Part shown: in pieces, positions 1 to 64,000 of the stretch
How positions within the stretch are numbered: position 1 is the stretch's first letter
Layout: each line of letters starts with the position of its first letter
DNA from: Verrucomicrobiota bacterium
GTDB taxonomy: Bacteria; Verrucomicrobiota; Verrucomicrobiia; Palsa-1439
Assembly (NCBI GenBank): GCA_016871575.1
Contig: VHCW01000003.1
Location: 36,835 to 100,834, forward strand
Reading direction: 5' to 3'
DNA: 64,000 nt
Program-made: the position numbers and the translations under genes
Notes under the pieces: model-generated
Told to the model about the DNA's origin: nothing
Databases searched by the model: none
Seen by the model: the letters and a program-made list of their open reading frames with translations, nothing else

Positions 1-1020
1 CGGGCGCCGGTAATAAATCGCTTCGAGGAACGCGTTGCCGAAACCTTCCCATGTGGACGGATAGGTGACGAGGTCGGAATGATGATAGACATCGGCCAGC
101 GAATACACCTTGCGCCCGTCCGCCGCCGTGCCGCGTTCGTTGCGGATGATGTTGGCGACAAACCGCACCGACACGCCGAGCCGCCGGGCGAACGAGAGCA
201 CGCGCTGCTCGTAGGCGTTGCCCTCGTCGCCGGTGGCGTGGGAAATGACCAGGCGCGCTTTCGGCCCGAGCCGGTCGGTCAGTTCGATGGCATGCTCGAT
301 TCCCTTGCGCTGGACGACGCGGGTCGGTTGCAACAGCAAAAACCCATGAGGAACCACTCCCAAAGCGCTCCGCACATCGGCGGCGTATTCATCGGGCGGC
401 GCCGGCGGCGTGTCGAAGTCCATGACGTTTGGGATCAGGTGGCTCATTTGCCCCGAGCGCAAGGCAAGCTGCGTGCCGGCGGAGGAGTTGATCACCACGT
501 GCCGGATGTGGTGGATGTTGGGCGGAAATGCGGCTTGCAGATAGTCCAGACCGCAGTTGACGAGAAACCGGTCGCGTTCCCAGTAAAAATCGTGATGATG
601 CGCGATGGTCGGGATGCCGCTCTCGGCGATGAATTCGGTCAGGGCCAGGCCGAGCGGGATGTTGAGCGGAATCGCCAGCGCGTTTTCCACGATCATCACC
701 TCGATGCCGAAATCATGGACAAACGCGCGGACGTCCTCCTTGAGCTTCGCCTTCAAGAGGTCCACTTTGCGCGTGATCTCGGGCGAACGATGCGGGTTGG
801 TGAACACATCGTTGTGGATCAATCCTATTTCCGGATGCAGAAAGAACGCTTCCGGCACCACCCGGCAGCGGTCCGCCGGCCGTTCGCAGACACCGGCAAA
901 GTAAAAACAGGTGTGACCCATCCGTTCCAGCACCGTCGCCCATTTCTCGGATTCGAGCGACACGCCGTCGGTCCCCTCAAACCGCGTCGAGACAAATCCG
1001 ATGCGCCGTGTCCGTTTCAT
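1..1020 (-). CDS. GT4-type glycosyltransferase, 3'-truncated by the window edge (N-terminus MKRTRRIGFVSTRFEGTDGV...)
   Basis: Own translation of the minus strand. ATG is at 1018-1020, 2 bp downstream of the GH13 gene stop. The C-terminal part carries the GT4 EX7E motif (TWEGFGNAFLEAIYY). It is not in the ORF track because it runs off the window. The + ORF 79..1050 is its antisense artefact. Confidence 0.6.
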   Translation of the reverse strand, partial: MKRTRRIGFVSTRFEGTDGVSLESEKWATVLERMGHTCFYFAGVCERPADRCRVVPEAFFLHPEIGLIHNDVFTNPHRSPEITRKVDLLKAKLKEDVRAFVHDFGIEVMIVENALAIPLNIPLGLALTEFIAESGIPTIAHHHDFYWERDRFLVNCGLDYLQAAFPPNIHHIRHVVINSSAGTQLALRSGQMSHLIPNVMDFDTPPAPPDEYAADVRSALGVVPHGFLLLQPTRVVQRKGIEHAIELTDRLGPKARLVISHATGDEGNAYEQRVLSFARRLGVSVRFVANIIRNERGTAADGRKVYSLADVYHHSDLVTYPSTWEGFGNAFLEAIYYRRP

Positions 1021-1022
1021 TT

Positions 1023-2612
1023 TCAGTTCGTCAGCCATAATGCCTCGTAAGCTTGCAGCAAAACTTCGCGCCTGTCCACTTGAACCCGCTGGCGCTCGCC
1101 GGACACGTTGTGCAGGCAGACCACGCTCTGCCGGCCATCCAGTGATGTGCGACGCAGCGCAAACACGGCGTCGCCGCAATCCAACACCTCTTGCGGCGCG
1201 CACGGATGGAACGCGGGCGAAGCGGCGCGACGGCGCAGCAACGCCCGGTACCCCTCGAATATCCGGCTGCGCTCCGCGCCGGGATCGGCCAACTCGCGCT
1301 CCAGTTCGGCGCGCGTGAACTTTTGACGGTTGATGGTCCGGTAGCGTCCCGTCTGCTTCACGCCCTCCGGCCAACCGCGCGAACCGAAGAGGCTGTGAAA
1401 ATAGATCCCCGGCAAACCGCGCAGCGCCAGCATGATCGCCTGCGCGCAGAGAAACGCGTCAGCGGTGCCCCCGATCGCGTCGAGGTAGTTCGCGTTCAGT
1501 TCGTAGGGGCCAGCGGAGCCGTGGGAGACGAGTTGGCCGCGCCACAACGCTTCGATCTCGGAGTCCGTCAGGATGCCGCGCGCGGGGGTCAGGCCGATGC
1601 CGTCGTGCGAGGCGAGGAAATTGAAGAACGTCACGTCAGGCAGCCCGGCGGCCCAGCGCGATAACGCCGCTGCGTTGCCGGTCCGAAGCGCGTGGAGCGT
1701 GAGCGGCGGCAACGGGAAATTATAGACGAGATGCGCCTCGTTCGTGCCGTCGCCGAAGTAGGAAATGTTGTCGCGGTGCGGGACGTTTGTCTCGGTGATG
1801 AGCATCACGCCCGGCGCAACGAGAGCGAGCACGGCGCGGATGAGTTGAACGATCCGGTGCGTCTGCGGCAGGTGAATGCACGAGGTGCCGATTTCCTTCC
1901 AGAGATAGGCGATGGCGTCGAGCCGGAGGAACTGCGCGCCGTTGGCGACGTAGAACAACAGGATATCGAGCATTTCCAGCAATACGTCCGGGTTGCGGTA
2001 GTTCAGGTCAATCTGGTCGGCGCTGAAGGTCGTCCAGACGTGACGGTTCCCGACGGGCGTCAGCACCGGCGAAGTGCGGGGTCGCACCACCTGCGAGAGA
2101 TCTGCGCGCGGATCGGCTTCGATAAAGTAGCCGGTGTAGGGCGGTTCGCCGCGCCGGTAGGCTTGGAACCATGCGCTCTGCGCCGAGATGTGGTTGATGA
2201 CGGCGTCGAGCATCAGCCGGCGGTTTGCGCCGAGCCGTTGCACGTCGCTCCACGTGCCGAGCGCCGGGTTGACCTGCCGGTAATCAATCACCGAAAAACC
2301 GTCATCGGACGAATACGGAAAATGCGGAAGCAGATGGACGCCGGTGATGATGTCAGCAGTGTGCTGGTCGAGGAATTCCGACAATGTCTGCAACGGCAGT
2401 TGTCCCGGCCCGGTCACGTGATCGCCGTAGGTGATGAGCAGGTTGTCGCGCTCCGTCAACGGCGTGACAGCGGCACGCAACGGTTTGTCGAGCTTCGGCG
2501 CCAGCCGTTCCCAGGTTGCCCGGCCCGGCTGTTCTCCATATAAGAACTGCAGGCACGCGAGAATGTCTTTGTCCGGTTGCATCTTGCCCGTGTATCCTGC
2601 GTGCTGCATCAC
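1023..2612 (-). CDS. GH13 sucrose-phosphorylase-like glycoside phosphorylase (GH13_18-type)
   Basis: 529-aa ORF with sucrose phosphorylase/amylosucrase-like motifs (LPHFPYSSDDGFSVIDY, RLDAIAYLWKE, FLASHDGIG). It sits upstream of the GT4 gene in the same orientation. Confidence 0.8.
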   Translation of the reverse strand: MMQHAGYTGKMQPDKDILACLQFLYGEQPGRATWERLAPKLDKPLRAAVTPLTERDNLLITYGDHVTGPGQLPLQTLSEFLDQHTADIITGVHLLPHFPYSSDDGFSVIDYRQVNPALGTWSDVQRLGANRRLMLDAVINHISAQSAWFQAYRRGEPPYTGYFIEADPRADLSQVVRPRTSPVLTPVGNRHVWTTFSADQIDLNYRNPDVLLEMLDILLFYVANGAQFLRLDAIAYLWKEIGTSCIHLPQTHRIVQLIRAVLALVAPGVMLITETNVPHRDNISYFGDGTNEAHLVYNFPLPPLTLHALRTGNAAALSRWAAGLPDVTFFNFLASHDGIGLTPARGILTDSEIEALWRGQLVSHGSAGPYELNANYLDAIGGTADAFLCAQAIMLALRGLPGIYFHSLFGSRGWPEGVKQTGRYRTINRQKFTRAELERELADPGAERSRIFEGYRALLRRRAASPAFHPCAPQEVLDCGDAVFALRRTSLDGRQSVVCLHNVSGERQRVQVDRREVLLQAYEALWLTN

Positions 2613-2618
2613 GGCAAA

Positions 2619-3044
2619 TCAAGCGGCTTGATTTGATTCGCGCGGCACCCGGGAGTGCAACTGGAACGAGACGTAGTGGGTGATCTTGCCGTTGTCGTCG
2701 CAGATCGGGCTGATGTTCCACGAGGCGAGATACGGTGTGCCGTCCTTGCGGTAGTTGATCGTCTGGCCGGTGAACGGTTCGCCGTTCTTGAGACACTCGG
2801 CGAGTTGACGGAGCAGCCCCTTGTCCGTCCGCGGCCCCTGCAAAATGCGCGGCGTCTGGCCAATCAATTCCTTCTCCGCATAGCCCGTGCTGGCGCAGAA
2901 GGCGCGGTTGGCAAATACAATCCGCGGTCCCGGCCGCTTCAGCCCGGCTTCGGTGATGATGATCGGGATGTTCGCCCCCTGCAACGCGCGTTCCATGGCG
3001 GCCAGTAAATTCATGTAGCTCGCAACTGGGTCAGTTGTTTTCAT
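2619..3044 (-). CDS. Short LOV-type PAS domain protein lacking the adduct-forming cysteine
   Basis: Aligns along its length to LOV domains such as YtvA (PRIVFANRAF..TGY..ELIGQTPRILQGPRTD ... NYRKDGT ... ITHYVSFQ). The canonical GxNCRFLQG is replaced by GQTPRILQG. The track start at 3053 is GTG, and the first ATG is at 3044. Confidence 0.7.
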   Translation of the reverse strand: MKTTDPVASYMNLLAAMERALQGANIPIIITEAGLKRPGPRIVFANRAFCASTGYAEKELIGQTPRILQGPRTDKGLLRQLAECLKNGEPFTGQTINYRKDGTPYLASWNISPICDDNGKITHYVSFQLHSRVPRESNQAA

Positions 3045-3080
3045 GCCGCCCACTATAGCATGTGCTAGAATCCTCCCGCA

Positions 3081-4517
3081 ATGGCCACTCCACTTATTTT
3101 ACTCACCGGCGCCACCGGCTACGTCGGCGGACGGCTGCTCACCGAATTGGTGACCGCCGGCTACCGGGTCCGCTGTCTGGCGCGACGACCGGAGAATCTG
3201 CGCCCGCGCGTGCCGGCTGGCGTGGAGGTGGTCGCGGGCGATTTGCTCGATGCAGCGTCGTTGCCGGCAGCCTTCGCCGGCGTGCAGGTGGCGTATTATC
3301 TGGTCCACTCGATGGGGTCGACCGGCAACTTCGAGGAGCAAGACCGTCAGGCGGCGCACAACTTCGGCGCAGCCGCCAAGATGGCCAGTGTGCAACGCAT
3401 CATCTACCTCGGCGGCCTCGGCGACGATTCGAGCCACCTTTCCGCGCATCTGCATAGCCGGCATGAAGTCGGCGCGGTGTTGCGCGCCTCCGGGGTGCCG
3501 GTCACCGAGTTTCGCGCGTCCATCATCATCGGGTCCGGCAGTTTGTCGTTCGAAATGATCCGCGCCTTGGTCGAGCGGTTGCCGGTGATGATCACGCCCC
3601 GCTGGGTGCGCGTGTTGGCGCAGCCGATCTTCGTCGGTGACGTGCTCGCGTATCTGGTGGCGGCGGCAACGAGCGGCGAAGATCGTATTTACGAAATCGG
3701 CGGCCCGGATGTTGTTTCGTATCAGGAATTGATGCGCGAGTACGCCCGGCAACGCGGCCTGCGCCGGTGGATGATTCCGGTGCCGGTGCTGACGCCGCGG
3801 CTGTCGAGTCTGTGGCTGGGACTGGTGACGCCGTTGTACGCCCGCATCGGCCGCAAGCTGATCGCCAGCATCCAACATCCGACGGTCGTGCGCGACGACG
3901 CAGCCCGACGCGCGTTTCCCATTGAGCCGGTCGGAATCCGTGAAGCGATCACGCGCGCACTGCGCAACGAGGACCGTGAATGCGCGCAGACGCGTTGGTC
4001 CGACGCCGTCAGCGCCGCCGGCACGGAACGACAATGGGGCGGCGTTCGCTTTGGTAACCGGCTCGTGGACACGCGCAGCGTGACCGTGCCGGCAACCGTG
4101 GCCGAGGCGTTCGCGCCCATCGAACGCATTGGCGGCGTGACTGGCTGGTATTATGCCGATTGGCTCTGGACGTTGCGTGGCGGGCTGGATTTGCTGGTCG
4201 GCGGCGTCGGAATGCGACGTGACCGACGGAATCCCGAATCGCTCGCAGTCGGCGACACGGTGGATTGCTGGCGTGTCGAGGCAATCGAGCCGGGGCGACG
4301 GCTACGCTTGGCTGCGGAGATGAAGTTGCCGGGCCGCGCGTGGCTGGAGTTTGTCGTCGAACCGGCCGGGACCGGCGCAGTGATTCGACAAACGGCCATC
4401 TTTGACCCGGTGGGTTTGTGGGGGTTGCTGTACTGGTATGCGGTCTGGCCGCTGCATCAACTGGTCTTTGCCGGCATGTTGCGGGCCATCAGCCGCGCGA
4501 GCCGGCAACGATTGTAA
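3081..4517 (+). CDS. NAD(P)H-binding SDR/NmrA-like protein fused to a DUF2867-like C-terminal domain
   Basis: N-terminal TGATGYVGG Rossmann motif. 478 aa. ATG is at 3081. Confidence 0.75.
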   Translation: MATPLILLTGATGYVGGRLLTELVTAGYRVRCLARRPENLRPRVPAGVEVVAGDLLDAASLPAAFAGVQVAYYLVHSMGSTGNFEEQDRQAAHNFGAAAKMASVQRIIYLGGLGDDSSHLSAHLHSRHEVGAVLRASGVPVTEFRASIIIGSGSLSFEMIRALVERLPVMITPRWVRVLAQPIFVGDVLAYLVAAATSGEDRIYEIGGPDVVSYQELMREYARQRGLRRWMIPVPVLTPRLSSLWLGLVTPLYARIGRKLIASIQHPTVVRDDAARRAFPIEPVGIREAITRALRNEDRECAQTRWSDAVSAAGTERQWGGVRFGNRLVDTRSVTVPATVAEAFAPIERIGGVTGWYYADWLWTLRGGLDLLVGGVGMRRDRRNPESLAVGDTVDCWRVEAIEPGRRLRLAAEMKLPGRAWLEFVVEPAGTGAVIRQTAIFDPVGLWGLLYWYAVWPLHQLVFAGMLRAISRASRQRL

Positions 4518-4927
4518 CGTTGCGCGAGGATGCACGGCAGATTCGCCGCGACCGCATAGGCGACGATGATCACATCGCCCCACCACGGATTCCATAGGAA
4601 AAACACCGGCGCGCAGCCGATGGCGCACCAGTGACACAACTCCCCGCGCCACGTCTCGCGAGCGAAACGCTGCCAGTAGTCCGCGCCCTTGCCGGTCACT
4701 TCTCCTTTTGCAAACCCGCCGGAAAACCACCGCGCCGCGTCGGGCAGGTAATCCTTCCAGCGTTTGATCGCGAAGACCTGCTCGTAAAACCGGCCACCGC
4801 GCTCCCACGAGCGGGCCGGGCCGGGATTGAACCACGCGACCGGCATCTTCGTGAACGCCCACGCCAGACCAAGCTGGATGAACAGCCAGCCGCCGACGTT
4901 GAGCGCGATGATGATCTCAATCCGCAC
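4457..4927 (-). CDS. crtO: Glycosyl-4,4'-diaponeurosporenoate acyltransferase (CrtO-like)
   Basis: 156-aa membrane protein with the CrtO C-terminal signature LAQRYNRCRL (S. aureus CrtO has IVQRYNRPRL). It lies immediately downstream of crtQ and overlaps it by 11 bp. It overlaps the convergent SDR gene's 3' end by about 60 bp. Confidence 0.65.
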   Translation of the reverse strand: MRIEIIIALNVGGWLFIQLGLAWAFTKMPVAWFNPGPARSWERGGRFYEQVFAIKRWKDYLPDAARWFSGGFAKGEVTGKGADYWQRFARETWRGELCHWCAIGCAPVFFLWNPWWGDVIIVAYAVAANLPCILAQRYNRCRLARLMARNMPAKTS

Positions 4928-5846
4928 GGATTTCCCGTCCTTTCCAAGTCACCTGTTTGCCCGACCGCAACGCCGACCGGGCGAACACCGCAAAGAAGAA
5001 GCAGAGCGGCACCGGGTACAACACTGCCGTGTACCACCGAAATGCGCCGACCCGCCGGCTGACCCAGCCGACATGCGCCGCGCACAGCGCGTACGCCACC
5101 GTCGCCCAGACCGTGAACGGCAACAACACCACCGGCAACATCAACCCAATCATCCACGCCACGATCAACAGCAACCGCAATTTCGGCGTCTGCCCAGCCC
5201 CCGACGCGAATCCTTTCGTCCATCCCTCGATTAACTCGCGCAGGCCGTTCGGGTACATGCGGAACGAAAACATCCCGCGCCCGCTCACGCTGCGCACGGG
5301 AATCCCAGCCGCGCGAAACAGTGACGCCAGAAAAAAGTTTTCCAAAATGCGTCCCTTCACCGCTTCGTGTCCGCCGACGCGCCGGTAATTTTCCCGGTCC
5401 ACCAGCAACATCTGCCCGAACAACCCGCCCGGCACCGTGCCCGCCGTCATCACCAGATTGAAGAACGCCGAAAGCTGTTCGTGAGGCTGCCGGACAGCGT
5501 GATACGGCCCGACCGACAACGCGCCGCCGGTATAGGTCGCGAGAATCTTCTCTAATCCATCCGCTTCGAACCACGTATCCGCGTCGAGGAACAACAACCG
5601 GTCACCGGTCGCTGCCTGCGCCCCCTGGTGACACGCCCAAGTTTTCCCGCGCCACCCGTCCGGCAACGGCTGCGATTGAATTACCCGTGCGCCGAGTTCC
5701 CGCGCCACCGCCGCCGTCCGGTCCGTCGAGCCGTCATCCACCACGATGACCTCTGCCGGCTTGTCGGACTGCGCGTTGATGGAGCGCAACAATACCGGGA
5801 GGTTCTGCTCCTCATTGCGCGCCGGGATGATGATCGTGGTTTCCAT
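4917..5846 (-). CDS. crtQ: 4,4'-diaponeurosporenoate glycosyltransferase (GT2, CrtQ-like)
   Basis: Start METTIIIPARNEE at aa 58 of track ORF 4917..6017. It shares many blocks with S. aureus CrtQ: IIIPARNEE, DDGSTD, LSVGPYH, FRMY, EGWTK, SGAG, TWKGR. Confidence 0.8.
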   Translation of the reverse strand: METTIIIPARNEEQNLPVLLRSINAQSDKPAEVIVVDDGSTDRTAAVARELGARVIQSQPLPDGWRGKTWACHQGAQAATGDRLLFLDADTWFEADGLEKILATYTGGALSVGPYHAVRQPHEQLSAFFNLVMTAGTVPGGLFGQMLLVDRENYRRVGGHEAVKGRILENFFLASLFRAAGIPVRSVSGRGMFSFRMYPNGLRELIEGWTKGFASGAGQTPKLRLLLIVAWMIGLMLPVVLLPFTVWATVAYALCAAHVGWVSRRVGAFRWYTAVLYPVPLCFFFAVFARSALRSGKQVTWKGREIRAD

Positions 5847-5889
5847 TGCCGTTCTCTTTCTACACCCTTGCTGCCCGCCGGGCAACCAC

Positions 5890-5918
5890 TTGAAGACAAT
5901 GCACGCTTCGGGTAAAAT
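5890..5918 (+). promoter_or_regulatory. Near-consensus sigma70-type promoter (TTGAAG-17 bp-TAAAAT) directly abutting the ATG at 5925, implying a leaderless or near-leaderless transcript
   Basis: The -35 TTGAAG is at 5890-5895 and the -10 TAAAAT at 5913-5918. The ATG of the downstream four-helix-bundle gene is at 5925. The AT-rich hexamers stand out in a ~65% GC background. Confidence 0.35.
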
Positions 5919-5924
5919 CAAACC

Positions 5925-6704
5925 ATGCCATCCGACCAATCCGACGGATCTGCCCGATCTTCTGCTGCAAAGCGCCTGCGCCCCAGTGGCGGCTACCGCA
6001 CACTGCACTCCTTCCAAGTGACCACGGTGATCTACGACGGCACAGTTTCATTCTGCGAACGCTTCGTGGACAAGCGTTCCCGGCTCGTGGATCAGATGAC
6101 GCAGGCCGCGCGGTCCGGGCGGCAGAACATCGCCGAGGGCAGCCGGGCGTCCGCGACTTCCAGCCAGACCGAACTGCGCCTGATCAACGTCGCCCGCGCC
6201 AGCCTCGACGAACTGCTGCTCGACTTCGAGGACTACCTCCGCCAACACGGCCTCCCGCAATGGGCCAAGGACAGCCCCGAAGCTCTCGCCGTCCGGCGCG
6301 TGGGCCAGCAATTGGCAAAATCTGATCAGTCGGATCAGTCTAATCCGCCCGATCAATCCGCTCTCTACCGGCCGTGGCTGGCGCACAAAGACCCCGCCGT
6401 GGTCGCCAACACCCTCATCTGTCTCATTCACCAAGCCAACTACCTGCTCGACCAACAAGTGCGCGCCCTGGAAAAGGAATTTGTCACCAAAGGCGGCTAC
6501 AGCGAACAACTCGCCGCCGCCCGCCTCGCTCACCGGTCTGCCAAAGATCGGCCTGCTCCGTCCTCTTCCCCTCCGTCCCCGCCACCCTGCCCGGTCTGTG
6601 GCAGCCTCATGGCCGTGCGCACCGCCAAGAAAGGCCCGCGTGCCGGCAACCAATTCTGGGGCTGCACCAAATATCCCGCCTGCAAAGGCACGAAGCCGGT
6701 CTGA
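5925..6704 (+). CDS. Four-helix-bundle protein (23S rRNA intervening-sequence protein family) fused to a C-terminal topoisomerase-type C4 zinc ribbon
   Basis: N-terminal YRTLHSFQ...NIAEGSRASATSSQTEL..ARASLDELLLDFEDYL resembles TIGR02436-type proteins. The C-terminal CPVCGSLMAVRTAKKGPRAGNQFWGCTKYPACKGT resembles the zf-C4 topoisomerase DNA-binding motif. A low-complexity S/P/D/Q linker joins them. Confidence 0.65.
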   Translation: MPSDQSDGSARSSAAKRLRPSGGYRTLHSFQVTTVIYDGTVSFCERFVDKRSRLVDQMTQAARSGRQNIAEGSRASATSSQTELRLINVARASLDELLLDFEDYLRQHGLPQWAKDSPEALAVRRVGQQLAKSDQSDQSNPPDQSALYRPWLAHKDPAVVANTLICLIHQANYLLDQQVRALEKEFVTKGGYSEQLAAARLAHRSAKDRPAPSSSPPSPPPCPVCGSLMAVRTAKKGPRAGNQFWGCTKYPACKGTKPV

Positions 6705-6804
6705 AACCGGTTGGAGCGGTCGCAAAGAGCCAAAACTGATTTGTCTACTCCGTCCGCTCCGTCCGATTCCCCGCCTTCGCGCTTGTCGCAAAACGGTGCG
6801 GGGG

Positions 6805-8370
6805 TTACTTACCGGCCTTGTCCCACGCCACCACCTTCTTGGCGACGTTCTGGCCGCAGAGGACGACCATCGGCATCCCGCCGCCGGGGTTGACGCTGCC
6901 GCCGACGAAAAACAGGTTCTCGTATTTCGTGCTCTGCTTCGGGGCTTTGAACGCGAGGTTCTTCCAGCGGTCGCTGACGACGCCGTAGATCGAGCCTTTG
7001 TTGGAAAAGTAGTTGGCGCGGATATCGAGCGGCGTCCAGATGTGCTCGTACACGGTGTGTTTGCGGAGGTCTTTGAGGCCCATCCGTTCGAGCTTGTCCA
7101 CGACGCGCTCTTTCAACGCGATGTAATCCTCGCGCTTCAACGGCTGCGCGTCGTTGATGTATGGGATGTGCGGCAGAATCTTGAGGCAATCGCAGCCCGG
7201 CGGGGCAACGGTCGGGTCGGTCTTCGACGCGGCGACGAGGTAGATGGTCGGGTCGGGCGGGAGTTGGTGTTTTTGAAACACCGTGCGGAAATGTTCGCGC
7301 TGGTGCTGTGAAAAAAAGAAATTGTGATGCACCAACTGCGGATACTTGCAGTCAAGCCCAAGGTCGAGCACCAGCCCGGAGCAGGCCGGTTCGAATTTCT
7401 TTTCGAGCTTGGCGACGAAAGCGGCGTCTTCCTTCAGCAGTTCCCGGTAAGCGGGAATGACTTCCATGTTGGAAACGACGATGTCAGCGGCATGGAACAC
7501 GCCATCCTTGGTCACGATGCCGGTGACTCGCTCGCCGCGTGAGGTCACGCGGCCTACAGTGCCCGATGCAACATGGCCAGATGTTGTAGGCCCGCTGACC
7601 CCAGCGGGCGTTGCCGTTGTGCGGATGCCGGCAATCTCACTGTTGAGTTGAACCTTAACACCGAGTTCCTCCATCAACCGCCGCAAACCGAGCGCGATCC
7701 CGTACAGCCCGCCATCCACGTACCAGAGGTCATACCGGAACTGAATCGTCGGCATGCAGTTCATGAACGCGGGCGCCCGGTACGCCGATGAGCCGACGTA
7801 CTTGATGAAATAATCGAAGATGTCCTGCATCTTCTGGGTCTTGAGAAACCGTTTCACTCCGCCGTGCATCGAGCGCAGCAGGTCGAACTGCGGAAATTTG
7901 CTCAAGCCGTAGAACTCGCGGAACTCAGCAGAGGTATCGAGTCCTTGCTGGAAGTAACCGGCGTCGCAGAGGTCGTAGAGCTTGGCGGAGTAATCGAGAA
8001 ACCGCTGAACGTTGGCCGGGTCTTCGCCGACCTTGCGCGCCTCGGCGGCCATCACGGCGGGATCGGGATCGAGGTCCACCACCGTGCCGTCCTCGAAAAA
8101 GTTCCGCCAATGCGGACGCAGCGTGCGAATCGGGATGTAGTCCTTCATCTTCTTGCCCGACCGCTCGAACAACCGCTCGAAGATGTGCGGCAGCGTCAGG
8201 ATGGACGGGCCGAGGTCAAACGTGTAGCCGCGTTCCTTGAGCACGTTGAGCTTGCCACCGATTTTGGAGTTCTTCTCATGAATCGTGACTTCGTAACCTT
8301 CCTGCCACAGCGAAATGGCCGCTGACAATCCGCCCAGCCCGGCCCCGATGACGATGATTTTCTTTTTCAT
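6805..8370 (-). CDS. Phytoene desaturase family protein (CrtI/CrtN/CrtP-like diapocarotenoid desaturase or oxidase)
   Basis: Start MKKKIIVIGAGLGGLSAAISL (FAD Rossmann) at aa 73 of the track ORF. The ATG at 8368-8370 was checked in the sequence. Context is carotenoid genes. Confidence 0.8.
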   Translation of the reverse strand: MKKKIIVIGAGLGGLSAAISLWQEGYEVTIHEKNSKIGGKLNVLKERGYTFDLGPSILTLPHIFERLFERSGKKMKDYIPIRTLRPHWRNFFEDGTVVDLDPDPAVMAAEARKVGEDPANVQRFLDYSAKLYDLCDAGYFQQGLDTSAEFREFYGLSKFPQFDLLRSMHGGVKRFLKTQKMQDIFDYFIKYVGSSAYRAPAFMNCMPTIQFRYDLWYVDGGLYGIALGLRRLMEELGVKVQLNSEIAGIRTTATPAGVSGPTTSGHVASGTVGRVTSRGERVTGIVTKDGVFHAADIVVSNMEVIPAYRELLKEDAAFVAKLEKKFEPACSGLVLDLGLDCKYPQLVHHNFFFSQHQREHFRTVFQKHQLPPDPTIYLVAASKTDPTVAPPGCDCLKILPHIPYINDAQPLKREDYIALKERVVDKLERMGLKDLRKHTVYEHIWTPLDIRANYFSNKGSIYGVVSDRWKNLAFKAPKQSTKYENLFFVGGSVNPGGGMPMVVLCGQNVAKKVVAWDKAGK

Positions 8371-8390
8371 TGTAAGCTCTCTGCACCTGA

Positions 8391-8798
8391 TCACGGAAAG
8401 GGATTGATGACTTTCACGCAGGCCTTCTTGAAATCGGCCTGATTGCGGGTCACGACACTCAGGCCATGGACCAGTGCGGTCGCCGCAATCAGGCTGTCTT
8501 TGATCGGCATCGCCTGACCTTGCCGGCGCAAATCGGCCAGCAGTTGCGCCCAACGCAACCCGCACGCGGCATCCCACGGCACACAAACAATTCGGGCGAC
8601 GCCCTCCCGGAACCAGCGATCCAATTGCTGACGGCGTTTCCCTGCGGGGAGCAGATGAATGCCAAACCGAATCTCGCCGAGGATGATCGGGTCAACCGCA
8701 ATCTCGCGTTCATTCGTGCGCAACCATTCAATCACGGCGGGTTCCGGCGCGGGTTTGGTCGGCTCGCTCAGCACATTGGCGTCAACGAGGTAATTCAC
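8391..8798 (-). CDS. vapC: Type II toxin VapC (PIN domain)
   Basis: 135 aa starting MNYLVDANVLSE, with PIN acidic residues. It overlaps the upstream antitoxin gene by 4 bp. Its stop is 20 bp before the desaturase ATG. Confidence 0.8.
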   Translation of the reverse strand: MNYLVDANVLSEPTKPAPEPAVIEWLRTNEREIAVDPIILGEIRFGIHLLPAGKRRQQLDRWFREGVARIVCVPWDAACGLRWAQLLADLRRQGQAMPIKDSLIAATALVHGLSVVTRNQADFKKACVKVINPFP

Positions 8799-9025
8799 AG
8801 GCTATCCGTGGATTCGGATTCAATCGGGACGAAGAACCCCTTTTGCGGACAGGCCAACAACCAATCCACCAGCCCTTCATTGGGACGCGGCTGCCGGCGG
8901 ACGAGCCGGTACTCGCCCCGGTCGATGCGCTCAACCTCGAACTCCTGACCCGCCTCGATCCCGTCCTGCTGTCGAATCTTGGCGGGCAAGATGATCTGTC
9001 CTTTCGTGGAAACCATGGTTGTCAT
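8795..9025 (-). CDS. vapB: AbrB/MazE/SpoVT-type antitoxin (VapB)
   Basis: 76 aa with MTTMVSTKGQIILPAKIRQ, typical of the swapped-hairpin antitoxin family. It sits upstream of vapC and overlaps it. Confidence 0.7.
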   Translation of the reverse strand: MTTMVSTKGQIILPAKIRQQDGIEAGQEFEVERIDRGEYRLVRRQPRPNEGLVDWLLACPQKGFFVPIESESTDSL

Positions 9026-9086
9026 GCGGAGTAAGATACCGTCTTACGTTGGCGGCGTCAACCTTGCCACTGCCCCAAGTCTTGCC

Positions 9087-9800
9087 CTATTGCTTTCGTT
9101 TCTCCAATTCCGCTTTCGCGAGCTTGTCCTGCGGATTCAACTTCAACGCCTTCTGGAAATACTCTTCCGCCTCGGCGGGTTTGCCGAGCGCGTCGTACGT
9201 CTTGCCGATGTACACGAGGCACGTGCTCCATCCCCAACGCGGCTCAACCGGCCCCGCAGGTTTGCCGGCCTCGGCCTCGAACAGCTTCTCCGCTGCCAGC
9301 AGGAGCTTCAATCCTTCACTCTTCCCGCCCAGCAACCCCGGCCCATAATACCGGTTCATGCCGGCCAAGTATAACACGCGCGGATTATCGGGATTCAACT
9401 TGCGCGCCTGTTTCTCCTGATCCATCAACCGCTTCCCCAGCCAAAATCCCCGCGCCGAGTTCGCCCCGATGCTCAAGCCGTACGTCACACTCAGCAACGC
9501 CCGATTCTCCCCGTTTTGCGGATCAAGCTGCACCGCTCGTTGCAGCGCCGCAATCGTCACCTCCAACGCCTTCGCCGTTTCCGTCCGGCTCGTTTCCCCC
9601 ACCAACCAAAGCAACTGGTGAAACTCCGCTACGCCGCGCCAATAGTGGTTCGTGGACGATGCGAACGTCTTCGCCGCTTTCGCGAATCCCGCGCCATCCC
9701 ACGCCTGATATGCCGCCGCGAACTCCGCGACGCCGGTTTCGATTGGCCCGGCGGCCATCGCCGGCATGGCCAACAACAATACAATGAATCGCCAAATCAT
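9087..9800 (-). CDS. Secreted tetratricopeptide-repeat protein
   Basis: Signal peptide MIWRFIVLLLAMPAMAAG. TPR-like helical repeats. Lys-rich C-terminus. Confidence 0.6.
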   Translation of the reverse strand: MIWRFIVLLLAMPAMAAGPIETGVAEFAAAYQAWDGAGFAKAAKTFASSTNHYWRGVAEFHQLLWLVGETSRTETAKALEVTIAALQRAVQLDPQNGENRALLSVTYGLSIGANSARGFWLGKRLMDQEKQARKLNPDNPRVLYLAGMNRYYGPGLLGGKSEGLKLLLAAEKLFEAEAGKPAGPVEPRWGWSTCLVYIGKTYDALGKPAEAEEYFQKALKLNPQDKLAKAELEKRKQ

Positions 9801-9819
9801 CACTTGACGAACATACACG

Positions 9820-11202
9820 ATGCCGCCGACAATTCACCCATCAATTATGGACTGCGCGCCACTCATCGCCCGGCAACGCCAGTATTTCCAAACCGGTGCC
9901 ACGCGCCCGTTGGCCTACCGGCAGGATCAGCTTCGCCGGCTCCAAGCGGCTATCGAAGCCTGCGAGGTCGCGCTCCTCGACGCGCTCCATGCCGACCTCC
10001 GCAAATCTCCGCACGAAGCCTACACCTCCGAAATCGGTTTCGTCCTCAACGACATCCGCCACGCACTCAAATACCTGCCGGCCTGGATGAACCCAAAGCG
10101 CCGCGGTCTCCCGCTCATGGCGTGGCCGGGCCGCGCCGCGGTCCATTCCGAACCCTACGGCGTCGCCCTCATCATCGGCCCGTGGAACTATCCGTTCCAA
10201 CTTCTCCTCTCGCCGCTCGTCGGCGCAATCGCCGCCGGCAACTGTGTCGTCGTCAAACCATCCGAGTTCGCGCCGCACACTTCCGCAGTCGTGGCAAAAC
10301 TGATCGCCGATACTTTTTCACCCGAATACATCGCCGTCGTCGAGGGCGAACGCGATGCCGCCGAGGCGTTGCTCCGCGAAAAATTCGACGTCATCTTTTT
10401 TACCGGTAGCACCGCCGTTGGCCGCGCTGTGATGACCGCCGCCGCGAAGCATCTCACGCCGGTCACGCTCGAACTCGGCGGCAAGTGCCCGGCCATCGTT
10501 TGCGCCGACGCCCCGCTCGACGTCGCCGCCCGGCGCATCGCATGGGGCAAATTCATGAACGCCGGCCAGACCTGCGTCGCGCCGGACTTCGTTCTGGTGG
10601 ATCGCCGCGTCCGGCAGTTGTTGGTGGACGCGCTCCGGCAAGCCGTTCGCGAGTTCTACGGCGACGACCCGCAACAAAGTCCTGACTATGGCCGCATCAT
10701 CAACCGCCGGCACTTTGACCGGCTCAGCGCCTTCGCGACCGGCAACGCCGATGATCTCTACATCCCGCCCACGATCCTCACCGACACTTCGTGGGACGCG
10801 CCGGTGATGCAGGAGGAAATCTTCGGCCCGATCCTGCCGGTGCTGGAGTTCGACGCGCTGGATGACGCGCTCGCGAAGTTGCGCGACCGGCCGACGCCAC
10901 TGGCGCTGTACCTGTTCACCAACGACCGCGCCACGCAGGAGCGCGTGATTGCCGGAACGCGCAGCGGCGGGGCATGCCTCAACGACACCATCGTCCAGAT
11001 TATTGGTCACGATCTCCCGTTCGGCGGCGTCGGCGAAAGCGGCATGGGCCGGTATCACGGCAAGGCGAGCTTCGACTGCTTCAGTCACCGGCGATCCGTC
11101 GTGCGGCGCTCGCTGTTGTTCGATTCCCGTTTCCGTTATCCGCCACCGAAGTTGTCGCTGGAGAAATTGAAGAAGGCCTACCGGTTCTTGCTGGGCGGCT
11201 GA
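9820..11202 (+). CDS. Aldehyde dehydrogenase family (ALDH3-like), candidate diapocarotenoid aldehyde dehydrogenase
   Basis: ALDH motifs LELGGKCP and FMNAGQTCVAPD (catalytic Cys), with the second catalytic motif EEIFGPILPV. An alternative start is at 9847 (MDCAPLIARQRQYF). Sits with the carotenoid genes. Confidence 0.8.
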   Translation: MPPTIHPSIMDCAPLIARQRQYFQTGATRPLAYRQDQLRRLQAAIEACEVALLDALHADLRKSPHEAYTSEIGFVLNDIRHALKYLPAWMNPKRRGLPLMAWPGRAAVHSEPYGVALIIGPWNYPFQLLLSPLVGAIAAGNCVVVKPSEFAPHTSAVVAKLIADTFSPEYIAVVEGERDAAEALLREKFDVIFFTGSTAVGRAVMTAAAKHLTPVTLELGGKCPAIVCADAPLDVAARRIAWGKFMNAGQTCVAPDFVLVDRRVRQLLVDALRQAVREFYGDDPQQSPDYGRIINRRHFDRLSAFATGNADDLYIPPTILTDTSWDAPVMQEEIFGPILPVLEFDALDDALAKLRDRPTPLALYLFTNDRATQERVIAGTRSGGACLNDTIVQIIGHDLPFGGVGESGMGRYHGKASFDCFSHRRSVVRRSLLFDSRFRYPPPKLSLEKLKKAYRFLLGG

Positions 11203-11606
11203 ACCTGTTCGGTGATCTCGGCCACGGCCGACACCGGCGTGTTCATTGCGGCGGTGAAAAAGCTGACGCGCAGCCGAAGACAGGTCAGCCGCGAATGAAC
11301 ACGAATGCTTTCGAATGTTGCCAACTGACGCGGCCCGCCCGCGTTCGCTCCAGTGATTGTGTCAGCGCGCCAACCGGTTCAGTCTGAGGAATAACCTTCG
11401 TGATGGCGGCCTCTTTGGTGAACATTGGCGGCTCAGAATTGTCGTGGCTGGGAATTGTCACGGTGCGGATTTGTGGCTATGGTAGGCGGCGTTATGAATC
11501 GAAATGCTGACGGCAACCGGTGCGGTTGCCCAACACTTCTTTTGCGGGCACGGCGGTTGCCGGCCGTGACCCCTCGGCGTTCTCTGCGCCTCTGTGGTGA
11601 GGTACG

Positions 11607-12695
11607 TTGATGACGTTCCTCTGGTTCATCATCGGGTTGGGCGTGCTGGTGGCCGGGGCGGAGTTATTGGTGCGCGGGGCGTCGCGGCTGGCACTGGCGT
11701 TTGGGATTTCGCCGCTGGTGATCGGGTTGACCATTGTGGCGTTCGGCACGAGCACGCCGGAGGTGGCGGTGGGCGTGAAGGCGGTGTTGGTGAACCAGCC
11801 GGATTTGGTGACCGGCAACTGTCTGGGGAGCACGATGTTCAATGTGCTGCTGATTCTCGGCGCGTGCGCGGTGATCGCGCCGTTGGTGGTGGCGCAGCAA
11901 CTGGTCCGTCTCGACGTGCCCATTATGATTGGGGTGCATGTGCTGTTGCTGGCGTTGGGGTTGGATGGGAAGATCAGCCGACTCGACGGGCTGATTTTGT
12001 TTGCGGGCGTCGTGGCCTACAGCATTTTCGCGATTCGCAAAGGGAAAAAGGAATCACCCGCCGTGACGGCGGAGTACGACACGGCCTACGGCAAACGGAA
12101 GCCGGGGCGCTCGCCGGGCGAGTTGGCGTTACACGCGGGGCTGATCGTGGGCGGACTGGCGTTGTGCGTGTTGGGCGCGCGGTGGATGGTGGACAGCGCG
12201 GTGATGCTGGCGCGGGCGTGGGGCGTGAGCGAGTTGGTGATCGGGTTGACGATTGTGGCGGCCGGCACGTCGATGCCGGAAGTGGCGACGTCCATCGTGG
12301 CGACGTTCCGCGGCCAGCGCGACATCGCCATCGGGAATGTCGTCGGGAGCAATATTTTCAACATCCTCGGCATCGTCGGGGTGGCCGGCCTGGTCGCGCC
12401 GGACGGGATTGCGGTGGCGCCGTCGGTGTTGCGGTTTGACTTGCCGGTGGCCATTGCGGTGTGCGTGGCGTGTCTGCCGATCTTTTTTACCGGTCACTCG
12501 ATCTCGCGATGGGAAGGCGCGGTGTTTCTCGGCTACTACGTGGCGTACACGGCGTATCTGATCTTGGCCGCGCAACAGCACGATGCGTTGCCGGCGTTCA
12601 GCGCGGTGATGAAATGGTTCGTCCTGCCGCTGACGGTTGTGACGCTGGCGGTGGTCACGTGGCGCGCCGTGCGCGCCAGGCAGGAGGCACCATGA
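11607..12695 (+). CDS. Ca2+/Na+ (cation) antiporter, CaCA/YrbG family
   Basis: Two alpha-repeat motifs (GTSTPEVAV and GTSMPEVATS). Multi-TM, 362 aa. Confidence 0.8.
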   Translation: MMTFLWFIIGLGVLVAGAELLVRGASRLALAFGISPLVIGLTIVAFGTSTPEVAVGVKAVLVNQPDLVTGNCLGSTMFNVLLILGACAVIAPLVVAQQLVRLDVPIMIGVHVLLLALGLDGKISRLDGLILFAGVVAYSIFAIRKGKKESPAVTAEYDTAYGKRKPGRSPGELALHAGLIVGGLALCVLGARWMVDSAVMLARAWGVSELVIGLTIVAAGTSMPEVATSIVATFRGQRDIAIGNVVGSNIFNILGIVGVAGLVAPDGIAVAPSVLRFDLPVAIAVCVACLPIFFTGHSISRWEGAVFLGYYVAYTAYLILAAQQHDALPAFSAVMKWFVLPLTVVTLAVVTWRAVRARQEAP

Positions 12696-12924
12696 CGCGA
12701 TTCATTACCAACGCCAAGCCGTTTCGCTGGGTCATCGCGGCGCTGAAGAAACTGATTGCGCAGCCGAAGGCCGTTTAGCCGCTGATGCACACGTCTTCAC
12801 GGCGGGCGATGGCTCGGAGCGGCGGCAGTTGCGCCGTTGTTTTCGACGGAGGTTGTGCCATACTGACGGCTGTGAAAATTCTGCCTCACATCCGGTTGAT
12901 CAACTCATCGAGGAGCGGACGGCG

Positions 12925-13392
12925 ATGACAGCGGAAAGTGCTGCGGAGCAAATCGGGCGGTTGGTTCGGGCGCAGCCTTACGGCGTGTTGTGCACGCAGA
13001 GCGAGGCGCAGCCGTACGGGTCGCTGGTGGCGTTGGCGGCGACGGAGGACCTGACGACGCTGGTGTTCTCGACGCCGATCACGACGCGGAAGTACCGGTT
13101 GCTCGTCGAGTGCGCGCAGGTGGCCGTGGTCATTGACAGCCGGTCGGGCGCGCCGGACGAACTGATGGAGGTCGAGGCGGTGACGGCCACAGGTCGGGCG
13201 GAGCAGGCGTTGCCGGGCGCGGAGTTCGAGCGCTGGGCGGGGTTGCTGATTGCGCGGCATCCGCACTTGGCGGGGTTTGTGCAGGCGGAATCGTCGGCGC
13301 TGTTTCGGGTCGCGGTGGTGCGTTATTTTCATGTCAGCCGGTTTCAGGAGGTTGTGCAGTGGGTGCCGGTTCCCGCTACATCATCCCGTTAG
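12925..13392 (+). CDS. Pyridoxamine 5'-phosphate oxidase-like FMN-binding split-barrel protein
   Basis: ATG at 12925 preceded by GAGGAG. 155 aa with a PNPOx-like pattern. Confidence 0.55.
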   Translation: MTAESAAEQIGRLVRAQPYGVLCTQSEAQPYGSLVALAATEDLTTLVFSTPITTRKYRLLVECAQVAVVIDSRSGAPDELMEVEAVTATGRAEQALPGAEFERWAGLLIARHPHLAGFVQAESSALFRVAVVRYFHVSRFQEVVQWVPVPATSSR

Positions 13393-15653
13393 CGCAGGTC
13401 GATCAATCCCACGAACCGCTCGTGGGAGCGAAGGCGGCGCGCCTGGCCATCCTCTCCAAGACCGGTCACCCGGTTGCGCCGGGGTTTTGCGTGGCGGTCG
13501 GCGCTTACGAATGTTTTCTGGCCGAGTCCCGTCTGGAGACCCTGATCCGCATGGAACTGGATCGCAAACGATTCGAGGACATGCGCTGGGAGGAATTGTG
13601 GGACGCGGCGCTGCGGATTCGGGCCGCGTTCAACGCGCACCCCGTGCCGGCGGCGGTGGCGGCCGCGGTGGACGAGGCGCTGGCGGGTTACCCGGCGGAT
13701 CTCGCGTGGGCGGTGCGGTCGTCGGCGCCGGGCGAGGACGCCGCGCACCGGTCGTTTGCCGGGTTGCATGAGTCGTACGTGGGCGTGGTGGGCCGGGCAG
13801 CCGTGCTCGACGCGCTGCGGCTGGTCTGGGCGTCGTTGTGGTCGGATGCGGCGATGCTGTACCGGCGCGAGGTCGGGCTTGATCCCGCGCACAGCCGGAT
13901 GGCGGTGCTGGTCCAGGCCATGCGCACCGCTCCGGTCTCGGGCGTGGCGTTCGGCTGCGATCCCCGGCAATTGTCGCGCGAGATCGCCATCATCGAAGCC
14001 GTGCCGGGAGTCTGCGCGGGATTGGTGGATGGCGAGATTGATCCCGACCGTTGGCAACTGCGCCGCGCCGACGGCACGGTGGTCGCGTGGCAACCCGGCC
14101 AGCGCGAGCCGGCCGGCACTCCCGGTCCGTTGCTCGACGGCGCTGACATCAGCCATTTGCTGCGCGTGATTTCGTCGGTCGAGGAACAGTTCCGCTGGCC
14201 GCCGGACATTGAATGGACGGGGCGCGCGGCAGAGTTCACCCTGCTCCAGGCCCGGCCGGTCACCACGGCCGCGCCTGCCGGCGATGACAAACGCGAATGG
14301 TATCTCACGCTCCGGCCCGGCCTGGCCCGGTTGCGCAAGCTGCGGACGCGCGTCGCCGACGAGTTGATTCCCGCGCTCGCGGCGGAAGGCGCGCGCTTGG
14401 CCGCCGCGAACCTCGACGCGCACACCGAGGCGCAGTTGGCCGATGCGATTGCCGAACGCCGCGACGCGCTCCAGCGATGGACGAAAATCTACTGGGACGA
14501 GTTCATTCCGTTCGCCCACGGCGTGCGGCGGTTGGCGGTGTACTACAACGACGCGGTGCGCCCGCGCGACCCGTATGAGTTTGTCGGGCTGCTGCAGGGC
14601 GAAGATCTCCTGGCGAGCCAGCGCAACGCCGCGCTGCACGCCATCGCCGACCAAGTCCGCCAACAGCCGCCGCTGGCCGCCACCCTCGACCAAGCCGGCC
14701 ACTGGCTGCCCGCGGAGCCGGAACGATGGGCCGACACGGTTCGGGCGGTCACCGGCGGCGAAGTGTTTCTGGCGGCGTTCCGGCGCGTCATGGAAAACGC
14801 GCTCGACCTCGCCTACGACACCGCGCGTCTGGCCGACCGGCCCGACCTGATTCTGCGGTCGGTTCTGGAACTGGCGCGCGCCACCACGCGACCGCACGGT
14901 GCGGCGACGGAGTCGCCCAGCACCACCGTCGCGACCCTCGAACAGCGGCTGCTGGCGGCCGTCGGTCCGGCCCGGCAGGAAGAAGCGCGCGAGACACTCG
15001 CCACGGCCCGGCTCAGTTGGCGGCTGCGCGATAACGACAACCTGTTGCTGTCGCGGATCGAGTCGCAATTGATCCGAGCAATCGAAATCGCCGCACGACG
15101 GCTCAAAGCCGCGGGCCGGCTGGCGGCCAACGCCCCGGTTTCCGCCAAGGTGGCGGAACTGGTCATCGCCGCGTTACGCGACCGTTCCGGTGCCGTGCTG
15201 GTCCTGCCGGTGGAACAACCGGCCGCCGCAACGGTCGCCGTTGCCGGGACGCGCGCCGAAACCCCTCGGCAACTGACCGGCCAACCCGCCGCCGCCGGCT
15301 TGGCAACCGGCAAAGTCCGGTGCGTCCGCCGCACGGAAGACTTGGGACGATTTCAAGCCGGGGAAGTGCTGGTATGCGATGCCATCCAACCGATGATGAC
15401 CCATCTCGTGCCGTTGGCCTGTGCGGTTGTGGAACGCCGCGGCGGCATGCTCATCCACGGCGCGATCATCGCCCGCGAGCTGGGCATCCCCTGCGTCAAC
15501 GGCGTCCCCGATGTCGTCGAACTGCTGCCCGACGGCCAAGTGGTGACCGTGGATGGTTACTTGGGAATTGTGACTGTCGGCCCACCCGACTTCGACCTGG
15601 AACTGGCCGCCCGCCAGCAGCCCCGCGCGCGGCGGGCCGATCATTTGCCATGA
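13359..15653 (+). CDS. PEP-utilising enzyme, rifampin-phosphotransferase-like architecture (N-terminal PEP/pyruvate-binding ATP-grasp, C-terminal phosphohistidine swivel domain)
   Basis: 764 aa. N-terminus LVGAKAARLAILSKTGHPVAPGFCV (PPDK_N-like). C-terminus GGMLIHGAIIARELGIPCVNGV (PEP-utilisers mobile domain). The stop overlaps the next start as ATGA. Confidence 0.75.
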   Translation: MGAGSRYIIPLAQVDQSHEPLVGAKAARLAILSKTGHPVAPGFCVAVGAYECFLAESRLETLIRMELDRKRFEDMRWEELWDAALRIRAAFNAHPVPAAVAAAVDEALAGYPADLAWAVRSSAPGEDAAHRSFAGLHESYVGVVGRAAVLDALRLVWASLWSDAAMLYRREVGLDPAHSRMAVLVQAMRTAPVSGVAFGCDPRQLSREIAIIEAVPGVCAGLVDGEIDPDRWQLRRADGTVVAWQPGQREPAGTPGPLLDGADISHLLRVISSVEEQFRWPPDIEWTGRAAEFTLLQARPVTTAAPAGDDKREWYLTLRPGLARLRKLRTRVADELIPALAAEGARLAAANLDAHTEAQLADAIAERRDALQRWTKIYWDEFIPFAHGVRRLAVYYNDAVRPRDPYEFVGLLQGEDLLASQRNAALHAIADQVRQQPPLAATLDQAGHWLPAEPERWADTVRAVTGGEVFLAAFRRVMENALDLAYDTARLADRPDLILRSVLELARATTRPHGAATESPSTTVATLEQRLLAAVGPARQEEARETLATARLSWRLRDNDNLLLSRIESQLIRAIEIAARRLKAAGRLAANAPVSAKVAELVIAALRDRSGAVLVLPVEQPAAATVAVAGTRAETPRQLTGQPAAAGLATGKVRCVRRTEDLGRFQAGEVLVCDAIQPMMTHLVPLACAVVERRGGMLIHGAIIARELGIPCVNGVPDVVELLPDGQVVTVDGYLGIVTVGPPDFDLELAARQQPRARRADHLP

Positions 15654-17224
15654 GAAACTTGATCCTCGTGCTCGGCGATCAACTCGACGCGAAGTCGGCA
15701 GCCTTCGACGGTTTCGACCCGAAACAGGACGCCGTCTGGATGGCGGAGGTCAGCGACGAGGCGGAACACGTCTGGTCGCACAAGGCGCGCATCGCCATCT
15801 TCCTCTCGGCGATGCGGCATTTCCGCGACGAGTTGCGCGCGCGGGGGATCACGGTGCACTACCGGGAGTTGTGTGATTCGACCTTTGGTGCGGAACTGAC
15901 GAAATCCATCCGGCAACTCAAACCACAAAGTGTTATCGTGGTTGAACCCGGCGAGTGGCGGGTACAGGAGGAATTGAAACGCGCGGTGCCGGGTTTGGAG
16001 ATTCGACCTGACCGGCATTTTTTGTATTCGCGCGAAGAGTTCGCAGCACACGCCGCCGGGCGCAAACAGTTGCGGTTGGAATTTTTCTACCGCGAGATGC
16101 GCCGCAAACACAACGTGCTGATGGACGGCGATAAGCCCGTCGGTGGCACGTGGAACTTCGACAAGGAAAACCGCGCCACCTTCGGCAAAGAGGGGCCGGG
16201 GTTGATTCCGAAGCCGGTCGGGTTCAAGCCGGATACGACGACGCGCGAGGTGTTGGCGCTGGTCGAGAAACGATTCGCGAAGCATCCCGGCCGCCTGGAC
16301 AAGTTTGATTGGCCGGTCACGCGCGTGCAAGCGAAAGAGGCGCTCGACGACTTCATTGCGAACCGGCTGGCGGATTTCGGCCGGGTCGAGGACGCGATGT
16401 GGACAGGGCAGCCGTTGTTGTACCATTCCCGGCTGTCGGCAGCGCTGAACCTGAAATTACTTGACCCGCGCGAGGGGATCGCCGCCGCTGTAGGCCGACT
16501 CTGTGAGTCGGCGAAGGAGGGGCGCGCCGCTTCGCAGAAGCGGCCTACAACAGGCGCGCCGTTGCCGGCGGTGGAGGGATTTGTTCGGCAACTGCTCGGC
16601 TGGCGCGAATATGTACGGGGCGTGTACTGGCAGTTCATGCCGGGTTACGCCTCACTCAACGCGCTCGAAGCCAAGCGGAAGTTGCCGGAGTTTTATTGGA
16701 CGGGTGACACGGAGATGAATTGTTTGCGCGAGGTGATTGGGCAGACGCTCGAACTCGGATTCGCGCATCACATCCAGCGGTTGATGGTGACCGGCACGTA
16801 CGCGTTGTTACTTGGCGTGGATCCGGTCGAGGTGCACAAGTGGTATCTGGCGGTGTACGTGGACGCGGTGGAATGGGTCGAGTTGCCCAACGTGCTTGGC
16901 ATGTCGCAATACGCCGACGGCGGGATCATGGCGTCGAAACCCTACATCGCGACCGGCAAATACATTCAGCGGATGAGCAATTACTGTCAAGGTTGCCGGT
17001 TCAAGACGGACAAGGCGACCGGCCCGGAAGCGTGTCCGTTCACGACGTTGTATTGGGATTTTTTGCTGCGCCACGAGAAACTGCTGAAGCAAAATCAACG
17101 AATGGCGTTGCAGGTGAAAAATCTGGCGCGGCTTGACGCTGATCAGCGCGCGGCGATTCGCCGGCAAGCCGACGCTATTCGCGTGGTGCCGGCAGGTGCA
17201 TCTGGAACGAAACGTAGTGGGTGA
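15650..17224 (+). CDS. FeS-BCP / CryB-PhrB-type cryptochrome-photolyase family protein (COG3046), candidate (6-4) photolyase
   Basis: Start MRNLILVLGDQLD at aa 111 of the track ORF. The C-terminal four-Cys cluster YCQGCRF...EACPF is typical of Fe-S bacterial cryptochrome/photolyases. Confidence 0.8.
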   Translation: MRNLILVLGDQLDAKSAAFDGFDPKQDAVWMAEVSDEAEHVWSHKARIAIFLSAMRHFRDELRARGITVHYRELCDSTFGAELTKSIRQLKPQSVIVVEPGEWRVQEELKRAVPGLEIRPDRHFLYSREEFAAHAAGRKQLRLEFFYREMRRKHNVLMDGDKPVGGTWNFDKENRATFGKEGPGLIPKPVGFKPDTTTREVLALVEKRFAKHPGRLDKFDWPVTRVQAKEALDDFIANRLADFGRVEDAMWTGQPLLYHSRLSAALNLKLLDPREGIAAAVGRLCESAKEGRAASQKRPTTGAPLPAVEGFVRQLLGWREYVRGVYWQFMPGYASLNALEAKRKLPEFYWTGDTEMNCLREVIGQTLELGFAHHIQRLMVTGTYALLLGVDPVEVHKWYLAVYVDAVEWVELPNVLGMSQYADGGIMASKPYIATGKYIQRMSNYCQGCRFKTDKATGPEACPFTTLYWDFLLRHEKLLKQNQRMALQVKNLARLDADQRAAIRRQADAIRVVPAGASGTKRSG

Positions 17225-17333
17225 TCTTGCCGTTGTCGTTGCAGATCGGGCTGACCGGATTGGCGGCCTTGCCCGGCGGAAGCGAATACCAGACAAAGCT
17301 ATCGAGGACTTGTGGGTCGCGCTGGTTGGGGAC
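17172..17333 (-). pseudogene. Remnant of a LOV/PAS gene (C-terminal ~50 codons only), directly after the nitroreductase stop and in the same frame
   Basis: The minus-strand translation after the nitroreductase TGA reads VPNQRDPQVLDSFVWYSLPPGKAANPVSPICNDNGKITHYVSFQMHLPAPRE*. That matches the C-terminus of the 2619..3044 LOV protein (SPICDDNGKITHYVSFQLH). It is a ~57-bp near-identical DNA repeat of 2662-2718, with no start codon. Confidence 0.4.
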
Positions 17334-17990
17334 TCAGTGGATCTGGATCAGTGCGGCGGACGGGAAACGCACTTTCGGTGCGGCGGCGTACTTGTCGTCG
17401 GCACTCCGGTAACCCAGCGCACAGCAGACGACCGCTGCGCAGCCTTGCGCCGGCAAGCCGAGAATCTTATCGAACTCCGCCGGCACGAAGCCTTCCATCG
17501 GGCAGGCGTCCACGCCGAGCAACGCGGCGCTGGTCAGCAGATTGCCCAGCGCGATGTAGCATTGCCGGGCCGTCCAATGCGGAATGCGCGCCTTGGCGTC
17601 GTCGCCGAGCAGGCTGCCGGCCATCATCTGCCGGTAATCGGCGAGCGAGTCGCGGTTGACGCCGCGGACTTCGACAATGCGGTCGAGAAACCGGTCGATC
17701 TCCGCTTCCGTCATCGCGGTGCGGGCGGCGAAGACGATGAAGTGGGAGGCGTTGACGACCTGCGGTTGGTTCCAGGCGTGCGGCAGGAGCTTCGCGCGGG
17801 TGGCGGGATCGTTGACGACAATGAAGCGATACGGCTGGAGGCCAAACGAGGAGGCGGACAACGCGAGCGCCTCCTGCAACGCGTTCCATGTCGCGGCCGG
17901 TAGCTGGCGGTTCGGATCGAAGACCTTGGTGGCGTAGCGCCAATTCAGAGCGCTTAACAATTCATGGGAGTCAATGGGTTGGTTGTTCAT
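17334..17990 (-). CDS. NAD(P)H nitroreductase family protein
   Basis: Start MNNQPIDSHELLSALNWRYATKVF with an AGAGGAAA RBS upstream. Matches the nitroreductase fold pattern. Confidence 0.8.
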   Translation of the reverse strand: MNNQPIDSHELLSALNWRYATKVFDPNRQLPAATWNALQEALALSASSFGLQPYRFIVVNDPATRAKLLPHAWNQPQVVNASHFIVFAARTAMTEAEIDRFLDRIVEVRGVNRDSLADYRQMMAGSLLGDDAKARIPHWTARQCYIALGNLLTSAALLGVDACPMEGFVPAEFDKILGLPAQGCAAVVCCALGYRSADDKYAAAPKVRFPSAALIQIH

Positions 17991-18097
17991 GGTTTCCTCT
18001 TTGATTGTGTGTGATGTTGGCTGCGAAGATCGCACAAAGCAGAGGCGACTGCCAGTCGCGGCTTGCCGGAACCCGGCTTTTCGGATAGAAACGCCTC

Positions 18098-19579
18098 ATG
18101 CCAAAGAGCGTACTCATCATCGGCGCGGGGCCGGGCGGACTGGCTTCGGCGATGTTGCTGGCCAAGGCCGGGCTGGACGTCACCATCATCGAGAAACAAC
18201 CGCGCGTCGGCGGGCGCACCTCGGCCATCGAGGGCGATGGTTACCGGTTCGATCTCGGGCCGACGTTTTTCCTCTACCCGCAGATCTTGGAAGAAATCTT
18301 CGCCGCGTGTGGTCGCGACCTGCACCGCGAAGTGCCGATGAAGAAGCTCGACCCGCAATACCAGCTCATCTTCGGCGCGGGCGGCGAACTGCTGTGCACG
18401 CCGGACATCGAGCGGATGGTGGCCGAGATTGCGAAGATTGCGCCCGACGATGCGCCGCAGTTCCGTCGGTTCATGGATTACAACCGGGTGAAGCTGGAGA
18501 AAATTTCGCCTTGTCTGCAATCGCCGTTCCTCGGCTGGACGAGCCTGCTGCAAGCGCGGCTGCTGGCCGTGCTGCCGTACCTGAAGCCGTGGAAATCGCT
18601 GCACGCCGAACTGGCCGGGTACTTCAAAGATCCGCGCCTGCAACTGGCGTTCACGTTCCAGTCGAAATACCTCGGCATGTCGCCCTTCCAGTGCCCGAGC
18701 TTGTTCTCGATTCTGTCGTTCCTCGAATACGAGCATGGCGTGTTTCACCCGATGGGCGGATGCAACGCGCTCACGGCCGGCATGGCGCGCGTCGCCAACG
18801 AACTCGGCGCGAAGATTCGTCTGAACGAGCCGGTTGAGGAAGTTTTGTTTGAAGGTCGCCGCGCTGTCGGCGTCCGCACCCCGACCGGCGAGCACCGTGC
18901 CGACGCCGTCGTGGTCAATGCCGACTTCGGCCATGCGATGACGAAGCTCGTGCCGAACCGGCTGCGCCGGCGGTGGACGGATGAAACGATTGCGAAGAAG
19001 AAGTTCTCCTGCTCAACATTCATGCTCTATCTGGGCATCGAAGGCCGGTATGACCAACTTGCGCATCACAACATCTACGTTGCAAAAGATTACCGGCAGA
19101 ACCTCGACGACATCGAGAACCGCCACGTGCTCACCGAGGACACATCGTTCTACGTCGAGAATCCGTGCCGGACCGACGACACGATGGCGCCGGCCGGGCA
19201 CAGCACGTTATACGTGTTGGTGCCGGTCAGCCATCAGCATCCGAACATTGATTGGAGCAAGGAGCGCGACCGTTACCGGCAAATGACCCTGCGCCAACTC
19301 GCAAAGATCGGCCTCCACGATGTCGAGCGCCGCATCCGGTTCGAGCGCGTCGTGACGCCCGTCGAGTGGGAGAACAACGTTGGCATCTACAAGGGGGCGA
19401 CGTTCAACCTCGCCCACAACCTCGGCCAGATGCTGCATTTCCGTCCTCAGAACCGGTTCGAGGAATTCGAGCGGATGTATCTGGTCGGTGGCGGCACGCA
19501 TCCCGGCAGCGGGTTGCCGGTGATCTTCGAGTCGGCCAAGATCAGCAGCCGGTTGTTGCGCGAAGATCTCGAACGGTGA
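18098..19579 (+). CDS. Phytoene desaturase family protein (CrtI/CrtN-like)
   Basis: 493 aa. N-terminal IIGAGPGGLASAMLLAKAG FAD motif. Second member of the family in the window. Confidence 0.8.
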   Translation: MPKSVLIIGAGPGGLASAMLLAKAGLDVTIIEKQPRVGGRTSAIEGDGYRFDLGPTFFLYPQILEEIFAACGRDLHREVPMKKLDPQYQLIFGAGGELLCTPDIERMVAEIAKIAPDDAPQFRRFMDYNRVKLEKISPCLQSPFLGWTSLLQARLLAVLPYLKPWKSLHAELAGYFKDPRLQLAFTFQSKYLGMSPFQCPSLFSILSFLEYEHGVFHPMGGCNALTAGMARVANELGAKIRLNEPVEEVLFEGRRAVGVRTPTGEHRADAVVVNADFGHAMTKLVPNRLRRRWTDETIAKKKFSCSTFMLYLGIEGRYDQLAHHNIYVAKDYRQNLDDIENRHVLTEDTSFYVENPCRTDDTMAPAGHSTLYVLVPVSHQHPNIDWSKERDRYRQMTLRQLAKIGLHDVERRIRFERVVTPVEWENNVGIYKGATFNLAHNLGQMLHFRPQNRFEEFERMYLVGGGTHPGSGLPVIFESAKISSRLLREDLER

Positions 19580-19650
19580 CATCGCAAGGGTATTCGCCCA
19601 TTGTTTGCGGGGCGTGACAAGGGAAAGCCCTTTGGCTAGGATGACGGCGC

Positions 19651-21423
19651 ATGGAACCGTGGCCCATTCTTTCAGTGCTGGTGATCGTCGGCGCGACGAT
19701 CTGGTTTTTTGCCGCCGAGAAGTTTCCGGTGGACCTCGTCGCCGTCATGGTGTTGGCGGCGCTGGTGCTTTGCCGGTTGGTCACACCGGTGGAAGGCGTT
19801 TCCGGGTTTGCCAACCCGGCCACGATCACCGTGGCGGCGATGTTCGTCCTCAGCGCGGGGCTGGCGAAAACCGGCGCGGTGTCCAGCGTGGGACGCGCCT
19901 TGGCGGTGATCGGCGTGAACCGCTGGATCTTGTTGCCGGTGATGATGGTGGTGGTGGCGGCGCTCTCGGCGTTCATCAACAACACCGCCTGCGTCGCCAT
20001 TCTGTTGCCGGTGGTGCTCGCGTTGGCCGTCCAGAAAAAAATCGCGCCATCGAAACTGCTCATCCCGTTGTCGTTCGCCTCGCAGTTTGGCGGCGTCTGC
20101 ACGCTGATTGGCAGTTCGCCCAACATCCTTGTCAGCTCGATGGCCGCGCAGGCCGGGCTGGAGCCGTTCTCGATGTTCGAGATGGGCCGGTTCGGCCTGA
20201 TCCTCTGCGGCGCGGGCGTGCTCTATTTTCTTGTCGCGGGACAATTTCTATTGCCGACAGCCGGTGACGCGACCCTGACGGAGACGTACCAGCTCGGCGG
20301 ATACGTGACCGAGTTGCGGGTCATGGAACAATCGCCGTTGATCGGGCGCACGGTGACGGAAGCGCGCGTCGGCGAACGGGCGGGACTGATCGTGCTGGAG
20401 GTGTTGCGGGGCGCGGAGAAAATCATCGCGCCCCACGATGAACTGTTGCAGGCGGGCGACGTGTTGCTGGTGCGCGGCGACATGCAGCGGGTGATGGCGT
20501 TCAAGACGGCGCAGAAACTGGAGATCGCGCCCGAATTCAAGCTCGCGGACGAGACGCTGCGGGCGCGCGACCTGCACCTGACGGAAGTGGTGATCGCGCC
20601 GAACTCGCGCATGGCGGGACAAACGCTGGTGGAACTGGATTTTCGCCGGCAGTTCAGCGCGATTGTGCTGGCCATTCACCGGCACGGCGAGGCGCTGCGC
20701 GACAAACTCAACGCCGTCCGGTTGCAGGCCGGCGACGTCCTGCTGCTTATCAGCGCCCGCGAGCAGGCGCCCCGGTTCCGGGGCAACCCGAATTTCCTCG
20801 TGCTCGACCGCGTCGAGGAACCGTCGTTGCGCCGGCGAAAAGCGCCGGTGGCGCTGTTGATTTTGGCGACAGTCGTGGCGCTGGCGGCGCTCAATCTCAT
20901 GCCGATTGTCGTGGCCGCGTTGTTGGGGTGCATGGCGTTGGTGCTGACCCGGTGCCTGACCTTGGACGAGGCGTACGCCGCCGTGGACTGGAAAGTCATC
21001 GTCGTGCTGGCCGGGGTGTTGCCGCTCGGGCTGGCGATGGAAAAAACCGGCACGGCGCAATTGTTGGCCGACCAGGCGTTGTGGGCCGTGGGCTGGTTGG
21101 GACCGATCGGCGCGCTGACGGTCGTTTATCTCGTCACGCTTTTGTTGTCGGAGATCATGAGCAACACGGCGACGGCGGCGATGATGGTGCCCATCGGGAT
21201 TTCCACGGCGCTGGCGCTCGATGTTTCGCCGCGCCCGTTCCTCATGGCGATTGCGTTTGCCGCCGCGACCTGTTTCGCGACGCCGGTCGGTTATCAGACC
21301 AACCTGATGGTTTATACGCCGGGCGGCTACAAGTTCCGCGATTACCTTCGGGTCGGCATCCCGCTCGACATCCTGCTGACCGCGCTCGCCCTCTACTTCA
21401 TCCCGAAGTTCTGGCCGTTTTAG
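19651..21423 (+). CDS. SLC13/DASS family anion permease with two internal TrkA-C (RCK_C) domains
   Basis: 590 aa. Central soluble region between transmembrane halves, typical of this family. Confidence 0.8.
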   Translation: MEPWPILSVLVIVGATIWFFAAEKFPVDLVAVMVLAALVLCRLVTPVEGVSGFANPATITVAAMFVLSAGLAKTGAVSSVGRALAVIGVNRWILLPVMMVVVAALSAFINNTACVAILLPVVLALAVQKKIAPSKLLIPLSFASQFGGVCTLIGSSPNILVSSMAAQAGLEPFSMFEMGRFGLILCGAGVLYFLVAGQFLLPTAGDATLTETYQLGGYVTELRVMEQSPLIGRTVTEARVGERAGLIVLEVLRGAEKIIAPHDELLQAGDVLLVRGDMQRVMAFKTAQKLEIAPEFKLADETLRARDLHLTEVVIAPNSRMAGQTLVELDFRRQFSAIVLAIHRHGEALRDKLNAVRLQAGDVLLLISAREQAPRFRGNPNFLVLDRVEEPSLRRRKAPVALLILATVVALAALNLMPIVVAALLGCMALVLTRCLTLDEAYAAVDWKVIVVLAGVLPLGLAMEKTGTAQLLADQALWAVGWLGPIGALTVVYLVTLLLSEIMSNTATAAMMVPIGISTALALDVSPRPFLMAIAFAAATCFATPVGYQTNLMVYTPGGYKFRDYLRVGIPLDILLTALALYFIPKFWPF

Positions 21424-22664
21424 GTTCCGGCAGACGACGCGTGCGTGATGGCCACCTCGAAGATTTTTCCGCGACGAAGACGGCGGATCATGAACTCCGT
21501 GTTCTCCACCCGGTACGTGGCGTTCAGTGTCGCATGGGAGCCGAGTTGCCGCAGCAGCCAACTGGAGACGCTCCCGCTGGCGTCCGTCAAGCCCAAGCCC
21601 AGCGTGGCGCCCACTTCGGCGACGGGCACGCCGCCGCCCACCATCCAGGTGCCGGCGCTGAGTTGGTGCATCATGCGTGGCAGACGGTCGAATTCATCCT
21701 CCAGTTCCCCGACCAACTCTTCAATGACGTCCTCCAGCGTGATCAATCCCAGCGTGGTTCCATTCGCGTTGCGAACGATGGCCATGTGCTCGTGGCGCTC
21801 CACAAACACCCTCAACAACTGCGCCGCGGAATCATCGGGCGCGACCAGATAGACCGGGCGAATGATCCCGCGCAGGCTGGGATCCGTCGGGTTGGTCCGC
21901 ACGCGCGCCACCAATTCCTTGAAGTTGATGTAGCCGAGCACGTGGTTGCGGTCGTCGCCTTCGCAGATGGGGAAGCGCGTATGCGGGTCGAGGTGCGCGG
22001 CCACGATGGCCTCGCTGATGGTTTGGTTGGTGGACAGGAACGTCACCTCCACCGCGGGAATCATCACCTCGCTGGCCCGTTTGCTGGCCAGTTGCGACGT
22101 GCCGCGAATGATCTGCTCCTGTTGCGAACTGAGCAGGTTGGACATCCGCGCCAGCCCCGCCAGCGCGGCAATCTCCGTCAACGTGACCGGCGCTGGTTGG
22201 GTCGCGGATCGTTTCGGCTCAAACGGGCGGTTCAGCCAGCGCACCGCTGCAATCACCGGCGCCAATAGTTGCACCAGAAACGCCAGCGGACGGGCCGCGA
22301 CCAAGGCGACCGATTCATTGAACCGCACGCCGAGGGTCTTGGGCAGGATTTCGGTGTACTGCAACATCACCCATGTGAACAACACGGCGAATATCAACGG
22401 GCTTTTATCCCCAAAGGCCTGTTCAAATTGCGCCCCGGCCATTGTTGCCCCAATGGTGTGTGCGGCCGTGTTGAGAATCAGAATGACGGAGATTGGCCGG
22501 TCAATGTGCATCTTGAACTGCTGCCAGATTGCCCCACGCCGGGGATAGCGGCTCGACAGAGACGCCACCTGACTCGGCGTCAAACTCAACAGCGTCGCCT
22601 CCAGCACGGAGCAGAGGAACGACACGCTCAGCGCAACTAACACGCTCACGATTAATAACGTCAT
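21420..22664 (-). CDS. CNNM/HlyC-CorC family transporter (DUF21 + CBS pair + CorC_HlyC)
   Basis: Start MTLLIVSVLVALSV at aa 33 of the track ORF. Domain order is typical. Confidence 0.8.
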   Translation of the reverse strand: MTLLIVSVLVALSVSFLCSVLEATLLSLTPSQVASLSSRYPRRGAIWQQFKMHIDRPISVILILNTAAHTIGATMAGAQFEQAFGDKSPLIFAVLFTWVMLQYTEILPKTLGVRFNESVALVAARPLAFLVQLLAPVIAAVRWLNRPFEPKRSATQPAPVTLTEIAALAGLARMSNLLSSQQEQIIRGTSQLASKRASEVMIPAVEVTFLSTNQTISEAIVAAHLDPHTRFPICEGDDRNHVLGYINFKELVARVRTNPTDPSLRGIIRPVYLVAPDDSAAQLLRVFVERHEHMAIVRNANGTTLGLITLEDVIEELVGELEDEFDRLPRMMHQLSAGTWMVGGGVPVAEVGATLGLGLTDASGSVSSWLLRQLGSHATLNATYRVENTEFMIRRLRRGKIFEVAITHASSAGT

Positions 22665-22674
22665 ACGATTCCTT

Positions 22675-22995
22675 TCATGGTGACGTACCGTCTGGTTGGC
22701 GGACCCCGCGGCAATCCTGTGCGCCCTGCACTGCATCACTGCAAAGTCCAGCGCCAACATCGTCGCTGCCTCCCGTCACGAGATGGCTTCCCCATTGATG
22801 CAGCCATTCCGTCAGGGCCGCCCAGCCCAGCAACAACGTGCTAAAATACACCGCCGTCAGTGTCAACATCAACAGACCAGCCAGAACAAAATAGCCATCC
22901 CGCTCCAACATCGCCGCCGCCAGCAGCACCACTGTCAAGGCCGGCCGGCCGTTGCTGAATGACAGGGGGAAGGGTGACATTTGCGTTTCGGGCAT
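22675..22995 (-). CDS. Hypothetical small membrane protein (2 predicted TM helices)
   Basis: 106-aa ORF directly upstream of the CNNM gene. Hydrophobic stretches present. No recognised family. Confidence 0.25.
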   Translation of the reverse strand: MPETQMSPFPLSFSNGRPALTVVLLAAAMLERDGYFVLAGLLMLTLTAVYFSTLLLGWAALTEWLHQWGSHLVTGGSDDVGAGLCSDAVQGAQDCRGVRQPDGTSP

Positions 22996-23233
22996 CTGCG
23001 CCTAGCAACCCAGACTTTTCTGACAAGAACGCAAGGGGCTGGTGTGATGAGCGGAAGTCAGAATGGCGTCCAGCCACAATCCCTTGGAGTTGGCGCAGAC
23101 GTCCACTTCTTCCCTGACGAATTGCTCTTCTTTTTCGCTGGGTATAATCGGCATGATATCGTGTCTCTTGCGCTAGGCTTGCCTGTGCTGGCGACCTTGT
23201 CAAGGCATTCCGATTCAATCTCCGCCCCGGCGG

Positions 23234-24388
23234 TTACGGTTTTCTCCAAAACCAATGTTGGCTGCGGACGGACTGTTCGACTTTCTTGAAGTGAAGGCGT
23301 TCCTGAATTTCCACGGCCTTGGCGCGGCATCGTTCGGCGCGGTTCGTGTGCCCCAGTTTGTCGTGGGCAACAGCGGCGCCCTCCCATGCCGGCAGGTACA
23401 GGTGATCTTTGGCGAGGCACGCCTCGAATTGCTGGAGCGCTTCCGCGGGACATTCTTTTTCCAACAACGCCTCCCCGTGCGCGCATTGCGCTTCGAGGCG
23501 GTCAAGTTGGAGATCCACTTCCACGCGGATAACATGCTCCGCCTTGACCGTGATGACCGAACAAGGCAGTTCGCGCACCACCTTCTCCGCCACGCTGCCG
23601 AGCAGGATGCGCGGCAAGCCGGTGCGCCCCACGGACCCCATGACCAGCAAGTCGCAACCGGTGTCGCGCACCGCGTTGAGAATCTCCCACGACGGACCGC
23701 CGGCGCGCAGGCTGGGCGTGACCCGCACGCCATTGAGGTGGAACCCGGCCAGGAATCCGTCAAATTCCTTCTGCCGTTCCTGTTGCTTCCGGGCCAGTTC
23801 CTCGGCGGCGGGCGACGGCGTTTGCGCAAACGCCGCCAGCGCGGTGTCGAGCACGTGCAACACGGTCAGGTCGGCGTCGAGTTGCCGGGCGAGATGAATC
23901 GCGTTGGTCAACGCGCGGCGGGACGGATCGGAAAAATCCACCGCGCATAAAATCTTGCGCGGCAGCGCCGGGCTGCCGGGTTTGACCACCCAGACCGGTT
24001 TGTCCGATTTGCGGATCAGCCGCTCGGGGGTCACGCCCAGACGGAACGGGCTGTCCGTCGATTTCTGTTCCGAGCCGACGAAGATGACGTTCACATCCTC
24101 GACATCCGCCCAGTGGATGATGCGGTCGAACGGCGTCCCGTGGGCGATGATGCTTTTGTCCACGCGCAAACCGGCGGTGAGAATCTCCTTTTCCCAATCG
24201 GCGAATTGTTCCCGGATCGGCGCTTGGAGCCGCTCCAGTTCCAGCGGCGCGTCCACCGCGCCCGGAATGACGTGCAGCAACACCAACTTCGACCGGAACT
24301 TCCCTGCCACCGCCAGCGCGGCCCGCAACGCGTCGTGCGCCGCCTCGCTGAAATCAGTGGCCACCAGGATTTTTTCAATCAGTTTCAT
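23234..24388 (-). CDS. Tandem universal stress protein (two UspA domains) with a TPR-like C-terminal tail
   Basis: Both Usp cores are present (ILVATDFSE... and ILCAVDFSDPS...). Overlaps pyk by 14 bp. Confidence 0.75.
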   Translation of the reverse strand: MKLIEKILVATDFSEAAHDALRAALAVAGKFRSKLVLLHVIPGAVDAPLELERLQAPIREQFADWEKEILTAGLRVDKSIIAHGTPFDRIIHWADVEDVNVIFVGSEQKSTDSPFRLGVTPERLIRKSDKPVWVVKPGSPALPRKILCAVDFSDPSRRALTNAIHLARQLDADLTVLHVLDTALAAFAQTPSPAAEELARKQQERQKEFDGFLAGFHLNGVRVTPSLRAGGPSWEILNAVRDTGCDLLVMGSVGRTGLPRILLGSVAEKVVRELPCSVITVKAEHVIRVEVDLQLDRLEAQCAHGEALLEKECPAEALQQFEACLAKDHLYLPAWEGAAVAHDKLGHTNRAERCRAKAVEIQERLHFKKVEQSVRSQHWFWRKP

Positions 24389-25889
24389 GGGATGATTTCC
24401 TTTCGGGAGTTGACCACGAGTGATTACCCGTCAAGCGGATGACCTGCAGCGAATCGGGCGCGCCCGGACCGGACGCGGAGACCACAACGGCCACATCGCC
24501 GGGACACGCCAGCCGGTGCGCCAACAGCCAACGGCTGGCCAGCGCGAGGCGCGTTCGTCTGGTCGCGCGCGCACTGGCCAACAAGGGCGCCACGCCCCAG
24601 ACCACCGTCAACTGCCGGCACAAATGGGCGGCGTCCGACACCACCAAGACCGGCGCGCGCGGTCGGAACCGGGCGATGGCCTGTGCAACGGCAATGTCGC
24701 CGTCGGGCGCGATGATGGCCTTGGCGTTGAGGCGCGCGGCCAGTTGGCAGGTCACCACGCTGAGCGGGTCATCGGTGGAAACCGAGTCGCTTGCCTGAAG
24801 CCGGTCGAGCGCCAGGCGCGTGGCGTATTCGGTCTCGGTGGCCGTGAGCACGCGTTGCAGAATTTCCACCGCCGCCACGGGAAACCGGCCAATGGCGGTC
24901 TCGGCGGACAGCATGACCGCGTCCGTGCCATCGAGCACGGCGTTGGCGATGTCGGTGACTTCGGCCCGCGTCGGTTGTTCGTGCGCGACCATGGATTCGA
25001 GCATCTGGGTGGCGGTGATGACCGGACGCGCCTGTGCATTGGCTGCCGCGATGATGCGTTTTTGCAGGAGCGGGATTTCGGCCAGGTCGGTTTCCACGCC
25101 GAGGTCCCCGCGCGCAACCATCACGCCGTCGGCTGCCGCAACAATCGCGTCGAGATCAGCCAGCGCCTGCCGTTTCTCGATCTTGGCCAGCACCAACGGC
25201 GATGAGCCGCGCGGCAGCAACCGGCGCACGCGCGCCAGATCATCCGCTGACTGGACAAACGACACGCCCAGCCATTCAGCGTGGACAGAGCGGGCAAACG
25301 CGATGTGCCGGCGGTCGGCAGCGGTCGGGACGAGCGGGGCGAGCTTGGATTCGGGAACATTGATCCCGGAGCCGGACCGCACCGTGCCGCCGATGAGCAC
25401 CGCACAACCGATCCGGTCCGCCGCCCGGCTGGTCACCCGCAACCGGATCAATCCGTCGGCCAGATACACCGATTCGCCGGCGTGCAGCGCGCGCAACAAT
25501 TGGCGGTGCCGCACCGGCAGCGCAAACGGCGAGCGGTCGGCTGCCAGGAAAATGTTCTCGCCCGGCCGCAATTCGCGCACGCCGCCGGGCAGGTCGCCCA
25601 ACCGGAACTTCGGCCCCGGCAGATCCATCAACACGGCCACGGGCTGCGCCAGTTGCCGGGCCAGCCGTCGCACCTGTTGAATTCGTCGGGCATGATCGGC
25701 GTGCTGGCCGTGGGAGGCGTTGATGCGCGCCACGTCCATCCCCGCGCGAATCAGCCGTTCCAACACGCCCGGCGGATCGGTTGCCGGTCCCAGCGTGCAG
25801 ACGATCCTGGTTCGGTGCCACGGAGTGATGGCGCCGTCGCGCCCACAAGGACGCGAAGCTGTCGGCGACTGTTTTGTGCTCGTCTCCAT
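24375..25889 (-). CDS. pyk: Pyruvate kinase
   Basis: Start at aa 30 of the track ORF (METSTKQ...RTRIVCTLGP). Motifs ARGDLGVE and MVARGDLG-like are present. Confidence 0.8.
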   Translation of the reverse strand: METSTKQSPTASRPCGRDGAITPWHRTRIVCTLGPATDPPGVLERLIRAGMDVARINASHGQHADHARRIQQVRRLARQLAQPVAVLMDLPGPKFRLGDLPGGVRELRPGENIFLAADRSPFALPVRHRQLLRALHAGESVYLADGLIRLRVTSRAADRIGCAVLIGGTVRSGSGINVPESKLAPLVPTAADRRHIAFARSVHAEWLGVSFVQSADDLARVRRLLPRGSSPLVLAKIEKRQALADLDAIVAAADGVMVARGDLGVETDLAEIPLLQKRIIAAANAQARPVITATQMLESMVAHEQPTRAEVTDIANAVLDGTDAVMLSAETAIGRFPVAAVEILQRVLTATETEYATRLALDRLQASDSVSTDDPLSVVTCQLAARLNAKAIIAPDGDIAVAQAIARFRPRAPVLVVSDAAHLCRQLTVVWGVAPLLASARATRRTRLALASRWLLAHRLACPGDVAVVVSASGPGAPDSLQVIRLTGNHSWSTPERKSSHETD

Positions 25890-25994
25890 ACCGTCTTGTT
25901 CGGTTTGTAACGAGCGGCACTGTACCCGCACGCGACAGAGAAATCCACCGATAACTCCGCAACGCGCTTCTCCCACAATTGCTCCGAGCGATGT

Positions 25995-27503
25995 TCAAAC
26001 GGAATAACGTAAAATCCGCAACGACCGCTTGGGGAGCTGCCATCGTTTCGCAGGTGTGGCGGCGGAGTCATCCGTGGGAACACACGCATCGGTCATCTCG
26101 ATCTGCTGAGTCGAGTGACCGTAGTTGGCCAAGACCAAGAACAGGTCGCGATTGGCAAAAACTGAAGCCACACAGTCTTTTGGCAGAGGGGTGGCGAACA
26201 AGTCCGAATCGGTGATCTCCAGATAAGCCCAAGTTCCTTCTTCGACCAGCGGCAGGTATTGCTTGAGCCAGCGAGCGTGGGCTGGCCGCATCTCGGTATC
26301 GGGCGGAATCGGATCCCAACCGCCATAGATGTAGGGGCCATTCGGATGTTTCTGATGGTATTCCCAGGCCTTGAGGTAGAGTTCTTCTGGTGGCACTCCC
26401 GGCAGGCGGGGAATCGGAATGACAGCGCGTTCTCCGGTGAGAGGCCGTCCGCCTTGCAGCAACGGGAATTGCATATAGGGAATCGAGTGCAAGAAATGAT
26501 CGTTTGTGTCCTCGACCTTGGCTGCGGTCCCTTGGATGCAGGGGACAACGTAAGGCGTATGGTTCTTCGTCGTTTCGCGCAGGCCGTCGGCATTGGCGAC
26601 GCCCTCTCCCACCCAGAGATAGTCGTAAACCTGAAGCCCGCCGGTCTTCGGTTCATTGGCAAAATCGGCGTGCATCTTATAAATGCCGCCGCGTCGCTTC
26701 ACTTCCGAGTAGATGAGACATAAGAGATCGGTCATGGCGCCGTCATACTGCGGCGTTTCCCGGAACGCGACCACCTCATCTTGGGCAGGCTCCTTGATCC
26801 GCTTTTCCGCATTAGGAACATAGCCCCAGTCGTTATAGAGTCCGTCAAGCTCATAATCTTCGAGAATCTGCAACATGCGCGGCAGGAAATACGCGCGCCA
26901 ACCAGGACTGGCCGGCGAGCATCGCGTCAAATCCCACCAGCCGCCGAGTTCATCACCGGGGCGCGCCCATTCCTTGCGGCAGTCCGGATCGCTTTTGACA
27001 AAATATCCGCTCGAAGCATAGGCGAGAATCTTCATGCCGCGCCTGTGTGCCATCCCGACAAAACGGCGAAATCCCTTCGGATTGACCGCCGTCAACTTGT
27101 TGCCGCCAAACAGTCCGTAGCGATCATTCCATTCGTCCATCACATGAATCAACTGGATTCCATGTTGCTTCAACCGATCCAATTCCTGTTCGTCGGCTTC
27201 GCCGGGTTCCCACGGTTGGCGGCTGGGATATTCCCCCATGTTATACACACATTGAGCGGGCAGGTAATTGACGATCAGGTGCTGGCGCAGACATCGGCGA
27301 ATCTTCTGCGTGCCGATGCCAATGTGTGTGAGGCGTCGCCGGTGATCCTCCGCCGTGTAGTCCTTCAAGATCGCAGGCGCAAAGGAAGACCCCCTGCGGG
27401 TGGCGGCGACTGCGTCTGCCAGTGCGGGGCGCGGTTGAGCGGTGGTGGCAGCGCCCGCCACAACAACTTGGACGCTTGTCTTGAGAAATGTCCGACGATT
27501 CAT
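25995..27503 (-). CDS. Tat-exported hypothetical protein, possibly a glycoside-hydrolase-like TIM-barrel enzyme
   Basis: Twin-arginine signal MNRRTFLKTSVQVVVAGAA. 502 aa. Function is not recognisable from sequence. Confidence 0.55.
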   Translation of the reverse strand: MNRRTFLKTSVQVVVAGAATTAQPRPALADAVAATRRGSSFAPAILKDYTAEDHRRRLTHIGIGTQKIRRCLRQHLIVNYLPAQCVYNMGEYPSRQPWEPGEADEQELDRLKQHGIQLIHVMDEWNDRYGLFGGNKLTAVNPKGFRRFVGMAHRRGMKILAYASSGYFVKSDPDCRKEWARPGDELGGWWDLTRCSPASPGWRAYFLPRMLQILEDYELDGLYNDWGYVPNAEKRIKEPAQDEVVAFRETPQYDGAMTDLLCLIYSEVKRRGGIYKMHADFANEPKTGGLQVYDYLWVGEGVANADGLRETTKNHTPYVVPCIQGTAAKVEDTNDHFLHSIPYMQFPLLQGGRPLTGERAVIPIPRLPGVPPEELYLKAWEYHQKHPNGPYIYGGWDPIPPDTEMRPAHARWLKQYLPLVEEGTWAYLEITDSDLFATPLPKDCVASVFANRDLFLVLANYGHSTQQIEMTDACVPTDDSAATPAKRWQLPKRSLRILRYSV

Positions 27504-27618
27504 AGTGAAACCTCCTCAGCCGCGCCGGAGGTCGTGTCCCGGCCCGGCGCATTGCGTTTGCTTTGTCATTGCCGGCGGTGATGGATGTGATGTTCCGCTC
27601 ATGCAGCGGTTCCAACAT

Positions 27619-28035
27619 TCAAAAAGCGTCCCACGGCGGCGTGGCCGATGGCGCCGGCGGCTCGCCGCCGAGGGCGCGACGCACACAGGCCAGCAGTTGT
27701 GTCTTGTCAATCGGTTTGCACAGAAACTCGAACGCGCCTTCGCCGAGCGCGTTGCGATATTGTTCCCAATCGCCATAGGCCGTGATCAGGATGACCGGCA
27801 TGGCGGGGAACGCTTTTTTCAGCGCGGTCAAAAACGGCAGCCCGGTCATGCCCGGCATGGCGATGTCGGTGATGACCAGGTCGAAGCGCGGTGTGTCGCC
27901 TCGCAGCGATGACAGCGCGCTGTCGGCGCTCGGCTGGCCGGTCACGGCGTAGCCTTCTTTTTCGAGCGCAAACGTGAGCGCCTTGAGCATCTCCGCGTCG
28001 TCGTCCACAACAAGAATGGATTGGGGATTGTTCAT
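27619..28035 (-). CDS. Stand-alone response regulator receiver domain protein
   Basis: Starts ILVVDDD; phospho-accepting Asp in LVITDIAMPGMTG. Overlaps the upstream HK stop by 4 bp. Confidence 0.8.
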   Translation of the reverse strand: MNNPQSILVVDDDAEMLKALTFALEKEGYAVTGQPSADSALSSLRGDTPRFDLVITDIAMPGMTGLPFLTALKKAFPAMPVILITAYGDWEQYRNALGEGAFEFLCKPIDKTQLLACVRRALGGEPPAPSATPPWDAF

Positions 28036-29402
28036 GAGGTTTCTCCTGGGCAGTCCGAGGCATTCGGGCGGCGGCTGGTTGTTGGTTGTTCCACCGGTGT
28101 TTCCTTGCTACAAGGCAATTCGATGCAGAACGTCGTGCCGGCGCCCGGCCGGCTGGCGCAGGTGATACGGCCGCCGTGTTCGAGGATGATTTGCTGGGTG
28201 AGCGCCAGTCCCAATCCCGTGCCGCCTTTCTTGCTGCTGAAAAACGGCTGGAACAATCTTTGGGACTGTTCCTCGTTCATGCCGTGGCCGGTATCGGCGA
28301 TTTCCAGCCGCACATGCGGGCGGACAAAAGCGGTGCGGATCGTGAGGGCGCCGCCATCGGGCATCGCTTCCCAAGCGTTGTGGATGATGTTCAGCATCGC
28401 CTGCCACAACTGCGCGCCGTCTGCGCGCACCGCGGGGAGGGTTGGGACGAATTGCGTGTCGAGCCGGATGCGGCGATGCGCAAACTCGGCGGCGCAAATC
28501 TGGAGTTGCTGTGCCAGCCATTCGTTCAACGCGATGGTCGCGTACGTTCCCTTGGGCAGCCGGGCAAACTTCAGGTAGCCGCTCGACACGCGCTGGATAC
28601 GGCGCAGTTCCGAATCAATCGAGCCGAGCAACGCCGGGGCGTGATTGCCGGCAAGGTTTTCGCGCAGGGAATCGAGGTTCAGGCGGATCGAGCCGAGTGG
28701 GTTGCGGATTTCATGGGCGAATTTCGCCGCCATCGTGCCGATGACCGCCAGCCGTTCGGAACGCAAACGCTCGTCGTGCTCCTGCTGGATGCGGCGCACC
28801 AACGGGCGAAACACGCACCACCCCAGCAGCGCCAGCGTCCCGAGTTGGACCGCGAGCAGTCCGGCGGCAGTCCGCCGCAACTGTTGGATGCCGGCGGCGT
28901 CGAGTCGCTGGTAGGCCAATGCCAGCGATTCCAAATCATCGCTCAATCGGCCGGTGGCTTGCGCGAAGATGGCCTTGGAGAGCGGATGCCCCGCCGTCCG
29001 TTCCGATGACGGCAATTCCAACAGTCTCCGCACATTGGCGATATGCTCGTGAACCTGACGATCCAGTTCCGCCGGCACTGCCAAGCGCGGATCGGCGCGA
29101 TGCAGCCGGGTTTGCGCTTCTTCCATTTCCCGCGCCTCCCGCTCCAACTCCTCGCGCAGGCGCGCCCGCTGGCCGTCGTCGGATGTTTTCAGGAAGTGTT
29201 CCGCCAACAACGCCGTGCGTTCGAGCAATATGTCCTGGCGATCAATCAGGTTGAGCACAGCGGCGCTGGTCTGCTGGTATTTCAATTCCGCCTGGGGCAG
29301 GTGGTAGCCGACGACGGCCAACGCCGCGAGCACGGCCAGCGCCCCCAGATAGGTGGTCGTGATCCGTTTCGTGAATGTGGCTGCTGCGTGTGACATCGTC
29401 AT
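28032..29402 (-). CDS. Sensor histidine kinase (HisKA + HATPase_c) with a periplasmic or extracytoplasmic sensor region
   Basis: H-box FAHEIRNPLGSI. N, G1 and G2 boxes present (HNAWEAM, DTGHGM, GTGLGLAL). Confidence 0.8.
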   Translation of the reverse strand: MTMSHAAATFTKRITTTYLGALAVLAALAVVGYHLPQAELKYQQTSAAVLNLIDRQDILLERTALLAEHFLKTSDDGQRARLREELEREAREMEEAQTRLHRADPRLAVPAELDRQVHEHIANVRRLLELPSSERTAGHPLSKAIFAQATGRLSDDLESLALAYQRLDAAGIQQLRRTAAGLLAVQLGTLALLGWCVFRPLVRRIQQEHDERLRSERLAVIGTMAAKFAHEIRNPLGSIRLNLDSLRENLAGNHAPALLGSIDSELRRIQRVSSGYLKFARLPKGTYATIALNEWLAQQLQICAAEFAHRRIRLDTQFVPTLPAVRADGAQLWQAMLNIIHNAWEAMPDGGALTIRTAFVRPHVRLEIADTGHGMNEEQSQRLFQPFFSSKKGGTGLGLALTQQIILEHGGRITCASRPGAGTTFCIELPCSKETPVEQPTTSRRPNASDCPGETS

Positions 29403-29727
29403 GCTTTCCTCGCGGAAACATTACCTGCAATCATCTGGAAATCCATCAAAACCGAAATCACTGTGATCCGTTCTTCACTCTTGCGTGAAGTTGTGGCGGG
29501 TTGAAAATCAGGAAATCGAAAACCATCGGAAAGCGTCGCGTGGCTGCCAAGGCGAAAAAACTGGCCGGCCAAGTAAAGGCCGCGCACATCGCCGAAACCG
29601 GATTGACCACGCGCATCTGCGGCCATCTGTCCGCCCGCGGACGGCGCACGCAAGGTTGGCGCGATGCGAAGCAGGCGGCCACCGTCGCGGATTCACAATA
29701 GTCCGGTTGTTCCGGGGACGCGGCCCG

Positions 29728-31308
29728 TCACGGTTTGGCGTGGCCGCTGAGGTAATGGCTGATGCGCCACGTGTGATAGGCGACGCGTTCGAGCCAGCGC
29801 ATCGCGTCGAGCGCCTCCAACGCCTGCGATGCCTCCCAGTTTCCGTCGGCGGTCTGCCGCAGGATGGCGGGGCGCTCCTGCCGTTGTTGTTCGGCCAATG
29901 CCGCCGCGCATTGTTCCACCACGGCCAGCCAATCCGTCGTCGCGCCGTCCCGCAACCCGTTCGTTGCCAGCGCCAGCGATTCCTGGGCGCGCTCCACGGC
30001 CGGCCGCAAGCGTTCATGGGCGAGCATCTGGCGAAGACTGAACGGCGGTTCCAGTCGCATTTCGAGCCGCAGCAGATGATCAATCGCGTGAACCTGCGCC
30101 AGCCGCAACTCCGACAACGGCGCGCCTTCGGTCACCGGCGGAATCCGGGCGAAAAATTCCTGCGTCCGTTCCAACGCCTGCCGAATCAGCACACGACGTG
30201 ATTCCTCCCGGATTCCACTTGGCGCGTGGAGGGTGTCGCGCAGCACGGCGAACAAGTCGCAGGCGATTTCGCTCAACGCGCGGCGGGTCGCTTCCAGCGC
30301 GACGGCGGGCACGCTGAGCAGCGTGTTGTCCAGATGCCGGGTCAGTGTCGGCCCTTGTTCCGGCAACAACCGTTCGATGACCCGGGCGCACCGGTTGACG
30401 TGCGGCAGGAAAATCGCCACGCCCAGCGCGATAAAGGTCGTGTGAAACGCCGCCAGGCTTGTTGCGCCGGCCTCCAGGCCCAGATGCGTCTGCGCCCATT
30501 GGATGACCCACAACAACAACGGCAACAACACCACCGCGATCAGGCCCGTTGCCAGATTGAACAGCACGTGCGCCAACGCCGTCCGCTTCGCGGGCACACT
30601 GCCGCCAATCGCCGCCAGCGCGCCGGTCACCGTCGTGCCGATGGCTGCGCCGATCACCAGCGACGCGGCCTGCTCGAAGTTCACCGCGCCGGTGTGCAAC
30701 GCCGTCAAGGTGGTTGCCACCGCGGCGCTTGACGACTGCATGATGATCGTCATCACAACGCCAATGAGCATCGCCAACAGATGACCGAGGAATCCGCCCG
30801 CCGGCAGCTTGGCCAGTTGAAACACGCCCGACAATCCCTCCATTCCCGTTTGCAGGGTTTCGATGCCGATGAAAATCAATCCGAACCCCGCCAGCGCCAG
30901 GCCGAGCGATTTCCAACGGTCTCGCGCCAGCAGCTTCAGGAACGCGCCCACTCCCACCAACGGCAGCGCGTAAAATCCCACACTGACTTTCAATCCGAGC
31001 ACCGACACGATCCAGCCTGTGCCGGTAGTGCCGAGGCTGGCGCCCAGCACCACGCCGACCGCCTGCGGAAACGTCAGCAGCCCCGCGCTGACAAACCCGA
31101 TCACAGTCACGGTCGTCGCACTGGACGATTGCACCATGGCGGTCACGAGCGCGCCGGACCCGAACGCCTTCAGCGGCGTGCCTGTGAAGCGCATCAACGC
31201 CCGGCGCAACGCCTCGCCGGCGAACGCCTTCAGGCCGTCGGTGAGCATGACCATTCCCATCAGAAACAACCCGATCCCGCCCACCAGTCGAAAAACCATT
31301 CCAATCAT
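29728..31308 (-). CDS. Na+/phosphate cotransporter family protein (NptA-like) with a PhoU-like C-terminal domain
   Basis: 526 aa. Duplicated Na_Pi_cotrans-like hydrophobic halves. Confidence 0.8.
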   Translation of the reverse strand: MIGMVFRLVGGIGLFLMGMVMLTDGLKAFAGEALRRALMRFTGTPLKAFGSGALVTAMVQSSSATTVTVIGFVSAGLLTFPQAVGVVLGASLGTTGTGWIVSVLGLKVSVGFYALPLVGVGAFLKLLARDRWKSLGLALAGFGLIFIGIETLQTGMEGLSGVFQLAKLPAGGFLGHLLAMLIGVVMTIIMQSSSAAVATTLTALHTGAVNFEQAASLVIGAAIGTTVTGALAAIGGSVPAKRTALAHVLFNLATGLIAVVLLPLLLWVIQWAQTHLGLEAGATSLAAFHTTFIALGVAIFLPHVNRCARVIERLLPEQGPTLTRHLDNTLLSVPAVALEATRRALSEIACDLFAVLRDTLHAPSGIREESRRVLIRQALERTQEFFARIPPVTEGAPLSELRLAQVHAIDHLLRLEMRLEPPFSLRQMLAHERLRPAVERAQESLALATNGLRDGATTDWLAVVEQCAAALAEQQRQERPAILRQTADGNWEASQALEALDAMRWLERVAYHTWRISHYLSGHAKP

Positions 31309-31417
31309 GCCGTGATTCTAGAGCGCGTCGCACGCGAGTCAAGAACGCATCGGATAAAGAGCGCAGCGCGAATCTTCGGCTTGCCTGCGCCGGTTCTTTG
31401 TGCGACAAGCCGGAGCC

Positions 31418-34400
31418 ATGAGAACCAGATTTTTCTTCGCATCGTTCCTCTTGTTGTCCGCGATTCTGGTCCGCGCCGATGATTGGCCCACGTACCGGCA
31501 CGACAACGCCCGCAGCGGCATCACACAGGAGAAACTCGCAACGCCTTTGGCCGAGGCGTGGGTGTTCCAATCACGCCACGCACCATCCCCGGCGTGGGAA
31601 CCGCCGCGGGATGTCCCTGTCGAGGGGTTTCTGGAATTGCCGCGCGTGCGATTTGACGATGCCTATCATGTGGTCGCCGCCGGCGACGCGCTCTACTTCG
31701 GCTCGTCCTCCGACAACAAAGTCTATTGTCTCGACGCCCGCACCGGGAAAATACGTTGGACGTTTTTCACCGGCGGCCCGGTCCGGCTTGCGCCAACCAT
31801 CGCGCACAACCGGGTGTACTTCGGCTCGGACGATGGTTTTGTCTATTGTCTCGCTGCCGCTGACGGCTCAGTGGTCTGGCAACGGCGCGTTGGCCCCTCG
31901 GACAAGCGCCTGATCGGCCACGGCAAGATGATTTCGCTCTGGCCGGTCCGCACCGGCGTGTTGGTGGACAAGGACATCGCCTATTGCGGCGCGGGGCTTT
32001 TCCCGTCGGAAGGCATCTATCTCGAAGCGGTTCGCGCCGCCGACGGCGAGTTGCTCTGGCGCAACGACACCGGCGGCGAATCCACCGGCAGCCGGCTCTC
32101 GCCGCAAGGCTATCTGCTGGCCTCGGACACGCAATTGTTCGTGCCCCAAGGCCGGTCCACGCCAGCATTGTTTGACCGTCAGGACGGCAAACTCATCACC
32201 CAACCGACTTTCGGAAAGAGCATCGGCGGCACCGATGCGTGGCTGGTCAACGACACGCTCTACACCGGCACGGAAGAAATCATGGGCTACGACGCGGGGA
32301 CCCGCGCGCGTGTCACATGGTTTGCCGGGCGCAAAGTCATCATCACGCCCAGCATGTCGTACGTCACCACGACCAATGCGATGCTCGCGTTGAATCCTGA
32401 AGGCTATTCGCCGCTGGCCAACGTTTGGCTGCGCCTGCAAGCGGAGCGCACCAAGGTTGCGCGGGACATGCGGACGCCCACCAACGAAAAGAAACGCCTC
32501 ACCGACGCCATTGCTTTGGACCGTGCCGCGCTCGCCAAGGCCGCCAGCGAAACCGAACGCGCCAAGTTGGAAAAAGAAATCCAAGAGCAGGAGACAAAAC
32601 TTGAGTCTGTGACAAAACAATTGGCCGCCTCCAAGGAACGGTTGCAGTCGCTTGATGAAAAACTGAAAGAAGCCCACGCGGGGATGTCCAAGACCATCAA
32701 ATGGCAGTTGCCCTGTGAATGTCCGGATTCCCTCGTCATGGCCGGCGATTTGTTGATTGGCGGGGGACAAGACCACGTGCTCGCCGTCAACGCTGAAACG
32801 GGCAAACAACTCTGGCAGGCAAAAGTCTCCGGTAAAGCCAAAGGTCTCGCCGTTGCCAATGGACGGCTTTACGTCAGCACCGACACCGGCGCCATCCACT
32901 GTTTTGCCACCGGGAAAACGGCTGCGCCTGCGCGTGTCGCGGTGCGAACCAATCCCGCGCCGTATCCATCCGACAAGTTGACCGCGCAATACGCCGCTGC
33001 TGCTGATACCATCGTCCGTGAGTCCGGCGTCAAACGCGGTTTCTGCCTTGTGCTCGGCTGCGAAACCGGCCGTCTCGCGCTCGAACTCGCAAAGCGCACT
33101 GAATTGAACATCATCGGCATCGAACCCGACCCGAAGAAGGTCGTCGCCTCCCGCCGCGCGCTCGATGCCGCCGGCGTGTACGGGGCGCGTGTCATTGTGG
33201 ACTGCGGCCCGCTCAACCGTCTGCCGTACTCGGATTTTTTTGCCAATCTCGTTGTGTCCGATACGGCATTGCTCGGCAACTCTGTTGATGCCGGGCGCGA
33301 ACTGGACCGCGTGCTCAAGCCGGTCGGCGGCGTGGCCATGATCGGCTCCGCCGCGCAATTGAAACAATCCAAGATCATGCGCGGCCCGTTGCCCGGCGCG
33401 GGCGCGTGGACGCACCTCTACGCCAATGCCGCCAACACCGCGTCCAGCGATGACACATTCTTGAAATGTCCGCTCGGCCTGTTGTGGTTCGGCGATCCCG
33501 GCCCGCTGCAAATGCCCAGCCGCCACGTGCGCGCCGCCGGGCCGTTGTCGGTCAACGGTGTGCTCTTTGTGCCCAGCGAACACGCGGTCACCGCCTACGA
33601 TGCGTACAATGGGTTGAAGTTGTGGGAGCGCTCCATTCCCAATGTGTTGCGCACGCGAATTTCGTCGGAATCAAGTTGCGTCGCTGCTGACATGAAAAGT
33701 TTCTACATCGTCAATGCCGACACCTGCCTGCAACTCGACATACAGACCGGCGCAGTTCAGGCGACGTACAAAGTGCCGGCGCAACCCGGCGGTAACCCCC
33801 GTCGTTGGGGGCATCTTGCCGTCGCCGAAGGACGATTGATCGGCAGCGGAGTCGCCGCCACTGACCGCACTTCCGACTTGTTGTTCGCCTACGACACGGC
33901 TACCAGTCAACTGGCGTGGACGCACAAGGCCGAGCGCGTGTTGCACACGGCCATCTCGGTGGGCGAAGGCCGCGTATTCTTCGCCGAACCTCCGGCCCCG
34001 GCCAAGCCGTCGAAAAGCAGCAAGTCGAAGAGCCGCAAGGCAAAGGCGGGCAATGCGCATTCGATAACAGCCATCACCCTGGCCACCGGCCAAACGGCAT
34101 GGCAACAATCCGTGGACTTGACCGGGTGCGTGGACGGCAAATACTGGGGCGCGTTGGGCAGCATGGTTCATGACGGCGTGCTCGTTCTGTTCGGCATCTA
34201 TACCGACGGCCATTACTGGAAAGAATTTTTCGCCAACCAGTTTGACCAGCGCCGGGTCATCACATTGAAAGCGCGTGACGGCTCGCCGCTCTGGTCGAAG
34301 AACATCGCCTACCGGGTGCGTCCGCTCATTCTCGGCGACACGCTGCACGCCGAGCCGTGGGCGTTCGATCTCCAGACCGGCGCGCAACGCCAGCGCACCA

Positions 34401-35257
34401 ATCCCATCACCGGCAATGTCGAGCCGTGGCAGTTCGCCCGGCCCGGCCACCACTGCGGCACGCCCATCGCCGCGCCCAATGTTATGTTCTTCCGCTCCTA
34501 CTATCTCGGCTACTACGACCTCACCGGCGATTACGGCACGATGACCTTCGGCGGACAACGTCCCGGCTGCTGGATCAACTTCATTCCCGCCAACGGCCTC
34601 GCCTTGATGCCCGAAGCCAGTTCCGGTTGCATGTGCCCGTTCCCCAACATGTGCACCGTCGTCTTCGCCCCGCGCCCCGACAACCGCGCGTGGGCGCAAT
34701 ACAGCATCACCGGGGACATCAAACCCGTCCAACACCTCGCCCTGCAACTCGGCGCCCCCGGCGACCGTCGCGATGACAATGGCACGATCTGGCTCGGTTA
34801 TCCGCGTCCCAAAGGCAGCCTCGTGCTGCAATTCAAGCTCGACATCAAACTCAGCCCCGGCGGCGAGTATTTCGCGCACAGTCCCGACTTCATGCGCATC
34901 ACCGGCACGGGCAGCCCGTGGCTCTACACGTTTGGGGCGCGCGGCCTGCAACGCTGTGAAATCCCGCTGCTCGATCCCGGCACCGGCGCGGCTCGTTACA
35001 CCGTGCGGCTCGGCTTTGCCGAGATCGAAGATCGCAAACCCGGTGAGCGCGTCTTCGACATCGCGCTCCAAGGCAAACCCGTGCAAAAGAACTTCGACAT
35101 AGTCGCGCAAGCGCGCGGCCCCCGCAAAGCGCTCATCAAGGAATTCACCGGCGTTGAAGTGACTGACAACCTCGTCATTGAGTTGACGCCGTCAGCATCC
35201 TCCCAACCGCCCATCCTCCAAACCATCGAAATCATCAAGGAACGGACGCTGAAGTAG
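31418..35257 (+). CDS. Giant secreted multidomain protein: PQQ-like beta-propeller repeats, coiled coil, embedded class-I methyltransferase-like segment, C-terminal malectin-like carbohydrate-binding domain
   Basis: Signal peptide MRTRFFFASFLLLSAILVRA. Repeated PQQ/BamB-like blade motifs. Lys/Glu-rich coiled coil around aa 350-440. GFCLVLGCETGRLALELAK...IIGIEPD resembles a SAM-MTase motif I. The C-terminal YTVRLGFAEIEDRKPGERVFDIALQGK resembles malectin. Confidence 0.7.
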   Translation: MRTRFFFASFLLLSAILVRADDWPTYRHDNARSGITQEKLATPLAEAWVFQSRHAPSPAWEPPRDVPVEGFLELPRVRFDDAYHVVAAGDALYFGSSSDNKVYCLDARTGKIRWTFFTGGPVRLAPTIAHNRVYFGSDDGFVYCLAAADGSVVWQRRVGPSDKRLIGHGKMISLWPVRTGVLVDKDIAYCGAGLFPSEGIYLEAVRAADGELLWRNDTGGESTGSRLSPQGYLLASDTQLFVPQGRSTPALFDRQDGKLITQPTFGKSIGGTDAWLVNDTLYTGTEEIMGYDAGTRARVTWFAGRKVIITPSMSYVTTTNAMLALNPEGYSPLANVWLRLQAERTKVARDMRTPTNEKKRLTDAIALDRAALAKAASETERAKLEKEIQEQETKLESVTKQLAASKERLQSLDEKLKEAHAGMSKTIKWQLPCECPDSLVMAGDLLIGGGQDHVLAVNAETGKQLWQAKVSGKAKGLAVANGRLYVSTDTGAIHCFATGKTAAPARVAVRTNPAPYPSDKLTAQYAAAADTIVRESGVKRGFCLVLGCETGRLALELAKRTELNIIGIEPDPKKVVASRRALDAAGVYGARVIVDCGPLNRLPYSDFFANLVVSDTALLGNSVDAGRELDRVLKPVGGVAMIGSAAQLKQSKIMRGPLPGAGAWTHLYANAANTASSDDTFLKCPLGLLWFGDPGPLQMPSRHVRAAGPLSVNGVLFVPSEHAVTAYDAYNGLKLWERSIPNVLRTRISSESSCVAADMKSFYIVNADTCLQLDIQTGAVQATYKVPAQPGGNPRRWGHLAVAEGRLIGSGVAATDRTSDLLFAYDTATSQLAWTHKAERVLHTAISVGEGRVFFAEPPAPAKPSKSSKSKSRKAKAGNAHSITAITLATGQTAWQQSVDLTGCVDGKYWGALGSMVHDGVLVLFGIYTDGHYWKEFFANQFDQRRVITLKARDGSPLWSKNIAYRVRPLILGDTLHAEPWAFDLQTGAQRQRTNPITGNVEPWQFARPGHHCGTPIAAPNVMFFRSYYLGYYDLTGDYGTMTFGGQRPGCWINFIPANGLALMPEASSGCMCPFPNMCTVVFAPRPDNRAWAQYSITGDIKPVQHLALQLGAPGDRRDDNGTIWLGYPRPKGSLVLQFKLDIKLSPGGEYFAHSPDFMRITGTGSPWLYTFGARGLQRCEIPLLDPGTGAARYTVRLGFAEIEDRKPGERVFDIALQGKPVQKNFDIVAQARGPRKALIKEFTGVEVTDNLVIELTPSASSQPPILQTIEIIKERTLK

Positions 35258-35310
35258 AAGTGGAGTGCAAACGGCTTGCGGCGTGGTACGGGCAAGCGTA
35301 GGATGCCGCT

Positions 35311-35802
35311 GTGATGAGACGCTTGCGCATCTACCTCGACACCTCAGTAATCAACTTCCTGTTTGCTGAGGACTCACCGGATTTCCAGAAAGCGACTGTC
35401 GAGTTTTTCACGAAGTACGCGGCGATGTATGAGTTGTATGTGTCAGAGATCGTCCGGCTGGAGATTGGACGGACACCGGACCTGAAACACCGGGAAAGGT
35501 TGTTGGAGGTGTTGCAGCAGTACCCAATCAACATCCTCACGAACGCGGCACGCGCAGAAATCGAGCAGTTGGCGAAGCTTTATGTGTTGCAACAGGTGAT
35601 GCCCGCCGCCAAGTTCGAGGATGCCTTGCACGTTGCCTATGCAACCGTTTACCAAATGGATATATTGCTGTCATGGAACTTCAAGCACTTGGCGAATGTC
35701 CGGCGCGAAGGATTGATTACAGCGGTCAACCAGCAGGCTGGTTACCGCTATCCTTTGCGGCTGTTGTCGCCACTGGAGGTGGAAGATGAAGGCGAAGCCT
35801 AA
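35311..35802 (+). CDS. PIN-domain protein (VapC-like nuclease fold) with a C-terminal extension
   Basis: IYLDTSVINFL plus acidic residues at the expected PIN spacing. Sits in a lower-GC segment. Confidence 0.6.
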   Translation: MMRRLRIYLDTSVINFLFAEDSPDFQKATVEFFTKYAAMYELYVSEIVRLEIGRTPDLKHRERLLEVLQQYPINILTNAARAEIEQLAKLYVLQQVMPAAKFEDALHVAYATVYQMDILLSWNFKHLANVRREGLITAVNQQAGYRYPLRLLSPLEVEDEGEA

Positions 35803-36010
35803 AGATGAATTTGTGCCCAGAGCGTTGCGCGAGGTCTGGGAATGGAAAGACTCCATTTATCAGGACGTCAAACATCTGCCCACCGATCAAGCTCTTCACG
35901 AGATCATGCGGATGGCCCACGAGGCCGCCATCGCGCAGGGTGCGATTCCCGCCGCTCCGGCCAAGGTCGCCGAATCACCTGCCAAATACCGGGCCAAGCG
36001 ACGGAAGTAG
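35786..36010 (+). CDS. Small hypothetical protein downstream of, and overlapping, the PIN gene (possible antitoxin in reversed gene order)
   Basis: 74-aa ORF whose ATG overlaps the PIN gene's 3' end by 17 bp. Basic C-terminus. No recognised family. Confidence 0.35.
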   Translation: MKAKPKDEFVPRALREVWEWKDSIYQDVKHLPTDQALHEIMRMAHEAAIAQGAIPAAPAKVAESPAKYRAKRRK

Positions 36011-36034
36011 CCACAAACCCACAGCAAGAGCAGC

Positions 36035-37066
36035 CTACTTCTGTTTTCCCTCCAGTTGTTTGCGGACGGCGCTGATGGCCTTGGCTTCGTCGAGATTGCC
36101 GGCGTCCATCGCGGACTTCTGCGCGGCATCAAGGTCGCGGATGTATTGCTGCGCCGCCGACGTGGCCGCGTTTTCGTAACGACTCTTTGCGGTGTTAGCA
36201 AGCGCGCTCGTGAATTGCGGGTTAACCGGCTTGCCGTCCTTGATGTCGCGGGTGGCGTCGCGAATGACGACGGCCTCATCGAGATTGTTGGCGCGCATCG
36301 CGGCCTGCAATGCGGCGTCGAGATCGGCAAGATACTGCTGAGTGGCGGCTGCCAAATATTGGTTGTATCGTGCTTCCGCGGCAGCAGCTTGCCGCGTAGC
36401 AAGTGATGATCCCGACGGGAGAGGTACAGTTGCGGGTGGCGCAACGGTGGGTGCCGGCACAACTGGAGTAGAAACAGCCGCTGAGGGAATCACTCTGCCT
36501 CGCGTCACGAAAATGTTCTTGTATTCGACTTCCCCCTTGGACCAGCTATCGCCGCCGCAGAATCGGAGTTTGTCAGGCGCATTCTTTACTCCTCGGCCCT
36601 TGTTAACCAGTTTTCCGTCCACATAAAACTCGACAGCATCCGGCCTGATGGAAAGAAGAATGTGATAAACGGTTTGCTGATTGTAGTGGAACAGAGGAGC
36701 ACCTTTCGTAGCGGGATAAATTCCAAAGGTCTTCTCGTAGCCTTCGTTCGCAAACGAAAAACGCCCATACTTCACACGCGGGCGCATTCCCTTCAGCACG
36801 TTGATGTCAAACTCCAAGGTGAAGGGCGGTTGGAAATCTTTTTGATACTCGATTTCACTAGCACCACTACCGATCAACGATCCGCCCTTAAACTTCCAAT
36901 CACCGGAGATCACTTTCCATTTCGATTCCTTGTCCTTGGCGAGTAATGCATCCCCATCACTGGCCGGTTTGCCGCCGGGATTGCTGCCAAACCGATCTGC
37001 AGCATTCACACACTCAAGCGTGACCACCAAGACGACGCAGGCAATGGCAAGCAACCAGTGTTTCAT
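36035..37066 (-). CDS. Secreted DUF1080 (3-keto-disaccharide-hydrolase-like) domain protein with a Pro/Ala/Thr-rich linker and a C-terminal tandem ~45-aa repeat
   Basis: Signal peptide. WKVISGDWKFKGGSLIG...FTLEFDINV matches the DUF1080 pattern. C-terminal repeats: QQYLADLDAALQAAMRANNLDEAVVIRD and QQYIRDLDAAQKSAMDAGNLDEAKAISA. Confidence 0.65.
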   Translation of the reverse strand: MKHWLLAIACVVLVVTLECVNAADRFGSNPGGKPASDGDALLAKDKESKWKVISGDWKFKGGSLIGSGASEIEYQKDFQPPFTLEFDINVLKGMRPRVKYGRFSFANEGYEKTFGIYPATKGAPLFHYNQQTVYHILLSIRPDAVEFYVDGKLVNKGRGVKNAPDKLRFCGGDSWSKGEVEYKNIFVTRGRVIPSAAVSTPVVPAPTVAPPATVPLPSGSSLATRQAAAAEARYNQYLAAATQQYLADLDAALQAAMRANNLDEAVVIRDATRDIKDGKPVNPQFTSALANTAKSRYENAATSAAQQYIRDLDAAQKSAMDAGNLDEAKAISAVRKQLEGKQK

Positions 37067-37162
37067 AGCAATCCCTCTGTTTTTCCGCGCAGACTACTCA
37101 ATGCCACCGCCAAATACAGGCCCACGCGGCGTCGCGCCGTGTTCCGGTTTTGTTCCGTTGCG

Positions 37163-38071
37163 TCACTTCAAATACTGGCCGAGGTTCTCTTTCGTCACAA
37201 GCTGGAACGGGATGAAGACCTGTTTCTCGTAAGGCTGTTTCTTGACGATCTTGACGGCGACATCGACAGCGCCGCTGCCTTGGCCGCGCGCATCTTGAAA
37301 CACCGTGGCGTCAAGCCGCCCGGCTTTGACGGCTTGCAGCGCATCGGCAATCGCATCTACTCCGGCGACGATGACTTTGTCTTTCATCTTCGCCTGCTCC
37401 AACGCAAGTAGCGCACCCATCGCCATTTCGTCGTTCTGCGCGAACACAGCCTTGATCTTTGGGCCGAGCGATTGAATCCAGTTTTCCATCAAGCTCATCG
37501 CCTTGGCCCGGTCCCATTCGCCGGTCTGGTCGGCGAGCAACTTCAAGCCGGGATTCTTCGCGAGGATTTCGCGGGCGCCCTGGTCGCGCTTAATCTGCGC
37601 GGCTTGTCCCATGAACCCGTGCATCATCACGACGTTGCCTTGGCTGTTGAGCCGCTTGGCGAGGTAGTCCATCGCGATGCGGCCGGATTCCTCGTCGCGC
37701 GAGCCGACAAACGCCGTCGGCGCGGTCCGCGTCTCGGAGTTCACGTTCACAATCGGGATGCCGGCGGCCAGCGCCTTGTCAACGGCGGGCGCACTCGCCT
37801 CGACTTCGCACGGGTTAAGGATGATGGCGTCCACCCGCTGCGCGATGAAGCTCTCGACCTGCTGAACCTGCCGCTCGGCGCTGCGTTGGGCGTCATTGAT
37901 GATGAGCTTCACGCCAAGTTCCTTCGCCTTCGCTTCCATCGCTTGATGAATCATCACGATGAATTCGTTCGACAAGTTCAACAGTGTAACCCCGATGGTG
38001 ATGCGTTTCTCTCCCGATTGCTCACAACCGCACAACGCCAGCACGAAAACCAATGCGATGATTCGTTTCAC
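37163..38071 (-). CDS. Sugar ABC transporter substrate-binding lipoprotein (RbsB/periplasmic binding protein family)
   Basis: Lipobox LALCGC. PBP type I fold pattern. Confidence 0.8.
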   Translation of the reverse strand: MKRIIALVFVLALCGCEQSGEKRITIGVTLLNLSNEFIVMIHQAMEAKAKELGVKLIINDAQRSAERQVQQVESFIAQRVDAIILNPCEVEASAPAVDKALAAGIPIVNVNSETRTAPTAFVGSRDEESGRIAMDYLAKRLNSQGNVVMMHGFMGQAAQIKRDQGAREILAKNPGLKLLADQTGEWDRAKAMSLMENWIQSLGPKIKAVFAQNDEMAMGALLALEQAKMKDKVIVAGVDAIADALQAVKAGRLDATVFQDARGQGSGAVDVAVKIVKKQPYEKQVFIPFQLVTKENLGQYLK

Positions 38072-38988
38072 GATTTCTCCTTGCGACGGTCGAGCCAGAC
38101 AGCGCCGACGATAATGATGCCTTTCACGATGGCTTGATAGTAGGGCGACACGTTCAGTAAATCGAGGCCGTTATTGATGACACCCATCAACAGTGCGCCG
38201 AGAATCGTCCCGCCAACGCCACCGACGCCGCCCGACAAGCTCGTGCCGCCGATGACAACCGCTGCGATCGCGTCGAGCTCGTAGCCCGCGCCGGCGTTGG
38301 GCTGGCCGGTCGTGATGCGCGAGGCGAGCACGACGCCGGCAAGTCCCGCCAGCGAGCCGCAGACGGTGTAGGCAAACAATTTCACCCGTTCCACGTTGAT
38401 GCCCGAAGCGCGCGCGGCGTTCTCGTTGCCGCCGACCGCGTAGATGTGACGGCCCAGTTTCAGGTTCGCCAGGAAAACCCACGAGACAATCGCAACGGCA
38501 ACGAGGATGAGAATCGGGACCGGACCGTTGCCGATCCATTTGAACTCCTCGCTCAAGTTAGACACCGGCCGCCCGCCACTGATGACGAGCGCCAGCCCGC
38601 GCGCAACTGTCATCATGCCGAGCGTCACGATAAACGGCGCAACGCGTCCTTTCGTGACGACCAGACCGTTGACTGCACCGCAAGCCGTCCCTGCCAGCAC
38701 GCCTAGCAACACGGGCACGAACACCGGGTACTCGCCCGGATGCGCGAAGCTGGCCGCGACGACGCCCGTCAGCGCCACGAGCGAGCCAAGCGAGAGGTCC
38801 ACGCCGCCGGTCAACAGCACGTAGGTCACGCCAACGGCCAGGATACCGTTGATGGAAATCTGACGGACGACATTGAGCAGGTTCGGCCACGTCAGGAAAG
38901 CCGGGTGAACGACGGCCATTGTTGCGCCGATAACAACCAGCGCGATGACAAGGCCAAATCGAGAGAGCCAAACTTTCAGCGAGTTCAT
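38068..38988 (-). CDS. Sugar ABC transporter permease (RbsC/AraH-like)
   Basis: Start MNSLKVWLSRFG at aa 15 of the track ORF (ATG checked). Multi-TM. Confidence 0.75.
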   Translation of the reverse strand: MNSLKVWLSRFGLVIALVVIGATMAVVHPAFLTWPNLLNVVRQISINGILAVGVTYVLLTGGVDLSLGSLVALTGVVAASFAHPGEYPVFVPVLLGVLAGTACGAVNGLVVTKGRVAPFIVTLGMMTVARGLALVISGGRPVSNLSEEFKWIGNGPVPILILVAVAIVSWVFLANLKLGRHIYAVGGNENAARASGINVERVKLFAYTVCGSLAGLAGVVLASRITTGQPNAGAGYELDAIAAVVIGGTSLSGGVGGVGGTILGALLMGVINNGLDLLNVSPYYQAIVKGIIIVGAVWLDRRKEKS

Positions 38989-39136
38989 GCGATGAACGGG
39001 ATAATAGCCGTTTTGCCAAACGCAGGTCAATCAGGTCGAACGGGAACTGTTGTAGCTGCGCTTGTGTCAAGCGCAGCGGTCCGGACTGCTCTGAAACAGC
39101 ATCGGCGCTTGGCACAAGCGCCACTACAGCGCGTCG

Positions 39137-40585
<1,449 letters not shown>

Positions 40586-40678
40586 GCGAACCAGTTACCA
40601 CAATTTTCGTCAATCAAGGAGTTGATTTTTGACGGGGCACCGGGTAGCCTGTGCGGTCGTTACGGCGAGTATCTAATT

Positions 40679-41284
40679 ATGAAACGAATCTGTGTAGCAT
40701 TGATGATGTTGGCGAGTGTGGTCCCCTTGCTGGGGGCGCAGAAAGCGAACTGGACGTCGTTGTTTAACGGCAAGGACCTCGACGGCTGGAAACAACAGGG
40801 CGCCGGCATCTTCAAGGTCGAGGACGGCTGCCTCCTCGGCACGCAGACCGACGGCAAGGGCGGCGACTTGTTCACAACGCGCGAGTTCGACAACTTCGAG
40901 TGCCGGTTCACCTACAAAATGAAATGGCCCGGCAACAGCGGCGTCTGGTTCCGCGACAAATATCAGTTCGACATCCTCAAGTATAAAAAGCCCGTCGCGT
41001 TTAGCGGCTCGATTTATTGTCCCGGCAAGTTGTTCATCACGACGAACCTCGACGAGGGCCTTGAGAACCGCGACGGCTGGAACGAAGCCCGCATCTTTGC
41101 CAACGGCGACCATCTCGCCGTCTGGCTGAACGGCAAGAAAGTCGGCGATTGCCGCGACAGTACGCTCGCCAAGGGACGGATCGGCATCCAGGTCCACGGT
41201 GGCGAAGGCGCCAAGAACATGCAGATTCTCATCAAACGCATTGAAGTCCGCCCGCTCGCTGCGGGCGAGACGCCAAAAGAATAA
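40679..41284 (+). CDS. Secreted DUF1080 (3-keto-disaccharide-hydrolase-like) protein
   Basis: Real start MKRICVALMMLASV sits inside the long track ORF 39425..41284, whose upstream part is antisense to the ABC ATPase. 201 aa. LFNGKDLDGWKQ...GNSGVWFR...HLAVWLNGKKV matches the DUF1080 pattern. Confidence 0.7.
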   Translation: MKRICVALMMLASVVPLLGAQKANWTSLFNGKDLDGWKQQGAGIFKVEDGCLLGTQTDGKGGDLFTTREFDNFECRFTYKMKWPGNSGVWFRDKYQFDILKYKKPVAFSGSIYCPGKLFITTNLDEGLENRDGWNEARIFANGDHLAVWLNGKKVGDCRDSTLAKGRIGIQVHGGEGAKNMQILIKRIEVRPLAAGETPKE

Positions 41285-41308
41285 TCAACCAGCAAAGGAG
41301 CCAATAAC

Positions 41309-42526
41309 ATGCCATCCACCAAAACCATTCAACTCGCATTCGAGCAAGGCAAAGGAATTCTTCGTCTCGCACCCAACTGGGTGCCGCGATCCTTCTGCGT
41401 CCCCGGCCGCCGAATCAAACTTCACCCGAATGACTACTACGCGCTCGGCGGACAGCGCGGCGGCATTGACGAACGCTGGTTCTCCTCCACCACGCCTGCC
41501 GACAACGGCCCGCTCACCGGCAAGAACGAAGGCCTCAGCCAGGTCGTGTTCGAGGACGGCGGCAAAGTCGAACAGGTTCTGTTGCGCGAGGCTGTCAGCG
41601 AACTAAAAGGCAAACTCATTGGCGACCGTTTGTGGAAAGAATACAAATCATGGCCGATGTACTCGAAGTTCTTCGACAACAAAGGCGCCCTCCCGCACCA
41701 CGTCCACCACCGCGACGCACACGCAGCGCTGACGGGACAGAAAGGCAAACCCGAAGCCTATTATTTCTCGCCCCAAGCCAACAACTACGGCGGCGATTTT
41801 CCGTACACGTTCTTCGGGTTCGCCCCCGGCACCACCAAGGACCAGGTTCGTCAATGCCTGATCAACTTCACCAAGGGCGATAACCAGATCACGAGCATTT
41901 CCCAAGCCTACCGACTCGACCCCGGCACCGGCTGGGATGTGCCGCCCGGCGTCTTGCACGCTCCCGGCAGCATGTGCACCTACGAGCCGCAGAAAGCCTC
42001 CGATGTGTTCGCGATGTACCAGTCGTTGACCGGCGACGCGATTGTGCCGGCCGAGTTGCTCTGGAAGAACACGCCGAAGGAGCGCATGAACGACGTTGAC
42101 TGGCTGATGGAAGTGATTGACTGGGACCTGAACGTTGACCCGAACTTCCGTGCGAACCACTTCATGGCGCCCAAGCCCGTGAAACCGTTGAAGCAAATGC
42201 AAGCCGACGGCTACATTGATAACTGGATCTGCTACAAAGCGACCGCCTACAGCGCCAAGGAACTCACCGTGTTGCCCGGCAAGACCGTGACGATCAAGGA
42301 TGGTGGCGCCTACGGCCTGATCATGATGCAAGGCCACGGTACGATGGGCGTGTGGGACATCGAAACCCCGTCGCTGATTCGCTACGGCCAACTGACCCAC
42401 GACGAATTCTTCGTGAGCGAATCCGCCGCCAAGGCCGGCGTGAAGATCACGAATCCGTCCAAGAGCGACCCGATCGTCATGCTCAAACACTTCGGCCCCG
42501 AGAACCCAGACTTGGTTATCGAGTAA
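41309..42526 (+). CDS. Hypothetical protein, possibly a cupin-type sugar isomerase related to class I phosphomannose isomerase
   Basis: 405 aa with an AAAGGAG RBS. LPHHVHHRD and GVLHAPG loosely resemble the ManA metal-binding segments (LSIQVHP..., ETPHAYL). Weak call. Confidence 0.45.
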   Translation: MPSTKTIQLAFEQGKGILRLAPNWVPRSFCVPGRRIKLHPNDYYALGGQRGGIDERWFSSTTPADNGPLTGKNEGLSQVVFEDGGKVEQVLLREAVSELKGKLIGDRLWKEYKSWPMYSKFFDNKGALPHHVHHRDAHAALTGQKGKPEAYYFSPQANNYGGDFPYTFFGFAPGTTKDQVRQCLINFTKGDNQITSISQAYRLDPGTGWDVPPGVLHAPGSMCTYEPQKASDVFAMYQSLTGDAIVPAELLWKNTPKERMNDVDWLMEVIDWDLNVDPNFRANHFMAPKPVKPLKQMQADGYIDNWICYKATAYSAKELTVLPGKTVTIKDGGAYGLIMMQGHGTMGVWDIETPSLIRYGQLTHDEFFVSESAAKAGVKITNPSKSDPIVMLKHFGPENPDLVIE

Positions 42527-42635
42527 TAGGAACAGCGCAATGCAAATCCGAATGATCCAAACTCAAAACTGTACCTGTGTTGTGACTGTGCAGGCCGCAT
42601 GATTACGCCTGAACAAAATCGTAACCGGTGGTAGA

Positions 42636-42908
42636 GTGATCGAGAAACTGCGACAAGCAATCCGTGAACAACGCTACCGTGTTAGCACACATGCCAACGA
42701 AGAGATGTCAGAAGACGCACTGGAGTCCGCGGACATTGAGCGGGTCGTCCTTTCGGGTAACATTGCCCGCAAGTTCACCCGTGACCCACGTGGCACTCGC
42801 TATGAAGTCCTTGGCGAGGCCAGCGACGGACGGCAGGCCTACGTGGTCTGCCGCTTCCTGCCTTCCGGTGTGTTGTTGATCATCACGGCGTATGCCGCAG
42901 AGGAATAA
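42636..42908 (+). CDS. DUF4258-like small protein (toxin-like partner of a YgiT zinc-finger protein)
   Basis: 90 aa with a GTG start per the track. Lower-GC segment. Directly followed by the zinc-finger gene. Confidence 0.5.
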   Translation: MIEKLRQAIREQRYRVSTHANEEMSEDALESADIERVVLSGNIARKFTRDPRGTRYEVLGEASDGRQAYVVCRFLPSGVLLIITAYAAEE

Positions 42909-42911
42909 GAG

Positions 42912-43175
42912 GTGACGAACATGACCAAGAAAGAGCAATGCGAGTTCTGCGACGGACCGGTGGAACACCGGGCCATCCGCGCCGAGTTTCACTACAAAGG
43001 CGAAACGATCTTTGTGGACAACGTACCTGCTTGGGTTTGCACCCAGTGTGCAGAACAATACTTCGATGCGCCAGTGTACAAACGGCTCGAAGAAATCGCC
43101 CGCCATCGCCGCCAAATCAAGAAGACCGTCAGTTTTCCGCTGGCGGAATTCGAAATGTTGAACGCTAAAGCGTGA
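42912..43175 (+). CDS. YgiT-type zinc-finger protein (MqsA-like N-terminal Zn ribbon; antitoxin-like)
   Basis: CEFCDG...CTQCAEQYF four-Cys pattern. 87 aa. GTG start 3 bp after the previous stop. Confidence 0.5.
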
Positions 43176-43191
43176 TTCGAAAGGAGAAATC

Positions 43192-44232
<1,041 letters not shown>

Positions 44233-44243
44233 CAATTGATGTT

Positions 44244-44314
44244 ATTCCGAGCTTGCGAGGAATCTCAAACTTCTCTCCGGAGGGATTCCAGAGATTCCTC
44301 ACTTCGTTCGGAAT
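44244..44314. repeat. Intergenic imperfect hairpin (10-bp perfect stem GAGGAATCTC/GAGATTCCTC plus 7-bp outer stem ATTCCGA/TCGGAAT, ~24-nt loop); possible terminator or attenuator
   Basis: Inverted repeat read directly at 44257-44266 and 44291-44300, between the TIM-barrel gene stop (44232) and the Gfo gene start (44338). No U-tract. Confidence 0.3.
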
Positions 44315-44337
44315 GACAAAATAAAGAAAGGCAATCA

Positions 44338-45486
44338 ATGAAACAACTCAACGTCGGTCTCATCGGTTGCGGCTTCATGGGCCGCACACACTCCAACGCC
44401 CACCGCAAGGTCGGCAACTTCTTCAACCTCGAATACCAGCCGGTATTGAAGGCGATCTGCGACTTCAACGCCGAGAAAGCCGGTGCCTTCGCGAAGCAAT
44501 GGGGCTTCGAGTCGGTCGAGACTTGCTGGAAAGCGTTGCTCGCGCGCAAGGACATTGACCTCATTGACATTTGCCTGCCGAACAATCTGCACGCGGAAGT
44601 CGCCATCGCCGCCGCCAAGGCCGGCAAGATGATTATCTGCGAAAAACCGTTGGCCCGCGACGGCAAGGAAGCCGCGCCGATGGTCAAGGCCGTCGAAAAA
44701 GCCGGCGTGCCCAATCTCGTTTCCTTCAACTACCGCCGCATTCCCGCTGTCACGCTCGCCAAGCAACTAATTACTGAAGGCCGGCTCGGAAAGATTTTCC
44801 ATTACCGCGCGAAATTCCTCCAAGACTGGACGATCTCGAAAGACCTGCCGCAGGGCGGCGACGCGCTGTGGCGGCTCGATGTGAAGGCCGCCGGTTCCGG
44901 CGTGACGGGCGATCTGCTCGCGCACTGCATTGACACCGCGCTCTGGCTCAACGGCAGCATCAACACTGTCAACGCGATGACCGAGACGTTCATCAAGGAG
45001 CGTAAGAGCAACATCACCGGCAAGGTGGAGAAGGTCGGCATTGACGACGCGTGCGCGTTCCTGTGCCGGTTTGCCAACGGCTCGCTTGCGACCTTCGAGT
45101 CCACGCGTTACGCCCGCGGCCACAAGGCGCTCTACACCTTCGAGATCAACGGCGAGCACGCCTCGATCTTCTGGGACCTGCACGACCTGCACCGCCTGCA
45201 ATGGTTCGACCACAAGGACGAAGGCAAGTTGCGCGGCTGGCGTTCCATCCACGTCACCGACGGCGATCATCCCTACATGAAGAACTGGTGGGTGCCCGGC
45301 TTGAACGTCGGTTTCGAGCATTCCTTCGTGCATCAACTGGCCGACTTCCTGACCGGCGTTGCCACCGGCAAGCCGGCCAGCCCGACGTTCCGCGAGGCGC
45401 TCGAAACGCAGTACGTTTGCGATGCCGTGTTGAAGTCCGCGAAGACCTGCCGCTGGGAAAAGGTCAAACAAGCGAAGGCGCAATGA
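44338..45486 (+). CDS. Gfo/Idh/MocA family oxidoreductase (cytoplasmic, no signal peptide)
   Basis: [11 protein letters not shown] Rossmann motif and EKP motif. RBS AAAGAAAGG. Confidence 0.85.
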
Positions 45487-46748
45487 ACCGGCGCGCCTTC
45501 CTCAAGACGGCGGCAAAGGCCGGCGCGCTGTTGGCCATGCCGATGGTTCTGCCGGCGTCCGTGTTGGGCCGCGGCGGCGCGGTGGCGCCGAGCGAACGAA
45601 TCGTGCTCGGCGCCATCGGCATTGGCCGGCGCGGTTCCTACGTGCTCGGTTGTTTCCTCGAAGAACAGGACGTGCAGTTCGTGGCCATCTGCGACGTGAA
45701 GAAGGAACGCCGCGACGAGGTCAAGGCGCGCGCCGACCAGAAATACGGCAACAACGAATGCAAGACCTACCGCGACCTGCGCGAGATTCTTGCGCGCGAC
45801 GACATTGACGCGTTGCTCATCGCCACGGGACCGAACTGGCATTGTCTCGCCTCCGTGCTGGCCGCCAAGGCCGGCAAGGATGTCTATTCTGAGAAACCTT
45901 GCACGAAAAACATTGCCGAGAGTTTGATTCTCGCCGACACCTTCCGCCGCACCGGTCGCATCTTTCAGGCCGGCACGCAGCGGCGCAGTCTGCCGAACTT
46001 CGAGTTCGCCGTGGACCTTGCCCGGCTCGGCAAACTCGGCAAGCTCCAGACGCTACACGCGCAGCCGTGGGGAATGGCCACGGGCATGAGCGGTTGGTTG
46101 CCGGAAGAACCGCCGTTGCCCAAGGAGGAAGGCGACTGGGACATGTGGCTCGGACCCGCCGCGTGGCGGCCGTTCAATGCCGAGCTGTTCAAGAGCGCGT
46201 TCCACTTCGAGAAAGGCGGCGGCCTTGTCGGCGGCGGCTGTCTCGAATGGGGGTCGCACTGTGTGGACCTCTGCCAGTGGGCCAACGACGCCGACCACAC
46301 GGCGGCCATCGAGTATTGGCCCGAAGGCAAGGAACTGCACGCCCGCTACCCCAACGGCGTCAAGCTCGTCATGCGCGACACCGGCTGGCTGCCCAACATC
46401 GGTTCCTGCCCCATCCGCTTCGAGGGCGAGAAAGGCTGGGTGGAAACCGGCGACAACGGCGACCTCTACGCCAGTTCGCCTGACCTGCTCGCCGGCCGGC
46501 GCGCCAAGGTTGCCGGGTACCCGGCGAACTTCCACGTCCGCAACTTCCTCGACTGCGTCAAGACCCGCGCCCAGCCCCGCGCCCACGCGGATGCCGCTTG
46601 TTACGCCCACATCACCTGTCACGCCGCCAACATCGCGCTGTTCCTCAACCGCAAGGTCGTTTACGACACGGTGAAACACGAGTTTCCCGGCGATGCCGTG
46701 GCCAACCGTCTGCGCTCCGAAGCGTTGCGCGAACCCTGGAGGATTTGA
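45483..46748 (+). CDS. Tat-exported Gfo/Idh/MocA family oxidoreductase (candidate periplasmic glycoside 3-dehydrogenase)
   Basis: Start [18 protein letters not shown] at aa 145 of the track ORF, with an ATGA overlap. YSEKP motif. Confidence 0.85.
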
Positions 46749-46751
46749 AAG

Positions 46752-48641
46752 ATGCTCGCTGTATTGCTCGCCGCCGGGATGGCCATGAGCATGGTCGCCC
46801 CGGAAACCGACACGACGAAACTCATGGCGGTCCTCCGCTCCGACGCGCCGCCCGCCGAAAAAGCCATCGCCTGCAAAAGCCTCGCCATCTACGGCAACAA
46901 AGACGCCGTGCCGCTCCTGGCGCCGTTGCTGGCCAACGAACAGATCGCTTCCTGGGCGCGCATCGCGCTGGAAGCCATCACGGATCCCGCCGCCGATGAT
47001 GCGCTGCGCGCCGCCCTCGGCAAACTCAACGGCAAACTGCTGGTCGGCGTCATCAACTCCATCGCCGTTCGCCGCGACGCAAAAGCCATCAGTGCGCTGG
47101 CTGCAAAACTCAAGGATGCCGATGCCGAAGTTGCGTCGGCGGCCGCCGTGGCGCTCGGCCATATCGGCGGACAAACCGTCGCCTCGGCGCTGGCACCGTT
47201 GCTCGCCAAAGCGCCGGCTGGCGTTCGGCCGGCCGTGGCGGAAGGTTGCATCCTCTGCGCTGAAAAATTCATCGCCGACAAGAAACACGATGCCGCCGTG
47301 AAATTGTACGATGCCGTCCGCAAGGCCAACATCTCCAAGCAAAACACGCTCGAAGCAACACGCGGCGCCATCCTCGCGCGCCGGTCCGCCGGCGCCCCGT
47401 TGCTCGTCGAGCAACTCAGGTCGGAAGACCGCGCGTCCTTCAACATGGCGTTGCGCACCGCCCGCGAGATGCCCGGCCGCGACGTGGCGAAACTGTTGCT
47501 GGCCGAGATGAAGCGCGCCGCGGCCGACCGCCAGCCCGCGTTGCTCCTCACGCTGTTCGACCGCGGCGACGCCGACGCGTTGTCCGCCGCGCTGGACGCC
47601 GCCCAAGCCGGCCCTGTCGAGTTGCGCCTCACCGCCATCAACATCCTCGAACGCCTCTGCCACCCGTCCTCCGCCTCCGTGCTCTTGACCATTGCCGTGC
47701 AGGATGACGCCGCGCTCTCGCAAGCCGCCAAGTCCGCGCTGATCAAGCTGCCCGGCGACGGCGTGGACGCCGCCATCGTGGCATTGCTGAAACAATCCTC
47801 CGCCAATGCCCGCCGCGCCGGCATCGAACTGATCGGCGCCCGCCGCATCCACAGCGCGACCCCTGCGCTGTTGCGCGCCGCGGAAGATTCCACCGTCGCC
47901 AACGCCAGCCTCAAAGTCCTCGCCGACCTCGCCGGCACGGCCGAGGTCCCGGCGTTGCTCGGCTTGCTCGCCCAAGCGAAAGACACTGCTGCCATCGAAG
48001 CTACGCTCTCCACGATCTTCGCCCGGCAAACCGACCGCGCCGCGTGCGCCGAAAAGGTTCTCGCGTCGCTTGCGCCGGCAAAGGGACAACAAAAACTTGC
48101 GTTGCTGCGCCTGCTCCGTTCCGCCGGCGGCTCGAAGGCGCTTGCGGCTGTTCGCGCCGCCGCCAATGATCCCGACACGGAGACGAAAGAAACCGCGTTG
48201 CGGACGTTGTGTGATTGGCCGACGCCCGATGCGTTGCCCGACCTCGCTGCGCTCGGACAAACGGCTGGCGACTTGAAATGGAAGATCCTCGCCTTGCGCG
48301 GCCAACTCCGGTTGATCCCGCAGCAAGAGGCCGCCCCGGCCAAGAAACTCGCCGCGATCAAGGAACTGACGCCGTTGATCGAGCGCGCCGAGGAGAAACG
48401 CTTGTTGCTCGCGGCGCTCGGCCAGATTCCCGCGCCCGATTCGCTCGCGCTCATCGCGCCATATCTGAAAACCGATCTGAAGGAGGAAGCCGCCATCGCC
48501 GCGGTTGCCGTCGCCGAGAAAATCGTCCAGAAACACCCGGCAGCGGTCGCCAGCGCGCTTCGCGATGTTCCCAACGCGACTTCCGACAAGAAACTCGCCA
48601 ACCGCGCCCGCCAGTTGATGCAGCCGACCAAAAAGAAATGA
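46752..48641 (+). CDS. Secreted HEAT-repeat protein (paralog of 51888..53957)
   Basis: GGAGG RBS. Signal peptide. Ala/Leu-rich HEAT-like repeats. The C-terminal ~150 aa are clearly homologous to the second HEAT protein. Confidence 0.75.
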   Translation: MLAVLLAAGMAMSMVAPETDTTKLMAVLRSDAPPAEKAIACKSLAIYGNKDAVPLLAPLLANEQIASWARIALEAITDPAADDALRAALGKLNGKLLVGVINSIAVRRDAKAISALAAKLKDADAEVASAAAVALGHIGGQTVASALAPLLAKAPAGVRPAVAEGCILCAEKFIADKKHDAAVKLYDAVRKANISKQNTLEATRGAILARRSAGAPLLVEQLRSEDRASFNMALRTAREMPGRDVAKLLLAEMKRAAADRQPALLLTLFDRGDADALSAALDAAQAGPVELRLTAINILERLCHPSSASVLLTIAVQDDAALSQAAKSALIKLPGDGVDAAIVALLKQSSANARRAGIELIGARRIHSATPALLRAAEDSTVANASLKVLADLAGTAEVPALLGLLAQAKDTAAIEATLSTIFARQTDRAACAEKVLASLAPAKGQQKLALLRLLRSAGGSKALAAVRAAANDPDTETKETALRTLCDWPTPDALPDLAALGQTAGDLKWKILALRGQLRLIPQQEAAPAKKLAAIKELTPLIERAEEKRLLLAALGQIPAPDSLALIAPYLKTDLKEEAAIAAVAVAEKIVQKHPAAVASALRDVPNATSDKKLANRARQLMQPTKKK

Positions 48642-49894
48642 AGCATCTCAGCCGGCGGGCGTTTTTGAAAAACTCGCTGCTGGCGGGCGGCGCGCTGGCG
48701 TTTCCGTGGGTCGCCCCGGCGCACGCCGTGGCGCCGAGCGAACGCATCACGCTCGGTGTGATCGGGATTGGCCGGCGTTGCCAGCATGTGCTCGGTTGCC
48801 TGCTCGAAGAACCCGACATGCAGTGCGTGACGATCTGCGACGTGCAAGCCAGCCGGCGCGAAACCGCCAAAAAAATGGTGGACGACAAGTACGGCAACCA
48901 CGACTGCACCACCATCCGGGATTTCCGCGAACTGCTCGCGCGACCCGACATTGACGCCGTCCTCATCGCCACGGGCGACCACTGGCACGCGCTCGCTTCC
49001 ATCATGGCCGCCAAGGCCGGCAAGGACGTTTACAGCGAGAAACCGTGCGCGATGACCATCGCCGATTGCCAGGCCCTCGACGACACGATGCGCCGCTACG
49101 CGCGCGTCTTCCAAGCCGGCACCCAGCGGCGCAGCATCGGCAATTTCCAGTCCGCCGTCCATCTCGCCCGCTCCGGCAAACTCGGGCGGCTCCACACGTT
49201 GCACGCGTCCATCTACAAACTCAGCGTCCGTTACGATTGGCTGCCCGAAGAACCGTTGCCGCCGAAGGAGGAAGTGGACTGGGACATGTGGCTCGGCCCG
49301 TCGCCGTGGCGTCCGTACAACTCCCAGTACGTCGCCGGCCGATGGCGCGAGCATTTCGATTTTGATTCCGGCGGCAAACTGCTCGACTGGGGCGCGCACA
49401 CTGCCGACTTGTGCCAGTGGGCCAACAACGCCGACGATGCCACGCCGGTCGAGTTCATCCCGGACGGCAACACCATCACCGGCCGTTACGCCAACGGCGT
49501 CAAACTTGTCCTGCGTCACGAAGGCTGGCTGGGGACGGGCACCTGCCCGGTCCGCTTCGAGGGCGACGAAGGCTGGGTCGAGACCGGCGACAACGGCGAC
49601 ATCGAAGTCCATCCGGCTTCCCTGCGAAGCGAATTGCGCCAGTTGTCCCAACAACGGCGCGGCACCGATGCCGGCAGTCACGGACGAAATTTCCTCGACT
49701 GCATCCGGTCGCGCGCCCAGACCAATGCGAATTCGAGCGTCATGCGCCACTCACACATCGCCTGTCACGTCGCCGCCATTGCGTGGCTCTTGAAACGCAA
49801 GGTCACATTTGATCCAGTCGCTGAGGCGTTTGTTGGCGACGACGAAGCCAACCGGATGCGTTCCCGCGCCTACCGTGAACCATGGAGGATCTGA
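48638..49894 (+). CDS. Tat-exported Gfo/Idh/MocA family oxidoreductase
   Basis: Start MKHLSRRAFLKNSLLAGGALA with an ATGA overlap to the HEAT gene. YSEKP motif. Confidence 0.85.
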   Translation: MKHLSRRAFLKNSLLAGGALAFPWVAPAHAVAPSERITLGVIGIGRRCQHVLGCLLEEPDMQCVTICDVQASRRETAKKMVDDKYGNHDCTTIRDFRELLARPDIDAVLIATGDHWHALASIMAAKAGKDVYSEKPCAMTIADCQALDDTMRRYARVFQAGTQRRSIGNFQSAVHLARSGKLGRLHTLHASIYKLSVRYDWLPEEPLPPKEEVDWDMWLGPSPWRPYNSQYVAGRWREHFDFDSGGKLLDWGAHTADLCQWANNADDATPVEFIPDGNTITGRYANGVKLVLRHEGWLGTGTCPVRFEGDEGWVETGDNGDIEVHPASLRSELRQLSQQRRGTDAGSHGRNFLDCIRSRAQTNANSSVMRHSHIACHVAAIAWLLKRKVTFDPVAEAFVGDDEANRMRSRAYREPWRI

Positions 49895-51597
49895 AACTTG
49901 TGAATCTCTCTCGCCGAAACTTTCTGAAGGGCGCGTCTGCAATGGCGGCCACAGTTCCGTGGCTGGCTAGGGCCGCAGAGCCAACCGAACAACAACGGAT
50001 CGAAGCCGCCCTGCCGGCGCGCGCTGTCGTGAAGCCGCGCAAACCGCGCAAGCTGCTGATCTTCGACCTCAACGTCGGCTACGGCGGCCATCCGTCCGCC
50101 AAGGTTGCCAACACAGCGTTTACGTTGATGGGACAAAAGACCGGTGCGTTCGAGGCGACGGTCAGCCGCGACCCCGCTGTTTTCCAGCGTGACAGCCTGC
50201 GAAAGTTCGACGCCGTGTTTTTCAACAACAACGTCGGCAATTTGTTCACAGACCCCGAACTCCGGCAGAATCTCATTGAGTTCGTGTACGGCGGTGGCGG
50301 GTTGATGGGTGTGCACGGCACGTCGGTGGCGTTCACCCGCTGGCCCGAAGGCGCAAAAGAAGACTGGCCGGAGTTTGCGTTGATGCTTGGCACGCGCGGC
50401 GCGGCGCACATGCCGGGGGACGGCAGCGAAGTGGTCATCGTCAAGCTCGACGACCCTGGTCACCCGTTGAACCGCGCGTTTGACGGCAAGAGTTTCGAGT
50501 ACCGCAGCGAGTTCTTCCGGTTCCACGACCCGTACTCGCGGAACCGGGTGCGCGTCATCCAGAGCATTGACAACGCCGCCACGGAGAAACTCCAGGGCGC
50601 GCCGTTGAAGCAGTTCCGCAAGGACAACGACTACCCGGTTGCCTGGGTCCGAAACTACGGGCGCGGTCGCGTGTTCTACGGTTCCATCGCGCACAACCCG
50701 TACGTTTTCTGGGACGCGAAGATGTTGCAGTTCTACCTCGATGCGACGCAATTCGCCCTCGGCGATCTTCCGGCGCCGACGATTCCCAGCGGCAAACTGA
50801 CACCGGCGATCCGTGCCCAGGAACAACTCGGCTGGCGGCTCGGCATCGAGGCGTACACGTTCCACAAGTTCACCTTCTTTGAGGCCATCGAGAAGACCGC
50901 GCAGCTCGGCCTGCCGTTCATCGGCGGCCTCAGCTTCCAGAAAGTCAGCAAGGAAATTCCGAAGAACTTCAACCCCCAACTCACCGACGACGAACTGAAA
51001 CAGATTCGCCTCAAACTGGACGCCCACGGCGTGCGCCTGTTGACGTACTACTACGGCGCGATCCCCGGCGACCCCGCCGCGTGCCGCACGGTCTTCGAGT
51101 TCGCCCGCCAGATGGGCATCGAAACCTTCATGAGCGAACCGGACCCGAAGGCGTTGGATACGATTGAGAAGTTCTGCGACGAGTACGACATCAACGTTGC
51201 CCTCCACAACCATGCGCAAAAGGAGTCGCCGCACTACTGGCATCCCGACGAACTGTTGAAGGTCTGCCAAGGCCGCAGCCGCCGTATCGGCGCGTGTCCC
51301 GACCTCGGCTACTGGATGCGTTCCGGCATTGACCCGATCAAGGGCCTGCGCACGCTCAAAGATCGCGTCATCACCATCCAGATGCACGACCTCCACGAAC
51401 TCACCCCGGAAGGCCACGATGTCCCGTGGGGCACCGGCGCCGGCAAAGCAGCGGATTTTCTCCGGGAAGTCCACCGTCTCGGCATCAAGCCGACGATGTT
51501 CGGCCTCGAATACTCCTACAACTGGCTCGAATCCATGCCCGACATCGCCACGTGCATCGAGTTCTTCAACAAGGTCAGCGTGAATCTGGCGAAATGA
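49882..51597 (+). CDS. Tat-exported fusion protein: N-terminal ThuA-like domain plus C-terminal xylose-isomerase-like TIM barrel
   Basis: Twin-arginine signal LSRRNFLKGASAMAA. LLIFDLNVGYGGHPS...GGGLMGVHGT is ThuA-like. The C-terminal half is TIM-barrel-like. Confidence 0.75.
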   Translation: MEDLKLVNLSRRNFLKGASAMAATVPWLARAAEPTEQQRIEAALPARAVVKPRKPRKLLIFDLNVGYGGHPSAKVANTAFTLMGQKTGAFEATVSRDPAVFQRDSLRKFDAVFFNNNVGNLFTDPELRQNLIEFVYGGGGLMGVHGTSVAFTRWPEGAKEDWPEFALMLGTRGAAHMPGDGSEVVIVKLDDPGHPLNRAFDGKSFEYRSEFFRFHDPYSRNRVRVIQSIDNAATEKLQGAPLKQFRKDNDYPVAWVRNYGRGRVFYGSIAHNPYVFWDAKMLQFYLDATQFALGDLPAPTIPSGKLTPAIRAQEQLGWRLGIEAYTFHKFTFFEAIEKTAQLGLPFIGGLSFQKVSKEIPKNFNPQLTDDELKQIRLKLDAHGVRLLTYYYGAIPGDPAACRTVFEFARQMGIETFMSEPDPKALDTIEKFCDEYDINVALHNHAQKESPHYWHPDELLKVCQGRSRRIGACPDLGYWMRSGIDPIKGLRTLKDRVITIQMHDLHELTPEGHDVPWGTGAGKAADFLREVHRLGIKPTMFGLEYSYNWLESMPDIATCIEFFNKVSVNLAK

Positions 51598-51614
51598 AAT
51601 GTGACGTTGATGCA

Positions 51615-51720
51615 GGGCGGGGATACAATGCGCCGCCCGCGCACCCGGAGGCCAAGATCGAAATCCCGTCCTCCACACACAAACAGATGCACAGGGCCGG
51701 GCATGATGACGTGCCGGCCC
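51615..51720. terminator. Two GC-rich stem-loops between convergent genes (GGGCGG-12 nt-CCGCCC at 51615-51638; GGGCCGG...CCGGCCC at 51694-51720); possible bidirectional terminators
   Basis: Inverted repeats read directly. No U-tracts. Intergenic between the ThuA-TIM gene (+) and the HEAT gene (-). Confidence 0.25.
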
Positions 51721-51887
51721 ACAGCCTCTCGCTTTTCTGCCGCGCCACGCAAAGCGTATTGACGGAACGCCTCGCGTAATCGCGGTGACGTGTGTGGCCG
51801 GTGTTGCAGGATGGAGATGGCATCATCAGCAATTGTCCGGCCACGCTTCCCCACCACCCTGCCGACGGGACGGCGGCAGCGACATCA

Positions 51888-53957
51888 TTATTTTGCAGCT
51901 TTTTTCGCGCGGTCGAGCAATTCCTTGGCGCGGTCGGCGATGCGGCGGTTCTTCGGTTCCGCCTTTTCGAGCGCCGCGGCAACCGCCGCCGGCTGGGAAT
52001 CAACAATCTTCTCCCCGATGCCGACGATGGTGACGCACGCCGTCTCTTTCAGGCGCGGCGTTTCGAGGAACGTCAACGCCATCGTCAACGCTTCCGCGCA
52101 CGGAGCCTGGCCGAGCGCCGACAACAGCAGTTGCCGCTCGTCGTCGCGCGTGATCAATGCCGACGCTTCCTTCAGCGACGCGACCTTCTTCTGCGGGGCC
52201 GCGTCCTGCACACCGATCAAGCGCAGCCAGCCGCGCAACGCGAGAATCTTGAACTTCGCGTCGGGCGACGTCTTTGCGAGATTCGCCAAGTCGGGCAGCG
52301 CCTCCGCTGTCGGCCAATCGCACATCGCGCGCAACGCCGTCTCGCGGACCTCGGTGTCGCTGTCGGACGCCGCCGCGCGAATCGCGCCCAGCGCCTTCGC
52401 GCCGCCGGCGGAACGCAGGACGCGGAGCAACGAGATCTTGGCTGCGCCGGAAGATTTCGGCACCGCGGCGCAGAGCGCATCGGTTATGGCTGCGGGAACC
52501 GCGATGGCCGATAACGCAATCGAATCGCGTTCCGCGACGGTCTTGCTTTGCACGCCGCTGCCGGCGTCGTAGTCAATGCGCAGCTTCTTTGGCTTGTTAC
52601 GGGCCGGGTCGCCGAAATTCTTGTTCGACGCCTCGATGCTGAACTTGCCGGCCTTCAGGAGCTTGGCGACTTTCTCGGTTACGTCGGCGGACTTGCCGTC
52701 CGGTAGATCGCCGTACACGGCCTTGACGACGGTGATGTTGGCGGCGGTCGGTTTCGATTCGCGTGTGCAAACGCCGGTGAGCGCGGTTTCGAGGGACTCG
52801 GCTTCGGCGGATGATTTCGCCTTCAACAGCAAATCAACCAACAACGGGAAGTCTTTCGCAGTGGCCAATTCGCCGGCGGCGCGGATGGCGGCGGTGCGAA
52901 CGGCTTCATCGGAATCGCCAGTCGCCTTCAACAGCATGGGCACGGCGCCGGCGACGCGGCGTTGGCCGATAAGGCTGACGCCGAGCGCGCGGATTTTCGC
53001 GTCGGAGTTGTCGAGCAACGCCAACACGGCCTTTTCGGCTTCCTTGCCGGGCATGCTGACAAGCGCGGCCTGCGCGACGGGCGCGAGTTCACGTCCGCCG
53101 AGCGCAACTTCGACCATCATCGGCACGGCCGAAGTTTCGCGGAGCTGCGTCAGCACTTGGATCGAGGCGGCGGTGCGCAGCGCGAGCAACGCGGGCACAA
53201 CGGCGCGGTCGCCACGGTCGCCGAGCGCGCGGATCAGCAGATCTTGCCGGTCGGCTGGCAGCTTGGTGATTTCGGCGGCGAGCGCGGCAGTCAGCTTCTT
53301 CTCGTCCCACTCGCGCGTCAGGCGGAGCGCGACGCCGAACATGCCGGGGTCGTCGCTGTGAAGTTGTTGAATCAACGTCGGGATGCCCTTGGCGCCGCGA
53401 TTGCGAATGGCCCCGGCCATCGCGCCGATGCGGATGTGCGCCGGAATCGAGGGCGCGATGAGTTTTTCGTAAAGCGCCGGTTTCGTTTCGGCTGCGATGA
53501 GACAGGCCGCGGCAGTGGCGGGCAGGTTCTTCTCAATCGCGGCGAGGGCGTCGGGCGTGCCGATGCGCGCGAGCGCCGACGCCGCAAACGTGTCGGGCAA
53601 CAACGCGATGAGCGCCGGCACGGCTTTCTTGTCCTGTCGGACGCCAATGGAATGGATGACGCCGGCGCGGAGCCGGTCGGTCGTCTTGCCGAGGGCGTCG
53701 CGCAGCACTTCGTCAACGCTCGGGTCCTTGAGCGGTTCGAGCGCGTAGCGGGCCATGTGCGACATCTCTTCGTTGGTGAGCAACGCGGCAAGCGTCGGGA
53801 TGGACGCTTTTGTGGCGACGATGGCGAGTTGCCGGCAGGCGTCGGATTTCTCGTAGCGCGAGGCGGTGCTGGATTTCAGCGTGGCCAGCAGTTCAGCTTC
53901 GCCAGCAAAAGCCGACGTCACGGCGGCAAGGAGGAGTGAGAGGATGATGTTTTTCAT
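51888..53957 (-). CDS. Secreted HEAT-repeat protein with an inserted SUEL/galactose-binding-lectin-like segment
   Basis: Signal peptide MKNIILSLLLAAVTSAFA. HEAT repeats. The insert ITVVKAVYGDLPDGKSADVTEKV...ASNKNFGDPARNKPKKLRIDY resembles a Cys-free Gal_Lectin/SUEL pattern. Paralog of 46752..48641. Confidence 0.7.
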   Translation of the reverse strand: MKNIILSLLLAAVTSAFAGEAELLATLKSSTASRYEKSDACRQLAIVATKASIPTLAALLTNEEMSHMARYALEPLKDPSVDEVLRDALGKTTDRLRAGVIHSIGVRQDKKAVPALIALLPDTFAASALARIGTPDALAAIEKNLPATAAACLIAAETKPALYEKLIAPSIPAHIRIGAMAGAIRNRGAKGIPTLIQQLHSDDPGMFGVALRLTREWDEKKLTAALAAEITKLPADRQDLLIRALGDRGDRAVVPALLALRTAASIQVLTQLRETSAVPMMVEVALGGRELAPVAQAALVSMPGKEAEKAVLALLDNSDAKIRALGVSLIGQRRVAGAVPMLLKATGDSDEAVRTAAIRAAGELATAKDFPLLVDLLLKAKSSAEAESLETALTGVCTRESKPTAANITVVKAVYGDLPDGKSADVTEKVAKLLKAGKFSIEASNKNFGDPARNKPKKLRIDYDAGSGVQSKTVAERDSIALSAIAVPAAITDALCAAVPKSSGAAKISLLRVLRSAGGAKALGAIRAAASDSDTEVRETALRAMCDWPTAEALPDLANLAKTSPDAKFKILALRGWLRLIGVQDAAPQKKVASLKEASALITRDDERQLLLSALGQAPCAEALTMALTFLETPRLKETACVTIVGIGEKIVDSQPAAVAAALEKAEPKNRRIADRAKELLDRAKKAAK

Positions 53958-53969
53958 GGTGGGATTTCC

Positions 53970-55265
53970 TTAGATGGTGTACGGGGCGCGCATCGCACGG
54001 GCGCGATAACGGTTGGCTTCGGGGTCGTTGATGAACGTCTCGGTGGCGGGATCGAACTTCATGTCGCGCTTCAGCCACATGCAGATGTTGGCAGCGTGAA
54101 CGGTTGTCATCGAGTGGTGCATCACGCTCTCGTTCGCGACGGTCTTTTGGCGCGAACGGACGCAGTCGAAGAAGTTGCGGACGTGGTCGAGCGAGCGGCC
54201 AGTGCGGGCGACGTAGTCGGCGAGGATTTTCTTGTACTCGGCGAGCAACGACGGCGAGGAGGCCTCCGGCTTCGCGTAGCCGTCGGCCGCGGCGACCCAG
54301 CCTTCGGGGCCGTCGAACCGTTCGCCACAGGAGCCATGCCAGTATTTGTCGCCGCGGGAGAGGATCATCTTCGTGCCGTTGGCGAAATGCGTGGCCATGC
54401 CGTCGCCGGACTCGTTGTTGACGTACTCGTAGGCGATGGGCGAGAGGTCGCCGGCGTCAATGCCCGCCTGGGCTTGCGCGAACGTGTGCGCGCCCCATTC
54501 GCCGATGCAACTGGTGTGGAAATCGAAGTGGCCGCGCCAGCGACCGTCAACGTAGGCTTTGTTGTACGGACGCCACGGACACGGGCCAAGCCAGGCGTCC
54601 CAATCCAACTCGTCCTTCGGCGGCAACGGTTCTTCCGGCAGCCAGTCGGTGCGCATCTGCGCGGCGTCCCACGGCGCGATGTGCGCGTAGGCGGTGTGGA
54701 CTTTGCCGAGCCGGCCGGAGCGCGCCATCTCGATGCAGAACACGTGGTTCGGTTCGCTGAGGCGTTGCGTGCCGGTCTGGTAGATGCGGCCGTATTGCTG
54801 CGCGGTCTCGATGACGGCACGGCCCTCGGCAATGGTCATGCAAGAGGGTTTCTCGCTGTAAATGTCTTTGCCGGCGCGCATGACATAGATGGACATCAAC
54901 GCGTGCCAGCGGTCGCTCGTGGCGCTGAGCACGGCGTCCACATCAGGGCGCGCGGCAAGAAACTCGTGCACGTTGCTGTACATCGCGCAATCGGTCGTGC
55001 CGTATTGCTTGTCAATCATCTCCTTGACGGCGAGGCGGCGGTCCTTGCGGATGTCGCAGATGGCGACGAACTGGACGTCTTTTTCGCGCATCATCCAGGT
55101 CAGGTCGTGCGTGCCGCGCCCGCGAATGCCGATGCCGGCCATGATGATGCGTTCGCTCGGCGCCACGCCGCCGCCGCGCCCGATGGTGCGCGCCGGTACG
55201 ATCAATGGCGCCACCGCGGCTACGCCGGCGGCTTTGAGAAATTGACGGCGACTGAATTGTTTCAT
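53970..55265 (-). CDS. Tat-exported Gfo/Idh/MocA family oxidoreductase (tandem array copy 1)
   Basis: Start MKQFSRRQFLKAAGVAAVA at aa 11 of the track ORF. YSEKP motif. About 75% identical to copy 2 by eye. Confidence 0.85.
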   Translation of the reverse strand: MKQFSRRQFLKAAGVAAVAPLIVPARTIGRGGGVAPSERIIMAGIGIRGRGTHDLTWMMREKDVQFVAICDIRKDRRLAVKEMIDKQYGTTDCAMYSNVHEFLAARPDVDAVLSATSDRWHALMSIYVMRAGKDIYSEKPSCMTIAEGRAVIETAQQYGRIYQTGTQRLSEPNHVFCIEMARSGRLGKVHTAYAHIAPWDAAQMRTDWLPEEPLPPKDELDWDAWLGPCPWRPYNKAYVDGRWRGHFDFHTSCIGEWGAHTFAQAQAGIDAGDLSPIAYEYVNNESGDGMATHFANGTKMILSRGDKYWHGSCGERFDGPEGWVAAADGYAKPEASSPSLLAEYKKILADYVARTGRSLDHVRNFFDCVRSRQKTVANESVMHHSMTTVHAANICMWLKRDMKFDPATETFINDPEANRYRARAMRAPYTI

Positions 55266-55275
55266 GTGTTCTCCT

Positions 55276-56586
55276 TTAGATTGTCCAAGGCGCACGCATC
55301 GCGCGCGACCGGTAACGGTTCGCTTCGGGGTCGTTGATAAATTCTTCTTTCTCGGGATCGAGCTTCATGTCGCGTTTCAACCACATGCAGATGTTGGCCG
55401 CGTGCACCGTCATCATCGAATGATGCATCACGCTCGGGTTTGCGACGGTCTGCTGGCGCGAACGCATGCAGTCGAAGAAATTCCGCCAGTGGTCGAGCGA
55501 ACGCCCCGTGCGGGCGACATACTCGGCGATGACCTTCTTGTACTCGCTCAACAGCGACGGCGACGAGGCGTCGGGTTTCTGGTAGCCGTCCGCGGCGGCG
55601 ACCCAGCCTTCTTCGCCGTCGAAACGCTCGCCACACGAGCCGTGCCAGTGTTTCTTGCCCTGCGAGAAAATCATCTTCGTGCCGTTGGCGAATTGCGTGA
55701 CCATGCCGTCGCCGGAATCATTGTCAATGTACTTGTAGAGAACCGGCGACGTGTCCGACATGTCGAGTCCCGCTTGCGCCTGCGCGAACGTGTGTGCGCC
55801 CCATTCGCCGATGCAGCTCGTGTGAAAATCGTAGTGGCCGCGCCAGCCGCCTTGGATGTAGCGGGAGTTGTACGGACGCCACGGACACGGGCCGAGCCAG
55901 GCATCCCAGTCTACTTCGTCCTTCGACGGCAACGGTTCCTCCGGCAGCCAATCTTGTTTCAATCCGGCAGCGGTCCCGCCGGAGATGTGCGCGTAGGCGG
56001 TGTGGACTTTGCCGAGCCGGCCGGTGCGGGCCATCTCGATGCAGAAAACGTGGTTCGCTTCGCTGAGCCGCTGCGTGCCGGTCTGGTAGATGCGGCCGTA
56101 TTGCTTCGCCGTCTCGACGACCGCGCGGCCTTCGGCGATGGTCAGGGACGACGGTTTCTCGGTGTACACGTCTTTGCCGGCGCGCATCGCGTAAATCGAG
56201 GCGAGCGCGTGCCAGCGGTCGCCCGTCGCGATCAACACGCCGTCAATGTCGGCGCGCTCGGTGACGAACTCGCGGAGGTCGCGGTACATCTTGCAGTCTT
56301 TGCTGTTGTACCGGCTGTCAATCATCTCCTTGACGGCCTCACGACGGTCCTTGCGGATGTCGCAGATGGCGACGAACTGCACGTCCTGTTCTCCCATCAT
56401 CTTTTTCAAGTCACCGGTGCCGCGTCCGCGAATGCCGATGCAACCCATGATGATCTTCTCGCTTGGCGCGACACCGCCGCCGCGTCCGAGCACATGCGCC
56501 GGCACGACCAACGGCATCGCCATCGCCGCGCTGGCGATTTTCAAAAACTGGCGTCGCGAAAAGTTGGGCGTTTTCAAATTCTCCAT
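55276..56586 (-). CDS. Tat-exported Gfo/Idh/MocA family oxidoreductase (tandem array copy 2)
   Basis: MENLKTPNFSRRQFLKIASAAMA. YTEKP motif. Confidence 0.85.
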   Translation of the reverse strand: MENLKTPNFSRRQFLKIASAAMAMPLVVPAHVLGRGGGVAPSEKIIMGCIGIRGRGTGDLKKMMGEQDVQFVAICDIRKDRREAVKEMIDSRYNSKDCKMYRDLREFVTERADIDGVLIATGDRWHALASIYAMRAGKDVYTEKPSSLTIAEGRAVVETAKQYGRIYQTGTQRLSEANHVFCIEMARTGRLGKVHTAYAHISGGTAAGLKQDWLPEEPLPSKDEVDWDAWLGPCPWRPYNSRYIQGGWRGHYDFHTSCIGEWGAHTFAQAQAGLDMSDTSPVLYKYIDNDSGDGMVTQFANGTKMIFSQGKKHWHGSCGERFDGEEGWVAAADGYQKPDASSPSLLSEYKKVIAEYVARTGRSLDHWRNFFDCMRSRQQTVANPSVMHHSMMTVHAANICMWLKRDMKLDPEKEEFINDPEANRYRSRAMRAPWTI

Positions 56587-57878
56587 GGCTCGCGCATCGG
56601 GCGGGAACGCAGACGGTTGGCTTCGGCGTCGCCGATGAATTCGTATTTGAGCAGGTCAAACTTCACGTTTCGTTTCAATTGTTCGCAGATGTCGGCAGCC
56701 AGACAGATCGCCATCGAGCGGAGCATGACTTCGGGATTCGCGATTGCCTGCCGACGCGACCGGACACAGTCGAGGAAATCGCGCATGTGATTCAGGGAAC
56801 GTTGTGTCCGTCCGACGTATTCGGCGATCACCTTCTTGTATTCGAGCAACAGCGACGGCGAAGAGACATCGGTGGTCGCATACCCATCGGCAGCCGCTGT
56901 CCATCCTTTGGGGCCATCGAACCGCTCGCCACAAGCGCCGTGCCAGAACTCGCACTTTTTCCAAACATCACCGGCGACCCGGTACAGTACCAACTTCACG
57001 CCGTTGGACAGCCGCGTCATGATCGTCGCATCCGGCCCGGCGAACTCGAACTCAATCGTCGAAACATTCGACAGATCGAGCCCGGCCAACGCCTGCGCAA
57101 CCGTGTGCGCGCCCCACATCGCGACATCGGTGGCGAGATCGTAGAAACCATACCAGCTTCCACCGCCTTTCAAATACGCGCTGTTGTACGGACGCCACGG
57201 ACACGGCCCGAGCCAAGTGTCCCAGTCCACTTCCTCCTTCGGCGGCAGAGGTTCCTCCGGCAGCCAATCGTAACGTTGCCCGCCGCGCCACCGGCAGTCG
57301 GCGTAGGCCGTGTGAATTGGTCCGAGCTGGCCAGTGCGCGCCATTTCGATGGCAAACACGTGATTCGGCTCGCTGAGCCGCTGCGCGCCGGTCTGGTAAA
57401 CCCGCGCGTAGCGGGCTGCTGTCTCCACGACCGCCTGTCCTTGCGCGATCGTGAGACACGCAGGTTTCTCGGTGTAAACGTCTTTCCCCGCTTTCATCGC
57501 GAGGATGGACGCCAGCGCGTGCCAGCGGTCGCCCGTCGCAATCAACAGCGCATCAATGTCAGTCCGCGTCGCCAGAAACTCCCGAATCTCGCTGTACGTG
57601 GCGCAATCCTTGTTGCCGTATTTGTTGTCCACGACATTCTTGGCGGCTTCGCGCCGGCGTTTCTGGAGGTCGCAGACGGCGACGAACTGAACGTCTTGCT
57701 CGACGAGCATCCAATTCAAATCGTGCGTCCCGCGGCCACCGATGCCGATGCCGCCGGCGATGATGCGCTCGCTCGGCGCGACAGCACCGCCCCGGCCGAG
57801 CACGCGGGCAGGAACCACTAACGGCGCGGCAGCAAGGACGGCTGCGCTCTTCAAAAAAGTGCGGCGATTGATTTGCAT
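56574..57878 (-). CDS. Tat-exported Gfo/Idh/MocA family oxidoreductase (tandem array copy 3, more divergent)
   Basis: MQINRRTFLKSAAVLAAA. YTEKP motif. Confidence 0.85.
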   Translation of the reverse strand: MQINRRTFLKSAAVLAAAPLVVPARVLGRGGAVAPSERIIAGGIGIGGRGTHDLNWMLVEQDVQFVAVCDLQKRRREAAKNVVDNKYGNKDCATYSEIREFLATRTDIDALLIATGDRWHALASILAMKAGKDVYTEKPACLTIAQGQAVVETAARYARVYQTGAQRLSEPNHVFAIEMARTGQLGPIHTAYADCRWRGGQRYDWLPEEPLPPKEEVDWDTWLGPCPWRPYNSAYLKGGGSWYGFYDLATDVAMWGAHTVAQALAGLDLSNVSTIEFEFAGPDATIMTRLSNGVKLVLYRVAGDVWKKCEFWHGACGERFDGPKGWTAAADGYATTDVSSPSLLLEYKKVIAEYVGRTQRSLNHMRDFLDCVRSRRQAIANPEVMLRSMAICLAADICEQLKRNVKFDLLKYEFIGDAEANRLRSRPMREPWRI

Positions 57879-57982
57879 GAGTTGAATAGTAACGACGCTT
57901 CGACGAATGGCCAGACAAAATGTTCAGGCGGTTTGGTTTATTTGAGAAAGACATTGACCTGCGCTACGGTGCGTGGAAAACG

Positions 57983-58480
57983 ATGGCAAATCCATCCGAT
58001 GCGGACTTTGAAGAACTGCTCGCCCGGTATCGCCGGCCGGTGTTGAACTTCGTGTATCGCTTGCTCGGCGACGCGACAGAGTCCGAGGACGTGGCGCAGG
58101 AGGTTTTTATTCGCGCGTATCAACACTGGAACGAGTTCGATCCGCGCCGCAAAGTCTCGACGTGGCTCTTTGCGCTGGCTCGCAACGCCGCCATTGACCG
58201 GCTCCGCTATCGCCAGCGCCATCCCGTTGAGCCATTGGATTCAGTTCCCGAACCGGCCACCGTTTCCCGCGAAGTCGAAACCCGCGAACTCGGCGACCAA
58301 ATCGCCGCCGCCATCCAATCGTTGCCCGAAGACCAGCGCACCGCCATTGTGCTGGCCGAGTATCACGGTCTTTCTCATGCCGAGATTGCCGAGGTGATGC
58401 ATGGCTCGGAAAAATCCGTTGAGTCACGCCTCTATCGGGCCCGTCAAAGTCTCCGCATCGCACTTGCGCCGCTTCTCTGA
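57983..58480 (+). CDS. ECF-type RNA polymerase sigma-70 factor
   Basis: Region 2 ESEDVAQEVFIRAYQ. Region 4 LSHAEIAEVMHGSEKSVESRLYRARQ. Start at aa 22 of the track ORF. Confidence 0.75.
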   Translation: MANPSDADFEELLARYRRPVLNFVYRLLGDATESEDVAQEVFIRAYQHWNEFDPRRKVSTWLFALARNAAIDRLRYRQRHPVEPLDSVPEPATVSREVETRELGDQIAAAIQSLPEDQRTAIVLAEYHGLSHAEIAEVMHGSEKSVESRLYRARQSLRIALAPLL

Positions 58481-58504
58481 ATCCCGTCGCGCCTCCTTCC
58501 GCGG

Positions 58505-58532
58505 TCACAAAGAAACTGCGCTCACAAAGAAA
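58505..58532. promoter_or_regulatory. Tandem direct repeat TCACAAAGAAA (x2, 17-bp register) upstream of the PaaX-like gene; candidate operator or promoter element
   Basis: Read directly at 58505-58515 and 58522-58532. Confidence 0.3.
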
Positions 58533-58556
58533 TGCCGCCGACAGTTTTACACTATT

Positions 58557-58584
58557 TTGTAACGGTCGTTTCAATATTGTGTAA
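58557..58584. repeat. 28-bp element TTGTAACGGTCGTTTCAATATTGTGTAA. A second copy (23/28 identical, containing the perfect palindrome ACAATATTGT) lies at 59425-59450 just after the PaaX-like gene
   Basis: Direct comparison of the two flanks. The upstream copy ends at the ATG (58584). The downstream copy begins 14 bp after the stop. Confidence 0.4.
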
Positions 58585-59411
58585 TGTTGGGCTTGCCTTG
58601 GGAGGGAGGTTTCGATTATGGATCGGCCATGCCACGGCTCGATTACGCGGATGTGCTGGACTTGTTTCTCTGGACGATGGACAAGCTGACGCGGCCCACG
58701 TTGCAGAACTTGCTGGCTGGTTACGAGGAGTACGCCCACCGTCCCGGCAATGCACATTTGTTTCTTCGCTTGGAACACCAACGGCTGTTGGAACGCACCG
58801 GCAAATCCGGCAAGGAGGCGTCGTACCGGATTACAGCCGACGGCATTCAGCGCGTTCGCGTCACAGATCCGCGGGTCGAATGGAACCAGTCATGGGATGG
58901 TCAATGGCGCGTGGTGGTGTTCGATCTGCCCGAGGCGCGTCGCAAGGACCGCCACGACCTCTGGCGGGCGTTGCGGACGCGAAAACTCGGCATGTTGCAG
59001 CGCAGTGTGTGGATTTGGCCACACGCCTTGCAGCCGATTCTGGAGGAAATCATCCAGGCAGAAGGGATTCCAGAGTGTTTTTGCGGGTTCACCGTCCGTG
59101 ATTTGTTTCTGTGCAGCCACGCCGAAGTGGTTGCCATTGCATGGAATTGGGAGGAGATAGGAAAAGCACACGAGACTTATCTCAAGCATCCGGTGCTGAC
59201 AGGTCGAGGGCTGACAGCTGCGCGGAATGTGGGCCAACTGGCTGCGCTGGCCCGGAATGAACGCCGCTCGTATTCCTACGCATTCGCATTGGATCCGCTG
59301 CTGCCGCGCGCGCTGTGGCCCAAAGGATACCGAGGGGCCGACGTGCACCGCCAAAGCGAACAATTCCGTCATCAGCTCAAAGAAAAATTCCACAATTTGA
59401 ACAACCCCTGA
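58584..59411 (+). CDS. PaaX-family-like transcriptional regulator
   Basis: C-terminal region with RKLGMLQRSVWIWP is PaaX_C-like. The N-terminus has a wHTH-like segment. An alternative start is at 58629, with GGAGGGAGG 20 nt upstream. Flanking GC is lower. Confidence 0.55.
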   Translation: MLGLPWEGGFDYGSAMPRLDYADVLDLFLWTMDKLTRPTLQNLLAGYEEYAHRPGNAHLFLRLEHQRLLERTGKSGKEASYRITADGIQRVRVTDPRVEWNQSWDGQWRVVVFDLPEARRKDRHDLWRALRTRKLGMLQRSVWIWPHALQPILEEIIQAEGIPECFCGFTVRDLFLCSHAEVVAIAWNWEEIGKAHETYLKHPVLTGRGLTAARNVGQLAALARNERRSYSYAFALDPLLPRALWPKGYRGADVHRQSEQFRHQLKEKFHNLNNP

Positions 59412-59424
59412 ATTACGCAATAAT

Positions 59425-59450
59425 GTAATGACCGTTACAATATTGTGTAA
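59425..59450. repeat. Second copy of the 28-bp palindromic element (GTAATGACCGTTACAATATTGTGTAA)
   Basis: See 58557..58584. Confidence 0.4.
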
Positions 59451-59567
59451 CTCTGGTTTTGTTTCAGGTCTGCCTGCCGCGCGCGCTGTGGGTACTGGGG
59501 GTGAGCGGGTGACGGTGGCCATTGAAAAAAAGAGCGAGGGGTTTTCCATTGGCTGACGTATCACTGG

Positions 59568-59864
59568 TTGATGAACCACCAGGACGACCAACTTCACCGG
59601 CTCCTCCAGCAATGGAAGGAGATTGAGCCGCCCGCCCATTTCGACGCGCAAGTCTGGCGTCGCCTCCGACAGAGGAAACCAACCTTTGCAGACTGGTTGC
59701 GCCTGTGGCTGCCGCGACCGGCGTTTGCGCTCGGCGCTGCCGCTCTTGTCGGCGCTGCCATCGGCGTGGCTGGCGGATGGTTCTCCGTCACGCCCGCGAG
59801 TGGGTTCGGGTTGCTCGGACCGGACACGCTGGCCGGCGGTTACGTCCGCATGGCCCAGAGGTAA
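59568..59864 (+). CDS. Small single-pass membrane protein, candidate anti-sigma factor
   Basis: 98 aa with a cytoplasmic N-terminus and one TM (AFALGAAALVGAAIGVAGGWF). Sits between the ECF sigma and the LTxxQ periplasmic protein. Confidence 0.4.
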   Translation: MMNHQDDQLHRLLQQWKEIEPPAHFDAQVWRRLRQRKPTFADWLRLWLPRPAFALGAAALVGAAIGVAGGWFSVTPASGFGLLGPDTLAGGYVRMAQR

Positions 59865-59867
59865 ACC

Positions 59868-60305
59868 ATGAAAACCACACTCGCTCTTCTCATCGTCACC
59901 GCCATCGTGGCGACGACTGCATTTGGCGTCGCGCGATCGCTGCGTTCGCGCCCGCTTGAACTTCACGACACGGCGTGGCTCCGTCATGAGTTGAAGTTGA
60001 CTGACGCTCAAACCGCCGAGGTTGCCAAACTCGAAGCCGACTTCCAAAAGAGCCTGGCCGATTGCTGCGCCGCGCACTGTGCCGCGCGCGCCGAACTCGC
60101 CGGGTCGCTGGCCGATGCGACGAAGGCCGCCGATTGCTGCGCCCGGATGTGCGCCGCGCAAAACGATTCCGAGAAAGTTGCGCTCGACCACATTTTGCGG
60201 GTCCGCGCTCTGTTGACGCCCAAGCAGCAGAAGCGTTACACGGCGTTGATCCAACAACAACTTACCGGTCCCTGCACGATGCGGATTCAACCGGCAACCA
60301 ACTGA
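59868..60305 (+). CDS. Periplasmic LTxxQ-motif protein (CpxP/Spy/ZraP/CnrX-like envelope-stress or metal sensor/chaperone family)
   Basis: Signal peptide MKTTLALLIVTAIVATTAFG. Two LTxxQ-like motifs (LKLTDAQTAEV and LLTPKQQKRY). Several CC pairs. Confidence 0.65.
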   Translation: MKTTLALLIVTAIVATTAFGVARSLRSRPLELHDTAWLRHELKLTDAQTAEVAKLEADFQKSLADCCAAHCAARAELAGSLADATKAADCCARMCAAQNDSEKVALDHILRVRALLTPKQQKRYTALIQQQLTGPCTMRIQPATN

Positions 60306-60352
60306 GATCCCGACACCGATTGGCAACATACCAACCAAAGAAAGGAACAAAC

Positions 60353-60529
60353 ATGAAAACACTGAACATCCTGATGGTGGCGCTGATATTGGGCGCTGCT
60401 CCATTGTGGGCGCAGTGCGGCTCGGGCTGCGACAAGTCCAAGTCCAAGGGCAAGTGTTGCTGCAAGCAATGCGGCGACCCCTGCCCGAACAAGGACTGCA
60501 AGTGCCCGTCCTGCCCGTCCAAGAAGTAG
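60353..60529 (+). CDS. Secreted cysteine-rich, lysine-rich small peptide (58 aa; 11 Cys in the 38-aa predicted mature part), metallothionein-like
   Basis: Strong RBS AAAGGAACAAAC then ATG. Signal-peptide-like MKTLNILMVALILGAAPLWA, then QCGSGCDKSKSKGKCCCKQCGDPCPNKDCKCPSCPSKK with CxC, CCC and CxxC clusters. Confidence 0.5.
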   Translation: MKTLNILMVALILGAAPLWAQCGSGCDKSKSKGKCCCKQCGDPCPNKDCKCPSCPSKK

Positions 60530-60698
60530 TCCCTCCGCCACACAAGGCCGCCCGGTCATACCCTCTATGGCCGGGCGCGCTCTTCAATGACACAGGCTGA
60601 GAAACTGCAGGGTTGTTGGATGCGCCACGCGACGTGTTGGTAGCTGAAGTCAGTCAATTCGCGGCTCGACCGAGCCAGGCAAACGCCTTGCGAGAAGC

Positions 60699-61676
60699 TC
60701 AAACTCCCGCTTTGATGTCCGTTGTGTCAGCGCGCGAGAAAAAAAGCACCTGCGTGAAAAGGGCGCCTTCCGTCCGCTGCCCCAGAACGTTGTCATTCTC
60801 CAGATGGAATCCTGCTGTTTCCAAGTGTGAGATGAGTTGTTCCAGTTCTTTCACCGGGTGAATCTCGGAGACATGAACCTCAATGAACATCCGTCGGATC
60901 CGCTGGAGCGTCGCCACCGGCGTATTGAGGAAGATCTCAAACTCGGCGCCTTCCACGTCGCACTTCAAAAGATCCACAGCGTCCAGTCGTTGCCCGTCGA
61001 GCAGATCGGTCAGGCTGACAGTGCCGACCTCCTCAAAAGTGTTTCGGCCTGTCCCGAAATGATTGGTCCATGATTCATCAATCGAGTAGCTGGCGGCGTT
61101 TCGGATGTCACCGTGATGGATCTTCACGATGCCGCCCGTTCGTCCGGTGACCGCCCGATGCAGCACTTCGTGCGTGTCTCCCCCGTTCAAGGCAACCTGC
61201 TTCACCGCCTGCTCGAAGGTCTCCCGGCTTGCCTCGACGGCCACCACCCGTTTGGCTCTATCCAACATGGCGGAGGTGAAATAGCCGACATTTGCGCCCA
61301 GATCCACGACGTTGCCTAGCGGGCCTTCCAGGGACTTGATCCGATAAACGTCGGTGAAGAACACCTCCTTGAGCGTCGCCCAATCCGAGCCATTCGGCCT
61401 GATCAGCGCGATCGTACTCCCCATATCGATCTGATACTCATCCCCGCCGGTCATGGTCCAGCCTTGAACACCTGATGTGAAGAGCCAATCCCACAACACC
61501 TCACTGCCCGCACGCCGCGACAGGAGAACCGACTGTCCGTTGAGAAACTCCACAACAAACGGTTGATGGGTAAAAAGGCACGTGCGCCAGAAAACCTGAT
61601 ACGGATGCACAAACAGCTTTCGGCAGAGCCTCAGCCGGCGCAAAGAAAACAGATTGGGAATGCGCTTTGATCTCAT
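60699..61676 (-). CDS. FkbM-family SAM-dependent methyltransferase
   Basis: VVDLGANVGYFT (motif I), VVAVEASRETFEQ, LLKCDVEGAEFEIF are typical of FkbM-family MTases. Confidence 0.7.
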   Translation of the reverse strand: MRSKRIPNLFSLRRLRLCRKLFVHPYQVFWRTCLFTHQPFVVEFLNGQSVLLSRRAGSEVLWDWLFTSGVQGWTMTGGDEYQIDMGSTIALIRPNGSDWATLKEVFFTDVYRIKSLEGPLGNVVDLGANVGYFTSAMLDRAKRVVAVEASRETFEQAVKQVALNGGDTHEVLHRAVTGRTGGIVKIHHGDIRNAASYSIDESWTNHFGTGRNTFEEVGTVSLTDLLDGQRLDAVDLLKCDVEGAEFEIFLNTPVATLQRIRRMFIEVHVSEIHPVKELEQLISHLETAGFHLENDNVLGQRTEGALFTQVLFFSRADTTDIKAGV

Positions 61677-61861
61677 CGAGGAAATCTCTTCACTCTGGCA
61701 GGCGTTCTGTCACAGCAGGAAACAGCCCACAAGTTGAAATACAAAAGGCGATGGTTTTTCGGGGCGCAACGCATGACAGGTTGATGAACAATCAACTGCT
61801 CCTCCAAGAACGGAAGGAGATCGGACCGCCGCCTGACTGCGCTCGCTGCGTTCGCGCCCCA

Positions 61862-62302
61862 TTACGAAACGCGCACTTTGACGACCACCTTCGTCACCGG
61901 CGCGGGTTTGTCCAGCGCCGTGCAGGGCATGTGGGCGTCCTCAGGGAACAGGATGACAAACCAACCGGCCGGTACCGTCACGAAATCGCCCTCGCCTTTG
62001 TAGAACGCAACATCCCGGCTATCATCGTACGGTTCACTCAGTTTGAGGCGGTGGATGTTCGCCCATCCAATCCGCTCGATGCCGGCGGCGACATACTGGA
62101 CGTCAATGTATTTGCGATGCGCTTCCCATTTGCCCGCGGACTGCGGCTTGGTTTCGTACTGTTGGACGAGCGCGTACACTTTATCGCCGTCCAAGTCGTA
62201 GCGGCCTGTTTCGCGTTTGGCTCGCACCGACGCCAACGCCAGCGCGATTCGTTGTCCCAGCCCGCCGTAGAGTGCGGCATTTTCGATTCGGTCAATAATC
62301 AT
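61862..62302 (-). CDS. YhcH/YjgK/YiaL family protein (DUF386, EbgC/NanQ-like cupin)
   Basis: 146 aa starting MIIDRIENAALY, with the ATG checked at 62300-62302. The upstream 560 aa of track ORF 61862..63982 are an antisense artefact. Confidence 0.65.
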   Translation of the reverse strand: MIIDRIENAALYGGLGQRIALALASVRAKRETGRYDLDGDKVYALVQQYETKPQSAGKWEAHRKYIDVQYVAAGIERIGWANIHRLKLSEPYDDSRDVAFYKGEGDFVTVPAGWFVILFPEDAHMPCTALDKPAPVTKVVVKVRVS

Positions 62303-62365
62303 GGCTTCTAAGTACCGCACCGAAATCTCCTTTACAAGGCGGAACTCACCGCTACGCTGGCGCCC

Positions 62366-63334
62366 ATGACAGTTCGATTTGGCATTCTCGGCGCCGGCAG
62401 AATCCTCGCCAAGATCGGCACGGCGTTCAGCCTGGCGCGCGGCGCGAAGCTTGTCGCCATCGCCAGCCGCGACAAGGCGCGCGTGGAGGCGGCGGCCCGG
62501 CAATACGGCGCGGCGCGTGCGCACACCGGCTACGAGGCGTTGATCGCGGACCCGGAGGTGGACGCCGTGTTCAACGCGCTCCACAACGGCCTGCACTGCG
62601 AATGGACCGTGCGCGCGCTCGAAGCGGGGAAACACGTGCTCTGCGAAAAACCGCTTGCGTGCTCGACGGCGGAAGTGGACCGGATGTTTGCGGCGGCGCA
62701 CGCGCATCGCCGACAATTGATGGAAGGGTTCATGTACCGGTTTCATCCGCAGATGATCGAGGCGGCGCGCCGGGTGCGCGCCGGCGAACTCGGTCGGCTG
62801 CTCCACATCCGCGCCAGCTACGCGACGCGCGGACGCGAGCCGGAAAATCCGCGTTACTGGCCTGACGCCGGCGGCGGTGCATTGATGGATGTCGGGTGTT
62901 ACTGCGTGAATGCGTCGCTTCTGTTGGCCGGGAGAACGCCTGAACATGCCACGGCACGGGCGCGTTTTGCCGGCGGTGTGGACATGACGTTGAGCGGCGT
63001 GCTCGATTTTGGGGGCGGGTCGGCGTCGCACATCCTGTGCAGCTTCGAGTCGGAAGGCGTGTATGGTGTTGAAGTCGTCGGCACCGAAGCGAAGCTGGTG
63101 ATTCCGAATCCGTGGCTGCCGCCGGGCGGCGTGGGGGAGGTTCACGTGACGAGCGGCGGACAGACGGAGGTGGTGCGGCTGGCAACGCCGCATCCCTTGT
63201 CCCATTTCGCGGCGGAGATCGAGCATTTTGCGGAGTGCGTCCACGAGAACCGCGCGCCGACGATGGTGCCGGAGGCGGACTCGCGCCAGACAATGCGCGT
63301 GATCGAGATGCTGCTGGCGTCGGCAAGGCGATGA
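62366..63334 (+). CDS. Gfo/Idh/MocA family oxidoreductase (cytoplasmic)
   Basis: FGILGAGRI Rossmann motif. CEKP motif. 322 aa. Confidence 0.8.
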   Translation: MTVRFGILGAGRILAKIGTAFSLARGAKLVAIASRDKARVEAAARQYGAARAHTGYEALIADPEVDAVFNALHNGLHCEWTVRALEAGKHVLCEKPLACSTAEVDRMFAAAHAHRRQLMEGFMYRFHPQMIEAARRVRAGELGRLLHIRASYATRGREPENPRYWPDAGGGALMDVGCYCVNASLLLAGRTPEHATARARFAGGVDMTLSGVLDFGGGSASHILCSFESEGVYGVEVVGTEAKLVIPNPWLPPGGVGEVHVTSGGQTEVVRLATPHPLSHFAAEIEHFAECVHENRAPTMVPEADSRQTMRVIEMLLASARR

Positions 63335-63445
63335 TGCTTGCGTTCGTATCCAGAGCGATTCTGAATATCGGAGTTTTTCATTTGACGGCGTGAGCGGGTT
63401 TGGTAGCATCCGCGCCCACTGCACAGAAACCCAGAAGCAATATAG

Positions 63446-64000
<555 letters not shown>

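Follow-up and report, generated by a model that had tools for sequence, protein, structure and literature searches.

A stand-alone LOV-like PAS protein with proline at the photoactive cysteine site, encoded among verrucomicrobial photoprotection genes

The gene at 2619..3044 on the minus strand of the window (the whole 64,000-nucleotide stretch of verrucomicrobial DNA analysed here) encodes a stand-alone PAS protein of 141 residues whose closest relatives, by sequence and by fold, are LOV domains, and which has proline at the position of their photoactive cysteine. We refer to it as TP type; its identification draws on the open reading frame, Pfam and PDB matches, orthologues and an AlphaFold2 model. 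Because of its LOV-like pocket with proline, its membership of a sister family of the LOV domains and its setting among pigment and photorepair genes, we propose that the protein is probably a flavin-based sensor of light or redox state. The fuller proposal, in which a probable flavin binder forms no adduct and signals by flavin reduction, we hold with about even confidence.

The initial annotation had the reading frame at 2619..3053. The frame itself stands, but its start at GTG 3053 does not: ATG 3044 is more likely to be the start codon, because orthologues open with MK there and because a conserved extended −10 box, TGCTATAGT (3052..3060, minus strand), is situated 7 nt upstream of this ATG. 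The box is kept in five orthologous loci, and the mRNA of the PAS gene is probably leaderless. A second extended −10-like box, TGTGCTAGAAT (3061..3071, plus strand), recognised in the sequence and partly kept in orthologous loci, would serve as promoter of the divergent SDR-DUF2867 gene. A consensus scan of positions 2300-3300 returned no full consensus sigma-70 −35/−10 promoter and no terminator. Between the two start codons lies a 5-2-5 inverted repeat, TAGCA-TG-TGCTA, which was considered as an operator and set aside; it corresponds to the two overlapping −10 boxes, and is not taken as an operator since it is missing from orthologues with longer spacers. Nor is an operator common to five aligned intergenic regions evident upstream of the PAS gene. 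On its other side a GH13 alpha-amylase-family gene (1023..2612, minus strand) starts 6 nt past the PAS stop codon and is probably co-transcribed with it, an arrangement that is specific to the window and was not found in the other loci compared.

The product matches Pfam PAS_9 and PAS (E 5e-14). Its best single-domain PDB match is phot2 LOV1 (2z6d; 83 bits, E 1e-22), CagFbFP being another top match (79 bits), and with NCBIfam models it scores 87.7 bits for a LOV histidine kinase against 69.7 bits for NifL. Residues 41 to 130, counted from ATG 3044, align with phot2 LOV1 in HMMER without a single gap, so that residues can be mapped onto LOV domains securely, and the alignment with LOV domains that had been noted from the sequence is borne out. 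In this alignment GQTPRILQGPRTD falls on GRNCRFLQGPDTD, which puts Thr64 at the Asn and Pro65 at the Cys that follows it, just as had been read initially. The GQTPRILQG motif (residues 62-70; 2835..2861, minus strand) belongs to E-alpha, and is placed there by ungapped alignment to both phot2 LOV1 and CagFbFP. The NYRKDGT and THYVSFQ blocks are likewise found in the protein.

The AlphaFold2 model (pLDDT 91.7) consists of a helix at residues 4-23 and a PAS core at residues 28-132 with LOV topology (A-beta/B-beta, C-F alpha, G-I beta). As there is no J-alpha helix, the N-terminal A'alpha-like helix (2976..3035, minus strand; DSSP on the model) is the sole flanking element, and no further domain is present in the 141 residues, in keeping with the earlier remark that the protein has no output domain. 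A Foldseek search of the PDB, a structural comparison of the kind that the initial annotation had called for, gives LOV domains for all of the top 39 matches (TM 0.7-0.77, rmsd 1.3-2 Å), with short LOV proteins among them; NifL PAS1 (2gj3) gives a TM of 0.77.

The initial annotation also held that the flavin-contacting Gln, Asn and Arg positions are kept, and this is true in part. Judged against the contact list of DsLOV (PMC4335406), four are retained (R73, Q76, N104 and Q135, which correspond to R66, Q69, N97 and Q128) and three are altered (N71 to T64, R89 to A82 and N114 to A107), so the full canonical LOV set of flavin-binding residues (Asn, Arg and Gln in E-alpha, a second Arg in F-alpha, two Asn in G-beta/H-beta and a Gln in I-beta) is incomplete; T64, P65, W109 and I111 also occupy flavin-contact positions on that list. 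N97, the first flavin-binding Asn (AsLOV2 N482), lies in the INYRKDGT block (residues 96-103; 2736..2759, minus strand). A107, at the second flavin-binding Asn (AsLOV2 N492), is followed in H-beta by S108 and W109 (2718..2726, minus strand), and W109 is at the isoalloxazine-contact position of AsLOV2 F494 and DsLOV L116. A82 (2799..2801, minus strand) stands in place of the second phosphate-binding Arg (AsLOV2 R467). The loss of these two further canonical contacts in the short subfamily (R467 to A82, N492 to A107) is an observation that speaks against the mechanism preferred below. Q128 in I-beta (2661..2663, minus strand) is the LOV active-site Gln, the residue by which LOV domains read out N5 protonation (PMC4682037).

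Across 150 family members the columns of the GQTPRILQG motif hold Pro in 98%, Thr or Ser in 98%, and Arg and Gln in 100% of sequences. R66, Q69 and N97 are invariant in these relatives, the Q128 position is Gln in 141 of them, and the W109 position holds Trp in 146 of the 150, which are close and mid-distance relatives reaching down to about 37% identity. The other two positions vary: that of AsLOV2 residue 492 is Ala in the short subfamily and Asn or hydrophobic in other relatives, and the A82 position is Arg or Lys in 81 of 89 distant relatives and Ala, Thr, Val or Ser in the short subfamily.

These patterns bear on the possibility that the PAS domain binds a ligand other than flavin, or none, and that its LOV-like residues are relics in a small-molecule sensor or adaptor. 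Of eight canonical polar flavin contacts, three are changed (T64, A82 and A107), and the cysteine is absent, while MmoS PAS-B, which carries GQSPSILDSP, is said to have been found not to bind FAD by Ukaegbu and Rosenzweig in 2009; most PAS domains have no known cofactor. However, the invariance of R66, Q69 and N97 and the conservation of Q128 and W109 to at least 94%, across phyla and at flavin-contact positions, are difficult to account for unless the ligand resembles a flavin, and YtvA mutants with Asn changed to Ala reportedly retain FMN, a result attributed to Raffelberg and co-workers in 2011. We regard a non-flavin ligand, or none, as improbable, and infer that the pocket probably holds a flavin.

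Since the adduct cysteine is absent the protein cannot form a Cys-C4a adduct, a reaction that its sequence chemically excludes. A cysteine at the adduct position would have contradicted the initial annotation, but careful alignment places Pro65 there and no other cysteine. The cysteine of RAFCASTGY, C50, is at a non-canonical position as had been noted, aligning with AsLOV2 L435 in the C-alpha helix; C84 aligns with A469, and C115 is part of the loop between H-beta and I-beta. A relocated adduct cysteine (C50, C84 or C115) was considered and is rejected in view of both alignment and conservation. C50 is the case in point, as it is invariant in 61 of 61 short-subfamily sequences and present in 32 of 89 more distant relatives, and the protein might be a canonical LOV photoreceptor after all with its adduct formed through this residue. 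Yet the C50 position does not appear in the DsLOV list of isoalloxazine contacts (PMC4335406), most of the TP clade has Thr, Glu, Arg, Ser or Lys there with P65 fixed, and in BAT-LOV*, a LOV-like domain found in the bacterio-opsin activator of Halobacterium (Yee et al. 2015, PMC4682037), even a cysteine introduced at the canonical site (P188C) gave no adduct. An adduct through C50 is accordingly very improbable.

It could also be supposed that the gene is a decaying or non-functional LOV remnant, given that the photoactive cysteine and two flavin contacts have been lost. About 60 orthologues of the 141-residue protein, at 70-93% identity, argue otherwise, and effectively refute this; the stand-alone orthologues are constant in length (136 aa) and invariant in their motifs, promoter and synteny are conserved, and the structure prediction is confident. 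We find this explanation hardly credible.

The initial annotation spoke of the cysteine as replaced. Proline does occupy the site, but this is not peculiar to the present protein, since T/S-P is the signature of a whole clade whose hallmark, G-x-[TS]-P-R-[ILM]-L-Q-G, is spread over many phyla, for the most part within multi-domain sensors. The motif occurs in nearly all of 91 protein matches and in 78 of 80 genome loci. TP type is defined by this motif together with I-N-Y-R-K-D-G and by clustering apart from the NC type (Cys-bearing LOV domains), and all of these are seen in our protein. A rough neighbour-joining tree puts 87 of 89 TP domains in one clade and 51 of 51 NC domains in another, with nearest neighbours never crossing between the two. 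The TP clade thereby appears to be a large uncharacterised sister family of the LOV domains, and a literature search for the motif string TPRILQ returned no paper. W109 places our protein in the subclade with Trp at the H-beta isoalloxazine-contact position; Trp is not universal, as more distant TP domains have Leu (18), Trp (14) or Phe (5) there. Nine of the 150 best representatives combine a TP domain with a canonical Cys-LOV domain within one protein, which suggests that each senses something different; their co-occurrence is also an observation against the mechanism preferred below.

The setting of the gene is that of pigment synthesis and photoprotection. Its most conserved neighbour is the divergent gene (3081..4517, plus strand), which by Pfam encodes an NAD(P)-binding NmrA/epimerase domain and DUF2867; this SDR-DUF2867/PAS pair is divergent in the window and at four orthologous loci (L001, L005, L082 and L086), and the two genes lie near each other at L003. 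Beyond it, Pfam and NCBIfam identify a block of carotenoid genes (4457..8370, minus strand) made up of a CrtO acyltransferase (4457-4927), a GT2 glycosyltransferase (4917-6017) and a crtI-family desaturase (6805-8370), with an inserted plus-strand frame at 5925-6704, so the adjoining carotenoid genes of the initial annotation are confirmed. An aldehyde dehydrogenase (9820-11202) is counted with the carotenoid genes, and a second crtI-family gene lies at 18098-19579. The same carotenoid genes adjoin the PAS gene at L001, L002 and L004. Further along, at 15650..17224 on the plus strand, is a gene for the photolyase-related protein DPRP (Pfam DPRP E 3e-77; 73% tblastn identity to the L084 neighbour), which in other orthologous loci is arranged tail-to-tail with the PAS gene. 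DPRP is all that was found when the 64-kb window was searched for such genes, no CarH/LitR (MerR-B12), photolyase, UvdE, TspO or SOUL gene having turned up in it.

Within the stand-alone verrucomicrobial subfamily the PAS gene lies in a photoprotection island at 11 of 11 independent loci examined. Apart from the carotenoid genes, its neighbours include photolyase (L001, L002 and L004), DPRP (L003, L006 and L084), UvdE (L082), TspO, and CarH-type MerR-B12 regulators (L082 and L086). In L082/L083 and L086 the distance between the PAS gene and the MerR-B12 genes, which have the Wx9EH and xHELG signatures, is 2-7 kb. This conserved setting fits a role for the PAS protein in light or photo-oxidative stress. 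Among distant TP-family sensors the photoprotection neighbourhood is not consistent, the exceptions being Comamonas L078, with a divergent photolyase, and L049, with DPRP about 7 kb away; such inconsistency of the light-related neighbourhood is an observation against the mechanism preferred below, as is the presence in some islands of class I CarH/LitR AdoB12 photoreceptors, which could explain light regulation alone.

As AdoB12-type CarH/LitR regulators occur in some orthologous islands, the protein could be a member of the light regulon and not its sensor. Light control would then be exerted by these repressors, with the PAS protein as a co-induced flavoprotein that acts as a redox or photo-oxidative-stress sensor, like NifL and MmoS, or as a flavin buffer. 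Besides the nearby MerR-B12 genes, several observations are consistent with this: at the N492 position the TP clade has hydrophobic residues or Ala, as do MmoS and NifL in their FAD-binding PAS domains, the score of the NifL model comes fairly close to those of the LOV models, some single proteins contain both TP and Cys-LOV domains, and BAT-LOV* is reduced with ease chemically and poorly by light (PMC4682037). On the other hand, no MerR-B12 gene was found across the window, a conserved extended −10 box belongs to the PAS gene itself, with no evident shared operator upstream in the five aligned intergenic regions, and the R-x-x-Q pair of the protein is invariant, a feature that is typical of LOV domains and absent from NifL, MmoS and Aer. 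We think regulon membership unlikely.

In the mechanism that we prefer, a flavin would be held in the LOV-type pocket and the signalling event would be its reduction with N5 protonation. What drives the reduction might be blue light, in which case Trp109 or other Tyr/Trp residues would donate the electron, or the redox state of the cell. In LOV domains that lack the Cys, photoreduction is supported by chains of Tyr and Trp (PMC5645311), but W109 could also render the protein light-inert, because a nearby Trp quenched photoreduction in BAT-LOV*. Gln128 would read out N5 protonation, as in Cys-less LOV variants and BAT-LOV*, and from there the beta-sheet and N-terminal helix would relay the signal to a partner protein. 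A candidate partner is a transcription regulator of the photoprotection island, in the anti-repressor mode of short LOV proteins (cf. PmSB-LOV and PmlR2); a short LOV protein has been shown experimentally to act as a light-dependent anti-repressor of a LitR-family regulator (PMC9758184). The divergently encoded SDR-DUF2867 protein is another candidate. Much more tentatively, and as a speculation that we consider unlikely, the TP/Trp clade may be a widespread group of natural blue-light receptors that use cryptochrome-like electron transfer from Trp to flavin in a LOV scaffold, the stand-alone verrucomicrobial form being a photosensor or CarH co-sensor that induces carotenoid synthesis and DNA photorepair via a partner.

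Yee et al. (2015, PMC4682037) raised the questions of whether nature makes use of LOV signalling without an adduct and whether flavin redox sensors gave rise to the LOV photoreceptors, and the sole natural case that they tested was one archaeal domain with poor photoreduction. The TP clade offers a large and ancient natural test set for such signalling, with joint changes at several pocket positions (Asn to Thr, Cys to Pro, Asn to hydrophobic or Ala, and Trp at the ring contact). One of its members is small and soluble, and from the conserved photoprotection genes around it a phenotype can be predicted. If that member is light-active, it would widen the known photoreceptor repertoire of Verrucomicrobia, Balneolaceae and many other bacteria that are excluded from motif-based LOV censuses, and could supply a natural adduct-free scaffold for optogenetics or flavin-radical sensing. 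If our protein is purely a redox sensor, it marks the boundary between LOV and NifL-type PAS domains.

Of the known systems, BAT-LOV* shows that natural LOV-like domains with Pro for Cys are already known. It carries GRNPRFLQG, binds riboflavin, FMN or FAD, and shifts in conformation upon chemical or photo-reduction, although flavin binding is only modest and a nearby Trp quenches photoreduction (PMC4682037). The idea of a natural adduct-free sensor put forward in the initial annotation is thus not new, having been published and tested on this domain. In a sequence comparison confined to the E-alpha block the two proteins are alike in having Pro at the Cys site, and the Arg, Gln and active-site Gln are retained; signalling through flavin reduction and not through an adduct has been proposed for such domains and shown in vitro for BAT-LOV*, which is linked to a light and oxygen response. 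There are also differences. The LOV* definition of Yee et al. (2015, PMC4682037) combines absence of the YtvA C62 equivalent with at least nine of ten other residues, of which G59, N61, R63, F64, L65, Q66, N94, N104 and Q123 of YtvA are listed. BAT-LOV* keeps at least nine of the ten, including the Asn before Pro, whereas our protein, with Pro65 at the C62 position, keeps six of the nine listed (G62, R66, L68, Q69, N97 and Q128) and differs at T64, I67 and A107, an observation against our preferred mechanism. Unlike BAT-LOV* it also lacks the second phosphate-binding Arg, and it stands alone, whereas BAT-LOV* forms part of a large receiver-GAF-HTH regulator. Trp is near-invariant among its relatives at the F494/L116 position, whereas the quenching Trp172 of BAT is at the F434 position.

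The short LOV proteins DsLOV (PMC4335406), PmSB-LOV, PpSB1-LOV and PpSB2-LOV (PMC9758184) are, like our protein, stand-alone cores of about 140 residues with no effector, and are the closest structural matches of its model in the Foldseek list. DsLOV has only an N-cap, as in the model, and controls pigment synthesis (PMC4335406), while the PmSB-LOV gene lies near photolyase and SDR genes and its product binds a LitR-family repressor in a light-dependent manner (PMC9758184). All four, however, have the NCRFLQ cysteine, all flavin contacts and a 450-to-390-nm photocycle, so that our protein shares their architecture of core plus N-cap but, with Pro65 at the site of the photoactive cysteine, not their adduct.

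The FAD-binding redox sensors NifL PAS1 (2gj3), MmoS PAS-A (3ewk) and Aer, which act through flavin reduction, resemble it in having no adduct cysteine and a residue other than Asn at the N492 position (Val in the MmoS alignment). It does not group with them: MmoS domains score 51-53 bits to it (PAS-A 51) compared with 83 bits for phot2 LOV1, the three proteins carry NRRK where it has NYRK, and where it has RILQ they lack the R-x-x-Q pair (NESILS in NifL, DHRIVN in MmoS and PHNMVR in Aer). Finally, VVD-III, YF1 C62A, iLOV-Q489D and CagFbFP share with it a LOV pocket devoid of cysteine, and engineered Cys-less LOV domains have been shown to signal or to undergo photoreduction to the neutral semiquinone (PMC4682037, PMC5645311). 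These are laboratory mutants (Cys to Ala or Ser) in a pocket that is otherwise canonical, whereas the clade described here is natural and ancient, and its pocket changes (Thr, Pro, Ala or Val at position 492, and Trp) co-vary.

The PAS gene is present as an open reading frame at 2619–3053 on the minus strand, as the initial annotation had it, and its product matches the Pfam families PAS_9, PAS and PAS_3 (E 5e-14 to 3e-10). The true start is most likely the ATG at 3044: this is where the initial MK of every orthologue falls, and 7 nt upstream of it is an extended −10 box (TGCTATAGT on the minus strand) that is kept across five loci. The divergent NmrA/epimerase-DUF2867 gene (SDR-DUF2867; 3081–4517) has its start codon 36 nt away, and this gap is filled by two extended −10-like boxes lying back to back at 3052–3071, TGCTATAGT (−) and TGTGCTAGAAT (+); both mRNAs would have no leader or almost none. 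Public records annotate proteins of this type only as 'PAS domain-containing protein' (e.g. MBM3858218.1).

LOV domains are the top single-domain matches to the protein among all PDB chains, with Arabidopsis phot2 LOV1 (2z6d; 83 bits, E 1e-22) followed by the Chloroflexus CagFbFP series (~78 bits) and then Brucella LOV-HK, YtvA, aureochrome and AsLOV2; MmoS (3ewk) stands first in the ranking only because two PAS domains add 51–53 bits each. The NCBIfam ranking agrees (LOV histidine kinase 87.7, YtvA family 77.9 and NifL 69.7 bits), with the query below the full-length cut-offs of these three models and passing that of the generic PAS S-box model alone. An AlphaFold2 model (48 homologues in the alignment; pLDDT 91.7) has an N-terminal helix (residues 4–23) and a PAS core (28–132), with no J-alpha helix. 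When this model is compared with the PDB by Foldseek, ranks 1–39 are all LOV domains (TM 0.70–0.77), and NifL PAS1 (2gj3) is rank 40.

HMMER aligns residues 41 to 130 gap-free with phot2 LOV1, and GQTPRILQGPRTD of the query falls on GRNCRFLQGPDTD, so that Pro65 stands in place of the photoactive Cys and Thr64 in place of the Asn before it (residues counted from ATG 3044), precisely the replacements that had been claimed. Because the alignment is ungapped, equivalents of the structure-based flavin contacts of DsLOV (PMC4335406) can be assigned by position. The hydrogen bonders N71, R73, Q76, N104, N114 and Q135 correspond to T64, R66, Q69, N97, A107 and Q128, the phosphate ligands R73 and R89 to R66 and A82, and the ring contacts L116 and I118 to W109 and I111. 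The initial annotation described the flavin contacts as kept, which holds for four of the six hydrogen bonders, R66 among them; it does not hold for T64, a conservative replacement of Asn, or for the second Asn and second phosphate-binding Arg, both of which are Ala (A107 and A82). It had also allowed that careful alignment might yet place a Cys at the adduct site. None is there: C50 (in RAFCASTGY) aligns with AsLOV2 L435, which is absent from the listed ring contacts, C84 is variable even among orthologues, and C115 is located in a loop. We consider a relocated adduct Cys effectively excluded.

It is unlikely, in our estimate, that the protein is instead a redox sensor or light-regulon member, and slightly less likely again that it binds a non-flavin ligand; both readings are kept alive by the likeness of the pocket, at position 492 (AsLOV2 numbering), to the NifL and MmoS pockets.

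The substitution extends well beyond this genome. Of 5.8 billion clustered proteins searched, 91 matched, about 60 of them orthologues of 136 aa with 70–93% identity; the remainder (37–58% identity) are proteins that also bear HisKA, GGDEF or ANTAR domains, and G-[QK]-[TS]-P-R-[ILM]-L-Q-G is found in almost all 91. Scanning one genome per GTDB species with an INYRKDG pattern confirmed more than 595 loci, and among the best 80 of these, the set examined, 78 carry the T/S-P motif. The 80 loci derive from Verrucomicrobiota, Balneolaceae and other Bacteroidota, Chloroflexota, Planctomycetota, Acidobacteriota, several Gammaproteobacteria (Stutzerimonas, Vreelandella/Halomonas, Pseudidiomarina and Ectothiorhodospira) and others, the five closest to the query belonging to uncultured Verrucomicrobiae or Verrucomicrobiota. 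Distant members mostly contain several PAS domains each and reach ~420 aa or more, and GGDEF and histidine-kinase ATPase domains occur in 14 and 12, respectively, of the 77 scanned.

Across 150 domains of this Thr/Ser-Pro (TP) family, in AsLOV2 numbering, the C450 position is P in 98%, N449 is T/S in 98%, R451, Q454 and N482 are kept in 100%, Q513 is Q in 94% and F494 is W in 97%. The short verrucomicrobial subfamily has A/T/V/S at the R467 position and A at the N492 position; among 89 distant members the former is R/K in 81, and the latter is N in 43 and otherwise hydrophobic. In a profile search of 1.84 billion representatives, which reaches further, the best 150 matches are all long multi-PAS proteins. 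Among these, a TP/SP motif occurs in 60, the canonical Asn-Cys (NC) in 28 and both in one protein in nine; the more distant TP domains have mostly V, I or L at position 492 and L, W or F at 494, and NC domains have N at 492 in 37 of 38. An S-P-S variant in which the first Arg is also lost is seen in MmoS PAS-B (GQSPSILDSP, PDB 3ewk) and as GKSPSILQGP, and proteins P0071–P0077 (Desulfobacteraceae, 141 aa) are another short stand-alone form with this variant.

In a rough neighbour-joining tree of 168 domains, drawn without support values and with the T/S-P motif itself contributing 2 of ~117 columns, 87 of 89 TP/SP domains group in a single clade, the NC/SC domains, 51 of 51, fall in a separate one, and nearest neighbours are never of opposite type. 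This separation argues that the absence of the Cys is old and clade-level, co-varying with other pocket changes. By sequence, then, Pro at the Cys site is a family hallmark and no local loss in the query, and it marks a large, coherent, uncharacterised LOV sister clade, which our analysis adds to the earlier observation. That the query is a decaying LOV remnant has virtually no chance of being correct, and we regard it as effectively excluded. Large sensors with TP-type and canonical NCR-type LOV domains in one chain include P0129, P0161, P0172, P0200 and P0201, and also P0211, P0230, P0237 and P0239. This co-occurrence suggests that the two domain types may take different inputs within one sensor, and it too keeps alive the redox-sensor or regulon-member and non-flavin readings.

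The carotenoid-gene neighbourhood described initially is evident past the SDR-DUF2867 gene, where CrtO (PF18927), a GT2 glycosyltransferase, a crtI-family desaturase, a TPR protein and an aldehyde dehydrogenase are encoded; from their likeness to staphyloxanthin-pathway gene families we infer a putative C30-type glycosylated, acylated carotenoid pathway. At their 3′ ends, the reading frames of SDR-DUF2867 (+) and CrtO (−), which converge, share 61 nt (4457–4517). Between the GT2 and desaturase genes, on the opposite strand, an ORF at 5925–6704 (+) encodes a 23S_rRNA_IVP four-helix-bundle domain and a topoisomerase-type C4 zinc ribbon; as orthologous loci L001, L002 and L004 have no comparable gap there, it looks like an insertion into the carotenoid operon. 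A VapC (PIN) and AbrB-type antitoxin pair (8391–9025, −) is inserted between the desaturase and TPR genes. A second light-related block, ~13 kb from the PAS gene, comprises a DPRP photolyase-related gene (15650–17224), a nitroreductase (17334–18035, −) and a second crtI-family desaturase (18098–19579). On the other side, a GH13 gene (alpha-amylase family, 529 aa; 1023–2612, −) starts 6 nt past the PAS stop on the same strand; elsewhere among the orthologous loci this place is occupied by a gene for photolyase, DPRP or UvdE in convergent orientation, so the GH13 arrangement is a rearrangement specific to the window.

Ten further independent orthologous loci repeat the photoprotection theme. In L001, L005, L082 and L086 the PAS gene and SDR-DUF2867 are divergently arranged, and L003 has SDR-DUF2867 close by. 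Six loci have a gene for the repair of DNA photodamage in tail-to-tail orientation with the PAS gene (photolyase in L001 and L004, DPRP in L003, L006 and L084, UvdE in L082); in L002 a photolyase gene is found ~1.7 kb downstream with other ORFs in between. A carotenoid cluster adjoins the PAS gene in L001, L002 and L004; four loci (L002, L003, L082 and L084) have TspO, and SOUL, SRPBCC and ICMT-like genes occur in several loci. The short subfamily thus sits in a photoprotection island in every one of these loci, and this synteny, a further addition of our analysis, ties the stand-alone verrucomicrobial form to carotenoid and photorepair genes. The pattern is not seen around the distant multi-domain relatives, with the exceptions of L078 (Comamonas), which has a divergent photolyase, and L049, with a DPRP gene ~7 kb away. 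In L084 a type III-like CRISPR-Cas remnant (1–4889; Cas_Cas02710/Csm6-like, Cas_NE0113, Cas1 and Cas2) with a 23S_rRNA_IVP gene lies ~3 kb upstream of the PAS orthologue.

MerR-B12 regulators with Wx9EH and xHELG signatures, which we take to mark AdoB12-binding class I CarH/LitR photoreceptors, are found in L082/L083 (L082, 11083–11988) and in two copies in L086 (10674–11606 and 14890–15795), 2–7 kb from the PAS orthologue; the CarH/LitR classes are described in PMC9758184. The same stretch holds UvdE, SOUL, DUF4397, fasciclin, SRPBCC, ICMT-like and Epimerase-DUF1731 genes and looks like a putative verrucomicrobial CarH regulon. The presence of CarH-type photoreceptors in some islands likewise keeps both alternative readings alive. 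The best-supported reading, to which we give about even chances, is a flavin-binding, adduct-incapable LOV-like sensor in which flavin reduction and N5 protonation would be the signal, read by Q128 and passed on by way of the beta-sheet and the N-terminal helix to a partner that the photoprotection island encodes or that controls the island. Reduction would be driven by light or by the cellular redox state, with light input through W109 or other aromatic residues; by analogy, W109 could donate electrons in the manner of cryptochromes, or could quench, as BAT W172 does.

Such a flavin-sensor reading is reasonable and the concept is not new. Cys-less VVD and YF1 still signal by photoreduction to the neutral semiquinone, and ~70 natural Cys-less 'LOV*' entries have Ala, His or Pro at the Cys site (Yee et al. 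2015, PMC4682037); their sequence filter would miss the TP clade, in which six of the nine listed residues are kept. BAT-LOV*, a domain of the halobacterial bacterio-opsin activator with the motif GRNPRFLQG, co-purifies with little flavin, accepts FAD, FMN or riboflavin on reconstitution, undergoes a conformational change when chemically reduced, and gains no adduct in P188C; its photoreduction is poor because Trp172 quenches the excited state, and is regained in W172F (PMC4682037). The residue equivalent to W172 is F49 in the query, and homologues with Phe there were predicted to photoreduce well (PMC4682037), whereas the family's own Trp, W109, is at a different, ring-contacting position. 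In Cys-less LOV domains electrons travel through Tyr/Trp chains, and semiquinone yield is limited by proton transfer (Kopka et al. 2017, PMC5645311). For function, the precedents are short LOV proteins: DsLOV, which has only an N-cap, controls photopigment synthesis (PMC4335406), and PmSB-LOV needs illumination to bind PmlR2, a class II LitR repressor, and this binding lifts repression from light-inducible genes near pmlR1 and pmlR2, a region that includes phrB and an SDR gene (PMC9758184).

Follow-up and report, generated by a model that had tools for sequence, protein, structure and literature searches.

The closest described relative of the kinase analysed herein is the Listeria rifampin phosphotransferase RPH-Lm (PDB 5hv1, 5fbs; PMC4844700), which has the same domain order. 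The catalytic Lys, Arg, Thr/Ser, Glu and His of RPH-Lm are conserved in the present kinase, which is, however, approximately 100 aa shorter than RPH. Unlike RPH-Lm, the family of this kinase is found in environmental, uncultured phyla and in light/oxidative-stress neighbourhoods, and this kinase has an obligate split-barrel partner gene; we know of no PNPOx-like partner for RPH. PigC, RedH and HapC, the prodiginine-condensing enzymes, use ATP to activate a pyrrolic substrate; like the present kinase, they combine PPDK_N and swivel domains in a single chain. The ATP-grasp and phosphohistidine domains of PEP synthase and pyruvate phosphate dikinase are also homologous to those of the kinase, but these enzymes contain a TIM barrel and a central His domain, whereas the kinase has no TIM barrel and carries its His domain at the terminus. 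HpeHI, CreHI and PpsAB are two-component phenolic dikinases whose small hydroxylated substrates are phosphorylated by an RPH-type swivel mechanism (PMC12167813), and they show that the RPH scaffold has been reused for many substrates. The ATP-grasp domain of HpeI (PDB 9goj) matches that of the kinase in sequence (E 3.9e-25) and in fold (E 3e-15). However, in the phenolic dikinases a separate polypeptide forms the ATP-grasp domain, whereas all three domains are fused in the kinase; their genes are located in aromatic catabolic clusters, whereas the second gene here encodes an unrelated split-barrel protein; and the T/S of their T/SxxGGxxxH swivel motif is Glu692 in the kinase.

In the present study, a stretch of 64,000 nt from a Verrucomicrobiota genome (hereafter, the window) was analysed, and the unit of interest is a three-gene operon encoding a PNPOx-like protein, an RPH-type dikinase and an FeS-BCP photolyase, in that order (Table 1). 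The kinase gene starts before the PNPOx-like gene has ended, and therefore the unit comprises three genes rather than two. The original prediction of an overlap between the kinase stop and the photolyase start was correct, while the upstream PNPOx-like gene, conserved in 78 of 78 loci, was absent from it. The gene calls of NCBI agree with ours, giving the same length for an identical kinase protein from a metagenome-assembled genome (MAG) and the same PNPOx-like protein. Downstream, the operon is bounded by a convergent gene of the nitroreductase family, and because of this gene the ORF at 17133-17903 on the + strand, which has no Pfam match and only short and weak tblastn matches, was rejected as spurious. 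Carotenoid genes, an SDR-DUF2867 gene and a LOV-like PAS gene are located around the operon within the window. Herein, we propose, with a probability of approximately 0.6, that the kinase is an RPH-like dikinase of a module that has been recruited repeatedly into photo-oxidative-stress neighbourhoods and that is here in one operon with a photolyase.

Table 1. Features of the operon and its downstream boundary (positions in the window)
Feature	Position	Strand	Details
PNPOx-like split-barrel gene	12925..13392	+	155 aa; RBS GAGGAG at 12910-12915
PNPOx-like/kinase overlap	13359..13392	+	34 nt, different frames; gene end and GTG start
RPH-like kinase gene	13359..15653	+	764 aa; GTG start; AGGAGG at 13346-13351
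Kinase ATP-grasp (PPDK_N) domain	13359..14276	+	residues 1-306; Pfam, alignment to RPH-Lm
Kinase central all-helical domain	14277..15266	+	residues 307-636; AF2 model, without Pfam match
Kinase phosphohistidine swivel domain	15267..15608	+	residues 637-750; Pfam PEP-utilizers
Catalytic His700 codon (CAC), swivel domain	15456-15458	+	alignment to RPH-Lm
ATGA, kinase stop/photolyase start overlap	15650..15653	+	TGA 15651-15653, ATG 15650-15652
FeS-BCP (PhrB/CryB-type) (6-4) photolyase gene	15650..17224	+	524 aa; Pfam DPRP, PDB matches
Nitroreductase-family gene, convergent	17334..18035	-	Pfam Nitroreductase, E 1.3e-24

The kinase has the RPH-type domain order, namely ATP-grasp, helical central domain and C-terminal phosphohistidine swivel. 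The original prediction had distinguished this order from that of PEP synthase, and Pfam, NCBIfam, PDB sequence searches and Foldseek all agree. In the profile search, residues 20-306 matched PPDK_N (E 2.5e-54) and residues 665-736 matched the PEP-utilizers mobile domain (E 1.9e-19), and no canonical PEP synthase was revealed; no PEP/pyruvate TIM-barrel domain was found by Pfam. When the AF2 model (pLDDT 85, with a helical central domain) was compared using Foldseek, RPH-Lm 5hv1 was the best match and the sole convincing full-length one (E 9e-31), followed by pyruvate phosphate dikinases at E 4e-9 or weaker, and RPH-Lm was also the best PDB sequence match (E 7.5e-46 for 5hv2). Residues K25, R120, S139 and E285 align with K22, R117, T136 and E297 of RPH-Lm, which are nucleotide-phosphate residues, and together with His700 they are invariant among 55 homologues. 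The RPH-Lm segment containing His825, GGLMTHGAVIARE, is the counterpart of GGMLIH700GAIIARE in the alignment, and the mean pairwise identity of the swivel domain across phyla is 80%. The 11-aa C-terminal tail of the kinase, QPRARRADHLP, is missing in 14 of 14 aligned homologues.

The names given to homologues by JGI, e.g. 'pyruvate, water dikinase', and the NCBIfam PEP-synthase models, which are the top partial matches, would place the kinase in central metabolism, as a PEP synthase or pyruvate phosphate dikinase. This assignment is extremely improbable, as the kinase is without a TIM-barrel domain, its His domain is C-terminal and not central, and its scores fall far under the cut-offs (242.7 vs 598 for NF005057 and 232 vs 739.75 for TIGR01418). 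It is also very improbable that the kinase is an antibiotic-resistance RPH that inactivates rifamycins and lies beside the photolyase by chance. Despite the best sequence and fold matches in the PDB to Listeria RPH and the presence of NF041857 among the top NCBIfam matches, the kinase scores far under the equivalog cut-offs (228.1 bits vs 999 for NF041857 and 151 vs 1700 for NF000283), these models match the N-terminal and swivel domains only, and the PEP-synthase models score equally well. The shorter length of the kinase, its obligate PNPOx-like partner and the very high conservation of its central domain across uncultured phyla also argue against a rifamycin-inactivating enzyme. With E values of 2e-57 and 2.6e-53, the NCBIfam models of the prodiginine enzymes match the N-terminal domain, but the kinase is far under their cut-offs (195 vs 1350 and 181 vs 1300), and no prodiginine genes were found near the kinase.

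The central domain (residues 307-636) is family-specific and presumably forms the substrate site. Only 401 matches to this domain were obtained using phmmer among 1.84 billion representatives, and the 150 matches listed were all either proteins of approximately 700-790 aa with the domain at approximately 300-620 or shorter fragments. Sub-regions 307-430 and 526-600 are conserved as strongly as the ATP-grasp domain; invariant motifs of the kinase include FIPFAHG and SWRLRDxDN. No sequence similarity was detectable between the central domain and the rifampin-binding domain; Foldseek aligned the two with a large rmsd, using one predicted model.

The constant partner of the kinase is the PNPOx-like gene, and the evolutionary core of the operon is its first two genes. 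Among 80 related kinase loci from more than 12 phyla (flanks of up to 10 kb, often shorter), the PNPOx-like gene was immediately upstream of the kinase in all 78 with upstream DNA, and the two genes usually overlapped, commonly by a short stretch; the extremes of the junction were an overlap of 30 nt and a gap of 54 nt. Neither a third constant gene nor a conserved small ORF was found around the pair in these loci. Thus, the kinase and the PNPOx-like gene constitute a widespread, self-contained two-gene module. Its conservation across these phyla, at 50-80% identity, makes a common cellular metabolite a more probable substrate than a niche xenobiotic.

The PNPOx-like protein scored 35.2 bits with Pfam PNPOx_N (gathering cut-off 28.1), and its AF2 model (pLDDT 88.8) has a split-barrel fold. 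The heme-binding proteins MSMEG_6519, Pden_1323 and HOZ/HugZ ranked highest in Foldseek, ahead of FMN and F420 binders, and the fold agreement with many split-barrel proteins reached a TM of 0.7-0.8. The predicted fold is shared with MSMEG_6519, Pden_1323, HOZ (At3g03890), HugZ, PdxH and general stress protein 26, but the sequence identity to these proteins is only 8-21%, and no significant sequence match was found among solved structures. The protein has invariant residues of its own (C23, C63, H112, Q141 and W146). Its TRK motif aligns with SRK of E. coli PdxH, whereas the top fold matches bind heme, and the protein may be a flavin or heme carrier. PdxH proper was rejected, as the profile comparison with E. 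coli PdxH gave E 0.25; PdxH chains are also longer, at 199-218 aa vs 155 aa. In NCBIfam, only a weak match to an F420-PPOX subfamily (17.9 vs 79) was observed.

The third gene, predicted originally to encode a CryB/PhrB-type Fe-S photolyase, appears from its sequence to be a genuine FeS-BCP (6-4) photolyase. The protein matches Pfam DPRP (E 2.9e-77) and, at full length, A. tumefaciens PhrB (4dja; E 4e-154, residues 1-510) and CryB (3zxs; E 1e-142). Four cysteines, C358, C446, C449 and C462, align with those of PhrB as the [4Fe-4S] cluster ligands and are nearly invariant in an alignment of photolyase homologues.

The relationship between the kinase and the photolyase is looser than the overlap in the window would suggest. 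An FeS-BCP gene was present within 10 kb of the kinase in 14 of the 80 loci, adjacent or nearly so in 12. This frequency is far above chance, which was estimated to give fewer than 0.4 loci, assuming that a 5 Mb genome carries at most 2 copies and that each locus has approximately 12 kb of flank, and FeS-BCP is the most frequent facultative neighbour of the kinase. The association is distributed over several phyla and at least three arrangements, giving at least five lineage-and-arrangement combinations, and tight same-strand operons were observed in KSB1 (L062), Nitrospiraceae (L056), Gammaproteobacteria (L020 and L024) and Acidobacteria (L032). These operons, the rank of FeS-BCP among the neighbours and the ATGA overlap would be expected if the kinase were devoted to the photolyase or cryptochrome as its partner. 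In that case, the coupling would reflect stoichiometric cooperation, and the kinase would phosphorylate a repair intermediate, the enzyme itself, or the antenna or cofactor of the enzyme, e.g. a ribityl-lumazine or a flavin. However, no FeS-BCP gene was found in the fetched flanks of the other 66 kinase loci, neither the kinase nor its PNPOx-like partner was found when 80 loci (876 kb) around the PhrB proteins most similar to this photolyase were examined, and the order and orientation of kinase and FeS-BCP genes vary. Co-occurrence of the pair is upheld as an enrichment around the kinase. In the nearest relative (L011, 87% identity), the kinase stop is followed by a DoxX_2 gene and lies approximately 540 nt before the PhrB ATG; this PhrB is a pseudogene whose frame contains a stop and which has lost the invariant EGFxRQxxGWRE motif through a deletion of 40 aa, and yet the kinase/PNPOx-like cassette is intact. 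Among the related loci, the ATGA overlap was found in the present genome alone. A dedicated partnership is therefore unlikely, and the specific tight pairing suggested by the original prediction is not borne out. The overlap is real, yet recent and local. A recent deletion in this Verrucomicrobia genome probably joined the 3' end of the kinase gene to the photolyase start, and the fused junction would ensure co-expression without implying physical or catalytic dependence.

With regard to function, the kinase most probably follows the dikinase mechanism of rifampin phosphotransferase. First, His700 of the swivel domain at the C-terminus would receive the beta-phosphate of ATP. Second, the swivel domain would move to the helical central domain and phosphorylate a bound molecule, presumably a small one, yielding AMP, Pi and the phospho-substrate. 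The split-barrel protein, co-translated with the kinase, probably handles that molecule as well, by oxidation, reduction or presentation. Another reading is that the substrate of the kinase is a protein.

The neighbourhood of the pair suggests the circumstances under which this chemistry may be used. Light-inducible operons include SDR, FAD-dependent oxidoreductase, CryB, MerR/LitR, LOV and RudS genes (PMC9758184; PMC11417400), and the photolyase operons of non-phototrophic bacteria that are controlled by LitR/CarH, LOV or ChrR-sigmaE (PMC9758184, PMC5241685, PMC11417400) share companion gene kinds, including carotenoid genes, with the loci analysed herein; a full-text literature search, including these reports, found neither the RPH-like kinase nor the PNPOx-like protein among light-inducible regulon members. 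Near the kinase pair, CPD photolyase was present in 3 of the 80 loci, CarH-type B12-binding proteins in 5 (W-x9-EH motif in 5/5), LOV-type PAS-PP2C proteins in 5 (GxNCRFLQ in 2/5) and RudS in 2. A photolyase, a photoreceptor-like gene or RudS was observed in 22 of the 80 loci. SOD (3 loci), GPx (4), OvoA-like (3), DUF1295 (3), CIA30 (8), SDR-DUF2867 (10) and renalase-like FAD oxidoreductase (8) genes were also observed, and carotenoid genes recur beside the pair. However, 19 of the 40 loci with at least 15 kb fetched had none of the recurrent light/oxidative-stress neighbours, and therefore the link to light is a tendency and not a rule. With approximately half of the well-flanked loci without such neighbours, the association might be incidental, resulting from co-transfer on mobile islands or MAG sampling bias, and the module might serve an unrelated catabolic or salvage function, e.g. 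the phosphorylation of phenolics. The activity of characterised relatives on phenolics and other xenobiotics (PMC12167813) is in line with this explanation, and the high identity across phyla is compatible with horizontal transfer. We nevertheless consider an incidental association doubtful, as chance does not account for an FeS-BCP enrichment of this size, which arose in at least five lineage-and-arrangement combinations, several independent and specific light markers (CPD photolyase, CarH-type B12-binding, LOV-type and RudS proteins) recur, and no recurring catabolic genes (ring-cleavage, carboxylases, transporters) were found beside the pair in the 80 loci. The repeated location of the module beside photolyase, photoreceptor-like, carotenoid and antioxidant genes suggests instead that it probably helps the cell to respond to light or to photo-oxidative stress, and its expression might be induced by light. 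SDR and fasciclin proteins are common neighbour families and are not light-specific.

In the window, the 3' end of a gene for a PNPOx-like split-barrel protein, overlooked in the original prediction, overlaps the start of the gene for the rifampin phosphotransferase (RPH)-type kinase by 34 nt, and the kinase TGA (15651-15653) in turn overlaps the photolyase ATG (15650-15652); therefore, the unit is a three-gene operon with overlaps at both junctions (Table). In NCBI, a Verrucomicrobia MAG has a protein annotated as hypothetical that is identical to the kinase in sequence and length (P0001), and the NCBI annotation of the PNPOx-like protein is also identical (P0121). The photolyase ORF matched DPRP in Pfam (E 2.9e-77), A. 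tumefaciens PhrB over residues 1-510 (E 4e-154), and R. sphaeroides CryB (E 1e-142), and all four cluster cysteines are in place (C358, C446, C449, and C462). Judged by its sequence, this ORF is unambiguously assigned as an FeS-BCP, i.e. a PhrB/CryB-type (6-4) photolyase, and the predicted stop/start overlap (ATGA, 15650-15653) with such a gene was confirmed. The operon is embedded among carotenoid-type, SDR-DUF2867, and LOV-like PAS genes. The genes at 4457-11202 and 18098-19579 resemble a pathway for a C30 (staphyloxanthin-like) glycosylated, acylated carotenoid. The closest similarity of the PAS protein is to LOV domains from the LOV-PP2C proteins that neighbour the kinase in other genomes; at the LOV GxNCRFLQG site it carries GQTPRILQG, where Pro replaces the flavin-adduct cysteine.

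Table. Positions of the operon genes and of surrounding genes in the window
Feature	Position	Strand	Remarks
LOV-like PAS gene, stand-alone	2619-3053	-	144 aa; divergent from the SDR-DUF2867 gene
SDR-DUF2867	3081-4517		
CrtO-type acyltransferase	4457-4927		
GT2 glycosyltransferase	4917-6017		
Amine-oxidase-type desaturase or oxygenase	6805-8586		
Aldehyde dehydrogenase	9820-11202		
PNPOx-like gene	12925..13392	+	155 aa; GAGGAG box 9 nt before ATG
Kinase ORF	13359..15653	+	764 aa; GTG start 7 nt past AGGAGG box
Photolyase ORF	15650..17224	+	524 aa
Nitroreductase-family gene	17334-18035	-	convergent, downstream of photolyase, before crtI
CrtI-family desaturase	18098-19579		

Pfam assigned residues 20-306 of the kinase to PPDK_N (E 2.5e-54) and residues 665-736 to the PEP-utilizers mobile domain (E 1.9e-19), with no TIM-barrel PEP/pyruvate domain and no match of any kind in residues 307-636. 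The domain order is thus that of RPH and not that of PEP synthase, as originally predicted. The closest solved structures by sequence were those of the Listeria enzyme, RPH-Lm (5hv2, E 7.5e-46; 5hv1 and 5fbs, E 1.4e-45), in alignments spanning the ATP-grasp and swivel domains only. An AlphaFold2 model built with 55 homologues as input (mean pLDDT 85.3, pTM 0.84) comprises an alpha/beta ATP-grasp, a long central domain that is entirely helical, and a small C-terminal domain rich in beta structure, and the comparison of a predicted structure with RPH, which the original prediction had recommended, gave RPH-Lm 5hv1 as the top and sole convincing full-length match in the PDB (Foldseek, E 9e-31), followed by pyruvate phosphate dikinases (E 4e-9 or weaker). 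Mutagenesis of RPH-Lm has shown that K22, R117, T136, E297, and H825 matter (PMC4844700), and the equivalent kinase residues, K25, R120, S139, E285, and H700, are all invariant in the 55-sequence alignment. All NCBIfam models scored the kinase far under their cut-offs, including PEP synthase (NF005057, 243 vs 598), RPH (NF041857, 228 vs 999), RedH (195 vs 1350), and PigC (181 vs 1300). Therefore, the kinase is an RPH-type dikinase by architecture, and is not RPH, PEP synthase, or prodiginine ligase. The matches to RPH-Lm might suggest a true rifampin resistance enzyme, and this is highly improbable in view of the RPH model score and a drug-binding domain without sequence similarity. A canonical PEP synthase or PPDK is practically ruled out by the missing TIM barrel, the terminal His domain, and the low model scores. 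Database names are generic or wrong; for example, "pyruvate, water dikinase" for the kinase family and "pyridoxamine 5'-phosphate oxidase" for the partner are corrected by these results.

A forward scan of one genome per GTDB species, with the homologue alignment as query, revealed at least 545 stretches encoding a kinase relative, of which the best 80 loci were kept with flanks of up to 10 kb per side; the presence of genes was determined by tblastn with the window proteins. All 80 loci are from MAGs, with no cultured isolates among them, and belong to Planctomycetota, Verrucomicrobiota, Acidobacteriota, Chloroflexota, Nitrospirota, NC10, Gemmatimonadota, Gammaproteobacteria, Myxococcota, other Deltaproteobacteria, Bacteroidota, Eisenbacteria, Latescibacteria, KSB1, and Krumholzibacteriia. 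The kinases of these best 80 loci are 48-87% identical to the window kinase, and their partners 46-90% identical to the PNPOx-like protein of the window, over more than 12 phyla; such identity is unusually high and points to strong constraint, to horizontal transfer, or to both. The PNPOx-like gene is directly 5' of the kinase gene in 78 loci, with junctions that vary between an overlap of 30 nt and a gap of 54 nt, and the remaining two have no upstream DNA. Clustering of all ORFs of the 80 loci revealed no third constant gene or conserved small ORF in the cassette, and full-text literature searches gave no paper that describes the pair. The RPH-type scaffold itself is known; the novel finding is an RPH-type dikinase that combines a substrate domain of its own with an obligate partner of the split-barrel type.

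FeS-BCP genes were observed inside the fetched flanks of 14 of the 80 kinase loci, adjacent or nearly so in 12, and in three arrangements: downstream and co-directional (Verrucomicrobia L011, Gammaproteobacteria L020 and L024, and Acidobacteria L032), upstream and divergent (Planctomycetes L001, L006, L007, and L008, and Polarisedimenticolia L076), or upstream and co-directional (KSB1 L062 and Nitrospiraceae L056). If a 5 Mb genome has no more than two FeS-BCP copies and each locus approximately 12 kb of flank, fewer than 0.4 co-locations are expected by chance in 80 loci, compared with the 14 observed; therefore, the association is real, even when reduced to about six independent lineage/arrangement events. 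However, a reverse scan of metagenomes with the PhrB alignment as query showed that both cassette genes are absent from all 80 loci (876 kb) around the closest relatives of the window photolyase (47-64% identity). In the closest relative, L011 (87% kinase identity to the window), the kinase gene ends at 12259 and is separated by a DoxX_2 membrane-protein gene (12332-12682) from the PhrB ATG at 12801. This PhrB gene (12801-14285) contains an in-frame stop (..ESFR*LKPQ..) and lacks 40 residues, including the invariant EGFxRQxxGWRE motif. Either it is a pseudogene or the MAG was misassembled here; the PNPOx-kinase cassette of L011 is intact. Together with the 11 C-terminal kinase residues QPRARRADHLP, present in none of 14 aligned homologues, the L011 arrangement suggests that a recent deletion fused the kinase 3' end to the photolyase start. 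The coupling is real but young in the window genome, and the cassette and the photolyase are mutually independent. Of the tight coupling originally predicted, the ATGA overlap and the non-chance proximity remain, and in the proposed test of co-occurrence across genomes, an FeS-BCP accompanied a minority of the kinase loci and the kinase none of the PhrB loci. Thus, a kinase serving as dedicated partner of the photolyase, as the overlap might imply, is improbable, and an obligate partnership is ruled out by the forward and reverse counts and by L011; the eye-catching overlap is a young, local operon fusion and not a conserved partnership. A DoxX_2 gene was also observed 3' of the kinase gene in L010 and L077, and that of L011 is positioned exactly at the site of the ATGA in the window.

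The central domain of the kinase (residues 307-634) was matched by just 401 of 1.84 billion representative proteins (phmmer, E 1e-3 or better). The 150 matches listed are all proteins of approximately 700-790 aa in which it spans roughly residues 300-620, or shorter fragments, and no "Rosetta stone" fusion was observed among these or among the 120 best homologues of each cassette protein. In the 55-sequence alignment, mean pairwise identity was 0.64 for the ATP-grasp (1-306), 0.65, 0.35, and 0.62 for the central segments 307-430, 431-525, and 526-600, respectively, and 0.80 for the swivel (637-750). A large part of the presumed substrate site is therefore constrained like the catalytic domains across phyla, which we read as pointing to a single common substrate. 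The precomputed Pfam family PF27448, assigned to many homologues (P0018, P0032, P0054, and others) and not to the window kinase, may correspond to this central domain. Regarding the partner, PNPOx_N was matched with 35.2 bits (cut-off 28.1), and the AlphaFold2 model is a split beta-barrel (pLDDT 88.8). Heme binders ranked at the top in Foldseek (MSMEG_6519, 1.5e-10; Pden_1323, At3g03890/HOZ, ChuZ, and HugZ), only slightly ahead of FMN-, FAD-, and F420-binding members within two orders of magnitude, and thus the modelled fold leaves the choice between flavin and heme as cofactor ambiguous. Searches of PDB sequences with phmmer and profiles gave no significant match. The segment T54-R55-K56 aligns below threshold, as a lead only, with SRK of E. 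coli PdxH, in a region that contacts the FMN phosphate in that enzyme; the invariant residues include C23, C63, H112, Q141, and W146. The partner is not a PdxH orthologue.

The recurrent neighbours of the cassette, defined by ORF clusters of the 80 loci with Pfam on cluster representatives, are all facultative. In addition to the FeS-BCP photolyase, these families are Fasciclin (11 loci), SDR-DUF2867 (10), Renalase-like FAD oxidoreductase and CIA30 (8 each), SDR (7), ABC1 (6), B12-binding proteins with a CarH-type W-x9-EH motif and LOV-type PAS-PP2C phosphatases (5 each, the latter with GxNCRFLQ in 2), glutathione peroxidase and MerR regulators (4 each), Class I-type CPD photolyase, Fe/Mn SOD, OvoA-like DinB_2 + FGE-sulfatase + methyltransferase, DUF1295, and HiPIP (3 each), and RudS (TudS-DUF1722) and DCC1 (2 each). 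A photolyase, photoreceptor-like gene, or RudS was observed in 22 of the 80 loci, and at least one recurrent family (ABC1 excluded) in 42; several of these families are shared with the PhrB loci that have no cassette. Light-inducible operons of Pseudomonas include SDR, FAD-dependent oxidoreductase, CryB, MerR/LitR, and LOV genes (PMC9758184), and RudS has been placed in photolyase and carotenoid operons that respond to light (PMC11417400). Positions 141-11576 of L005 encode on one strand a CarH-type B12-binding protein, the PNPOx-like protein, the kinase, glutathione peroxidase, a renalase-like FAD oxidoreductase, an OvoA-like protein (DinB_2 + FGE-sulfatase + methyltransferase), SDR-DUF2867, and an amine oxidase, an array that looks like a complete light/oxidative-stress operon. 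The B12-binding proteins with the W-x9-EH motif are about 310-500 aa long (L005, L007, L011, L054, and L056). A MerR DNA-binding domain was not detected by Pfam in L054, the only representative scanned, and these proteins may be AdoB12 photoreceptor modules that stand alone.

Herein, we propose that the cassette is a self-contained RPH-type module that has been recruited to light/oxidative-stress neighbourhoods, the photolyase overlap being young and local, and we assign this reading a probability of roughly 0.6. Its architecture and phosphotransfer route are well supported, and its physiological role only moderately so. With RPH (PMC4844700) and the phenolic dikinases HpeHI, CreHI, and PpsAB (PMC12167813) as models, the grasp domain would take up ATP, His700 would attack the beta-phosphate, the gamma-phosphate would leave as Pi, and the phosphorylated swivel domain would then shift to the central domain and phosphorylate an oxygen of a bound small molecule. 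A redox step on the substrate, or its presentation to the kinase, is probably the task of the co-translated split-barrel protein. The extreme cross-phylum conservation suggests a ubiquitous metabolite, and the gene context suggests one relevant to light or photo-oxidative stress; candidates are a flavin or lumazine, a tetrapyrrole or bilin, vitamin B6, or a quinol. More tentatively, the pair might represent previously unrecognised, widespread damage-control enzymes of the bacterial light/photo-oxidative stress response, which would phosphorylate and oxidise or reduce such a universal, light-sensitive or photosensitising metabolite so as to inactivate, trap, or salvage it; if true, this would add a new biochemical arm of photoprotection beside photolyases, carotenoids, and antioxidant thiols. 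Alternatively, the light-gene context might be incidental and the cassette might serve an unrelated catabolic or salvage role. This is rather unlikely, and is conceivable because light markers are missing from half of the well-flanked loci (19 of the 40 with at least 15 kb fetched have no recurrent family). The repeated siting of the recruited module by photolyases and photoreceptor-like, RudS, SOD, glutathione peroxidase, ovothiol-like, and carotenoid genes provides a testable lead to photoprotection or cofactor damage control. To our knowledge, every characterised RPH-type dikinase performs distinctive chemistry, i.e. antibiotic inactivation, phenol activation, prodiginine condensation, or starch phosphorylation, and the present family combines its own conserved substrate domain and obligate partner with a distribution over more than a dozen mostly uncultured phyla.

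Within the window, scans of the intergenic regions for a shared operator or promoter motif, sigma-70 promoters, and terminators gave nothing beyond background, and PADLOC gave no match to anti-phage defence systems. A plus-strand ORF at 17133-17903 (256 aa), for which Pfam gave no family and whose tblastn matches are all short and weak, is probably spurious because the nitroreductase gene occupies the minus strand. Upstream of the cassette, the ATG of a 28-aa ORF at 12692-12778 (+), MTRFITNAKPFRWVIAALKKLIAQPKAV, is preceded by an AGGAGG box and overlaps the TGA of an Na/Ca-exchanger gene in another ATGA; this ORF could encode a small coupled peptide or could have arisen by chance.

Follow-up and report, generated by a model that had tools for sequence, protein, structure and literature searches.

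A predicted Sec-exported protein of Verrucomicrobiota joining two PQQ-type propellers, a degenerate methyltransferase-like fold and a malectin domain in a widespread family

What might a large protein with two beta-propellers, a methyltransferase-like segment and a malectin-like domain do outside the cytoplasm? This question is raised by a gene at 31418..35257 of a 64,000-nucleotide stretch of DNA (hereafter the window) from a Verrucomicrobiota bacterium (GCA_016871575.1 VHCW01000003.1:36835-100834). The original prediction, made from the sequence alone, had described an unusual secreted composite of 1285 residues and suggested a carbohydrate-recognition scaffold in the periplasm or at the cell surface; our analysis confirms the observation and partly supports its interpretation. 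On the evidence of the ORF list, homologue N-termini and full-length homologues, the gene lies on the plus strand (as do all features below, unless stated otherwise) and comprises 1279 codons and a stop from an ATG at 31418. The uninterrupted open reading frame extends over 31400..35257, and the use of a GTG at 31400 would add six residues to give 1285. The ATG is the likelier start, since the close homologues P0001 and P0002 begin with MRTRF... at the equivalent position, and residues are numbered from it throughout. The start first proposed, 31418, is thereby retained; the length proposed with it fits only the GTG six codons upstream, a trivial mismatch. We take the frame to be a real gene and reject a chance high-GC reading frame, because it aligns end to end with homologues of 47-78% identity (E = 0).

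The first 20 residues (31418..31477; read from the sequence and from homologue N-termini) form the expected Sec-type signal peptide, MRTRFFFASFLLLSAILVRA, whose n-region is basic, whose hydrophobic core spans 14 residues and whose cleavage site reads V-R-A; cleavage is predicted before DDWPTYRHD (between ...AILVRA and DD). Neither a lipobox cysteine nor a twin-arginine motif is present at the N-terminus of the query. This layout recurs in nearly all of 60 inspected homologue N-termini, and the mature start DWPTYRHD is conserved. The product is best explained as a large soluble protein exported by the Sec route to the periplasm or further out.

The signal peptide is followed, in order, by a propeller with a helical hairpin insert (propeller 1), a class-I methyltransferase fold, a second propeller and a malectin domain. 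Every domain call exceeds its Pfam gathering cut-off, and AlphaFold2 models (pLDDT 85-86, pTM 0.83-0.84) and Foldseek are concordant. Both propellers are eight-bladed and BamB/PQQ-like; the two blocks proposed earlier are recovered as five PQQ_2 stretches in the whole-protein Pfam scan (E 2.2e-41) and by Foldseek matches to BamB. The protein does not reduce to a mere BamB propeller, as its methyltransferase-like and malectin domains are each supported by Pfam and Foldseek. The first part of propeller 1 (aa 21-325, 31478..32392; PQQ_2, model A and Foldseek) has about 25 strands in roughly six blades (AlphaFold2 model A, pLDDT 85.2), with BamB structures as its best Foldseek matches (E 2.5e-19, TM-score on target ~0.7). 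Its last blades (aa 427-510, 32696..32947) consist of seven strands of model A and contain a conserved P-C-x-C motif (aa 432-435), in which C433 and C435 are found in 82 and 109 of 120 homologues, respectively. Between the two parts is inserted the helical hairpin (aa 326-426, 32393..32695), which corresponds to the long coiled coil read from the sequence: three helices are predicted in AlphaFold2 model A (aa 327-350, 352-374 and 378-425; block-mean pLDDT 91-96). This insert of ~100 residues is found in nearly all relatives, where its length ranges from 9 to 124 residues (median 104) and sequence conservation is low (column mean 0.35).

The likeness to BamB (YfgL), which propeller 1 matches best in structure, lies in the eight-bladed PQQ_2-type propeller and in the extracytoplasmic location. 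However, BamB is a single-propeller lipoprotein of about 390 residues, whereas the protein described here has 1279 residues, with two propellers plus three other domains and five modules more than BamB, lacks the lipobox cysteine near its cleavage site and is only about 14% identical to BamB in sequence. It was rejected as a BamB equivalog by both models tried (TIGR03300, 70.2 bits against a cut-off of 285.2; PRK11138, 59.9 against 423).

Between the two propellers lies the class-I (Rossmann) methyltransferase-like domain (aa 520-655, 32975..33382; Pfam, phmmer and Foldseek). Residues 544-638 match Methyltransf_25 (30.9 bits, cut-off 27) and Methyltransf_11 (26.4 bits, cut-off 21.2) in Pfam, phmmer aligns the domain with 3dlc (E 2.4e-7, 26% identity), and Foldseek reveals a methyltransferase fold, with an rmsd of 2.2 A to 3dlc over 128 columns and RebM methyltransferases among the further matches. 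The domain shares with class-I methyltransferases (MMP1179 = 3dlc, RebM = 3bus) the Rossmann core from beta1 to about beta5 and the residues G547, G551, E569 and RxLKPGG; unlike them, it is embedded between two propellers of an exported protein, with GCETG for GxGxG and a proline for the adenine-binding aspartate. Motif I (G547-C-E549-T-G551, within VLGCETG) is degenerate, E549 being aligned with the central glycine of IGSGPG in 3dlc and of IGCGTG in 5gm1, and of the methyltransferase segment first proposed the domain call stands, with a motif I that is no longer canonical. The acid at the end of beta2, assigned to the ribose hydroxyls, is present (E569); the acid after beta3, assigned to adenine N6, is missing, P598 standing where 3dlc has the Asp of 'qGDv'.

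Across 120 relatives, position 549 is occupied by Gly (60), Glu (39), Asp (7) or Lys (6) and position 569 by Glu (70), Asp (25), Cys (12) or Ser (11), and just 48 have Asp or Glu at position 598; no variation is seen at G547, at G551 or in the RxLKPGG motif. Only 37 of the 120 sequences have canonical residues at all five SAM-binding positions. When G549 is kept, the acids at 569 and 598 are found in 57/60 and 39/60 sequences; when it is lost, they are found in 38/60 and 9/60. Across lineages, then, the domain is kept but its SAM-binding positions are lost jointly. SAM is a cytoplasmic metabolite, and the location implied by the signal peptide would fit poorly with its availability. Export and the degenerate motif I together indicate that the domain is most likely a pseudo-enzyme here, its enzyme function having been lost. 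In this lineage it may no longer bind SAM and may instead separate the propellers as a spacer with a structural or ligand-binding role; a cofactor-binding role is conceivable in some lineages, about one third of the family keeping an intact SAM signature.

Downstream of this domain, a conserved linker leads into propeller 2 (aa 656-700, 33383..33517; conservation map). It carries the motif RGPLPGAGxWTHxYAxxxNT...CPLGLLWFGxPGP and has the highest mean column conservation of all segments (0.79). The first part of propeller 2 (aa 701-924, 33518..34189; PQQ_2, model B and Foldseek) is modelled with a pLDDT of 85.7 (AlphaFold2 model B), and a scan of aa 655-899 alone matches Pfam PQQ_2 (E 1.9e-11). 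It contains a disordered Lys/Ser/Ala-rich surface loop (aa 857-882, 33986..34063), in which the pLDDT of model B falls below 50 at aa 864-876 (model residues 365-377). This loop is an insertion hot-spot of the family, reaching 193 residues in relatives, and P0133 and P0172 carry an inserted CBM9 at the corresponding site. Foldseek matches propeller 2 to BamB and, best of all, to tetrathionate hydrolase (7cqy, E 9.3e-17) and PQQ alcohol/methanol dehydrogenases (1kv9, 4mh1); such quinoprotein-type propellers have the blade motif (PQQ_2, PF01011) in common with our protein, at 10-15% identity. Assignment as a PQQ-dependent dehydrogenase was rejected on TIGR03075 (49.4 bits against 480) and TIGR03074 (20.6 against 833), and the best stretch on the dehydrogenase propeller profile PF01011 covers only positions 27-83 of 595, short of a full-length match. 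No known glycoside hydrolase or polysaccharide lyase propeller was linked to propeller 2 by Pfam or by the top 50 PDB matches of Foldseek.

Propeller 2 is closed by a block (aa 925-1095, 34190..34702; homologue alignment) which, together with the preceding linker, is among the most conserved segments (mean column conservation 0.78). It contains the motifs DGHxW, RxRP, AEPW, WQFARPGHHCG, FRS, YDL, QRPGCWIN and PEASSGCxCPFP. Invariant in the 120 homologues are H932, R945, R966, R968, E979, R1008, H1011, H1012, C1013, R1026, D1034, R1048, C1051, N1054, C1071 and C1073; E1066 is present in 118. Even in sequences that have diverged to 42% identity, the four cysteines and R968, R1008, R1026 and R1048 do not vary. 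What survives unchanged in the most diverged set is Gly, Pro, Trp, Cys and Arg, with no carboxylate pair kept throughout. The block is contained in 1723 cluster representatives. It matches no Pfam family, apart from a sub-threshold PQQ_2 hit, and its Cys/His part has no relative among PDB sequences of solved structures; HHCG, GCW and GC.C are specific to the family, without sequence counterpart in tetrathionate hydrolase or PQQ dehydrogenases. The pattern of conservation makes the block at the end of propeller 2 the candidate functional centre. As a side observation, this most conserved and least explained part of the protein does not figure in the original prediction.

The remainder of the protein (aa 1096-1279, 34703..35254; Pfam and Foldseek) is a malectin-type carbohydrate-binding domain, as had been claimed. 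PF11721 scores 52.3 bits on the whole protein and 56.2 bits on the isolated segment (cut-off 23), with an alignment that spans only profile positions 74-136 of 163 and covers only the core signature, and Malectin_like scores 25.2 bits on the isolated segment (cut-off 24.5). The likeness to malectin resides in this signature (Y.V.L.FAE...RVFDI...G...DI) and in the fold, which Foldseek matches to human malectin 9ikp (E 5.6e-8, TM-score on target 0.67, rmsd 3.8 A) and to the malectin-like ectodomains of plant ANX1/2 and FER (E ~1e-9); the pLDDT of the domain is mostly 88-97, with one 10-residue block at 75 (AlphaFold2). Malectin is equated with CBM57 in CAZy. In relatives, further modules are added to the same core, an extra C-terminal CBM96 in most of them and sometimes CBM9, NPCBM or F5/8-type C. 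The definition of CBM96 is that of an alginate-specific carbohydrate-binding module (PMC9971899). Interchangeable carbohydrate-binding modules around a core are what is expected of carbohydrate-active enzymes, and the protein resembles the multimodular ones in having a malectin domain appended to a larger core; unlike them, it lacks any catalytic module recognised as a glycoside hydrolase or lyase. Because relatives attach such modules to the same core, the carbohydrate-recognition role proposed for the periplasm or cell surface is plausible.

The domain combination, first called unusual, turned out to be a stable architecture. Nearly all of the 120 closest matches cover the full length and have the same Pfam domain set, relatives are encoded at 564 or more reference-genome loci, mostly in Planctomycetota and Verrucomicrobiota, and 67 of the 77 diverged representatives with propeller 1 also have the methyltransferase fold, the block and malectin. 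Identity is 60-78% within Verrucomicrobiota, about 58% to Lentisphaerota/Kiritimatiellota and 47-52% to Planctomycetota, with one or two copies per genome. The family is auto-named 'PQQ-binding-like beta-propeller repeat protein' at NCBI and auto-annotated as BamB at JGI. We regard the protein as an ordinary member of a widespread, unstudied Planctomycetota-Verrucomicrobiota-Kiritimatiellota-Lentisphaerota family. Gene context varies from homologue to homologue: across 80 loci, no neighbouring family occurs in more than 11, the commonest being sulfatase-like, and neither an association with glycan-utilisation genes nor embedding in a polysaccharide-utilisation or sulfatase cluster was found.

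We favour, at a probability of roughly 0.45, an extracytoplasmic, glycan-directed and stand-alone protein with a malectin tether, a working site on propeller 2 and a pseudo-methyltransferase. The malectin domain (with CBM96, CBM9, NPCBM or F5/8-type C in relatives) would tether the protein to a glycan, which the block of propeller 2 would bind and possibly cleave or modify. The invariant arginines of the block suggest that this glycan is probably anionic, and the four invariant cysteines may staple the loops of the working site, by disulfide bonding or by coordinating a metal. Since no neighbour family exceeds 11 of 80 loci and the context varies, the protein presumably works alone, outside any operon-encoded system. 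An invariant-residue set without a carboxylate pair would fit a binding or structural role at least as well as hydrolysis. In addition, 47-50% identity between phyla over about 1300 residues seems high for a nutrient-scavenging enzyme and could reflect a housekeeping envelope role instead.

The reading of the original prediction, a non-catalytic scaffold or lectin whose domains only bind glycans and proteins and organise surface or periplasmic structure, is possible, if somewhat unlikely. It is consistent with the degenerate methyltransferase fold, with the kinds of residue left invariant in the most diverged set, with the long protruding hairpin, a typical interaction element, and with the fact that BamB is a pure protein-protein scaffold. 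Yet a compact block with near-invariant His-His-Cys, Asp1034, Glu1066, Asn1054 and four arginines exceeds the conservation usual for a lectin surface, and accessory carbohydrate-binding modules swapped around a constant core are the usual pattern of catalytic cores. The same swapping would be unexpected in a component of a core machine, and this weighs against a PVC-specific housekeeping protein serving the envelope of its own cell, be it in outer-membrane protein assembly or on peptidoglycan or surface polysaccharide, in a role analogous to BamB-type propeller lipoproteins. The protein's wide shortfall against the BamB equivalog models, the missing lipobox and a size and domain set far from BamB also make this role improbable, although conservation roughly tracks phylogeny, copy number is one or two without catabolic gene context, the JGI label is BamB, and one relative (L013) is found in a Methylacidiphilum MAG, the genome of M. 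infernorum being described as streamlined (PMC2474590).

An active methyltransferase, in which the embedded domain would transfer methyl groups from SAM to whatever glycan or protein the propellers and malectin hold, seems very improbable. Pfam scores above cut-off, a fold that matches real enzymes, the invariant G547, G551 and RxLKPGG and the 37 fully canonical relatives speak for it, but they are set against the glutamate in motif I and the proline at the adenine-binding position, a Sec signal peptide at odds with cytoplasmic SAM, the joint decay of the SAM-binding positions in a domain that is kept, and a minimal Rossmann core of about 135 residues with no obvious acceptor-binding elaboration in the AlphaFold2 model.

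As for the immediate surroundings of the glycan-directed protein that we favour, the divergently encoded Na/Pi cotransporter of the original prediction is indeed present on the minus strand (29728..31308; PF02690, E 8.9e-50). It does not adjoin even the 78%-identical homologue, and its presence next to the gene is incidental.

The gene at 31418-35257 (+) is an ordinary representative of a family that is catalogued but uncharacterised and assembled from domain types already known. Its product carries a single conserved block specific to the family and, unusually for an exported protein, a probable pseudo-methyltransferase. The + strand ORF spans 31400-35257 and counts 1285 aa from a GTG, with an in-frame ATG at 31418 giving 1279 aa; we take the latter as the start because the equivalent methionine opens the sequences of two close homologues (P0001 and P0002; MRTRF...). 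Antisense ORFs of 571 and 479 aa overlap the gene, as is expected at 62% G+C, and the + strand frame is identified as the real gene by full-length homologues at 47-78% identity (E = 0 in the database search). The signal peptide claimed in the original prediction is of the classical Sec type (MRTRFFFASFLLLSAILVRA preceding DDWPTYRHD) and, on inspection of the sequence, has neither a lipobox cysteine nor a twin-arginine motif. Almost all of the 60 N-termini inspected in homologues are laid out alike and continue with the conserved mature start DWPTYRHD. Export by the Tat route, which would permit a folded, cofactor-loaded domain, was considered and rejected, no twin-arginine consensus being found among these N-termini.

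A Pfam scan of the whole protein matched PQQ_2 in five stretches (E 2.2e-41), the malectin domain at 52.3 bits (cut-off 23), and Methyltransf_25 and Methyltransf_11 at 30.9 and 26.4 bits (cut-offs 27 and 21.2, respectively). The structure was modelled in two separate parts, each from a 49-sequence alignment: aa 21-700 (pLDDT 85.2, pTM 0.84) and aa 500-1279 (pLDDT 85.7, pTM 0.83). Both of the anticipated PQQ/BamB-like propellers have counterparts in Foldseek. Propeller 1 is predicted to comprise about 32 strands, consistent with eight blades, and BamB structures head its list of matches (E 2.5e-19, TM-score on target about 0.7); for propeller 2, of about 33 strands, the closest matches are tetrathionate hydrolase (E 9.3e-17), BamB and PQQ dehydrogenases. 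The long coiled coil noticed in the sequence corresponds to a modelled helical hairpin (aa 327-350, 352-374 and 378-425; block-mean pLDDT 91-96), which would be inserted in propeller 1 after about 25 strands, seven further strands finishing the propeller. This hairpin is kept family-wide, with poor sequence conservation (0.35) and a length of 9-124 aa (median 104). A P-C-E-C motif directly follows it (aa 432-435, window 32711-32719 (+)), of which C433 is present in 82 and C435 in 109 of 120 homologues. After propeller 1 the model places a compact Rossmann domain at aa 520-655, which Foldseek matches to the methyltransferases 3dlc (26% identity, rmsd 2.2 Å, 128 columns) and RebM. For the C-terminal domain, Foldseek finds human malectin (TM-score on target 0.67) and the malectin-like ectodomains of plant receptors, and this domain qualifies as malectin-type by both sequence score and fold. 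The protein does not, therefore, reduce to a generic BamB propeller, since Pfam and Foldseek support the other domains. Nor is it BamB: NCBIfam models for BamB and quinoproteins gave matches far below threshold only, and in contrast to BamB the protein stays below the equivalog cut-offs, lacks a lipobox and differs in architecture. Likewise, it is not a quinoprotein dehydrogenase, as its scores lie far under the cut-offs for the subfamilies and just part of the profile is matched. A disordered Lys/Ser/Ala-rich loop of propeller 2 (aa 857-882, window 33986-34063 (+), pLDDT below 50) is an insertion hot-spot that reaches 193 aa in the family; the homologues P0133 and P0172 have a CBM9 inserted at the equivalent position.

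The domain combination, initially regarded as unusual, is in fact that of a large family. Nearly all of the best 120 database matches are full-length with the same Pfam set; their named sources are Verrucomicrobia, Kiritimatiellae, Lentisphaerae and Planctomycetes, and they bear the automatic names 'PQQ-binding-like beta-propeller repeat protein' or 'BamB'. In a scan of one genome per species, at least 564 loci encode relatives, most of them in Planctomycetota (Pirellulales, Thermoguttaceae, Phycisphaerales, Sedimentisphaerales) and Verrucomicrobiota (including Methylacidiphilum, Chthoniobacteraceae, Limisphaerales and Prosthecobacter), with others in Kiritimatiellota, Lentisphaerota and a few Armatimonadota; some MAGs have a second copy, and no paralogue was found within the window itself. 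An exhaustive search with aa 900-1095 alone retrieved 1723 cluster representatives (E <= 1e-3). According to domain-specific HMMs, 67 of the 77 representatives with propeller 1 also carry the methyltransferase fold, the conserved end of propeller 2 and malectin, and most of the exceptions resemble truncated or fragmentary gene calls, which argues for a stable family signature rather than a one-off fusion. The homologues P0133, P0158 and P0189 were considered as minimal forms devoid of propeller 1 and methyltransferase; their sequences start only within, or shortly behind, the RvLKPGG motif of the methyltransferase and lack signal peptides, and they were thus dismissed as N-terminally truncated gene calls. 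A C-terminal extension of about 263 aa is present in 99 of 120 aligned sequences (in the homologue P0006, a NEW3-like module plus CBM96); the protein studied here stops after malectin and so belongs to the shorter minority. We found no description of the family in the literature searched. A family that is widespread and strongly conserved over several phyla is carried in public databases under an automatic name.

The named domains stand, but the original prediction overlooked the best-conserved segment, the Cys/His/Arg-rich end of propeller 2 (aa 925-1095, hereafter the block). Column conservation in 120 homologues is highest in the linker that leads into propeller 2 (aa 656-700, 0.79) and in the block (0.78), and lower in the methyltransferase fold (0.67) and in malectin (0.66). 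Motifs present in the block are DGHxW, RxRP, AEPW, WQFARPGHHCG, FRS, YDL, QRPGCWIN and PEASSGCxCPFP. H932, R945, R966, R968, E979, R1008, H1011, H1012, C1013, R1026, D1034, R1048, C1051, N1054, C1071 and C1073 are invariant in these homologues and E1066 is kept in 118 of them; the four cysteines and R968, R1008, R1026 and R1048 are still invariant when the comparison extends to sequences at 42% identity. The block belongs to no Pfam family, giving only a sub-threshold PQQ_2 blade match, and its profile, compared with PDB sequences, matched BamB only via the generic blade motif; the best-conserved part of the family is hence devoid of a Pfam family and of a sequence relative among solved structures. 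The four invariant cysteines sit in loops of a lower-confidence part of the model (block-mean pLDDT 62-83), where they may form disulfide staples, a Cys/His metal site or a catalytic centre. Disulfide partners suggested by Cys co-occurrence (104/904, 215/911, 593/1022, 625/1019) were not used as evidence, because three-way correlations (215/821/911; 593/1022/insertion column) indicate clade effects. Two of the cysteines form the Cys-x-Cys of an invariant G-C-M-C-P (aa 1071-1073, window 34628-34636 (+)), in which position 1072 is Met, Leu or Gln.

The segment quoted earlier as a SAM-methyltransferase motif I does lie in a methyltransferase fold, but the motif is not intact, Glu549 and Pro598 replacing SAM-binding residues. 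The METHYLTRANSFERASE fold is degenerate here: VLGCETG aligns on motif I of real enzymes with Glu549 at the central Gly of GxGxG, Pro598 aligns with the Asp contacting adenine in 3dlc, and the ribose-binding acid E569 is kept. All 120 homologues keep G547 and G551; at position 549, 60 of them have G and 52 have E, D or K, and an acidic residue occupies position 569 in 95 and position 598 in 48. Losses of the SAM-binding positions are correlated: the acids at 569 and 598 are found in 57/60 and 39/60 homologues with G549, and in 38/60 and 9/60 of those without it, and all five positions are kept in 37/120. This protein and its Verrucomicrobiota relatives read G-E-G-E-(P/S/L/A/T) at the five positions. 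Since SAM is a cytoplasmic metabolite and the protein carries a Sec signal, the simplest reading is that the domain is kept for structure or for another ligand, as a pseudo-enzyme, although an ancestral or lineage-specific cofactor role is possible. An exported protein retaining the methyltransferase fold while its SAM-binding residues decay would illustrate clearly how, in nature, a domain becomes a pseudo-enzyme.

A constant core with interchangeable carbohydrate-binding modules is the pattern of carbohydrate-active enzymes. In relatives the core is joined by CBM96, CBM9, NPCBM or F5/8-type C modules, of which CBM96 has been defined as specific for alginate (PMC9971899). In the picture that we favour, tentatively (probability about 0.45), malectin, with the extra modules in relatives, would target a glycan, and the block would be the putative working site, binding and possibly processing it, its loops tied together by the invariant cysteines; the many invariant arginines suggest an anionic ligand. 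The methyltransferase-like domain would act, in this lineage, as a non-catalytic spacer, and the hairpin as an interaction element. Against a carbohydrate-active enzyme, neither Pfam nor Foldseek matched a known glycoside hydrolase or lyase propeller, the gene does not lie in glycan-utilisation clusters (80 loci), and the most diverged set (to 42% identity) has no invariant carboxylate pair. A purely non-catalytic scaffold or lectin is a possible, if rather doubtful, explanation.

It is unlikely that the block, perhaps in combination with the methyltransferase-like cleft beside it, serves as active site in an unrecognised, PVC-wide extracytoplasmic enzyme family; such enzymes might be polysaccharide lyases or hydrolases of a new kind, or might modify glycans in a metal-dependent way, with environmental anionic glycans or the cells' own envelope as candidate substrates. 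On this reading, the third of the family whose SAM signature is intact might also carry out a cofactor-dependent extracytoplasmic reaction. If the block were catalytic, it would define a new family of carbohydrate-active enzymes, in bacteria noted for breaking down complex polysaccharides. A PVC-specific envelope-biogenesis factor would account for conservation that tracks phylogeny and for the lack of catabolic gene context (no glycan-utilisation cluster around the gene was found among 80 loci), but the protein fails the BamB tests and we consider this similarly improbable; such a factor would be relevant to the cell envelopes of Planctomycetota and Verrucomicrobiota, which are poorly understood. 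That the protein is an active methyltransferase is very improbable: in its lineage it is probably not a working SAM methyltransferase.

The gene looks stand-alone. A Na/Pi cotransporter is indeed its divergent neighbour, as originally described, but the pairing is not conserved: it is absent beside the 78%-identical P0001, the closest full-length homologue, and a functional link to phosphate transport was rejected. Upstream genes differ at the P0001 locus, which shares only a downstream PIN-domain gene and a sugar ABC transporter with the window, and neighbours are unrelated at other homologue loci. Clustering of flanking ORFs at 80 homologue loci yielded no partner family in more than 11, the commonest being sulfatase-like, so that no operon or neighbourhood partner was retained. 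In about a dozen loci, mostly from Verrucomicrobiota, the gene immediately upstream runs in the same direction and encodes a PQQ-only paralogue of about 1000-1160 aa (L001 4986-7973; L007 5432-8416; L009 437-3430; L012 5047-8412; L029 4890-8369); it has none of the GHHCG, GC.CP and LKP.GG motifs and might be a partner protein, though the window has no such gene. Elsewhere in the window, a 502-aa ORF without a Pfam family at E <= 0.001 (25995-27503 (-)) lies between histidine kinase and pyruvate kinase genes, and a 343-aa ORF without a Pfam match (36035-37066 (-)) starts with a signal-peptide-like stretch and has an Ala/Pro-rich linker and, towards its C-terminus, repeated '...NLDEA...' motifs. 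The PIN-domain (VapC-like) gene directly downstream (35311-35802 (+); PF01850, E 3.8e-7) also follows the 78%-identical homologue (loci L003/L004), with a 74-aa ORF next to it, and the two may be a toxin-antitoxin pair. The ribose-type sugar ABC transporter at 37163-40585 (-) consists of a periplasmic binding protein, a permease and a duplicated ATPase, and is conserved downstream of P0001, not beside more distant homologues.
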